Assembly: GCA_049672545.1 (NCBI GenBank)
Contig: JBATWJ010000176.1
Location: 1-20,698 of the forward strand
Length of the DNA: 20,698 nt
DNA from: Burkholderiaceae bacterium
Lineage (GTDB): Bacteria > Pseudomonadota > Gammaproteobacteria > Burkholderiales > Burkholderiaceae_D
Direction of reading: 5' to 3'
In this document: one piece after another, positions 1-20,698 of the stretch
How the letters are laid out: each line of letters opens with the position of its first letter
Numbering within the stretch: position 1 is the first letter of the stretch
Notes under the pieces: model-generated
Told to the model about the DNA's origin: nothing
Seen by the model: the letters and a program-made list of their open reading frames with translations, nothing else
Database searches by the model: none
Position numbers and translations under genes: made by a program

Positions 1-229
1 CGTCAACCGTGCCTGGGCGTTCAGACGTTTGTACAGCACCCGCGCCTGGCGCCCGGTTCGCCGCGCGCGCCCGCGTGTTCCTGCCCCACTGGATGTCCGC
101 CACCGCCGGGTCGATCTTGCCGTCGATCAGGCTGATGCGCCCGGCCTTGACCGCCTTGTGGACCGCTACCGCAGAGCAGCCGCGGCGCTTCGCGTATTCG
201 GCCTGAGTCAGCAAGTTAACTTTCGCCAC
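1..229 (-). CDS. HTH DNA-binding protein, small-terminase-subunit-like N-terminus (partial, runs off the window)
   Basis: Minus-strand frame is open to the window edge, so it is absent from the ORF track. GTG at 229-227 has a GGGG run upstream. Translation: VAKVNLLTQAEYAKRRGCSAVAVHKAVKAGRISLIDGKIDPAVADIQWGRNT... This is a helix-turn-helix N-terminus of the kind I associate with phage small terminase subunits. Its position after the replication module fits the start of a packaging module. The family call rests on motif memory only. Confidence 0.45.
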   Translation of the reverse strand, partial: MAKVNLLTQAEYAKRRGCSAVAVHKAVKAGRISLIDGKIDPAVADIQWGRNTRARAANRAPGAGAVQTSERPGTVD

Positions 230-344
230 CGTATTACCCCTATGATTAACTAATTCCCCGTCCACCCACTAGCGAAATCCCGCGATCGTTTCGTACCCGT
301 AGCGGCAAGGCGAGAGGAGGACCCGCATCCCGGGGCCGGGCTGG

Positions 345-911
345 TCATCGGCCGACCTCAAAGCGGCGCGCGTAGTACCGAGCTTCGCGCCCGAAGATTG
401 TCGGGAACCGCTGCTCGATCATCTCGATCACCTTTTTGTTGATGCGCCGGGTGTTGAACATCTGCGCGACGTCGATGGTCTGCACCGGCCGGATCGGCAG
501 CCGCTTCTTCCCTTCCCGCACGAACACGGTACGACCCTTGTTGCCGATGAAAGCGCTGCGGATCAGCTTGCGGCCGCCCTGCTTGCTGATCCTCACCGTG
601 ACGCCGGCATTGGTCTGGCGCGCGGCAAAGTGGATCAGGTTCAGGCTACGGCCGCGCTTGGTGGGCGACTCCAGCGCGGCTTCGACGTTGTAGCGGCCAT
701 TCTTGAAGCTGGCGCGAATGATGCGCAGGCTGTCGTTGACGGTTTTCACTGGCAGCACGAACTGCGAGCGGATTTCGCGGCTCATTGCGGTGCGCGCCTG
801 CTCCATGGTCCGGTTCATGGCGCGCGGCACAGCCAGGTCGGTCACTTCGCGCCGCAGATCGTTGATCTGGCGCTGGACGTCCGGGAAGTTGGTGCTGATG
901 CCTAGCTTCAT
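345..911 (-). CDS. Tail-completion-like protein, lambda gpZ (Minor_tail_Z) family
   Basis: Track ORF is 345..959. I start it at ATG 911-909 (MKLGISTNF), which has GGAG 7 nt upstream and an ATGA overlap with the upstream gene's stop at 908-910. The pattern DLAVPRAMNRT...RSAFIGNKGRTVFVREGKKRLPIRPVQTIDV parallels lambda gpZ (AVPGAAAMAINRV...PGAFIQQLKNGRWHVMQRVAGKNRYPIDVVK). Confidence 0.6.
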   Translation of the reverse strand: MKLGISTNFPDVQRQINDLRREVTDLAVPRAMNRTMEQARTAMSREIRSQFVLPVKTVNDSLRIIRASFKNGRYNVEAALESPTKRGRSLNLIHFAARQTNAGVTVRISKQGGRKLIRSAFIGNKGRTVFVREGKKRLPIRPVQTIDVAQMFNTRRINKKVIEMIEQRFPTIFGREARYYARRFEVGR

Positions 912-1204
912 TTCGATCTCCACAACTCGGCCACTGCAGCCCGGCCGCCACGCTTCCATGCCTCTCGTTCGGCCTGCACCTCTTGCCTGATCCGATCCTC
1001 TTCAGCCTGCCGGACCACCTCTTCCTCCGGCGGCACCAGCCGGATGCCGATCACGTGCCCGTTCTCGCTGGCGAAGAACGTCGGCTCGCCGCGCATGCTC
1101 TTGCGAATCTGCGCGTCGATCGCGTCGGCGCCGAAGGCTTCACGCAGCGAATCGATCCACGCGGCCGTCTCGGGCATTACAGCCCGCATCCCTTTTTTCG
1201 ACAT
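908..1204 (-). CDS. Hypothetical 98-aa protein
   Basis: This is the C-terminal part of track ORF 908..1519. Start is ATG 1204-1202 (MSKKGMRAVMPETAAW...) with GGAGG upstream. The N-terminal extension in the track is a read-through of the iteron array and is rejected. No family recognised. Confidence 0.6.
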   Translation of the reverse strand: MSKKGMRAVMPETAAWIDSLREAFGADAIDAQIRKSMRGEPTFFASENGHVIGIRLVPPEEEVVRQAEEDRIRQEVQAEREAWKRGGRAAVAELWRSK

Positions 1205-1225
1205 GGCGCCTCCGTTTTTTTGCTG

Positions 1226-1500
1226 TGCAGGGTTATGCAGGGTTGATTGATAACCCTGCATGCCCAAAACCCTTACTGCATAAGGCTCTATGCAGGGTAT
1301 GCAGGGTATGCAGGGTGGTGCGGTTAACACGCGAGAGAATTTTTTTATGGCATTGCTGGAACGATATGCACGCTGTGAATTGAAACTCTCACGTATGCGC
1401 GCGCGGCATACCCTGCATACCCTGCATACCCTGCATGAACCCGCGCCGGCATTGGCTTTCCGGCCTGCAGGGTTGCCCTGGAACCCTGCATAACCCTGCA
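1226..1500. repeat. Iteron array (12 x TGCAGGGT) around an AT-rich core; putative replication origin
   Basis: Forward TGCAGGGT copies at 1226, 1236, 1291, 1300, 1309 and 1466. Reverse ACCCTGCA copies at 1253, 1410, 1419, 1428, 1483 and 1493. Three contiguous 9-mers (ATGCAGGGT) at 1290-1316 are mirrored by three at 1410-1436. The AT-rich stretch gagaatttttttatggcattgctggaacgatatgcacgctgtgaattgaaactctc lies between them. The array sits in the 311-bp non-coding gap directly downstream of the primase-helicase gene. Confidence 0.7.
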
Positions 1501-1515
1501 TGGAACTTCCCGAAT

Positions 1516-4143
1516 TCATGCGAGCCCCTTCAATCCGGACAGATCACGGAAGCGGTCACACTGCCTGCTGAGTGATTCTTCTGGCTTCGTCTCGTCATCC
1601 CATGGAACGATAAACACCGTGCGCTGCTTTTTCGGTTTGCTGCCGAGCGTTACCTCGCGCCGAAATTTCGGCACACGCTGCGCGATCAACTCCGAGAACT
1701 TCGTTATCGACAGCGCCCGGAACCCGTGGCGCTGGCAATACTTCGTGTAGACCATGTGCAGGTCTTCCGACACGCAGCAGCAGTACGGCGCATCCAGTTC
1801 GCCTTGAGACCACGCGGTATAGAACACCTCCCATTCGGGCAGGCCGAAGTTGATGACGCGCTGTTTCGATTCGGTCATCACCGGCCAGGCGTAGGGATCG
1901 AAGTCCCCGGTCGGATATTCCAGCAGGAAGGCATAGAACGCCTCCACCAGGCCATCGCCAAGCGCCGCCTTGATCTGTTCCAGTAGCTGCGGATCGAGCG
2001 GCTGGCGCACATCCACCACCAGCATGCGGCGGTCGTCTTTCTCCAGCGGTAGCGCCTGGAACTCGTTCGACAGCATCACCGCGTTCATGTGGTTCGCCTC
2101 GACGCGGTCGTCCTTGAACTTCTGGCTGATCTGCGTATCGCGGCCGGTGATCATGTGCTTCACCAGGCCGAACCCGGCATACTTGTCCTGCCGCGACAGG
2201 ATTTCCTCGAACAGCACGAACAGCTTTTGCGAGCGCCAGACCGTGTAGTTGCTTTCCAGCTGATTCTGCCCGCCGGTGGCGCCGTGAACGCCATAGATCG
2301 GCTTGACGATCCCCTCGAAGAACAGCGATTTCCCGGTGCCCTGCTTCTCACCGAAGAACAGCAGCGCGGTCTGCATCTTCGCGCCCGGATGTTGGAGCGG
2401 ATACGCCAGCCAGCACAACACCCACTCGAACACTTCCTTGCCGTTCGGCTCCGAAGAACACAAGCTCCACAGCAGGTTCAGCGCCAGCTCCGCCTTCACC
2501 TCGTCGCGCCGTGGCGTCAACGGGAAGCCTTCAAACATGTTGATATGCGTGGCCGGGTCTACGCGTTGCGTCGGATCGAAAACCAGCTTGTCGTAGTCGT
2601 ATTCCCGATGCAGCGGATGACTCAGCCAGCGCGCTGCCAGATCGCCGCCGCGCGCCAGCGCCAGCGCGTCGTAGTGGATCGTGATGCGTTTCTCGAAATC
2701 CCATACCAGCTTCGTTCCATACAGCATCGCGTACCGATCCAGCATGCCGGCCAGCGCCTCGTCCCCCGCCCCCCCGGCATCGGTGGCGACGCCGCGCGAC
2801 AGCTTCGGTAGCGCGCGCGGGCTGATCGTGCGGCGGTCAGCGTGCGCGTCCCAAAAGCGGGCCGACTCCTTGCCGACCATCGCGAGGAAGGCCGGCCGCT
2901 TCATCCGCAGCTTGTTGAGCGAATCCCAAACGTCCGTCGTGCCCTGGATCAAAGCGCAATGCGCCAGCGCCCATTCCAGCGACACGTACCCCATAACCAC
3001 CGGCGCCACACCCGCATCAGGGGGCGCGGGGGATGCTGTGCCGGCGGCGTCATCAATCGACGGTGCATCGACCCAGGGCGGCAGCTGCGCAACCGAGCCT
3101 GCATCAGAGGGCGCGGGAGATTCCACAATGGCCGCCGCGTCAGCTGCCGGCGAGGCCATCAGCTGCGCGCGCACGGCATCCAGCGACTCATGCACGTGCA
3201 GATCGTTGAAGTCGGTCAACTGCGGCAGCGAATCGTCCTTTTTCGTCGCGCGCCGCGGCACCGAAAACACCGGCAGCAGCACCACCGCATTACCGACCGC
3301 GGCAGCGGCTTCCTGCGCCTTCGCCAGCCCCTTGCCGCCGGTCAGATAGTCATCGTCCGCGCAGAAGCGGAACGGGCTGCTCGGATACAGTGCGCGGACG
3401 ATGCGCGCCACCGCCGGCAGCTGGCCGGCATCGAACGCGACGAACACCACCCGGCCACCGGCCGCGCGCACCGACAGCCCGGTGGCATAGCCCTCCACGA
3501 AATCGATGGGCTCGCCATCCGCCGGCGCCGGACCGAGCCGGCAGGCCGCGCCGGACTTGTCCATGCCGGCGCTGTAGCGCTTCTTGCCATCGGCGGCGAT
3601 CAGCTGCTTTCCGACCAGCCGCGCCGGCTCCTCGTCGTAGCGCAACATCGGGATCAGAATCGAGCCGTCCGGCTGGTAGCGGCAGTTTTCGCCAACCACC
3701 TGTTTTCGCACCAGATACGCCGACTCACCGCCACGCGCCGCCCGCCGCCATTGCTCCTGCGCGCGGTTCGCCGCTGCCCGGGCGCGACGCTCCCGCTCGG
3801 CAGACTCTTCAGCCTCGCGTTTCTCACGTTCACGCTGGCGCGCCGCCAATTCCGCCGGCGACGGCAACTCGCCCGGCTTGTCGAAGCGGAAGCCGCGCGG
3901 CTTCGCCAGCGCAAACAGCGTACCGATCCCGACCTTGCCGCCTGCCTTGAACGACTTCCAGACGGCGACCGCGTCATCCGCGTTGTAACTGGCGCCGCGT
4001 TCGCTCCACTCCATCCAGGCTCCGCGGGCATCGTCGCCGAACTCGGCCTTCAGCCCCATCCCGACCTTGATCCATACGTCCCGGTCGTCCGGCGCCACGA
4101 AAGCGAGCGCCTGCCGCGCCTCCTCCAACGTCGCCTGCCTCAT
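1516..4143 (-). CDS. Phage/plasmid primase-helicase, P4 alpha-like (PriCT-2 + Toprim + SF3 helicase)
   Basis: 875 aa. N-terminal PriCT-2-like motif (WIKVGMGLKAEFGD..WMEWSERGASYN..WKSF..GIGTLFALAK). Central Toprim-like segment (VEGYATGLSV..VFVAFDAGQL..FCADDD). C-terminal helicase has Walker A FFGEKQGTGKSLF and a Walker B-like LFVLFEE. The long opposite-strand ORFs here are shadows. Confidence 0.9.
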   Translation of the reverse strand: MRQATLEEARQALAFVAPDDRDVWIKVGMGLKAEFGDDARGAWMEWSERGASYNADDAVAVWKSFKAGGKVGIGTLFALAKPRGFRFDKPGELPSPAELAARQREREKREAEESAERERRARAAANRAQEQWRRAARGGESAYLVRKQVVGENCRYQPDGSILIPMLRYDEEPARLVGKQLIAADGKKRYSAGMDKSGAACRLGPAPADGEPIDFVEGYATGLSVRAAGGRVVFVAFDAGQLPAVARIVRALYPSSPFRFCADDDYLTGGKGLAKAQEAAAAVGNAVVLLPVFSVPRRATKKDDSLPQLTDFNDLHVHESLDAVRAQLMASPAADAAAIVESPAPSDAGSVAQLPPWVDAPSIDDAAGTASPAPPDAGVAPVVMGYVSLEWALAHCALIQGTTDVWDSLNKLRMKRPAFLAMVGKESARFWDAHADRRTISPRALPKLSRGVATDAGGAGDEALAGMLDRYAMLYGTKLVWDFEKRITIHYDALALARGGDLAARWLSHPLHREYDYDKLVFDPTQRVDPATHINMFEGFPLTPRRDEVKAELALNLLWSLCSSEPNGKEVFEWVLCWLAYPLQHPGAKMQTALLFFGEKQGTGKSLFFEGIVKPIYGVHGATGGQNQLESNYTVWRSQKLFVLFEEILSRQDKYAGFGLVKHMITGRDTQISQKFKDDRVEANHMNAVMLSNEFQALPLEKDDRRMLVVDVRQPLDPQLLEQIKAALGDGLVEAFYAFLLEYPTGDFDPYAWPVMTESKQRVINFGLPEWEVFYTAWSQGELDAPYCCCVSEDLHMVYTKYCQRHGFRALSITKFSELIAQRVPKFRREVTLGSKPKKQRTVFIVPWDDETKPEESLSRQCDRFRDLSGLKGLA

Positions 4144-4319
4144 GCGTCATAAGCTCCATGCCAGTACGGCACCCGCTGCCCACCCATCAGCGATGGCGTC
4201 ATGCGGTAGTCGAAAGCGCCGGGACGCGCCGGCATCGCCGCGTAGAAGCGGCGCAGGTCCAGCTCCGCAGGAGGAATCGATGGCGGCGGCGAAGCCGGCT
4301 TTTTCTTCGAGCGGGTCAT
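4140..4319 (-). CDS. Hypothetical 59-aa protein, translationally coupled on both sides
   Basis: MTRSKKKPASPPPSIPPAELDLRRFYAAMPARPGAFDYRMTPSLMGGQRVPYWHGAYDA. Its ATG (4319-4317) overlaps the CII-like stop (ATGA), and its stop (4142-4140) overlaps the primase ATG 4143-4141 (ATGA). It is the only believable part of track ORF 4140..4886. Confidence 0.45.
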   Translation of the reverse strand: MTRSKKKPASPPPSIPPAELDLRRFYAAMPARPGAFDYRMTPSLMGGQRVPYWHGAYDA

Positions 4320-4801
4320 GCCGATTCGCCCGTACCCATCACGCGCGCGCGCAATTCGCACAGCGCCGCCATCGCCTCCTGCATTTCCTTCTCCAGCGCA
4401 TCCAGCACCGCCGGCGGCGGGCGATGGCCGCCGATCGCCTGCGGCACCGCCGTCATCACGTCGCCGAATTCCTTGACCGCGCGCAGCATCGATTGCGCCA
4501 GCGATTCGTCCGACAGATGCGACACGTCCGGCATTTCGAACGCGATCAGGCCGTGGCGCCAGTTCTTCGCGATCAGCGCGCGGCGCGCGTCCGGAACCTT
4601 GGCCTCTTGGCTGTATTCGATGATCAGCGAATCCTCTTCGTCGCTGATGTGATGCGTCGTGATGCTCGGCGCCAGCTTGTTGCGCAGCACGTTGACCGAC
4701 ATCCCCATACGGCGCGCCAGCATCTCGATACCACCGGGATAGGCTCGCGCCAGGTTGTAGCGGGCATCGTGCTGATTCATTTCGGTGTAACGCAGGGTCA
4801 C
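4316..4801 (-). CDS. Phage regulatory protein, coliphage 186 CII-like (CP76 family)
   Basis: 161 aa. GTG start at 4801 has GAGGAG 6 nt upstream. LARRMGMSVNVLRNKLAPSITTHHISDEEDSLIIEYSQE aligns by eye with 186 CII LAERAGMNVQTLRNKLNPEQPHQFTPPELWLLTDLTED. The overlapping 248-aa frame is Arg/Gly/Ala-rich shadow. Confidence 0.7.
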   Translation of the reverse strand: MTLRYTEMNQHDARYNLARAYPGGIEMLARRMGMSVNVLRNKLAPSITTHHISDEEDSLIIEYSQEAKVPDARRALIAKNWRHGLIAFEMPDVSHLSDESLAQSMLRAVKEFGDVMTAVPQAIGGHRPPPAVLDALEKEMQEAMAALCELRARVMGTGESA

Positions 4802-4828
4802 GGCGATCTCCTCGATTTATTACCGATG

Positions 4829-4847
4829 CGCAAGATGTTGTCTTGCG
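4829..4847. repeat. Perfect 7-bp inverted repeat CGCAAGA-tgttg-TCTTGCG in a divergent intergenic region
   Basis: Read directly from the sequence. It lies between the CII-like start (4801, minus) and the 73-aa ORF start (4937, plus). No U-tract on either strand, so a protein-binding site is more likely than a terminator. Function unknown. Confidence 0.3.
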
Positions 4848-4936
4848 AATACTCTTGCTTTTCATGCAAATAGGCGGGGGTTCCAAGGTGATACATTGCA
4901 GATTCCACTCAACAACTTTTCAGCGAAGGAACCCCC

Positions 4937-5158
4937 ATGAAACTGAAAACCATTACCTTGGGCGAGCTCAAGAGCAAACTGCAGTGGGTACTGGCGCTTC
5001 CCGACGACACGGAAATCACGTTTGGCGGCGGCGACTTGAGTTTTTTCACTGCGAAGACCTCGCTCTACGATGCGGCCGACCAACCCAAGATCGTGCAGCT
5101 CCGATTCAACGAGATCTACAAAGTCGTCATCGACCCGGATTCGGATTCCGCCGCATAA
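4937..5158 (+). CDS. Hypothetical 73-aa protein, oriented against the surrounding leftward operon
   Basis: ATG is preceded by AAGGAA. G/C-rich third codon positions in this frame. MKLKTITLGELKSKLQWVLALPDDTEITFGGGDLSFFTAK... No family recognised. Confidence 0.55.
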   Translation: MKLKTITLGELKSKLQWVLALPDDTEITFGGGDLSFFTAKTSLYDAADQPKIVQLRFNEIYKVVIDPDSDSAA

Positions 5159-5406
5159 GCCCGTTCGGCTTGTCCGCGTCGCCGCAGGATTTCCTGCAGC
5201 GGCAGCCGGCGTGCCCATCCATCCAGCATGGTCCCGAGCGATCCGATCGGCCGCGGGAAATACGATTCCATCGGCGCTCTGTCCGGGACGATGGCGGCCG
5301 ACGGGTGGAATACCGACCAGCTGTAGGCCCCCTTTTCTATCTTGATCACCACCGTGCAGCCTTCGCGTGGGTACTCGTCGGTGCGGTAGATCGCATCAAT
5401 GCTCAT
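5116..5406 (-). CDS. Hypothetical 96-aa protein
   Basis: Track ORF is 5116..5424. I start it at ATG 5406-5404 (MSIDAIYRTDEYPREGC...), with AAGAGG 6 nt upstream. Good GC3. Its 3' end overlaps the convergent 73-aa ORF by 43 nt. Confidence 0.55.
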   Translation of the reverse strand: MSIDAIYRTDEYPREGCTVVIKIEKGAYSWSVFHPSAAIVPDRAPMESYFPRPIGSLGTMLDGWARRLPLQEILRRRGQAERAYAAESESGSMTTL

Positions 5407-5474
5407 GGGCAACCTCTTTGACAAAAATCAATGATGAAAAATTGGGCAAAAAAAGAGAGGCACTCCGGCGCGGA

Positions 5475-5699
5475 TCATTTACGCGCTCCACGCAGGTATG
5501 CCCAGTACTCCGCCATATCCGGACGGAGCTCTTCGCAGGTCACGGCGGAGTTGGTGGCCTGCTCGATCTGGACGCAGCGAGACAGTGGAATCTTGCGCAC
5601 ACCGCGCGCCCATTGGCTGATCAGCGCCGACGGGACGGATAGCACCTTTGCTAGCGCCGCTTGGGCGCCGCTTGGCTTTACGTAGTCGAGTAGTTGCAT
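5475..5699 (-). CDS. Cro / YdaS-like HTH regulator (74 aa)
   Basis: MQLLDYVKPSGAQAALAKVLSVPSALISQWARGVRKIPLSRCVQIEQATNSAVTCEELRPD matches the Cro/YdaS-type pattern (..lgvs.qaVSqW..g.r.iP..r...IE.aT.G.Vt.eeLRPD). It is divergent from the CI-like gene across an operator-containing gap. The longer track start (5786) would cover all the operators and is rejected. Confidence 0.75.
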   Translation of the reverse strand: MQLLDYVKPSGAQAALAKVLSVPSALISQWARGVRKIPLSRCVQIEQATNSAVTCEELRPDMAEYWAYLRGARK

Positions 5700-5706
5700 G
5701 CGCTCA

Positions 5707-5776
5707 ATTATTAGCGATACGCTAAAAAAGAGCAATAGCGTAACGCGAATTCCCAATTTTAGCGTTTTGCTATTGA
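5707..5776. promoter_or_regulatory. OR-like switch region: three operators TAGCG-N3-CGCTA plus divergent promoters
   Basis: O1 is TTAGCGATACGCTAA at 5711-5725, a perfect palindrome. O2 is TAGCGTAACGCGA at 5736-5748. O3 is TAGCGTTTTGCTA at 5760-5772. Their centres are 24 bp apart. Leftward promoter on the minus strand: TTGCTC (5735-5730), 17 nt, AATAAT (5712-5707), overlapped by O1. Weak rightward promoter: -10 TATTGA at 5771-5776, overlapped by O3, with a poor -35 abutting O2. Confidence 0.7.
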
Positions 5777-5784
5777 ATGGCGGC

Positions 5785-6522
5785 ATGTTCCTGACAGTCG
5801 AAGATGTTCGCCGCAGACGCCTTGCTCAACTGGTTGCCAAGTTCGGGGGAGTTAGCGCTCTTGCGTCCAAGATCGAAAAAAGCCCTGCTCAAGTGAGTCA
5901 ATGGCTGAATGCGTCGCCCGATTCCCGCACCGGAAAGCCCAGAGGAATGCGACCTGGCACGTGTCGTCAAATCGAAGAGATATGCGGCGAGCCGCCAGGA
6001 TGGATGGATCGGCCCGACGAAGATGTTGGAGCTGCCGCGGTCATGCAAAACGAACGCGGCGGCCTTTACGATATGAACGTGCGCGCCGCGACAATCGGCG
6101 CGCGCACCATTCCCGTAATTTCAGCTGTGCAAGCAGGGAACCTGCAAGAGATCGCCGACCCATACCCACCGGGCGCCGGCTTCGCGGTCGAATTTATCGA
6201 CGATCAAAGCGGGTATTCGCGCTGGGCCTTCGCACTGGAAATCGACGGGCTTTCAATGCTGCCAGAGTTCCACCCCGGCGACCGCATCATCGTCGACCCG
6301 GAGGTAGCGCCGGCCCCGGGAGATTTCGTGGTGGCCCGCAACACGCACGAGGAAGCGACGTTTAAAAAATATCGACCGCGCGGGATGGATCAGAATGGCA
6401 ACATGATTTTCGAACTCGTCCCGCTGAACCCTGACTACCCGACTATGCGCAGCGACGTGGAGCACCTGGAGATTATTGGGGTCATGGTGGAACACCGGAA
6501 AAAACGGCGACCGAGGCGCTAA
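5785..6522 (+). CDS. CI-like repressor, HTH + S24 (LexA-type) autopeptidase domain
   Basis: Track ORF is 5698..6522. I start it at ATG 5785 (MFLTVEDVRRRRLAQLV...) so that the operators stay non-coding. The N-terminal HTH (SALASKIEKSPAQVSQWLN) resembles the phage CI repressor domain. The C-terminal part carries the S24 signatures GLSMLPEF (catalytic Ser) and ATFKKY (Lys). Confidence 0.85.
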   Translation: MFLTVEDVRRRRLAQLVAKFGGVSALASKIEKSPAQVSQWLNASPDSRTGKPRGMRPGTCRQIEEICGEPPGWMDRPDEDVGAAAVMQNERGGLYDMNVRAATIGARTIPVISAVQAGNLQEIADPYPPGAGFAVEFIDDQSGYSRWAFALEIDGLSMLPEFHPGDRIIVDPEVAPAPGDFVVARNTHEEATFKKYRPRGMDQNGNMIFELVPLNPDYPTMRSDVEHLEIIGVMVEHRKKRRPRR

Positions 6523-6554
6523 CCTATGCAAAGCCACATACCTGGGGAGGAATC

Positions 6555-7271
6555 ATGAAACAGATGCTCTTGCTTGCAATCGTCACAACACTCCTTATCG
6601 GATGTAGCGACCCCCGTGCGACCATGCTTTCCACCGCAGACGCCGATAAAGAAAAAATGCAGACGGCTATGCAGAAAATAACCGAAGAGGAGCGCACTCT
6701 GGTAGCTGGCTACATGATGCGTACCATGTTGGCGAACGCCTTTGCCGGCAAGACCGACACCCCTCTCGGCGTAACTATTGGTGATGCGATCAAGAAGCAG
6801 AGGGAATGGCTGTCGGCCGAAAAAAAGCGAGATGCCGAGGAAGCCGCGCTCAAGGCCAAGCTGGCGGCCGAAGAAGAGGCGTTCCAGCAACAAGTAAACG
6901 GTGCCGTAGCAGTCACGGTGCTCGAAAAAACGCTGCTACCAGAAAATTTCGATCGCCGCCGCTACTCCGCGGTGCAGGTGATCAAGCTAGGGTTTGAAAA
7001 CAAGAGCGAAAAGGACATCGCTGGCATTTCCGGCGAAGTGGCCTTTTACGACATCTTTGACAAGGAAGTCGGCAGCATCATTTTCTCTTACGACGACGGC
7101 ATCAAGGCAGGCTCTACAGCGAGTTGGACTGGTGAGCGTAAGTTCAACGAATTCTTACGCGAGCATAAGGCGCTGGCCAACTTGGAGGAAGGGAAATACA
7201 CGACCCGCTTCAAGCCAGATACGATCGTTTTTTCCGACGGAACCAAGCTAAAAGCCACGCGCAAGGATTAA
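6555..7271 (+). CDS. Prophage lipoprotein (238 aa), candidate lysogenic-conversion / exclusion factor
   Basis: GGGGAGG RBS. Signal peptide with lipobox MKQMLLLAIVTTLLIG|CSD. A charged coiled segment (EKKRDAEEAALKAKLAAEEEAFQQQ) is followed by a beta-rich C-terminal domain. It lies 32 nt downstream of cI on the same strand with no visible terminator between them. Visibly lower G+C than its neighbours. Confidence 0.8.
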   Translation: MKQMLLLAIVTTLLIGCSDPRATMLSTADADKEKMQTAMQKITEEERTLVAGYMMRTMLANAFAGKTDTPLGVTIGDAIKKQREWLSAEKKRDAEEAALKAKLAAEEEAFQQQVNGAVAVTVLEKTLLPENFDRRRYSAVQVIKLGFENKSEKDIAGISGEVAFYDIFDKEVGSIIFSYDDGIKAGSTASWTGERKFNEFLREHKALANLEEGKYTTRFKPDTIVFSDGTKLKATRKD

Positions 7272-7307
7272 CCCCTTCCCAACCCGCATCCCGGTAGCTA
7301 TAACCAA

Positions 7308-7511
7308 CTACTTGAACAGCTTCGTTAGCAGCGCCCAGAGACTTATTGAGGTACGGGAGTAGACCCTGTTGTAGGCGGCGCGCTTCGGACTGGTCAACCA
7401 CCCCCATCCGCGCGGCGCCTTGAGGCCGAGTTTGTGACGCACGAAGCGCTTCGGCGACGTGCGCGCGGCGATCATCTTTTTCAACGATGGTTTCCGGACG
7501 CCAATTTTCAT
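7308..7511 (-). CDS. Small highly basic protein (67 aa)
   Basis: GGAGACCACC precedes the ATG. MKIGVRKPSLKKMIAARTSPKRFVRHKLGLKAPRGWGWLTSPKRAAYNRVYSRTSISLWALLTKLFK. It starts 11 nt after the upstream ORF's stop, so the two form a two-gene leftward unit. No family name recalled. Confidence 0.55.
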   Translation of the reverse strand: MKIGVRKPSLKKMIAARTSPKRFVRHKLGLKAPRGWGWLTSPKRAAYNRVYSRTSISLWALLTKLFK

Positions 7512-7522
7512 GGTGGTCTCCG

Positions 7523-7738
7523 CTACCGCCCACCGACATAGCGGCCACCCTTGCCGCTGCTGCCACGACCACCGACGCGCTTGCTTCCCTTGCGGCCCTT
7601 GACTTGCGGCGCCGGCACGGCGCTATCGGCACTGAAGAAAACTTGGCCGGGAACCCGCTTCAGCACGACGTCCGCTGGCGCAGCAGTGGCCGCTGCGCAG
7701 GCCATCGAAAACACTCCAACCGCGATCAATAGCTTCAT
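7523..7738 (-). CDS. Small secreted Gly/Arg/Lys-rich protein (71 aa)
   Basis: Sec-type signal MKLLIAVGVFSMACAAATA|APAD. The C-terminus is KGRKGSKRVGGRGSSGKGGRYVGGR. GGGGG lies upstream of the ATG, and GC3 is good in this frame. The overlapping track ORFs (7487..7732 +, 7551..7775 +, 7210..7632 -) are judged to be shadows. Confidence 0.55.
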   Translation of the reverse strand: MKLLIAVGVFSMACAAATAAPADVVLKRVPGQVFFSADSAVPAPQVKGRKGSKRVGGRGSSGKGGRYVGGR

Positions 7739-7810
7739 TTACTCGCCCCCCGTGATTGGCATCAGCACAATTTGATGCAGCGTTTCAACTATTGCACAAA
7801 CAAAATTAAA

Positions 7811-7862
7811 TTGAAGTAGCGTTACGCTATTTTATCCTTGCACTAAATTTAGCGTTACGCTA
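7811..7862. promoter_or_regulatory. Distal (OL-like) operator pair with a putative rightward sigma70 promoter
   Basis: Two identical perfect palindromes TAGCGTTACGCTA at 7817-7829 and 7850-7862, centres 33 bp apart. Their half-sites match the three operators at 5711-5772. TTGAAG (7811-7816), 16 nt, TATCCT (7833-7838) reads rightward with operator A in its spacer and operator B just downstream. A leftward promoter cannot be excluded. Confidence 0.6.
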
Positions 7863-7866
7863 TTCT

Positions 7867-7895
7867 GCCTCCGTTTCCACCCAGAAACCGGAGGC
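7867..7895. other. Strong stem-loop without adjacent U-tract
   Basis: GCCTCCGTTTC-caccca-GAAACCGGAGGC, about 11 bp of stem with one bulged G. It lies between the distal operators and the 3' end of the SieB-like gene. Neither strand has a T-run immediately after the stem, so a canonical intrinsic terminator is doubtful. Confidence 0.4.
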
Positions 7896-7950
7896 CACCT
7901 TGCAGCATCCCCGCTTTTTTTCAACCAAGACAACACCCCACGGCAGCGCG

Positions 7951-8499
7951 TCAGTAGAGGCTTATGTGCCGGTCGGTTCGTGCGATATCCGTACTGCCGT
8001 CGAGCAGGTCCGGATATTCGTTGAGGTACTGCCAGGCGAAATCGCTGATGTTGTGCGCAAACCCCTCGATGATGCTGCCCTGCGCGGCGGCACGGTAAAT
8101 GATCCGCGCGGCTACCAAACCCTGCACGACGCCATCGTCGATACGCAGTGTATTGCTGCGCGTCTCCTGGCCTATGTAGAACCGGAGTATCTGCTTTTCG
8201 TCTTCAGTCAGAGCGTGCAGGCGCTCCGTCATACGCTGCTGGAACTTCCGCTTTCGCCTCCAGGTGTCGACCAGCGCACCGGCACGGATACATACGCCCA
8301 CCAGCAGCAGCGCGATCGAACCCAGCAACGCCAACCCCATCACCGAGCGATTGTCCTTTGCAAATTGGGCAACGCCGAGGTGCTGCAGCAGTTGCTCGTC
8401 GGCATACAACAGGACCCCCGCCACCACGCCGAACGCCACGAAATAACGTGGCGCCAGCTTCAAGAGCTCCAGCAGCGCCTTGACGATCTCCGCAGTCAT
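7951..8499 (-). CDS. Superinfection exclusion protein B (SieB)-like membrane protein
   Basis: 182 aa. Two N-terminal hydrophobic helices (YFVAFGVVAGVLLY; VMGLALLGSIALLLVGVCI) are followed by a basic patch RRKRKFQQ. Then comes LHALTEDEKQILRFYIGQETRSNTLRIDDGVVQGLVAARIIY, which matches the SieB family pattern (Lt..Ek.iLr.f......t..l..dd.vv.gL....Ii). The codon-aligned plus-strand ORF 7900..8514 is Gln/His/Arg-rich shadow. Confidence 0.75.
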   Translation of the reverse strand: MTAEIVKALLELLKLAPRYFVAFGVVAGVLLYADEQLLQHLGVAQFAKDNRSVMGLALLGSIALLLVGVCIRAGALVDTWRRKRKFQQRMTERLHALTEDEKQILRFYIGQETRSNTLRIDDGVVQGLVAARIIYRAAAQGSIIEGFAHNISDFAWQYLNEYPDLLDGSTDIARTDRHISLY

Positions 8500-8543
8500 T
8501 TCTTTCCCCGTTGAAAAAATTTCATTCTGCCACGGAGGCCGCC

Positions 8544-8876
8544 ATGCAACACAGCATCACCATCCAGATCGACACCGATCAGCTGCAGAACGTCACTGAC
8601 ACTCATCTCGCGACCCTCTGGCACGTCGCCCAAGCCAACCCTGCGCCGCATACCACTCCTGACGCAGGCGCAATAGCAGAAAAAATCGGCCGCGAGATCA
8701 TCCGTCGCTTCCTCGCCACCACCCCGCCAGAGCTGTACTTTCATCAAGGCCGCGACTACTACCATCACACGCTGGTCCAGCACGGCTATTGGCCCGGCCC
8801 CAAGCATGACAAATGGGTTTACGACCCGAGCAAGGGAGTCCAGACGTCTGCACAACCCGCCGAGGTGACCAAATGA
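8544..8876 (+). CDS. Hypothetical protein (110 aa), first gene of the rightward operon
   Basis: Start is ATG 8544 (MQHSITIQ) with GGAGG 6 nt upstream. The track start at 8511 lacks an RBS. Good GC3. Confidence 0.6.
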   Translation: MQHSITIQIDTDQLQNVTDTHLATLWHVAQANPAPHTTPDAGAIAEKIGREIIRRFLATTPPELYFHQGRDYYHHTLVQHGYWPGPKHDKWVYDPSKGVQTSAQPAEVTK

Positions 8877-9034
8877 CGGCCGCCTGGCGCGTGACGGTCA
8901 ACCGGCCCGGCAAGCCGACGCTGCGGTTCTTCGCCCTCGGCCGCAGCAGCACCGCGATCCACGCCACCGAGCTGGAGCGCTTCGGCGGCCTGTGCAGCGT
9001 CGCCGTGCTGCCGATCGAGCGGAGGCCGTCATGA
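8873..9034 (+). CDS. Hypothetical protein (53 aa)
   Basis: MTAAWRVTVNRPGKPTLRFFALGRSS... The ATG overlaps the preceding stop (ATGA at 8873-8876), and its own stop overlaps the next ATG. Confidence 0.45.
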   Translation: MTAAWRVTVNRPGKPTLRFFALGRSSTAIHATELERFGGLCSVAVLPIERRPS

Positions 9035-9519
9035 GCGCCGGTGAGTCCTACTGGATCCCCGGCAAGGTGCGCGTGCGCGCTTCGGCTCCCGACCCCCTCT
9101 GTGGCTTGCGCGGGCACGCGTATATAGCGGCCCGAGGGCTGGGAAAGCCGGCGGCGCGCCTGCCGGCCGACGACGAAGCCGAGCGCGCCGCTGCGCGGGC
9201 GAACCTGATCAAGGCGATTAACCAGCGCCCGGCCTTGCCGGGCGAAGGGAATACGAACGGGCATGCCGATGGCATGCGCGCTTGCACAGCGCCCGCCGGG
9301 ACGTATGGTGCCCCGCTCAGCCGCGAGCTGATCCAGGCGATCAAGCAGCTGCTCGCGGAGCCTGCGTCGATACGTCTGGCCCGCATGACCGGCGCGGCCG
9401 ACTTCCTGCCGATACCGCCACGGCGCTACGCCATCATCGTGCCGGCGCCGTCCGGGCATCCCGACCTGGTCGCCCAGCTGCAGGCGCAGCAGGCCATCAA
9501 CCGCGCGAGGTCGCGATGA
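9031..9519 (+). CDS. Hypothetical protein (162 aa)
   Basis: MSAGESYWIPGKVRV... ATGA overlap at 9031-9034. High GC3 in this frame. The antisense ORF 8698..9459 is rejected. Confidence 0.55.
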   Translation: MSAGESYWIPGKVRVRASAPDPLCGLRGHAYIAARGLGKPAARLPADDEAERAAARANLIKAINQRPALPGEGNTNGHADGMRACTAPAGTYGAPLSRELIQAIKQLLAEPASIRLARMTGAADFLPIPPRRYAIIVPAPSGHPDLVAQLQAQQAINRARSR

Positions 9520-9785
9520 ACAACCCCGTCCCCGCCTCGTCGCTGGCTCTGCAAAAGCTGGCCGATCGCATCGTCCCGCCGGCGCCGCGCGCGCTGCCGG
9601 ATGAAGACCGCGACAGCCCGGTCCTGCGCGTCTTCAACGCGCTGCGCAATGCCGGCTACACCATCGGCACGCCGATCCGCGCCTACCCGCCGCGCGCCCG
9701 CTATCACGCCGACTGGCATGTCCGCATCAGCCGGCCCGAGTTCGAATTCACCCTCTCTTTCCTCGTGCCCGAAGACGTTTCCTGA
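9516..9785 (+). CDS. Hypothetical protein (89 aa)
   Basis: MNNPVPASSLALQKLADRIV... ATGA overlap at 9516-9519. It is the C-terminal part of track ORF 9282..9785. Confidence 0.5.
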   Translation: MNNPVPASSLALQKLADRIVPPAPRALPDEDRDSPVLRVFNALRNAGYTIGTPIRAYPPRARYHADWHVRISRPEFEFTLSFLVPEDVS

Positions 9786-9817
9786 GCGCGCCCGCCAACC
9801 TCTTGAGCCACCACCTC

Positions 9818-10375
9818 ATGACACCCAATATCCATAACTGCATTCAGACCGTCTCCGGCCGCTACGTGAATCTGCTGGAGCCCGACCCGGAGTCGATCAC
9901 CATCACCGACATCGCCCGCGCGCTGTCGCTGATCAACCGCTTTGGCGGCCACACGCGCACGCCGTATACCGTCGCGCAGCACTCGATCCTGGTCGCCGGC
10001 ATCATGCCGCGCGAATGGCAGCTGCACGGCCTGCTGCACGACGCCGCCGAGGCCTACCTCGGCGACATGGTGCAGCCGCTGAAGCACCAGCCGGAGATGC
10101 GCCCGTTCCGCGAGCGCGAGAGCGTGATGCAGGCCGCGATCTACAAGAGCCTCGGCCTCTCGCCCTGCTCACCGGACGGCTGCCATGACGCCGTGCGCCG
10201 CGCCGACCTGACGGTGCTGGCGACCGAGCGCCGCGACCTGATGCCGCCCGACGCGCAGCCCTGGGTGATCCTGACCGGCATCGAGCCGATGCACAAGCGC
10301 ATCCGCCCGATGCGGCCGCAGGTGGCCGAGGCCGAGTTCCTGTCGCGCTTCAAAGAACTGGCGGGGCTGCAATGA
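9818..10375 (+). CDS. HD-domain phosphohydrolase (YfbR-like 5'-nucleotidase fold)
   Basis: Conserved metal-binding pattern: TVAQHS...GLLHDAAEAYLGD...ADL. I use ATG 9818 (MTPNIHN); the track begins at TTG 9803. Confidence 0.7.
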   Translation: MTPNIHNCIQTVSGRYVNLLEPDPESITITDIARALSLINRFGGHTRTPYTVAQHSILVAGIMPREWQLHGLLHDAAEAYLGDMVQPLKHQPEMRPFRERESVMQAAIYKSLGLSPCSPDGCHDAVRRADLTVLATERRDLMPPDAQPWVILTGIEPMHKRIRPMRPQVAEAEFLSRFKELAGLQ

Positions 10376-10788
10376 GCGCCGCCGTTTTGACCGCGCTGAA
10401 AGATGCGCAGAAGTGCCTCGCACGCGAGATCGCGCGGCTCGAACAGGCTGCAGGCGGCGCCACAGCTGCTGCCGGGGACTATACGCTCGTGCCGAATCGC
10501 GCCTTGAACGAGCACGTCGGCGCCGCCGTGTTCAACCTGGCCGCCCTGCGATTGAACACCGACCCGCGGCTGCTTGCCGCTCTGAAGCCGCCCGCGCCGG
10601 CCGGGTCCGAGGCTGCCGATTCGGCCGTGTCCGCCGACTGGCGCCTGCAGAGGTTCGGCGCGGAAGACTGGGTCACCACCGCCTTTTTCGTGTCGTTCGA
10701 TGAGGCCTGGGCCGCATACAGCTGGGCATGCAACGCGCGGCCGGAAGCGGAATTCCGTATTGCGTTGCGTGCGAAGGAGTCGTCATGA
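10372..10788 (+). CDS. Hypothetical protein (138 aa)
   Basis: ATGA overlap at 10372-10375. MSAAVLTALKDAQKCLAREIARLEQ... No family recognised. Confidence 0.55.
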   Translation: MSAAVLTALKDAQKCLAREIARLEQAAGGATAAAGDYTLVPNRALNEHVGAAVFNLAALRLNTDPRLLAALKPPAPAGSEAADSAVSADWRLQRFGAEDWVTTAFFVSFDEAWAAYSWACNARPEAEFRIALRAKESS

Positions 10789-11312
10789 GAACACTCCGCC
10801 GCAAACAGCACCGCCCACGCCGCATCGATCCCGCCGGCGGCCTGTCCGTGTTCCTGCGCATGCAGGACCGCGCCGAGAATGCCCGGCCGATCGGCAACGA
10901 CGCCCGCACCGACCTGCAGCTGGCCTACTGGATCAGCTTCCACGCCATGACGCAAGGCGCATCGAGCGAGGAACACTGGTCCGTGGTCGCCGTCTCGCTC
11001 AACGTCGCGCTGATCCTCACCGAACACGGCTTCGGCCGCGAATACGAGCCCTACGTCATCAAGGCGCTGGACGCCGCTTTCCGCGCCCACCAGCGCGGCC
11101 AGCGCACCGGCGCCTGGCGCTACGACGGCGAAGGCATCAACGCCGTGCGCGACGCGCTGGAGCTGCACGACGAGCAGCTGGCCCTGGCCACCAAAGACCA
11201 GGTGCGTGCCGCCCTCGCCGAAGTCAATCGCCGCGTCGACGCCGGCGACGTCTACCAGGCCGTTCCGCTTTCCGCCCCCGCCACCACCACCCCCGAAGGG
11301 ATCGCCTTATGA
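10785..11312 (+). CDS. Hypothetical protein (175 aa)
   Basis: MRTLRRKQHRPRRIDPAGG... ATGA overlap at 10785-10788. It is the C-terminal part of track ORF 10728..11312. Confidence 0.55.
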   Translation: MRTLRRKQHRPRRIDPAGGLSVFLRMQDRAENARPIGNDARTDLQLAYWISFHAMTQGASSEEHWSVVAVSLNVALILTEHGFGREYEPYVIKALDAAFRAHQRGQRTGAWRYDGEGINAVRDALELHDEQLALATKDQVRAALAEVNRRVDAGDVYQAVPLSAPATTTPEGIAL

Positions 11313-11632
11313 GAGTGAACATCTACGCCGAAGAAATGACGGATCGAATCGAGATCATCAGCAAAGAGATCGACGGACGATCCTACACCGGCCTGCGCCT
11401 TTATCTCGAACTGCCCGTCACGCTGCCGGATGGCTCCAACAAGGCCGGCCCATTCATGCACCGTCCCGGCGACGACGACAGCGCTGCCATCACGTTCTGG
11501 GGCAAGCGCGACCTGCGCGCGGTGCTGCGCCAGATGCTGACGAAGCTGGACGAACACTACGGCCAGGCGGCGCCTGGCGCAGCGCAACCCCTTCCGGGCG
11601 CGACGCCCGACAACTCCAGGAGCCCCGCATGA
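11309..11632 (+). CDS. Hypothetical protein (107 aa)
   Basis: MRVNIYAEEMTDRIEIISKEIDGRSYTGLRLYLELPV... ATGA overlaps at both ends (11309 and 11629). The rest of track ORF 10700..11632 is Arg/Pro-rich out-of-frame read-through. Confidence 0.55.
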   Translation: MRVNIYAEEMTDRIEIISKEIDGRSYTGLRLYLELPVTLPDGSNKAGPFMHRPGDDDSAAITFWGKRDLRAVLRQMLTKLDEHYGQAAPGAAQPLPGATPDNSRSPA

Positions 11633-13608
11633 ACACCATCGTTGAACCCGCTTTCGGCATCATCCCGCTCGATCTGATCCGCGAGAGCAAGACTAATCCA
11701 CGCAAGCGCTTTTCCGAAACCGCGCTGGGCGAGCTGGCCGAGAGCATCAATCGCTCCGGCGTCGGCCAGCCGATCCTGGTGCGGCCACTGGCCAATGAAG
11801 ACGGCGAGCCGGCCCACCGCGTCGAGATCGTCGCCGGCGCCCGCCGCTACCGTGCCTCGCTGCTGGCCGGCAAGGACAGCATCCCGGCGATCGTGCGCGA
11901 TATGTCCGACGCCGAGGTGTTGGAATTCCAGCTGGTCGAAAACCTGCAGCGCGAAGACGTCCACCCGATCGAAGAGGCCGAGGGTTACGAGCGGATGATG
12001 TCGGAGCTGCATCTGAACGCCGACCAGGTCGCCGAGAAAGTCGGCAAGAGCCGTTCGTACATCTACGGCCGCCTGAAGCTGTGCGCGCTGACGCCGGACG
12101 CGCGCGAGGCGTTCTACGACGGCAAGCTGTCGGCCAGCACCGCGCTGCTGATCGCCCGCATCCCGGTGCCCGAGCTGCAGGTGCGCGCGATCAAGGATGT
12201 CTGTGGCAGAAACGGCGGCGAACCGATGTCGTACCGGACCGCGCAGAACCACATCAGCCACAACTTTACGCTGCATCTGTCTAAAGCGCCCTGGTCGATC
12301 GACGATGCCGAACTGCTGCCCGGCGCCGGGAGCTGCGCCGCATGCCCGAAGCGCTGCGGCAATCAGCCGGAGATCTACCCGGACGCGCATCCAGACGTCT
12401 GCACTGATCCGGATTGTTTCGATCAGAAGCGCAAGGCTAGTTACGCACGGATCGAGACCACCGCCGCCAGCGACGGCATACCGATTTTTGATTACGAGTC
12501 AACGGAAGGCAAAAACCTAAGAACTAGTGCCGATCACAGTCTTGATTACGAGCAGCTGTATTCGATGGACCGGGAAAAATCCGGCAGCCAGCGTTACCAG
12601 CGCCTCGATGAAGTCCTCTCGCACGACCAACTCCCGCCGACAGTTGCATTTCTTCGGCTCAGCGACGGAAGCTTGACCGGCGTCTACTTGAAGACCGCGA
12701 TGCAGGCAGCGCTGGAGCGCGCCTGCATCTGCTACACCGAAGCCGAGCAGGCAGAGATCGACCGGCAGAACGAGCAATCTGAAGAACCCGAAACCGCGGA
12801 ACAGATCGCAAAGCGCGCGCAAAAGGCCGCGGAGGCTGAGGCTCGCAACCGCCGCGCCGACGAAGAGACCGCGCTGCGCCTCGAAACCTACCGCCGGATT
12901 CGGTCGAAGAATAACGGCATCACCGACGCTGCGCTCCGGTACATCGCTAAAACCTTCCTGTCCGAATATCCCGTTCTCACAGAATTGTCGGAGTTTTACC
13001 CGGACGGCTGCGACCATGAAGCGATCACCAAGATGATCGATACCGCCTCAAGGCCGACGGTGGAATGCATGCTGCTGGACCTGTGCACCTCATTTCTTAT
13101 CTCGGTCGCCACCTGGGAAATCGACAGGACCAACGGCCGCGACGACGAATATCAGGAGCTTGCCGAGTTAGCCAGCGCGCACGGCATCGACATCGAGCAG
13201 GTGCGCGCCGAACTGTACCCGCCGGCACCGCCGGCCGAGCCTGAAGATCAGGCCAAACAGCCAGAGCCGACTGAGGAGCATGCGGATCCTGCCGCCGCCG
13301 CAGATCCTGCGGAACCCGCAAAGGATAGCCACGAGCCCCTCGCGATCGGCGACACGGTGCGCATCAAGGATGGTCTCAAAGGCCCGAACGGCAAGGCGCG
13401 CAAGTGCTGCGGCCGCACCGGCACGATCTCTTCTGCCGTCGACGGCGCCTATGTCGTGACGGTCGGCAAATCCAACCATGCTCAGCTGACACGCGACGAC
13501 CTGGAGAAGGTCCAGCCGGCGGCCGAGCCGCAGGAAGAAGCCAAGCCGGCGGCACCTGCAGATGCATATGCGAACTCGGCGTGGCCGTTTCCGCGGAGGG
13601 GAAGCTGA
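11629..13608 (+). CDS. ParB/Srx N-terminal-domain protein (659 aa) with HTH, Cys cluster and KOW/SH3-like tail; no ParA partner
   Basis: Start is ATG 11629 (MNTIVEPAFGIIPLDLI), an ATGA overlap. ParB box II-like IVAGARRYRA, box III LVENLQREDV, and an HTH (ADQVAEKVGKSRSYIYGRLKL). Cys cluster CAACPKRCGN..VCTDPDC. Acidic/Pro-rich linker. C-terminal IGDTVRIKDGLKGPNGKARKCCGRTGTI. The 141-aa N-terminal extension in track ORF 11206..13608 is rejected. Confidence 0.8.
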   Translation: MNTIVEPAFGIIPLDLIRESKTNPRKRFSETALGELAESINRSGVGQPILVRPLANEDGEPAHRVEIVAGARRYRASLLAGKDSIPAIVRDMSDAEVLEFQLVENLQREDVHPIEEAEGYERMMSELHLNADQVAEKVGKSRSYIYGRLKLCALTPDAREAFYDGKLSASTALLIARIPVPELQVRAIKDVCGRNGGEPMSYRTAQNHISHNFTLHLSKAPWSIDDAELLPGAGSCAACPKRCGNQPEIYPDAHPDVCTDPDCFDQKRKASYARIETTAASDGIPIFDYESTEGKNLRTSADHSLDYEQLYSMDREKSGSQRYQRLDEVLSHDQLPPTVAFLRLSDGSLTGVYLKTAMQAALERACICYTEAEQAEIDRQNEQSEEPETAEQIAKRAQKAAEAEARNRRADEETALRLETYRRIRSKNNGITDAALRYIAKTFLSEYPVLTELSEFYPDGCDHEAITKMIDTASRPTVECMLLDLCTSFLISVATWEIDRTNGRDDEYQELAELASAHGIDIEQVRAELYPPAPPAEPEDQAKQPEPTEEHADPAAAADPAEPAKDSHEPLAIGDTVRIKDGLKGPNGKARKCCGRTGTISSAVDGAYVVTVGKSNHAQLTRDDLEKVQPAAEPQEEAKPAAPADAYANSAWPFPRRGS

Positions 13609-14141
13609 TGGATGCCAAAGATAAAGTATGGCAGGAGCTGTTCTGGCAGGTGGCAAAAGAATTGAACTGCCTGCCAAGCTCCTTTCCAGATGCAAATGAT
13701 CATGTGCTGCGCAAGGCCCGCACTTTGACTGCTCAGGTAGCGTCGGCAAGGAATGATGCGCTGGAAGAAGCGGCTCAAGCCGCCGAGCGTCATGACATGG
13801 CGGGCCGAGAATGGATTCCAGGCAGCTTATGGGACACGTTATCGCGGGAGGCGTCTGCCCGCATCCGCGCCCTGCAAGACCTGCCAGCCGCGCAGGTGAC
13901 GGATCAAGAGGAGGATGCTGACCCGATTCGCGCCTTGATTGCCGATCATGCAGCAAGGCTCGATGAAAACCCATATTGCTATTTCGAGCTGGCCTACACC
14001 CGACACACCGGCTGGATGGCTTGGCTGTGCAGCAATCTGCGCGAGTCCGATCCTAATCGGGAAATCATCGCCCAAGGGCAAGGCGACACGCCAGATGAAG
14101 CCTGTAGCGCCGCCACTACCGCAAGCAAGGGGGCGCGATGA
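13608..14141 (+). CDS. Hypothetical protein (177 aa), possibly Ead/Ea22-like
   Basis: The ATG at 13608 overlaps the ParB-like stop by 1 nt (TGATG), with GGAGGGG upstream. The coiled N-terminal half (ARNDALEEAAQAAERHD...ARIRAL) and C-terminal PYCYFELAYTRHTGWMAWL remind me of lambdoid Ea22-type early-left proteins. That family call is weak. Confidence 0.55.
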   Translation: MDAKDKVWQELFWQVAKELNCLPSSFPDANDHVLRKARTLTAQVASARNDALEEAAQAAERHDMAGREWIPGSLWDTLSREASARIRALQDLPAAQVTDQEEDADPIRALIADHAARLDENPYCYFELAYTRHTGWMAWLCSNLRESDPNREIIAQGQGDTPDEACSAATTASKGAR

Positions 14142-14494
14142 TCTGGCCTTACAAGCGCACACGGAAGCTGTCGTTTGCCGAACGTGTCGCAGAAGCACCG
14201 ATGCCGCCATGTGGAGACAAGCAGGAGCACTACGACTGGGAATGGCAGATGAGGATGTGCTGCCCACTATGTGCGGCAAGGCAGGAAGTCCGGCGGCGCA
14301 ACCGAGAACAGGACCAATTGGCTGAGAAAATCGCCATCGCCGTAGTTAGAAAAATGAATCTCGCCGCAAGCAAGGAGACATCGCTATCTCAGCCAAGGGG
14401 CGCCGCAATGAGCAACGATAAAATGCGCGCCGCGATCGACGCCGCCCTGAACGAGACAGCGCAGCCAGCCGAGCAGCCGAAGGGGGAAGCGTGA
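14138..14494 (+). CDS. Hypothetical protein (118 aa), Cys-containing
   Basis: ATGA overlap at 14138-14141. MIWPYKRTRKLSFAERV..PPCGDKQEHYDWEWQMRMCCPLCAARQ. No family recognised. Confidence 0.5.
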   Translation: MIWPYKRTRKLSFAERVAEAPMPPCGDKQEHYDWEWQMRMCCPLCAARQEVRRRNREQDQLAEKIAIAVVRKMNLAASKETSLSQPRGAAMSNDKMRAAIDAALNETAQPAEQPKGEA

Positions 14495-14865
14495 TGGAAG
14501 ATTTCTGTATTTCGCATATGTGGCGCGATGCCGCGAAGCGACAGAAAGACTGGCGGGATAAAGGCGAAGTCGTTCTTCTGCAGACTGCGGTCGATGCGTA
14601 CTACGGGCTGCAGGCACTCGGCTGGCGCGACATTACGTATTGCCCGAAGGACGGCACAACCTTCCTTGCGATTCAGGCCGGCAGCGCCGGCGTGTTTCCG
14701 TGCCGGTATCAAGGCGAATGGCCGACCGGTTCCTGGTGGATTGAAGATGCTGGCGATCTGTGGCCGGTGCGTCCGATTCTGTTCAAACCGATGCCGGGGC
14801 AGCAAATGGCTAACACACAAGACGCCATCAAGGCCTCGCCGCAGCAGATGGATCAGGGGGCGTAA
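14491..14865 (+). CDS. Hypothetical protein (124 aa), DUF551-like pattern
   Basis: GTG 14491 or ATG 14494 overlaps the preceding stop. WRDITYCPKDGTTFLA...WPTGSWW...WPVRPILFKPMP resembles small phage proteins of the DUF551 type. That call is weak. Confidence 0.5.
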   Translation: MMEDFCISHMWRDAAKRQKDWRDKGEVVLLQTAVDAYYGLQALGWRDITYCPKDGTTFLAIQAGSAGVFPCRYQGEWPTGSWWIEDAGDLWPVRPILFKPMPGQQMANTQDAIKASPQQMDQGA

Positions 14866-14868
14866 GAT

Positions 14869-14964
14869 ATGCACCCAGCCTTTCTCGCAATCATCAAGCT
14901 GCTTGCCCAGCAGGCAGTTAAAAACCACCTGAACCCACAGCAGCCGAAGCCAGCCCCGAAATGA
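14869..14964 (+). CDS. Possible 31-aa leader/coupling ORF upstream of the integrase
   Basis: MHPAFLAIIKLLAQQAVKNHLNPQQPKPAPK. A GGGGG run lies about 8 nt upstream. Its stop overlaps the integrase ATG (ATGA at 14961-14964), and the integrase has no obvious Shine-Dalgarno of its own. Not in the ORF track because it is too short. Confidence 0.3.
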   Translation: MHPAFLAIIKLLAQQAVKNHLNPQQPKPAPK

Positions 14965-16535
14965 GAGTCGCCGCCTACTGCCGATTTTCGTCCGACGCCC
15001 AGCGCGAGACGTCGATCCGCGACCAGCTGCGCAACATCGAGGTTTACTGCGAGCGCATGGGCTGGCCGACGCCGGCGCTGTACCAGGACCAGGCGATCAG
15101 CGGCGCCCGCAGCGACCGGCCCGGCTACCAGGCCATGCTCGACGCGGCGGCCGTCGACGCCTTCGACGTGCTGCTGGTCGACGATCTGTCGCGGCTGTCT
15201 CGCGATCACATCGAATGCGCGCAGACGATCCGGCGCCTGAAGTTCGCCGGCATTCGCGTGATCGGTGTGTCCGACAGCGTCGACACCGAGCGCGACGGCT
15301 ACAAGCTGGAGACCGGCCTGCGCGGCCTGATGTCCGAGTTCTACCTCGACGACCTGGCCAAGAAGACGCACCGCGGATTGATGGGGCAGGCGCTCGACGG
15401 TTACAGCGCCGGCGGCCTGCCCTACGGCTACACCAGTGTAAGCGATGGCAAGGGATCGAAGAAGGTGATCGACGAAGACGAGGCACGCTGGGTGCGCTAC
15501 GTCTTCGAACGCTACGCGCTGGGCTGTTCGCCGCGCCAGATCGCCGACGAGCTGAACCGCCAGGGCGTGCCCAGTCCGCGCGGCGGCACCTGGGCGCACT
15601 CAGCGCTGTATCCCGACAGCAAGGGCGTCGGCATGCTCGGCAATCCGATCTACAACGGCCGCCAGGTCTGGAACCGCACCGCCTGGACCAAAGACCCGCT
15701 CACCGGCCGCCGGCGCCGCACGATGCGGCCGCAGTCGGAGTGGGTGATCATCGATTCACCCGAGCTGAAGATCATCGACGACGACACCTGGCGCGCCTGC
15801 GAAGCCCGCACGCGCGCCGCCAAGCGCGACACCGCCAGCAAGCGCGACGCGGGCAAGGGACCAGGCGGCCGCGCCCCGAAGTACTTGTTCTCCGGCCTGC
15901 TGAAGTGCGGCAGCTGCGGCGGTGCCTTCGTCATCCAGGGCCGCGACCACTACGGCTGCGCCACGCACAAGGATCGCGGCGCCTCGGTCTGCAGCAACGG
16001 CCTGAAGGTCAAGCGCGCCACGATCGAGCGCGTGCTGCTGGCCGGCGTGAAGGAAACCTTGCTTTCCGAAAACGCCTACCGCGCCTTCGAAGCCGAAGCG
16101 CGCAATCTGTTGAAGCTGGCCAAGCCGGACCCGGCCAACGCACGTCGACGCCTGGCCACCGCGAAGAAGGAACTCGACAACCTGATGGCGGCCATCAAGG
16201 CCGGCATCGTCACCGCCACCACCAAGGCCGTACTGGAAGAAGCCGAGCGCCAGGCGGCCGCGGCCCAGCAGGAGCTGAAGACGATCGAGCAATTCGAGCC
16301 GACGCAGCTGCTGCCGCGCGCCAAGGAAATCTATCAGGGATTGGTTGCCCAGCTGGAAGCCGTCGACGACATAGCGGCCGCGCGCGAAGCCTTGAAGGCG
16401 CTGATCGGTGAAGTGAGGATGCTGCCGGAAAACGGCATGCTGACTGCAGAAATACAAAACGCCGGACTGGCCGGCGCTTGTGGAATAACTGTGGTTGCGG
16501 GGACAGGATTTGAACCTGTGACCTTCGGGTTATGA
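14961..16535 (+). CDS. Large serine recombinase (phage integrase type)
   Basis: 524 aa. N-terminal resolvase catalytic domain (MRVAAYCRFSSDAQRETSIRDQ...VLLVDDLSRLSRD). Recombinase domain (GGLPYGY...WVRYVFERYA). Zinc-ribbon CGSCGGAFVIQGRDHYGCATHKDRGASVCSN, then a coiled-coil. The last 44 nt are antisense to tRNA-fMet (C-terminus ...VAGTGFEPVTFGL). Confidence 0.9.
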   Translation: MRVAAYCRFSSDAQRETSIRDQLRNIEVYCERMGWPTPALYQDQAISGARSDRPGYQAMLDAAAVDAFDVLLVDDLSRLSRDHIECAQTIRRLKFAGIRVIGVSDSVDTERDGYKLETGLRGLMSEFYLDDLAKKTHRGLMGQALDGYSAGGLPYGYTSVSDGKGSKKVIDEDEARWVRYVFERYALGCSPRQIADELNRQGVPSPRGGTWAHSALYPDSKGVGMLGNPIYNGRQVWNRTAWTKDPLTGRRRRTMRPQSEWVIIDSPELKIIDDDTWRACEARTRAAKRDTASKRDAGKGPGGRAPKYLFSGLLKCGSCGGAFVIQGRDHYGCATHKDRGASVCSNGLKVKRATIERVLLAGVKETLLSENAYRAFEAEARNLLKLAKPDPANARRRLATAKKELDNLMAAIKAGIVTATTKAVLEEAERQAAAAQQELKTIEQFEPTQLLPRAKEIYQGLVAQLEAVDDIAAAREALKALIGEVRMLPENGMLTAEIQNAGLAGACGITVVAGTGFEPVTFGL

Positions 16536-16568
16536 GCCCGACGAGCTGCCAGACTGCTCCACCCCGCG
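16492..16568 (-). tRNA. Initiator tRNA-fMet (anticodon CAU), 77 nt with encoded CCA
   Basis: The reverse complement reads CGCGGGGTGGAGCAGTCTGGCAGCTCGTCGGGCTCATAACCCGAAGGTCACAGGTTCAAATCCTGTCCCCGCAACCA. This is near-identical in layout to E. coli tRNA-fMet. It has the C1xA72 mismatch, three consecutive G-C pairs closing the anticodon stem, and a CUCAUAA loop. Confidence 0.95.
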
Positions 16569-16581
16569 TCTGAAGAGTTGA

Positions 16582-16610
16582 ACTATACAGCGTATCGGCC
16601 GACATTGCAA
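16582..16610 (-). promoter_or_regulatory. Putative sigma70 promoter of tRNA-fMet
   Basis: The minus strand reads TTGCAA (16610-16605), a 17-nt spacer, then TATAGT (16587-16582). The mature tRNA 5' end is 13 nt downstream of the -10 element. Confidence 0.55.
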
Positions 16611-16685
16611 ATCCCATTGCGGATGCGGTGATACACTTCCAGCACCCTGCGCGCCGACGCATCCCTACCGACCCGCTTCCCGTTC

Positions 16686-17261
16686 ATGAAATTCTGTTCC
16701 GAATGCGCCCATCCGGTCGCGCTGCTGATTCCGCCGGACGACAATCGTCCGCGCTTCGTCTGCAATCACTGCGGCACCATCCATTACCAGAACCCGAAGA
16801 TGGTGATCGGCTCGATTCCGGTCTGGCAGCAGGATGGGCAAGTGCAGGTGCTGCTGTGCCGGCGCGCGATCGAGCCGCGCTACGGCTACTGGACGCTGCC
16901 GGCCGGCTTCATGGAAAACGACGAGACCACCGGCGAGGCGGCGGCGCGCGAAACGCTGGAAGAAGCCGGCGCCCGCATCGAACTGCATGAACTGTTTTCA
17001 CTGCTGAACGTGCCGCGCGTGCACCAGGTCCACATGTTCTATCGCGCCACGCTCCTGGATCTCGACTACGCCGCCGGCACCGAAAGCCTGGAAGTGCAGA
17101 TGTTCACCGAGGCGCAGATCCCCTGGGACGAGATCGCCTTCCCGACCGTCAGCCAGACGCTGAAATTCTTTTTCGCCGATCTGGAACGGATCCGGCGCCA
17201 AGGCGGCGGTTTCAGGCTGCACACGGAAGACATCGTGCGCTCGATGCGGCGCCCGGATTGA
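16686..17261 (+). CDS. NUDIX hydrolase with N-terminal zinc ribbon
   Basis: CSEC...CNHCG zinc ribbon, then the Nudix box GFMENDETTGEAAARETLEEAGA (GX5EX7REUXEEXGU). Confidence 0.9.
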   Translation: MKFCSECAHPVALLIPPDDNRPRFVCNHCGTIHYQNPKMVIGSIPVWQQDGQVQVLLCRRAIEPRYGYWTLPAGFMENDETTGEAAARETLEEAGARIELHELFSLLNVPRVHQVHMFYRATLLDLDYAAGTESLEVQMFTEAQIPWDEIAFPTVSQTLKFFFADLERIRRQGGGFRLHTEDIVRSMRRPD

Positions 17262-17379
17262 TGGGGTATGCCGTTTTTTCGGTCTATCCGGCAGCATCCA
17301 CGAGCACCATTGAAATTACTCCCTATCAGTATATGAGTGATCCACGAGCAGTGCCGTCCTGTCCGGCCGGAGGCGGCGC

Positions 17380-18117
17380 GTGATCCCGTGGCTGCAGACC
17401 GATACGCCGTTCCCGCCGGTGGAGCGGGCGCTGACCGAAGCGGATGGCGCGCCGGGCCTCCTGGCGGCTGGCGCCGACCTGTCGCCGGAGCGGCTTTTGG
17501 ACGCCTACCGGCACGGCATCTTCCCGTGGTTTTCCGACGGCCAGCCGATCCTGTGGTGGAGCACCGACCCGCGCATGGTGCTGTGGACCGAGCGCCTGCG
17601 AATTTCCGACAGTCTGAAAAAGACCCTGAAGAAGATCGACAACGACCTGCGCGCCGAGCGCCGCTGGGAAGTGCGCTTCGACACCGCGTTCGAGGCGGTG
17701 ATGCGGGCCTGCGCGGCACCGCGCATCGAGCGTGACGGCAGCGCCGCCGGTACCTGGATCAGCGACGACATCATCGCCGGCTACGGCGCGCTGCACCGGC
17801 GCGGCTACGCGCATTCCTGCGAGCTGTGGCGCGACGGCGAGCTGGTGGCCGGCGCCTACGGCGTGGCGATCGGCCGCATGTTCTATGGCGAGTCGATGTT
17901 TACCCGCGTCAACGACGGCTCCAAGGTGGCACTGGCCTACCTGGTGCACTTCCTGCGCCGCCACGGCGTGGCGATGATCGACTGCCAGCAGGAGACCGCC
18001 CACCTGGCGTCGCTGGGCGCCGAGCCGATCGCGCGTGCCGAATTCATCGCCCATCTGGCCGGCGCGATCGAGCAGCCGCCGATCGCCTGCTGGCAACCGC
18101 TGCCGCTGTACGCGTAA
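17380..18117 (+). CDS. aat: Leucyl/phenylalanyl-tRNA--protein transferase
   Basis: GTG start. [43 protein letters not shown] and [16 protein letters not shown] align by eye with E. coli Aat ([59 protein letters not shown]). Confidence 0.9.
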
Positions 18118-18216
18118 CGCACGAACGGCGCGGTGCCGCCCGCGCCGCGAAACTTTTGCGCCGCCCGCGCCATCCGTGTACATTGGAAGCGTCGCTCTCG
18201 TTGTCCCCGAACGCTC

Positions 18217-18939
18217 ATGACCCACCTGAAAGACGTTCCCTTCTCGACGCTGCAGTTCTACGCGACCGCACCCTACGGCTGCAGCTACCTGCCGCAGCGG
18301 CAGGCGCGCTCGCAGGTGGCGACGCCCTCGCACCAGATCAACGCCGACGTCTATTCGCAGCTGGTGAAAAGCGGCTTCCGCCGCAGCGGCATCTTTACCT
18401 ACCGGCCCTACTGCGACGGCTGCGCCGCCTGCATCCCGGTGCGGGTACAGGCCGAACGCTTCGCCGCCAACCGCAGCCAGCGCCGCGCCTGGCAACGCCA
18501 TCAGTCGCTGACGGCGCGCATTTCCGACCTCATCTACCTGCCCGAACACTATGACCTGTACCTGCGCTACCAGGCGGCGCGCCACGCCGGCGGCGGCATG
18601 GACCAGGACAGCCGCGAGCAGTACGCGCAGTTCCTGCTGCAGAGCAAGGTCAATACGCGGCTGGTCGAATTCCGCGACACCGGCAGCGCACTGCGCATGG
18701 TCAGCATCATCGACCTGCTGGACGACGGCCTGTCGTCGGTCTACACCTTCTACGATCCGGACATCGCCGGCGCCTCGTTCGGCACCTTCAACATCCTGTG
18801 GCAGATCGCGCAGGCGCGCCAGCTCGGCCTGCCCTACGTCTATCTCGGCTACTGGATCGAGGAAAGCCCGAAGATGGCCTACAAGATCAACTTCCGGCCG
18901 CTCGAGGCGCTGCGCCAGGGACGCTGGAGCCTGATGTAG
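18217..18939 (+). CDS. bpt: Arginyl-tRNA-protein transferase family (bacterial Bpt/Ate, N-degron pathway)
   Basis: I start it at ATG 18217 ([17 protein letters not shown]); the track starts at 18133. ATE_N/ATE_C pattern: CSYLP..., GFRRSG...[25 protein letters not shown]. It follows aat, as is common. Confidence 0.88.
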
Positions 18940-19021
18940 CGGCGCCTGCCGCACAAGCGCGGCAGCGCACGTTGTCCGCGTTACAATGGCGGCCGTTTTG
19001 CGCCGCCACTTTCTCCCTGCC

Positions 19022-20077
19022 ATGACCGCACCCGACAATTTTCTTTACGCGCTGGCGCGCCCGCTGCTGTTTGCGATGGACGCCGAAGCGGCGCACAACC
19101 TGACGCTGGCATCGCTGAAGCGCGCCGCCGACTGCGGCCTCGGCCGCGCCTTGGCTCGCCCGCAGCCCGATGTGCGTCGCGTGATGGGGATCGATTTCCC
19201 GAATCCGGTCGGCCTCGCCGCCGGGCTGGACAAGGATGGCGCCTACATCGACGGCCTGGCCGCGCTCGGCTTCGGCTTCATCGAGATCGGCACCGTGACG
19301 CCGCGCCCGCAGCCGGGCAATCCGCAGCCGCGCATGTTCCGGCTGCCGCGCGCGCAGGCGATCATCAACCGCATGGGCTTCAACAATGGCGGCGTCGACG
19401 CCTTCGTTTCCAACGTACAGGCGTCGCGCTTCTTCCAGCACAAGGAAGGCGTGCTGGGCCTGAACATCGGCAAGAACGCCGACACCCCGATCGAGCGCGC
19501 CGCCGACGATTACCTGATCTGCCTGCGCAAGGTCTATCCGTACGCCAGCTACGTGACGGTCAACATCTCGTCGCCGAATACCAAGAACTTGCGCCAGCTG
19601 CAGGATGCCGATGCGCTCGACGCGTTGCTGAGCCAATTGAAGCAAGCGCAGCGCGAACTGGCCGACCGCCATGCGCGCTATGTGCCGATCGCGCTGAAGA
19701 TCGCGCCGGATGTCGACGGCGAGCAGATCAAGATCATCGCCGGCGCGCTGACCCGGCACGGCATGGATGGCGTGATCGCCACCAACACCACCGTCGCGCG
19801 CGGCGCGGTGGCCGGCCTGCCGCATGCGGACGAAACCGGCGGTCTGTCCGGGCGGCCGGTGTTCGAGGCATCCAACAGCGTGATCCGGCAATTGCGTGCC
19901 GAGCTGGGCGACGCGCTGCCGATCATCGGCGTCGGCGGCATCGTCGACGGTGCCGGCGCACGGGCGAAGATCGATGCCGGCGCGGCGCTGGTACAGCTGT
20001 ACACCGGCCTGATCTACCGTGGCCCGGCGCTGGTGCGTGAATGCACTGCGGCGCTGCGCGGGCGCTCAGCTCACTAG
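19022..20077 (+). CDS. pyrD: Dihydroorotate dehydrogenase (quinone), class 2
   Basis: [56 protein letters not shown] prefer ATG 19022 from N-terminal alignment with E. coli PyrD; the track start 18986 is possible. Confidence 0.9.
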
Positions 20078-20152
20078 GGAGTATGGATTAGAAACGGCCG
20101 GCTAGCGCCCGGCATAGAGGCCCCACACGGGGAGTATCTTCCGGACGCCGGC

Positions 20153-20698
20153 TCATTCGAAGCGCACCTGGCCGGTTTCGACGTCCAGCATCGCGCCGAC
20201 CACCTTCAGCTGCCCCTTTTCCACCATCTGCCGGAGCACCGGGCTTTGCGCCAGCAACTGGCGCACCGTCAGGTGCACGTTGGTTTCCGCCACCGCATCG
20301 ACGAAGGCGCTATTCTTGCCGCTGCGCTCCGTGCCCGGCGCGCTGGCGGTAGCGGTCACCGCCGGCTTCAAGCGCTCCAGCAACTGGGTCAGATTGCCGA
20401 GCGCGACCTCGTCGCAAGCACCCTTGACCGCGCCGCAATGGGTATGGCCGAGGATCACGATCACCTTGCTGCCGGCCACCGCCGACGCGTATTCCAGGCT
20501 GCCGAGGATGTCGGGATTGACGACGTTGCCGGCCACGCGGGCGATGAACAGGTCGCCGATGCCCTGGTCGAACAGCAGCGCCGGATCGGCGCGCGAATCG
20601 ATGCAGCTGACGATGCTGGCGAACGGATACTGGCCGTTGCGGCCGGCCGCCGCCGCTTGCGCGCGCAGGTCGCGCGGCTGCATCGCACCGGCCAGGAA
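20153..20698 (-). CDS. Beta-class carbonic anhydrase (5' end outside the window)
   Basis: CIDSRADPALLFDQGIGDLFIARVAGNVV...VILGHTHCGAVKGA contains the beta-CA zinc ligands (C..D.R, H..C). The frame stays open upstream of the track ATG (20683) to the window edge (FLAGAMQP...), so the true start is probably outside the window. Confidence 0.85.
   Translation of the reverse strand, partial: FLAGAMQPRDLRAQAAAAGRNGQYPFASIVSCIDSRADPALLFDQGIGDLFIARVAGNVVNPDILGSLEYASAVAGSKVIVILGHTHCGAVKGACDEVALGNLTQLLERLKPAVTATASAPGTERSGKNSAFVDAVAETNVHLTVRQLLAQSPVLRQMVEKGQLKVVGAMLDVETGQVRFE

Follow-up and report, generated by a model that had tools for sequence, protein, structure and literature searches.

A mirror-arranged iteron array downstream of a prophage primase-helicase gene as a likely replication origin of SaPI/PICI type

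Results

The stretch of DNA analyzed here (the window, 20,698 bp) is a complete MAG contig labelled Burkholderiaceae and contains the right part of a truncated prophage, the left part of which lies beyond the contig. The prophage is bounded by a gene for a large serine recombinase, and the host genes Nudix, aat, ate, pyrD, and carbonic anhydrase come next. A cI-like S24 repressor gene lies on the plus strand, and the early genes cro/YdaS, CII, and primase-helicase lie on the minus strand, giving the order cI / cro-cII-primase-helicase-array-late genes (Table 1). The repeat array that is the subject of this work is found in the intergenic gap between the primase-helicase stop codon and the ATG of a 98-amino acid gene, and the distance from that stop codon to the first iteron is 16 nt. 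Beyond the 98-amino acid gene sits a tail-completion-like gene. The 98-amino acid protein has no family match in Pfam or PHROG. Among the related loci described below, homologs follow the array in L001, L005, L011, L019, L044–L047, and L049 but not in all relatives, and the protein was rejected as a candidate iteron binder, as it is missing from several loci that retain the array.

Table 1. Features of the window, with positions, strand, and basis or description
Feature	Position	Strand	Basis or description
Tail-completion-like gene	345..959		
98-aa conserved gene directly after array	908..1204	-	own GGAGG ribosome-binding site 1209-1213
Open frame, 203 codons	908..1519	-	ATG overlaps primase-helicase stop (ATGA); crosses array, in frame into 98-aa gene
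Intergenic gap, 311 bp	1205..1515		primase-helicase stop to ATG of 98-aa gene
Whole iteron array, proposed replication origin	1226..1500		repeat search and homologous arrays in 31 loci
Gene-distal outer cluster	1226..1260		copies 1226 (+), 1236 (+), 1253 (-)
Gene-distal spacer S	1261..1289	-	contains TATGCAG-TAA-GGGTT on gene strand
Gene-distal inner triplet	1290..1316	+	three ATGCAGGGT units, 9-bp period
Low-GC centre (GC 0.39), proposed unwinding region	1335..1395		T7/A7 tract 1340-1346
Alternating purine/pyrimidine tract, 16 nt, CACGTATGCGCGCGCG	1390..1405		just inside proximal triplet
Gene-proximal inner triplet	1410..1436	-	three ATGCAGGGT units, 9-bp period
Gene-proximal spacer S	1437..1465	-	multi-locus alignment; akin to AAAGCCA...CATGCGGGTT of relatives; holds iteron-like GCGCGGGTT
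Gene-proximal outer cluster	1466..1500		copies 1466 (+), 1483 (-), 1493 (-); local palindromic pair TGCAGGGTT-N7-AACCCTGCA
Primase-helicase, 875 aa, proposed initiator	1516..4143	-	PriCT_2 N-terminus, Toprim primase, SF3 (DUF5906/VapE-like) helicase, C-terminal winged helix
CTD residues 725-875, predicted winged helix, proposed iteron-binding domain	1519..1971	-	AF2 model
KFRRE, residues 826-830, first wing strand, candidate specificity determinant	1654..1668	-	co-variation with iteron
CII gene	4316..4801	-	
cro/YdaS gene	5475..5786	-	
cI-like S24 repressor gene	5698..6522	+	
800-aa ParB-like protein (ParB_N/HTH_ParB)	11206..13608		
Large serine recombinase gene	14961..16535		prophage boundary

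An exact search of the window finds 13 copies of TGCAGGGT against 0.45 expected, a count reached in 0 of 100 shuffles. Twelve of these copies lie inside the array, six forward (starts 1226, 1236, 1291, 1300, 1309, and 1466) and six reverse (starts 1253, 1410, 1419, 1428, 1483, and 1493). For 6/6 pairs, start and end add up to 2726, which makes the arrangement FFR-FFF-[93 bp]-RRR-FRR an exact mirror image around an axis at 1363. The copy number, orientations, positions, and axis had all been read correctly in a first-pass annotation of this DNA, as had the 311-bp gap directly downstream of the primase-helicase gene. Its statement that the octamer has no exact copy elsewhere in the window did not hold: a thirteenth copy is found at 8119–8126 on the minus strand, within a SieB-like gene, although one such occurrence is at chance level. 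Throughout the 16.6 kb of prophage in the window, the exact octamer search revealed no second iteron cluster, only this single stray copy.

The same organization emerges from a repeat search, in which the inner triplets form perfect inverted arms of 27 nt (1290–1316/1410–1436) and the outer regions form inverted arms of 47 nt at 79% (1226–1272/1454–1500). Outside the iterons, the two arms match as mirror images at 19 of 43 positions, in agreement with the earlier view that the spacers are not palindromic; the 30-bp spacers are, however, related in the direct orientation, and a multi-locus alignment places them in the same orientation in both arms, that is, as direct rather than inverted repeats. 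The spacers also contain an iteron-like ATGCGGGTT that is retained where the true iterons have changed. When folded as a single strand, the array gives a long hairpin (z = −10.9), a value that does no more than restate the inverted repeats. A promoter and terminator scan found no sigma-70-like promoter and no terminator within the array, Rfam at a permissive threshold returned sub-threshold noise only for this region, and megablast of positions 900–4200 against phage records gave no match. A search of the literature yielded nothing relevant on this octamer or on the origin of this phage group.

The centre of the array (1340–1394) has a GC content of 0.40 compared with 0.635 in the window. Its description as AT-rich is thus correct in direction, but the enrichment is moderate, and the centre ranks sixth among the least stable 60-bp segments of the window. 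The T7/A7 tract is preceded by GAGAGAA at 1333–1339, which reads TTCTCTC on the gene strand. The alternating purine/pyrimidine tract on the gene-proximal side of the centre is the longest such run in the window.

The domains of the primase-helicase were assigned from Pfam and PHROG matches; the Pfam search of this protein detected neither D5_N nor Pox_D5. A PDB sequence search matches the protein to the NrS-1 primase-helicase (6k9c/6k9e), and BLASTP against P4 alpha aligns the Toprim region at 34% identity (E 2e-15) and the helicase region at E 0.006. Judged from sequence, the resemblance to P4 alpha covers the Toprim and SF3 parts of the protein and is weak in the helicase.

The C-terminal domain (CTD) is a predicted winged helix. 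With an alignment of 5 sequences, the AF2 model of this domain reached a pLDDT of 46, and the version used here, built on a 75-sequence alignment, has a pLDDT of 87. The model consists of a helix-turn-helix (H68–82 and H89–96) followed by a β-hairpin (E102–107/E115–120). The top Foldseek matches in the PDB are all winged-helix DNA binders, namely Orc1/Cdc6 (2qby, on origin DNA), RFX (1dp7), RFX5, and MarR, with a probability of 0.92 and an rmsd of 2.9 over 60 columns for 1dp7; none of the matches has E <1e-3, and the best winged-helix matches have E >0.01. Neither the origin-binding domain of P4 alpha nor PriRep5 is among the best 50 Foldseek matches, and a profile search returned weak matches to RFX5 and to the CTD of SaPI5 PriRep5. 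A motif of this CTD, LY..Y..C...G....S..KF, is also found in P4 alpha and Pox_D5-type proteins. The resemblance between the CTDs of P4 alpha and the window protein is limited to a short motif, whereas Toprim_3 and DUF5906 are common to both proteins.

Related loci were drawn from a scan of species-representative genomes (35 loci with relatives, mostly Oxalobacteraceae prophages), from tblastn against phage records, which gave isolated phages with homologs, and from a protein search, which found several hundred homologs and, with contig look-ups, gave closer metagenomic relatives. The 31 loci examined are all those with the 3′ end of the gene and sufficient downstream DNA, and arrays were located by the densest cluster of 8-mers or by iterons visible on inspection. 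In 31/31 loci, an array of short forward and reverse repeats, ∼190–290 bp in length, starts 0–100 nt after the stop codon; PG1, pAN, LPPA56, Mcat4, and H4907 are isolated phages among these loci. The common layout is an outer cluster, a spacer of ∼30 bp, a triplet of 9-bp period, a low-GC centre of 71–105 bp, and then the mirror image of these elements. This layout is kept across Beta- and Gammaproteobacterial phages, and the 9-bp-period triplet is present in essentially all relatives. No second cluster was found within ∼4 kb on either side of the array in the relatives. Of the 12 iteron copies in the complete PG1 genome, 11 fall within its array, and there is therefore no second site. HNH, terS, terL, portal, capsid, and tail genes occur in relatives, and the head, tail, and lysis modules of PG1 are complete. 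Downstream neighbors and terminase type vary (HNH with terS/terL, or Nu1/GpA), and the array stays with the primase-helicase.

Between the two arms of the array, the first-pass annotation saw conserved site positions rather than conserved sequence. Relatives retain the layout, but not all of them are exactly symmetric. A single exact axis serves both the inner and the outer clusters in the window, L001, L016, and L018, and the axes of these clusters are 1–2 nt apart in L003, L005, and L044–L049; in the remaining loci, the outer signal is too weak to place. We therefore discarded the idea that a perfect mirror is required throughout the family. Its members are as a rule nearly symmetric, and perfection is incidental; given the deviations in relatives, there is no demonstrable need for perfectly mirrored spacing.

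The centres of the related arrays have further features in common. In 29/31 arrays, the centre contains a tract of at least 12 nt in which purines and pyrimidines alternate; such a tract occurs in 6.6% of background 330-bp windows. In relatives, it typically begins ∼5 nt past the gene-proximal triplet, and its sequence varies but is of the CG/CA type. The array of Moraxella Mcat4 has no alternating tract of at least 12 nt, and none was seen on inspection of the crr and ori sequences of P4. On the other side of the centre, relatives with different iterons repeatedly have an A-tract and then, read on the gene strand, TTCTCTCGCG.

The iteron cores themselves differ between loci (Table 2). In addition to the cores assigned there, TGTTAGCA, CCGAACGC, GTTCCRGG, TGAAYAGT, and ACCCRACAC were found. 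By MAFFT, the window array can be aligned end to end with the arrays of the Massilia group, and in this alignment the spacers are homologous and all twelve iterons have switched together. Such a concerted swap of every copy at retained positions is the signature expected, in sequence, of co-evolution with one binding protein. Separately, the ATGCAGGGT repeat was also observed flanking an AT-rich centre after other D5_N/DUF5906/Pox_D5 primase-helicase genes on viral contigs. A tblastn search with the window protein against 19 viral contigs with ATGCAGGGTATGCAGGGT gave no match, and the ATGCAGGGTATGCAGGGT arrays of these contigs belong to other D5-type primase-helicases.

Table 2. Iterons of the arrays and, where assigned, the wing motif of the adjacent primase-helicase
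Iteron	Phage, host group, or locus	Wing motif
ATGCAGGGT	window	KFRRE
TAACAGGGT	Massilia, Duganella, Undibacterium	[KR]DRQW (12/12 loci)
TTACAGGGT	L001, L044, L045	KSRQx (L001, RSRQK)
TGTAGGGT / TGCAGGGT	L046	KSRQx (with TGTAGGGT)
AACCGGGT	L049	KGRVW
TGTGAAGG	Aquitalea	
TGATACCC	Thiomicrospira	
CGCACGGG	Chromatiaceae	
GTGTTGGGT / GTGTCGGGT	Pseudomonas phages PG1, pAN, LPPA56	
TCAGACAG	Halomonas phage	
GTGCAGGGT	Moraxella Mcat4	

A comparison of related prophages for co-variation of iteron and primase-helicase, suggested in the first-pass annotation, has a positive outcome: in addition to the presence of an array at each of the 31 loci, iteron type follows the CTD. Similarity between CTDs groups the proteins by iteron type, and the rest of the protein groups otherwise. 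The L047 protein, for example, is 67–69% identical to those of L044, L045, L046, and L001 over its N-terminal 330 residues, and its CTD is 72–75% identical to the CTDs of L002, L006, and L048, which have the iteron of L047. Iteron type, by these sequence comparisons, tracks the C-terminal winged-helix domain and not the N-terminal clade. The wing motif also allowed TAACAGGGT to be predicted for P0009 and P0012, two of the 12 loci with this pairing, before their loci were fetched, and the prediction was borne out in 2/2 cases. Because the CTD-coding DNA abuts the array, linkage could transfer CTD and iterons together, and the co-variation could thus stem from linked inheritance and not from recognition. 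Proteins with unrelated CTDs use the same octamer in Mcat4, L055, L058, and L060, and therefore no simple recognition code emerges.

Discussion

We think it likely, and with considerable confidence, that the array is the vegetative replication origin of this prophage, of the SaPI/PICI type, serving the adjacent self-loading helicase. Support for an origin comes from comparative sequence data, in which an array is present in 31/31 loci, the iterons have changed in concert between lineages, and iteron type follows the CTD. The first-pass annotation had reached the origin interpretation through an analogy with P4 alpha. The protein does resemble P4 alpha in its Toprim and, weakly, its SF3 part, but among known systems the SaPI/PICI origin comes closest to the array, which in its position corresponds to P4 crr and not to P4 ori.

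Origins of the SaPI/PICI type are located immediately 3′ of rep and consist of 6–12 iterons, arranged as two oppositely oriented sets on either side of an AT-rich region; their Rep proteins are self-loading SF3/SF6 helicases, sometimes fused to a primase, that bind the iterons with a C-terminal winged helix, and two hexamers have been proposed to load on either side, with replication shown experimentally (PMC9371898, PMC6092414). We compared the array with SaPI1, SaPIbov1, SaPI5 PriRep5, and EcCICFT073. As in these elements, the array lies directly 3′ of the gene for the proposed initiator, both here and in 31/31 related loci, with six copies per side, inner triplets FFF and RRR, and a centre of GC 0.39–0.40 versus 0.635. 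The proposed initiator is likewise an SF3 helicase with a predicted C-terminal winged helix, the CTD of which weakly matches that of PriRep5. There are also differences. The host here is a full temperate phage (cI/cro/cII, serine recombinase) and not a satellite, and the iterons are 8–9 bp, compared with 5–6 bp. Each arm of the array is split into an outer cluster and a 9-bp triplet by a 30-bp spacer that is a direct repeat between the arms, and an alternating purine/pyrimidine tract brackets the centre.

We infer binding, melting, bidirectionality, and double-hexamer loading by analogy with the SaPI Rep proteins, and we infer in addition priming and the use of one iteron per protomer. In such a scheme, the CTD winged helix of the primase-helicase would bind the TGCAGGGT iterons, with the KFRRE residues of the first wing strand contributing to specificity. 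Each of the two mirror half-sites, with its six iterons, would seed the assembly of an SF3 hexamer, one per side of the centre, and the low-GC, A-tract centre would then melt. The Toprim domain could prime synthesis, the host polymerase would extend, and forks would depart both ways.

Several considerations weigh against the origin reading, among them the linkage of CTD and array and the use of one octamer by unrelated CTDs, both noted above. In addition, the AT enrichment of the centre is moderate, and other segments of the window are less stable; P4, the nearest characterized protein relative, has its auxiliary crr at this position and not its initiation site; and the left part of the prophage is beyond the contig, so that a second iteron cluster is possible for this element. 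In the P4 record, crr (4291–4590) is directly 3′ of alpha (4636–6969), and ori is ∼2.1 kb upstream of alpha. The two systems are alike in domain logic, with a Toprim primase, a DUF5906 SF3 helicase, and a C-terminal DNA-binding domain (here a predicted one), together with octamer iterons in both orientations and an iteron-rich cis element directly 3′ of the gene. However, P4 requires two elements, ori and crr, and one cluster is seen here and in PG1. The P4 type-1 iteron is TGTTCACC, compared with TGCAGGGT here, and the N terminus of alpha is a Zn ribbon, compared with PriCT_2 in the window protein.

The array could, by this comparison, be an auxiliary element of the crr kind, bound by the primase-helicase and needed in cis, with initiation at a separate ori as in P4. 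The octamers of crr, directly 3′ of alpha, are the same as those of ori, the repeat period of crr, 180 bp, is close to that of the R-spacer-F module in the array, 175 bp, and the missing left part of the prophage leaves room for another site. The single cluster in the complete genome of PG1 argues against this arrangement, as does the absence of a second cluster from the 16.6 kb of window prophage and from the ∼4 kb around the arrays of relatives. Moreover, crr is a direct duplication of a 120-bp, 5-iteron module, whereas the array here is a mirror image about a low-GC centre, like the proven SaPI/PICI origins, and only its spacers are direct repeats. We consider an auxiliary role improbable. 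A role in transcription, in which a regulator, perhaps the primase-helicase, uses the repeats as operators to control early-to-late read-through or to drive the downstream gene, would fit the location of the array between early and late genes of one transcription unit and the likeness of the palindromic pairs TGCAGGGTT-N7-AACCCTGCA to dimer operators, and an origin may double as a roadblock to read-through. Twelve sites over 275 bp with a conserved unwinding-type centre are not an operator layout, however, and the scan for promoters and terminators found none inside the array. The downstream gene varies among loci and the array does not, and the repeats track the helicase CTD. A primarily transcriptional role is thus very unlikely.

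Packaging and partition also need to be weighed, with the array as a cos/pac site for terminase or a parS site for the ParB-like protein. HNH, terS, and terL are 1–2 kb downstream in relatives, the prophage encodes a ParB_N/HTH_ParB protein, and centromeres are often repeat arrays. The array is nonetheless kept with different terminases (P27-like terS with HNH in L001; Nu1/GpA in L044 and L045), is always at the primase-helicase stop with other genes separating it from terS, and is present in PG1, which has no annotated ParB. On the absence of ParB from PG1 and the varying terminase types, we rejected both readings, and either would now seem exceedingly improbable. A further explanation is that the 203-codon open frame encodes a genuine protein, in which case the repeats would merely reflect a repetitive peptide. 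Its start overlaps the upstream stop, gene callers annotate such ORFs, and the forward frame is open across the array in 16/31 loci, far above shuffles (most shuffles P ≤0.05). The substitutions between close pairs, however, are even over codon positions (e.g. 14/22/27, versus 14/7/42 in adjacent coding sequence), the frame in which homologous bases are read changes from locus to locus, and the repeats occur in both orientations. The 98-amino acid gene has its own GGAGG site, and the translated region has no family match. A coding function for the ORF through the array was rejected on the codon-position statistics, and we give it hardly any credence. The earlier description of the gap as noncoding is probably right, given the lack of codon-position bias in relatives, but an open frame does span the gap. 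Translation, if any occurs, would not exclude origin function and is compatible with it.

An origin at the array can also be compared with those of more distant systems. The core origins of SV40 and papillomavirus are served by large T antigen and E1, SF3 helicases with their own origin-binding domain. With inverted recognition sites, these origins have two-fold symmetry; two hexamers assemble there and melt the flanking DNA. These are eukaryotic viruses with an unrelated origin-binding fold, and their binding sites are central with melting outside, whereas the iterons of the array flank an easily melted region. The lambda-type origin and the iteron plasmids (O, RepA, and π) share with the array repeated initiator sites beside an AT-rich unwinding element and the linkage of origin and initiator; the lambda ori sits inside gene O. 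Their iterons, however, are direct repeats of 17–22 bp, and the initiator is not a helicase and needs host DnaB.

The type of origin proposed here, with iterons and an AT-rich region attached to the gene of a self-loading primase-helicase, is already known from phage satellites. What is new or unexplained is the purine/pyrimidine tract in 29/31 centres, the direct-repeat spacers, and the frame that is open through many arrays; the conserved alternating tract is a new feature of origin anatomy. These arrays may constitute a distinct, undescribed class of origin in Beta- and Gammaproteobacterial temperate phages with Toprim/SF3 primase-helicases, defined by a grammar of 2 × 6 iterons, purine/pyrimidine tracts, an open frame, and a re-programmable wing specificity. 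We put this forward tentatively and regard it as somewhat unlikely. If it were true, the outer cluster, the direct-repeat spacer with its fossil iteron, and the 9-bp triplet would template one protomer per iteron and so a double hexamer, and the Z-DNA-prone purine/pyrimidine tracts flanking the unwinding element would serve melting or priming. Ribosomes would cross the origin through the open frame, and specificity could be re-programmed via a few residues of the winged-helix wing.

As a SaPI/PICI-type origin, the array provides an annotation for the likely origin and cognate initiator of widespread, uncharacterized temperate phages of Burkholderiales, Pseudomonas, Moraxella, and Halomonas, in which gene callers now put spurious ORFs over such arrays. 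The "PICI-type" origin layout would then not be exclusive to satellites. The natural pairs of wing and iteron (KDRQW/TAACAGGGT, KSRQx/TTACAGGGT, KFRRE/ATGCAGGGT, and KGRVW/AACCGGGT) may serve in dissecting origin specificity and replicon incompatibility or in engineering them anew, and the cassette of gene and origin at 1205–4143 is a candidate minimal replicon for Burkholderiales vectors.

Architecture of the iteron arrays

Among the 31 arrays that we inspected, located beside homologous primase-helicase genes, 29 contain a tract of alternating purines and pyrimidines that is 12 nt or longer, compared with 6.6% of background windows. The tract, noted in the window and in the centres of the arrays of related loci L001-L019, L026, L036, L040 and L042-L049, separates the gene-proximal iteron triplet from the AT-rich centre; it is of the CG/CA type, and its sequence is not conserved.

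The two 30-bp spacers that separate outer from inner iterons are direct rather than inverted repeats (AAAGCCAgtATCCATGCGGGTTTC in relatives) and were noted in the window, L002-L013 and L044-L048. Within them lies a fossil iteron-like sequence, ATGCGGGTT, whose conservation extends to arrays in which the true iterons have changed. In the array of L049 (about 4175-4450), each arm consistently keeps its own iteron variant, the proximal one AACCGGGT and the distal one AACTGGGT (read as the complement).

Coordinates of features in the window and related contigs
Feature	Location	Strand	Remark
Minor-tail-Z/tail-completion-like gene	window 345-959; L013 7510-8295	- (window)	
Conserved 98-aa protein	window 908-1204	-	
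Open frame	window 908-1519	-	ATG overlaps primase-helicase stop; spans whole array
30-bp spacers between outer and inner iterons	window 1261-1289 and 1437-1465		
Alternating purine/pyrimidine tract	window 1390-1405		
SieB-like superinfection-exclusion gene	window 7951-8499	-	
800-aa protein, ParB_N and HTH_ParB domains	window 11206-13608	+	
Large serine recombinase	window 14961-16535	+	prophage right end
Host genes Nudix, aat, ate, pyrD, carbonic anhydrase	window 16686-20683		beyond serine recombinase
ATGCAGGGT repeat regions	L055 12969-13098; L058 6095-6262; L060 4293-4500		IMG/VR contigs

Iterons outside the array and neighboring genes

The sole copy of TGCAGGGT outside the array (8119-8126) falls inside the SieB-like gene and is consistent with chance. 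In three IMG/VR viral contigs (L055, L058 and L060), ATGCAGGGT repeats flank an AT-rich centre directly after other primase-helicases, which carry a RepB-primase or Prim-Pol N terminus followed by D5_N, DUF5906 and Pox_D5. The octamer is the same in these contigs, yet the C-terminal domain sequence is unrelated.

Directly after the array, many but not all relatives encode the 98-aa protein, which has the motif MP..AA.ID.LR..FG...ID.QIR....G.P.F.A.ENG and no Pfam or PHROG match, and which may be a replication accessory factor. The minor-tail-Z/tail-completion-like gene of this phage group comes right after the replication module and ahead of HNH and terS, which is not where a gene of this kind is usually found. 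The ParB_N/HTH_ParB protein is placed in the leftward early region of the prophage, and no repeat cluster was seen adjoining its gene in the window. The left part of the prophage lies outside the window, past the contig end.

An open frame across the proposed origin

The open frame through the array has counterparts in L001, L005, L011, L036, L040, L043-L046, L048 and L049, a frequency far above shuffle expectation. It shows no codon-position bias, homologous bases are read in frames that differ from locus to locus, and gene callers have annotated spurious proteins over the array. The open frame may be an artefact of composition; alternatively, there may be selection for translation across the proposed origin (anti-polarity).

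Follow-up and report, generated by a model that had tools for sequence, protein, structure and literature searches.

The window analysed here, a stretch of 20,698 nt from a Burkholderiaceae MAG, contains the immunity region of a lambdoid prophage. An earlier note made from the sequence had described four cargo genes between two operator sets, encoding a 238-aa lipoprotein, two very small proteins designated hereafter p67 and p71, and a SieB homolog, and had proposed them as a multi-component exclusion or defence island. All four open reading frames were present, at the coordinates listed below. The operator motif TAGCGTWACGCTA occurred five times in the window against an expectation of 0.1, at 5712, 5736 and 5760 (OR) and at 7817 and 7850 (OL). 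The start of the repressor gene was taken to be the ATG at 5785, directly downstream of the third operator. The features of the region, with the evidence for each, are as follows.

5712..5772, no strand: OR, three 13-bp operators (TAGCGATACGCTA, TAGCGTAACGCGA, TAGCGTTTTGCTA) at 24-bp spacing between cro and cI
5785..6522, + strand: cI-type repressor with a helix-turn-helix and an S24 peptidase domain (Peptidase_S24, E = 1e-17; N-terminal Cro/YdaS-like HTH)
6555..7271, + strand: 238-aa lipoprotein in the rex slot (ORF, lipobox, homologs, AF2 model, synteny)
7308..7511, − strand: p67, 67 aa (ORF, homologs)
7523..7738, − strand: p71, 71 aa (ORF, homologs; paired with p67 at two other loci, L036 and L103)
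7817..7862, no strand: OL, two perfect operators TAGCGTTACGCTA at 7817-7829 and 7850-7862 (operator scan)
7838..7866, + strand: predicted pL, TTGCAC, 17 nt, TATTCT (read by eye; second OL operator in the spacer)
7867..7895, no strand: stable hairpin, with OL/pL on one side and the 3' end of sieB on the other (−17.8 kcal/mol, z = −4.4, + strand)
7951..8499, − strand: SieB homolog, 182 aa, with two N-terminal hydrophobic segments (PF14163 match)

Only the lipoprotein, p67 and p71 genes therefore lie between OR and OL, and not all four genes as the earlier note had it; sieB falls outside this interval, beyond OL on the right. A consensus scan of the region called no promoters, neither the predicted pL (no site with at least 9 of 12 matches) nor one for p71–p67. 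A search for terminator-like sites on the + strand from 5300 to 9000 found none, the hairpin at 7867..7895 was not followed by a U-tract on either strand, and no terminator was found between sieB and p71–p67 or between the convergent lipoprotein and p67 genes, so that read-through and transcriptional coupling between neighbouring cargo genes may occur. The G+C content was indeed lower than in the flanks, as had been noted, but this was not specific to the cargo: the entire immunity region (4300-8900) had 57.8% G+C against 64–66% on either side, GC3 was 65% in both cI and the lipoprotein gene, and the p71 gene had 65% G+C. With respect to the features by which morons are recognised, presence/absence variation among related phages was seen, composition was weakly atypical, and no promoter or terminator was found. 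A Megablast search with positions 4000-10500 against 50,697 phage records gave zero matches, NCBIfam gave nothing useful for any protein, and a PADLOC screen of the locus (PADLOC-DB 2.0) matched no system components, with no family match for any of the six proteins scanned.

The SieB homolog and the p71–p67 pair

The identification of a SieB-like inner-membrane protein was confirmed. The protein matched PF14163 (E = 7e-28, 97.5 bits against a cut-off of 26) from position 3 to position 145 of 147, that is over 143 positions, and it carries hydrophobic segments at about residues 15–33 and 53–75 (Kyte-Doolittle windows of at least 1.6); judged from its sequence it is a genuine member of the family. 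Like SieB of P22 and lambda (192 and 184 aa), it has its two hydrophobic segments at the N-terminus and is encoded just inside the early-left operon, antisense to pL, the latter being itself predicted from the sequence. Pairwise BLASTP with P22 and lambda SieB was not significant, and unlike in these phages there is no N-like gene between pL and sieB in the window. P22 SieB aborts the lytic growth of superinfecting heteroimmune phages, the phage protecting itself by means of Esc and sas (PMC10883804). From its position and family, the window gene would be expected to abort the lytic growth of heteroimmune lambdoid phages as its P22 and lambda counterparts do.

The leftward two-gene unit p71–p67 also stood up to examination. 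The N-terminus of p71 reads as a Sec-signal peptide, with MK at the start followed by a hydrophobic core and an A-T-A cleavage motif, in agreement with its description as secreted and basic (pI of the mature part 11.7, with 11 Gly in 52 residues); 34 homologs with an invariant C-terminal motif, GSKRVGG..GKGGRYVGG, mark it as a real gene. p67 is extremely basic, as claimed (pI 12.0, 18 Lys and Arg, zero acidic residues), and is likewise a real gene given its more than 1500 homologs and a pN/pS of 0.10–0.38 with synonymous sites saturated. p67 ends in an amphipathic helix and represents, as a protein standing by itself, a conserved cytoplasmic domain that is widespread at the N-terminus of other proteins. 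The domain family comprises 1443 clusters at 50% identity and has no Pfam model; p67 is 44–87% identical across bacterial phyla. The structure model of p67 was poor (pLDDT 69, pTM 0.29) and a profile search against PDB sequences returned nothing. Members are frequent in lysogeny modules and adjoining nuclease or restriction–modification (R-M) genes. In Firmicutes phages p67 has as partners an ImmA-like protease, a membrane protein with a Zn-ribbon and a TM protein; a conserved SieB–p67 pair in these phages was considered and rejected, the gene of about 185 aa upstream of p67 never being SieB. HIRAN names in the p67 cluster listing proved to be a clustering artefact, those sequences lacking the p67 motif. 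A true HIRAN neighbour of p67 was seen at locus L028.

In the window p71 lies 11 nt upstream of p67, whereas in a class 1 integron of Citrobacter freundii (pTTHS031_GES, locus L103) the order is reversed: there p67, a 15-nt spacer, p71 and an attC ending in GTTAGAT form a cassette flanked by aac(6')-Ib4 and a second blaGES-5 array, and intI1 is present. The same p67–p71 cassette with the same attC, here ending in GTTGGGC, was found beside an IntI-like gene on an IMG/VR contig (L036). Both relatives thus have an attC with a GTTRRRY core and an integrase nearby, as expected of integron cassettes; the window pair has no attC. The cassette sequence was found in one PLSDB plasmid only. An origin of the pair by simple gene fission was not supported, as there was no long p67-domain protein with the p71 tail motif. 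The pair may be compared with the phage-resistance integron cassettes (BRiCs), at least a third of integron cassettes of unknown function giving phage resistance (Kieffer et al., bioRxiv 10.1101/2024.07.02.601719): in the integron it is similarly a small cassette with its own attC, although in the window it is borne by a prophage, in the other gene order and without attC. Neither the p67–p71 cassette strings nor the plasmid accession occurred in one supplementary file of that paper.

We infer that p71, secreted, basic and Gly-rich, and p67, very basic and at the cytoplasmic face, constitute a self-contained leftward unit that probably serves defence or exclusion, p71 acting on one side of the inner membrane and p67 on the other. 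It is possible, if doubtful, that the two are unrelated cargo sharing insertion hot spots and that p67 works by itself, perhaps regulating or assisting nucleases and R-M enzymes. The two genes are usually found apart, p67 without p71 at 46 loci and p71 without p67 at three. In some 10 contexts p67 adjoins a gene for Mrr, HSDR_N, SNase, Endonuclease_NS or HIRAN, or is part of a type I R-M operon, and it is solitary downstream of alaS in a gut alphaproteobacterium. Such a reading does not sit easily with a single integron cassette that holds both genes with one attC and none between them, or with their adjacency in the opposite order in a prophage, so that the pair occurs in two orders, in mobile elements of two kinds.

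The lipoprotein gene downstream of the repressor

The lipoprotein gene starts (ATG at 6555) 32 nt downstream of the cI stop codon at 6522, the spacer containing a GGGGAGG Shine–Dalgarno sequence. Its occupation of the rex slot, which the earlier note had pointed out, was upheld by the lack of a terminator and by conservation: placement in a repressor operon was seen in seven independent prophage lineages (the window, L002, L019, L020, L060-63, L064-65 and L102), the last being a plasmid-borne prophage of Serratia. The lineages L060-63 and L064-65 have the order cII, cro, repressor, lipoprotein and then the early-left operon, without p67, p71 or SieB. There was no recognisable repressor ahead of the gene in 11 of about 18 lineages. 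Elsewhere its neighbours are MmeI-type R-M genes (L073, L091), an AAA_5 McrB-like gene (L066/67) or a HEPN gene (L083), and some contexts are not phage-related, as at L078 with its EAL and YdjM neighbours.

The predicted protein has the lipobox L-I-G-C17 (LLIGC17), which fits the signal-peptide pattern [LVI][ASTVI][GAS]C, and C17 and P20 were invariant in an alignment of 30 homologs. It belongs to a rare and unannotated family: 42 homologs were found in 5.8 billion clusters, every one unnamed. The metagenome scan for relatives was made with a sub-alignment, the full alignment having no conserved block. An AF2 model (pLDDT 91) consists of small helices, a 43-residue helix forming a stalk and an Ig-like beta-sandwich. 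The best matches of this fold in the PDB were generic sandwiches (TM 0.25–0.31), none of them informative; the best viral match was M4SRV0, also unnamed, and Llp, Cor, TraT and Ltp were absent among the 50 best fold matches listed per library. Salmonella SadB, a trimeric lipoprotein (PDB 4c47), similarly has a coiled-coil stalk followed by a beta-sandwich, but the Foldseek match over 232 columns was weak (E = 3e-3, TM 0.31–0.37, rmsd 13 Å, 12% identity), a resemblance of architecture only, and the autotransporter partner is not nearby in the window.

In E. coli, Ser at position +2 of a lipoprotein directs it to the outer membrane. The window protein would be exported and lipid-anchored and, having Ser at +2, sorted by this rule to the outer membrane, its Ig-like sandwich displayed in the periplasm on the long helical stalk. 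Being on the same strand as cI, immediately downstream and with no terminator between, the gene is expected to be expressed in the lysogen, where it would be read from the cI maintenance transcript. This is the arrangement of lambda rexA–rexB and of 434 hex, which are co-transcribed with the repressor from pRM (PMC3564112). The likeness is one of position: the lipoprotein is unrelated in sequence to RexA, RexB and Hex, it did not match Rex in Pfam, PHROG or PADLOC, and it is a single exported protein, whereas Rex consists of a cytoplasmic sensor and a membrane channel. With the superinfection-exclusion lipoproteins of prophages (PMC11893012, PMC3952083), which include T5 Llp, Cor of phi80 and N15, mEp Lpp and Ltp of Streptococcus thermophilus, it shares phage encoding, the lipobox and a place in a lysogeny module or repressor operon. 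It differs from Llp, Cor and Ltp in architecture (helical stalk plus Ig-like sandwich), with no sequence or fold match. At 238 aa it is also much larger than these proteins, which have about 60–140 aa.

The conserved placement in seven lineages makes it plausible that the gene is expressed in the lysogen and serves some form of exclusion, and the protein may block receptor use or DNA entry of superinfecting phages. A role in the fitness or virulence of the lysogenic host, such as serum or stress resistance, adhesion or envelope maintenance, comparable to that of lambda Bor or plasmid TraT, appears unlikely. The host often benefits from morons that lysogens express (PMC3594210), a generic Ig-like sandwich also occurs in the adhesion or scaffold proteins IrmA, RbmA and SadB, and the EAL and YdjM neighbours provide a non-phage context; however, the repeated adjacency to repressors and to R-M, McrB-like and HEPN genes is the pattern of anti-phage cargo, and searches of Pfam and NCBIfam placed the protein in none of the families Bor, TraT and Iss.

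Co-occurrence of the four genes

About 105 related loci were fetched, and only the window sequence had all four genes together. The lipoprotein occurred alone at 42 of these loci, p67 at 46, SieB at four and p71 at three. SieB relatives at 49–54% identity had none of the other three genes nearby. None of the four was present in prophages whose cI, cro and cII modules are related; in such prophages, from Paraburkholderia, Pandoraea, Undibacterium and a Pseudomonadota MAG, different small cargo genes follow the repressor gene.

The claim that the four genes constitute one island therefore did not hold, missing co-occurrence in related prophages being one of the outcomes that the earlier note had given as refuting it, and a joint, envelope-spanning exclusion or defence system of lipoprotein, p71, p67 and SieB is very improbable: four contiguous immunity-region genes in about 2 kb, whose products have predicted sites that complement one another (outer membrane or periplasm for the lipoprotein, periplasm for p71, cytoplasmic face for p67, inner membrane for SieB), and with sieB, p71 and p67 on one strand with no clear terminator between them, would suit it, but it is largely refuted by the missing co-occurrence, each family being found many times without the others and the set being absent from related prophages, while OL and pL separate SieB from the remaining genes and PADLOC was empty. 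Proximity in one phage could still permit functional interplay of a kind invisible to comparative data.

We consider instead, with a probability of roughly 0.7, that the segment is an accessory ('moron') zone in which three units have been acquired and move independently, namely the repressor-linked lipoprotein, the p71–p67 mini-cassette and an ordinary SieB gene. A more far-reaching proposal, which we regard as tentative and rather improbable, is that p67 and p71 together are a tiny mobile module for defence or exclusion that has not been described before, consisting of a periplasmic peptide and a cytoplasmic-face protein of pI 12 and carried on prophages and class 1 integrons; that the p67 family commonly supplies the N-terminal 'head' of membrane proteins encoded in lysogeny modules of Proteobacteria and Firmicutes; and that the lipoprotein family separately represents a new class of envelope superinfection-exclusion proteins.

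The locus, then, is no new multi-gene system; it points to two families with unusually clean comparative signals. One is the lipoprotein, which has repeatedly been put into prophage repressor operons and also beside restriction genes; the other is the mini-cassette, common to a soil prophage and a clinical carbapenemase integron. Should either family give protection from phages, the list of single-gene or mini-gene defences would grow, and the cassette, if protective, would be an example of one travelling beside resistance cassettes in a clinical integron.

Layout of the immunity region

The window is a 20.7-kb contig from a metagenome-assembled genome (MAG) named 'Burkholderiaceae bacterium', and the region studied here is a lambdoid immunity region containing the following features.

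Features of the immunity region
4316-4801, minus strand: cII (Phage_CP76, E=5e-28)
5475-5699, minus strand: cro (YdaS/P22_Cro HTH)
5712, 5736 and 5760: OR operators, three sites
5785-6522, plus strand: cI (HTH and Peptidase_S24)
6555-7271, plus strand: lipoprotein, 238 aa
7308-7511, minus strand: p67, 67 aa
7523-7738, minus strand: p71, 71 aa
7817 and 7850: OL operators, two perfect sites
7838-7866: predicted pL (TTGCAC, 17 nt, TATTCT), read by eye
7951-8499, minus strand: SieB, 182 aa
from about 8544, plus strand: early-left genes

The operator motif TAGCGTWACGCTA was found five times, against 0.1 occurrences expected by chance. All four ORFs that the earlier note had combined into one exclusion or defence island (lipoprotein, p71, p67 and SieB) were present. 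The note's placement of all four between the two operator sets is wrong: the coordinates put only the lipoprotein, p67 and p71 there, and SieB lies outside, to the right of OL. The lipoprotein gene follows cI after the reported 32 nt, which include a GGGGAGG Shine-Dalgarno sequence, and no terminator-like site was found on the plus strand anywhere in 5300-9000. The protein assignments were likewise borne out: the lipoprotein has a canonical lipobox (LIGC) with a cysteine invariant in 30 homologues, the signal peptide of p71 looks cleavable (A-T-A) and its mature part is rich in Gly (pI 11.7), p67 is extremely basic (pI 12.0, no acidic residues) and SieB matches its Pfam family with 97.5 bits (cut-off 26). 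Lower G+C, put forward as a mark of acquired cargo, did not hold as such. The whole immunity region has 57.8% G+C versus 64-66% in the flanks, the GC3 of cI equals that of the lipoprotein gene and p71 shows no reduction in G+C; the cargo therefore cannot be told apart by base composition.

No promoter or terminator assignment was possible for the region. A hairpin at 7867-7895 (-17.8 kcal/mol, z=-4.4), directly after the predicted pL -10 and before the sieB 3' end, lacks a U-tract on both strands and may be a nut-like site, the sieB 3' end or an attenuator; no N-like gene was found between pL and sieB. Transcription of sieB may read through into p71-p67, and pL may exert an antisense effect on sieB.

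Between cII and cro, on the strand opposite to their operon, a 73-aa ORF of low G+C (4937-5158, plus strand, 54%), for which the Logan assembly has a gene call, may be another moron. An ORF matching Minor_tail_Z (345-959, minus strand; called as 345-911 in the gene table of L001, a locus of identical sequence from another assembly) lies about 0.6 kb downstream of a primase-like gene (1516-4143; 875 aa), and a single ORF separates them. Such proximity of replication and tail modules is unusual.

Distribution of the four genes

Purpose-built HMMs were used to scan about 105 loci fetched from the neighbourhoods of relatives of each protein. The lipoprotein alone was present in 42 loci, p67 alone in 46, SieB alone in four and p71 alone in three; p67 and p71 occurred together in three loci of two lineages, and all four genes only in the window and L001. 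None of the four was found in prophages with a 45-61% identical cI, a homologous cII and usually cro (Paraburkholderia tropica, Pandoraea terrigena, Undibacterium baiyunense and a Pseudomonadota MAG), in which the slot directly after cI, that of rexAB in lambda, is occupied by small membrane proteins or by a HIRAN-like protein of 128 aa. The post-cI cargo included this HIRAN-like protein (L068, 6654-7040), a multi-TM 145-aa protein (L070, 6486-6923) and a 75-aa TM protein (L071, 6496-6723). In loci L060-63 and L064-65, VapE-primase, cII, cro, repressor and lipoprotein are arranged as in the window and the early-left operon follows the lipoprotein directly. Near SieB relatives of 49-54% identity the other three genes were absent.

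Since the genes do not co-occur across these loci, the four-gene 'system' is not supported. The observation behind it is partly confirmed. The locus combines, mosaic fashion, three accessory units of familiar kind, and the functions given for them are all inferred. Both the rex slot and the region near OL behave as sites of variable cargo, and the rex slot is a general cargo hot spot in phages with related cI.

The lipoprotein and SieB

The lipoprotein family is rare (42 clusters among 5.8 billion, every one unnamed), and no full-length homologue was found in cultured phages. In a confident AlphaFold2 model (pLDDT 91), residues 29-64 form short helices, 75-117 one helix of 43 residues and 118-233 an Ig-like sandwich with seven strands. 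Fold matches were generic (ApaG, IrmA, TRAP), and SadB, a trimeric lipoprotein, bore a weak resemblance over the whole length; in BFVD the sandwich matched an unnamed viral protein, M4SRV0 (E=5e-11). It is the genomic context that carries the comparative signal. Seven independent lineages have the gene in the repressor operon, where it follows the repressor in the same orientation (the window, L002, L019, L020, L060-63, L064-65 and a prophage on a Serratia IncA plasmid). The Serratia element, read as P2-like from its replication-endonuclease and CII layout, has the order repressor, 328-aa gene, lipoprotein, integrase. Elsewhere the gene adjoins MmeI-type R-M genes (L073, L091), a HEPN protein (L083) or an AAA_5 gene that is McrB-like (L066/67), and the genes downstream differ in every lineage. 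Downstream of the gene in the closest relative (67% identity; L002, 6796-8655) are genes for a secreted SNase, a STAS/HATPase-like protein and a DUF4325 protein, which may be another defence-like cargo set. We conclude that the lipoprotein gene is on its own an autonomous moron, one that lysogens probably express. Its role is probably anti-phage, on the analogy of Llp, Cor, mEp Lpp and Ltp. It belongs to none of these families.

SieB is an ordinary family member in an ordinary place. Its gene lies right of OL, antisense to the predicted pL, exactly where sieB is found in lambda and P22; pairwise similarity to SieB of either phage was insignificant. Family membership suggests that it aborts heteroimmune phages.

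The p71-p67 pair

That p67 is a real gene follows from its more than 1500 homologues, which are 70-87% identical, and from its saturated synonymous sites (pS 0.5-0.9 versus pN 0.08-0.23). A profile search returned 1443 clusters at 50% identity, including many proteins of 100-821 aa that begin with the p67 domain. A TM-like hydrophobic segment was present in 56 of 77 long representatives; in ten long sequences that we read it follows the p67 domain and precedes variable C-terminal regions, and a Pfam scan of one further sequence revealed an SH3_3 domain. This order predicts that the p67 domain is a conserved cytoplasmic 'head'; the C-terminal end of the 67-aa form is an amphipathic helix. The structure model is poor (pLDDT 69), which would fit a protein folding on a partner. 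No Pfam family matched p67, and its four PHROG matches are all of unknown function.

In 122 Firmicutes phage records (for example, Lactococcus Dub35A, Streptococcus Javan202 and Paenibacillus Diva) p67 belongs to the lysogeny module, with repressor and integrase on either side. In proteobacterial elements it repeatedly adjoins DNA-targeting genes, encoding nucleases or DNA-end-binding proteins of mutually unrelated folds: Endonuclease_NS (L005), Mrr (L027, L057), HSDR_N (L045, L059), secreted SNase (L030/31) and HIRAN (L028). The HSDR_N-p67 pair is common to a 51% GC and a 39% GC element. On a Clostridium plasmid (L104) p67 interrupts a type I R-M operon, with hsdS on one side and hsdR on the other. 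Further settings are a site flanked by terminase and portal genes (L032) and, in a gut alphaproteobacterium, a position following alaS.

p71 is also a real gene, with 34 homologues sharing a signal peptide, a variable linker and the invariant tail GSKRVGGxGxSGKGGRYVGG. The two families are mostly found apart. In a class 1 integron on the Citrobacter freundii plasmid pTTHS031_GES, one cassette, flanked by aac(6')-Ib4 and a second blaGES-5 array, contains p67, 15 nt, a p71 homologue and a single attC for both ORFs, ending GTTAGAT; this homologue (L103, NZ_LC589514.1, 3229-3450; 73 aa) is unannotated, and its p67-like neighbour is annotated as 'hypothetical protein'. The same cassette, attC included, neighbours an IntI-like gene on an IMG/VR contig (L036), in which five tandem copies of a 316-bp unit (6072-7816, 79-95% identical) occur downstream of integron-like cassettes. 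In the window the genes are 11 nt apart, in the opposite order. Because they share an integron cassette, cassettes normally being single functional units, and are so closely spaced in the window, there is reasonable evidence that p71-p67 is a two-gene functional unit; the pairing is not coincidence, and our best guess is that the unit acts on both sides of the inner membrane. At least one third of integron cassettes of unknown function confer phage resistance (Kieffer et al., bioRxiv 10.1101/2024.07.02.601719).

Closely related secreted Endonuclease_NS genes (E=1e-85) lie beside p67 in one locus and p71 in another (L005, 4201-4956; L014, 3770-4573), which hints at an older three-gene association of nuclease, p67 and p71. 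Beside a p71 relative in Albidiferax, a small secreted ORF (L015, 674-883, plus strand; 69 aa, ending ...NPYTGKVGAKRD) looks like another family of small periplasmic proteins. Two of the three units in the window belong to uncharacterised families that make good candidates for experiments.

Follow-up and report, generated by a model that had tools for sequence, protein, structure and literature searches.

The question raised by this locus is what a large ParB-like protein does in an integrated phage that has no ParA. The window (the whole stretch of DNA analysed, 20,698 nucleotides) encodes it as an open frame of 659 residues without an internal stop. By its profile matches, the protein is a member of the ParB/Spo0J CTP-clamp superfamily: Pfam ParB_N covers aa 12–107 (PF02195, E = 5e-26), HTH_ParB covers aa 109–193 (PF17762, E = 2e-17), and TIGR00180, with 143.5 bits, exceeds its cutoff of 58.45. 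From the N-terminus, it comprises ParB_N, HTH_ParB, a Cys4 knuckle, an alpha/beta and helical domain, a disordered linker, an SH3/KOW-like barrel, a low-complexity tail and the peptide WPFP. The features of the gene are as follows.

11629–13608, plus strand: parB-like gene, 659 aa (translation; Pfam, NCBIfam and PHROG matches; AF2 model)
11836–11856, plus strand: Box II or P-motif, GARRYRA (G70-A71-R72-R73-Y74-R75-A76), with Ala in place of the catalytic Glu of GERR
11938–11958, plus strand: Box III, ENLQRED, with N105 and R108 invariant in 120 homologues
11953–12207, plus strand: HTH_ParB DNA-binding domain (Pfam), recognition helix GKSRSYIYGRLKLC kept across the family
12334–12417, plus strand: Cys4 knuckle, C236-x2-C239 ... 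C258-x4-C263 (CxxCPKRxGNQPE...VCTDPDC)
12418–13233, plus strand: post-knuckle alpha/beta and helical domain, aa 264–535, confident in the AF2 model
13336–13518, plus strand: SH3/KOW-like beta barrel, aa 570–630, an optional module
13582–13593, plus strand: C-terminal peptide W652-P-F-P655, within the conserved family motif (A)AWPFP(T/K/R)G

The best match, in both sequence and structure, is to the chromosomal ParB/Spo0J proteins of Myxococcus xanthus, Thermus and Caulobacter over aa 12–193 (38–43% identity, the range found with the solved ParB–CTP clamps), which share Boxes I, II and III and the HTH. The protein is a genuine ParB, as the earlier note had recognized from ENLQRED, GARRYRA and the HTH, and its nucleotide pocket is complete: VAGARRYRA (aa 68–76) supplies G70-x-R72-R73, LVENLQRED (aa 102–110) supplies E104-N105-L-Q-R108, and Q47, G70, R72/R73, N105 and R108 are conserved among the 120 homologues, Q47 (equivalent to MxParB Q52) being invariant. 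The same note had singled out GARR. It is indeed the substitution present in MxParB E93A (PDB 7o0n) and CcParB E102A, but it is a minority variant (8/120, versus 110/120 for GERR) and not a family trait. Both mutants still bind CTP, hydrolyze it minimally and are locked on DNA ("clamp-locked"); they dissociate about 15-fold more slowly, spread over 125 kb versus 33 kb, and are unfit in chromosome segregation. Ala71 in place of the catalytic Glu thus predicts CTP binding without efficient hydrolysis. More generally, we infer from homology and co-occurrence that the protein binds CTP, closes into a ring and binds the 16-mer described below.

Beyond the HTH, some 460 extra residues take the place of the short linker and C-terminal domain of chromosomal ParBs. 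In the segment CAACPKRCGNQ...DVCTDPDC (aa 236–263), previously described as a five-Cys cluster, C236, C239, C258 and C263 are invariant among the 120 homologues while C243 is Thr in the family consensus, i.e. the element is a Cys4 knuckle, which recurs in PRTRC ParB, in phages VarioGold and Aval and in a Comamonas phage. The AF2 monomer model (pLDDT 88.7) confidently includes a helical domain (aa 355–529), which, like the SH3-like barrel, has no homology to known ParB C-terminal domains; the 340-residue middle domain has no PDB match below E = 1e-3 and no Pfam family. The only PDB matches to the region beyond the HTH in the fold search come from the small beta barrel. As suggested from the sequence, this tail, which contains GDTVRIKDGLKGPNGK (aa 573–588), is of the SH3/KOW type: it is modelled confidently and matches SH3-like/KOW barrels exclusively (NdhS, TM 0.74; SPT5 KOW, TM 0.76, rmsd 1.9 Å), with weak E-values (6e-3 to 2e-2). 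KorB of the IncP plasmid RK2 also ends in an SH3-like domain. In some relatives the barrel is missing, or is swapped for an H-NS DNA-binding domain or another module. We rejected the idea that WPFP is a docking motif common to other phage proteins, since it is essentially confined to ParB ORFs in the fetched loci.

Judged from sequence searches, this architecture is common and not, as had been thought, odd, and the family is very large: the region aa 195–540 gives 4857 clusters at 50% identity, always behind a ParB-length N-terminus, and at least 173 IMG/VR stretches encode relatives. The term "orphan" is accordingly apt for the lack of ParA but not for the protein itself. The N-terminal 270 residues, including the Cys4 knuckle, are common to the PRTRC-system ParBs of plasmids and ICEs (TIGR03734), likewise orphan and uncharacterized, with 33% identity over aa 12–267 (C..C....GNQ...C....C). 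However, TIGR03734 reaches 137.4 bits only, short of its cutoff of 278.6, and matches over just profile positions 5–239 of 555, the recognition helix differs, the PRTRC loci lack the 16-mer and the C-terminal halves are unrelated; in addition, PRTRC genes A–F and ThiF are absent from the window, unlike in pPNAP01. The Noc profile (TIGR04285) also falls short of its cutoff (146 versus 315 bits). Closer relatives are VG_p35 of VarioGold and gp06c of Aval, which share the ParB_N–HTH–Cys4 core (42–46% identity over aa 7–288), the slot between cI and int and the palindromes, but differ past residue ~290 (771 and 953 aa) and both carry GERR. The VarioGold paper does no more than annotate the gene, and neither protein has been the subject of a functional study.

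The gene had been proposed to be a mosaic on the grounds of a shift toward A/T-ending codons. This shift is real (GC3 falls from 0.87 over aa 1–194 to 0.74 over aa 195–540 and 0.72 in the tail, and is lowest, 0.55, at aa 261–300, nt 12409–12530), and the gene is modular, since many relatives, including VarioGold and Aval, align over residues 1–290 only, where GC3 drops.

The genes of the window include those for Cro, CI (S24), a primase-helicase, tail completion and a large serine recombinase, and the following features define the element.

5698–6522, plus strand: CI-like repressor (HTH and Peptidase_S24), on the same strand as parB
5712–5772, no strand: three CI-type operators, OR-like, between cro and cI
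7817–7862, no strand: two CI-type operators, OL-like (two copies of TAGCGTTACGCTA), within an AT-rich gap that precedes the operon containing parB
14961–16535, plus strand: large serine recombinase (integrase), whose gene closes the operon on the parB side
16492–16568, minus strand: tRNA-Met, overlapping the 3' end of the integrase gene; attachment site and right prophage end

Matches to the CI-type operator number 10 versus 0.82 expected, and a SieB gene lies antisense between the OL-like operators and the first plus-strand ORF. The operon that contains parB runs from the CI-controlled region to the integrase gene; to the right of tRNA-Met lie host housekeeping genes. The element, described in the earlier note as an integrated prophage, is a lambdoid prophage inserted at tRNA-Met. 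The same slot (cI → … → parB → xis/int) is taken by homologues in prophages of Burkholderiales and in two isolated phages, VarioGold and Aval; the synteny matches in five homologue loci and both phages.

The claim that the window has no ParA stood up as well: six-frame translation revealed no Walker A motif in real ORFs, and Pfam scans of the window ORFs revealed no ParA/CbiA family member. We considered true partition, in which the phage is a part-time plasmid and its ParB either pairs with a ParA whose gene lies beyond the window or exploits the ParA of the host chromosome. The window is a single contig without the left part of the phage, and a 36.9-kb circular "plasmid" of Comamonas odontotermitis is a phage of the same type. 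Yet that replicon also has an integrase, the integrase gene of the window overlaps tRNA-Met with host genes beyond, and ParA is absent from the five homologue loci and from the complete VarioGold and Aval genomes, the former phage having an attP and being inducible from the chromosome by mitomycin. Moreover, the ParA-activating motif [LFI]G[KR]G[LFI] is missing from the first 80 residues of all 120 homologues, the LG(R/K)GL of chromosomal ParBs being likewise lacking from the window protein, whose N-terminus ahead of Box I is very short. With neither ParA nor a ParA-activating peptide, the window does not appear to encode a ParABS system; partition, which we consider largely refuted already, is highly improbable.

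A candidate loading site for the clamp is a 16-bp palindrome, GTGCA(G/C)ACGTCTGCAC, that accompanies parB in two independent sets of loci. This cis element, absent from the earlier note, tells more about the system than any other feature. Mismatches were counted against the consensus form GTGCAGACGTCTGCAC, and the window has the following copies.

12389–12404, no strand: parS-like copy inside parB, ATCCAGACGTCTGCAC, 2 mismatches to GTGCAGACGTCTGCAC, on codons H254–T259
8838–8853, no strand: parS-like copy in the operon on the parB strand, 2.8 kb upstream of the gene, GTCCAGACGTCTGCAC, 1 mismatch
19–34, no strand: weak possible third copy, GTTCAGACGTTTGTAC, 3 mismatches, degenerate and 11.6 kb from parB; uncertain

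The two firm copies are thus imperfect, each with a C at position 3, but three matches compare with 0.15 expected, and no shuffle reached three. In the first set, 126 matches at ≤2 mismatches were found in 79 loci (1.37 Mb) where ~0.4 were expected; in the replication set, 80 IMG/VR loci gave 168 matches versus 0.2 in shuffles, and at least 13 IMG/VR contigs were common to the palindrome scan and the ParB scan. A copy lies inside parB in 53/76 genome loci and 57/80 IMG/VR loci, 35 of the 76 have one within 3.5 kb upstream of the gene and 26 have one at −5 to −10 kb, downstream copies being almost nonexistent; outside parB, at least one copy is present in 72 of the 80 viral loci. The distal copy of related phages lies 7–9 kb upstream of parB, past the primase gene. 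Length, dyad symmetry, the central ACGT and the copy within parB recall the site of chromosomal ParBs. The half-sites, however, are different, and the window has no match to canonical parS (TGTTTCACGTGAAACA) even when up to 3 mismatches are allowed. In the literature searched, neither the 16-mer nor a described temperate-phage ParB/parS-like system turned up.

Is the palindrome read by the ParB? The in-gene copy sits on the codons of the Cys motif and uses rare synonymous codons (AGT for 24/27 Ser versus a 7% background, GCA for 32/34 Ala versus 17%), whereas flanking synonymous positions are unbiased, which shows selection on the DNA itself inside parB. Furthermore, the palindrome is present at loci with the family recognition helix and missing where the helix is divergent (Paraburkholderia, Verrucomicrobia, PRTRC). 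No convincing alternative palindrome is shared by the divergent relatives without the 16-mer (Paraburkholderia, Verrucomicrobia, others), so the co-variation argument is one of presence or absence only. The link is wholly correlative, and another conserved phage protein could read the palindrome: it might serve such a protein as its operator, act as a signal for replication or packaging, or form an RNA hairpin, with ParB binding elsewhere or non-specifically. Indeed, GUGCAG-ACGU-CUGCAC could form a 6-bp hairpin, and in two phages a copy directly follows the highly expressed capsid gene. By contrast, the sequence is kept and not just the pairing; positions 6 and 11 vary independently, i.e. without the covariation of an RNA stem. 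CI operators vary between phages but the 16-mer does not, and no other gene is conserved across the loci. Together with the parS-like form, the synonymous-codon selection and the tracking of helix type, this makes a site unrelated to ParB improbable. The palindrome is likely the docking site of ParB, and what is expected of the family, i.e. an HTH_ParB and a candidate parS-type palindrome on the same replicon, seems to be present as judged by co-occurrence, constraint on the DNA and helix tracking.

Two systems resemble this one. BisD of ICEclc (Pseudomonas putida) is likewise an orphan ParB-like protein of an integrated mobile element, ~550–650 aa, with an N-terminal ParB CTP module and HTH, a linker and an extra helical C-terminal domain without known homologues; with no role in partition, it loads at palindromes within genes of the integrated element, a few kb apart, and slides ~50 kb (PMC12409273). 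However, BisD has a divergent P-motif (GNTR), lacks a Cys4 knuckle, uses a 23-bp palindrome (GAGCTATCCCCnGGGGATAGCTC) and needs BisC (FlhC-like), whereas the window protein has an N-terminus close to chromosomal ParBs, a 16-mer with a copy in parB, a temperate phage as its carrier and no conserved partner gene. KorB is a ParB-family CTP clamp that regulates genes from scattered palindromes on a mobile element, and its structures (8qa8/8qa9) match that of the window protein; multiple palindromic sites are also found here, with two to three copies in the window and six in VarioGold. It differs in being plasmid-borne, in using IncC (ParA) and the clamp-locking co-repressor KorA, and in its 13-bp palindrome OB; the window protein has neither a ParA nor a KorA-like neighbour, and locking may instead be built into it through the Glu-to-Ala change.

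A partner was sought by clustering same-strand ORFs from −5 to +7 kb of parB in 78 loci. The repressor gene alone recurred widely (44 loci), and none of the conserved neighbours was KorA-, BisC- or ParA-like, which weakens a strict analogy with KorB or BisD; a distant or unlinked partner is conceivable. The same survey bears on the suggestion that the protein is a nuclease or takes part in defence. Evolution has repeatedly put the ParB-CTPase fold to new uses, thymidine dioxygenases are activated by ParB-like proteins of phages, and parB lies in the accessory early-left region, adjoining a dNMP phosphatase gene; the protein could therefore be an enzyme or effector on a ParB fold, i.e. a nuclease, an NTP-dependent toxin, an anti-defence factor or an activator of a DNA-modifying enzyme like the 5mYOX-associated phage ParBs. 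Nevertheless, it keeps the HTH that 5mYOX partners lack, along with every clamp motif, neither a modifying enzyme nor any other partner is conserved in the neighbourhood, PADLOC returned no match for ParB or its neighbours, and the cognate candidate palindromes argue for site-specific loading. Such an activity is quite improbable, and no result speaks for a nuclease or for a component of a defence system. Among the roles listed in the earlier note, that of a KorB- or Noc-like DNA-sliding regulator fits best, given the conserved parS-like candidate site.

We thus favour, as the probable explanation, a ParA-independent, CTP-gated clamp that slides along the phage's own chromosome and resembles KorB or BisD most closely; its biological role is inferred. 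Upon induction or infection, the parB operon would be derepressed (a timing deduced from operator positions only); ParB dimers would bind the palindromes through their HTH, bind CTP, close into rings and slide off, and 2–6 loading sites per ~40-kb genome would allow the early region or the whole phage genome to be coated. Because the catalytic Glu of GERR is Ala in the window protein, its rings would open slowly and travel far, making it a natural "clamp-locked" variant. In the C-terminal half, the helical domain, the exchangeable SH3-like or H-NS-type module, the Lys/Ala/Pro-rich tail and the WPFP peptide are predicted to provide dimerization, non-specific DNA bridging and a docking point for a partner. 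The likeliest outcome, by analogy with KorB on RK2 and BisD on ICEclc, would be that the clamp controls phage transcription over long distances and/or compacts the phage DNA, not partition.

The same clamp and sites could serve a physical purpose: ParB would coat replicating phage DNA, condensing or individualizing it, perhaps through recruitment of host SMC or formation of a ParB condensate. Replication, the resolution of concatemers or packaging would benefit, or the DNA would be protected against host nucleases and silencers. Chromosomal ParBs load SMC, and the N-terminal domain is 40–45% identical to theirs; the swappable modules (H-NS C-terminal domain, SH3-like barrel, Lys/Ala/Pro-rich tail) are typical non-specific DNA binders. 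In the 39-kb VarioGold genome, the six palindromes (≤2 mismatches) are scattered over the whole chromosome, i.e. after the major capsid gene, within tail J, the spanin gene, parB and ssb, and in the interval separating the primase gene from the Q module; in Aval, too, a copy directly follows the capsid gene. In most loci, however, the palindromes cluster in the early region (the fetched flanks mostly exclude late regions, so that the whole-genome view is that of two phages). We regard a physical purpose as unlikely, though well short of improbable.

A broader extension of the favoured clamp reading, which we put forward only tentatively and rate as possible, is that the family forms a phage-specific, ParA-free "ParB–parS chromatin" that loads at its own gene, marks the genome as self and recruits or excludes host machinery, the window version being hydrolysis-dead. 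Placing the loading site within the clamp gene would prevent recombination in mosaic phages from parting protein and site, and the swappable DNA-binding tails and WPFP docking peptide would act genome-wide on RNA polymerase, SMC, silencers or nucleases. The "clamp-locked" state, lethal in chromosome segregation, would here have been selected by evolution.

The study of CTP switches of the ParB type that act outside partition is young, and to our knowledge only KorB, VirB, Noc and BisD have been worked out. A 2025 survey found many orphan ParBs of unknown role on prophages. The candidate 16-bp loading site, absent from the searched literature, makes one of the largest prophage orphan-ParB groups a testable system, with a defined 16-mer, a conserved three-site layout and two culturable phages (VarioGold and Aval), while the natural Glu-to-Ala variant offers a ready comparison of hydrolyzing and non-hydrolyzing clamps. 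The in-gene copy is a clear example of a candidate protein-binding site that selection on synonymous codons maintains within the coding sequence of its presumed binder. Should phage transcription or DNA organization prove to be under the control of the clamp, the lambdoid-type temperate phages of Burkholderiales would gain a new regulatory layer.

Finally, the ORF at 10700–11632, upstream of parB, does not encode a single 310-aa partner protein but is a by-product of an extended open frame, and the genuine genes there are probably 10728–11312 (phrog_20828) and 11312–11632 (phrog_20753).

Window 11629-13608 (+) translates as a single, uninterrupted ORF of 659 codons (parB), in which every motif quoted by the earlier note is found; the observation made there on the ORF as a whole is confirmed. 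The parB start overlaps the upstream gene by ATGA, and the following ORF begins at 13605. Pfam places ParB_N at aa 12-107 and HTH_ParB at aa 109-193. The product exceeds the cutoff of the generic NCBIfam ParB model; it also matches the Noc and PRTRC-ParB models (the latter describing a plasmid/ICE family), yet lies under both cutoffs. Its closest solved relatives are chromosomal ParB-CTP clamps (Thermus, Myxococcus, Bacillus, Caulobacter), then Noc and KorB. Immediately upstream, a 310-aa ORF at 10700-11632 (+), whose first 200 aa are Arg/Pro-rich, was rejected as a high-GC artefact, and two likely real genes were retained:

10728-11312, +, gene upstream of parB (phrog_20828)
11312-11632, +, gene overlapping the parB start (phrog_20753)

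The AF2 model of the protein is confident (pLDDT 88.7 for all 659 aa, 86.9 for aa 195-659) and shows the following parts:

N-terminal part, ParB N-domain and HTH
then a Cys knuckle leading into a long helix
ending at about aa 530, an alpha/beta plus helical domain
aa 540-567, a disordered acidic/Pro linker
aa 576-627, a five-stranded barrel
C-terminal, a disordered tail bearing a WPFP peptide

Fold searches of the PDB with the 659-aa protein matched the ParB part and, weakly, the tail as SH3/KOW-type barrels; for the middle domain they returned no solved relative.

The window ParB is one member among many and is not unique. Indeed, a word-indexed search gave more than 3600 matches, the best of which, largely from Oxalobacteraceae, show 40-50% identity along the entire protein, and the post-HTH region alone (aa 195-540) gave 4857 clusters at 50% identity. 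Full-length matches to this region begin at about residue 190-220 every time; it is therefore always fused behind a ParB module. In many relatives, including PRTRC ParB and the proteins of the isolated, integrating phages VarioGold (Variovorax; VG_p35) and Aval (Acidovorax; gp06c), only aa 1-290 align, and this boundary coincides with the GC3 minimum of parB (nt 12409-12530), which supports the earlier proposal that the gene is a mosaic fusion. The proposed five-Cys cluster stands in part: C236, C239, C258 and C263 are invariant in the family alignments, the fifth position being Thr in the family consensus. The C-terminal peptide AAWPFP(T)G is near-universal, and the module preceding it is exchangeable: the window protein has an SH3-like barrel there, and relatives may have an H-NS DNA-binding domain, a different module or nothing. 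In some members the barrel is replaced by the C-terminal DNA-binding domain of H-NS (PF00816, TWTGRGRQPxW), and Massilia-type members carry a third module (DLVxxLxKAAxxxGYxY).

The prophage is lambdoid, and the window includes its right arm, with the following features:

minus-strand phage genes: tail-completion gene, primase-helicase (PriCT_2/Toprim/DUF5906), cro
+ strand phage genes: cI (S24), lipoprotein gene, small ORFs, dNMP phosphatase, parB, three small ORFs, large serine recombinase
345-959 and 908-1519, -, region where a tail-completion gene (gpZ/Neck1-like) comes after the primase, one ORF intervening
5712-5772, three TAGCGNTACGCTA copies with 24-bp spacing, between cro and cI
6555-7271, +, lipoprotein gene (signal peptide and Cys; MKQMLLLAIVTTLLIGCSD…), directly 3' of cI at the λ rex position
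7817-7862, two TAGCGNTACGCTA copies 33 bp apart, in an AT-rich gap
7951-8499, -, SieB superinfection-exclusion gene (PF14163, E=7e-28)
14961-16535, +, large serine recombinase
16492-16568, -, tRNA-Met, covering the last 44 nt of the recombinase gene
right of tRNA-Met, host genes: NUDIX, aat, ate, pyrD, carbonic anhydrase

Because the recombinase gene overlaps tRNA-Met, the integrase owes its C-terminal residues (…GTGFEPVTFGL) to tRNA sequence, and the overlap is likely the attachment site. The operator-like 13-bp repeat TAGCGNTACGCTA has 10 matches against 0.82 expected; five copies lie at 5712-5772 and 7817-7862, and their layout is a λ-like OR/OL arrangement. The parB operon is therefore probably a CI-repressed 'early-left' operon, as judged from operator position. 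Between the OL-like operators and this operon's first + strand ORF, SieB is encoded on the opposite strand, so that early-left transcription would cross it in antisense. The lipoprotein gene is probably a moron expressed in the lysogen.

The absence of ParA claimed for the window was borne out, as none of the ORFs encodes a Walker A box. Five homologues checked on their contigs lie in prophages of the same gene order and, like VarioGold and Aval, which share that order, have no ParA; the VarioGold paper annotates the VG_p35 gene and says nothing further of it. A partition role, in which the protein would act with a ParA, is disfavoured by the missing Walker A box together with the ParA-activating peptide, found in 0 of 120 relatives.

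A palindrome scan recovered the same 16-mer, GTGCAGACGTCTGCAC, in the window and in all the first homologue loci; we found no mention of it in the literature searched. The window has three matches against 0.15 expected, a number that no shuffle reached:

19-34, weak copy
8838-8853, copy with 1 mismatch
12389-12404, copy inside parB with 2 mismatches

The window has the tail-completion gene in a place near the primase that is taken, in phages related to it, by Q antiterminator, HNH and terminase genes; this prophage may have undergone rearrangement or partial deletion, and that could account for the degenerate distal copy. Across 79 genome-derived loci (1.37 Mb) there are 126 copies at ≤2 mismatches, the calculated expectation being about 0.4 (1129 neighbours / 4^16 per position). 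Placement relative to parB is non-random: among 76 loci, 53 have a copy within parB, 35 one ≤3.5 kb upstream and 26 one 5-10 kb upstream, past the primase gene, with almost none downstream. The three peaks recur in an independent set of 80 IMG/VR viral loci (168 matches vs 0.2 in shuffles), at least 13 contigs being common to the site and ParB scans. The densest array observed is that of the 33.5-kb viral contig IMGVR_UViG_3300046616_000611, with at least five perfect copies, two of which (3671-3686 and 3731-3746) are 60 bp apart.

The in-gene copy spans the Cys-motif codons (S)-A-D-V-C-T. Within it Ser is AGT in 24/27 cases (7% background in the same genes) and Ala is GCA in 32/34 (17%), with GAC and GTC likewise enriched; the next two synonymous positions beyond it show no codon bias. 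Selection therefore acts on the DNA sequence itself. The independent variation of site positions 6 and 11 argues against the palindrome being an RNA stem. The sites occur where the ParB recognition helix reads [KR]S[RK][SA]Y[IV]Y[GAS]RLKL, and none was found at loci where the helix clearly departs from this pattern (Paraburkholderia, Verrucomicrobia, PRTRC). The 16-mer is a newly identified candidate site for the phage ParB.

Box II reads GERR in 110 of 120 relatives and GARR in 8. PDB 7o0n, which matches with 'AGARRWRAS', is the engineered E93A mutant of Myxococcus ParB, a protein that hydrolyses CTP with E93 as general base. This mutant retains CTP affinity, its rings close even without parS, and it releases DNA slowly and spreads over 125 kb vs 33 kb; Caulobacter E102A binds CTP without hydrolysis and is 'clamp-locked', with an off-rate ~15-fold slower. 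Given GARR, as in these mutants, and a retained Box I Gln (Q47), the window ParB is predicted to be a natural hydrolysis-dead variant and a long-lived clamp.

On the best-supported reading, the protein works on phage DNA as a sliding clamp that is independent of ParA, loaded at specific sites and gated by CTP: upon derepression ParB would load at its sites, close under CTP control and slide, with no need for ParA. Its closest functional analogues are BisD of ICEclc (integrated element, in-gene palindromes, extra C-terminal domain) and KorB of RK2 (a global regulator acting from multiple sites). The window ParB, read here as a ParB-CTP clamp carried by a mobile element and accompanied by a candidate 16-mer site, belongs to neither family: its sites and C-terminal domains differ, and no BisC-, KorA- or IncC-like partner was found among the parB neighbours. 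The earlier interpretation is therefore partly supported and now sharper, the nuclease role it entertained, like the roles of defence component and enzyme activator, being disfavoured by specific tests. The output of the clamp could be transcriptional control; DNA compaction and host-factor recruitment is kept alive by the exchangeable NAP-like tails of the family and by the six 16-mer copies distributed round the complete VarioGold genome. One of these (5756-5771 of the VarioGold locus) is perfect and occupies the short gap directly 3' of the major capsid gene, as does the variant GTGCACACGTGTGCAC in Aval (20625-20640 of its locus). The system is open to direct experiment, since phages that carry it can be cultured. 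Finally, the Comamonas odontotermitis record 'plasmid unnamed2' (NZ_CP083453.1, 36.9 kb, circular) was submitted as a plasmid but represents an entire phage of the type described here, with terminase, VapE primase, CII, S24 repressor, long ParB and integrase; it is either excised or induced, or able to persist as an episome.
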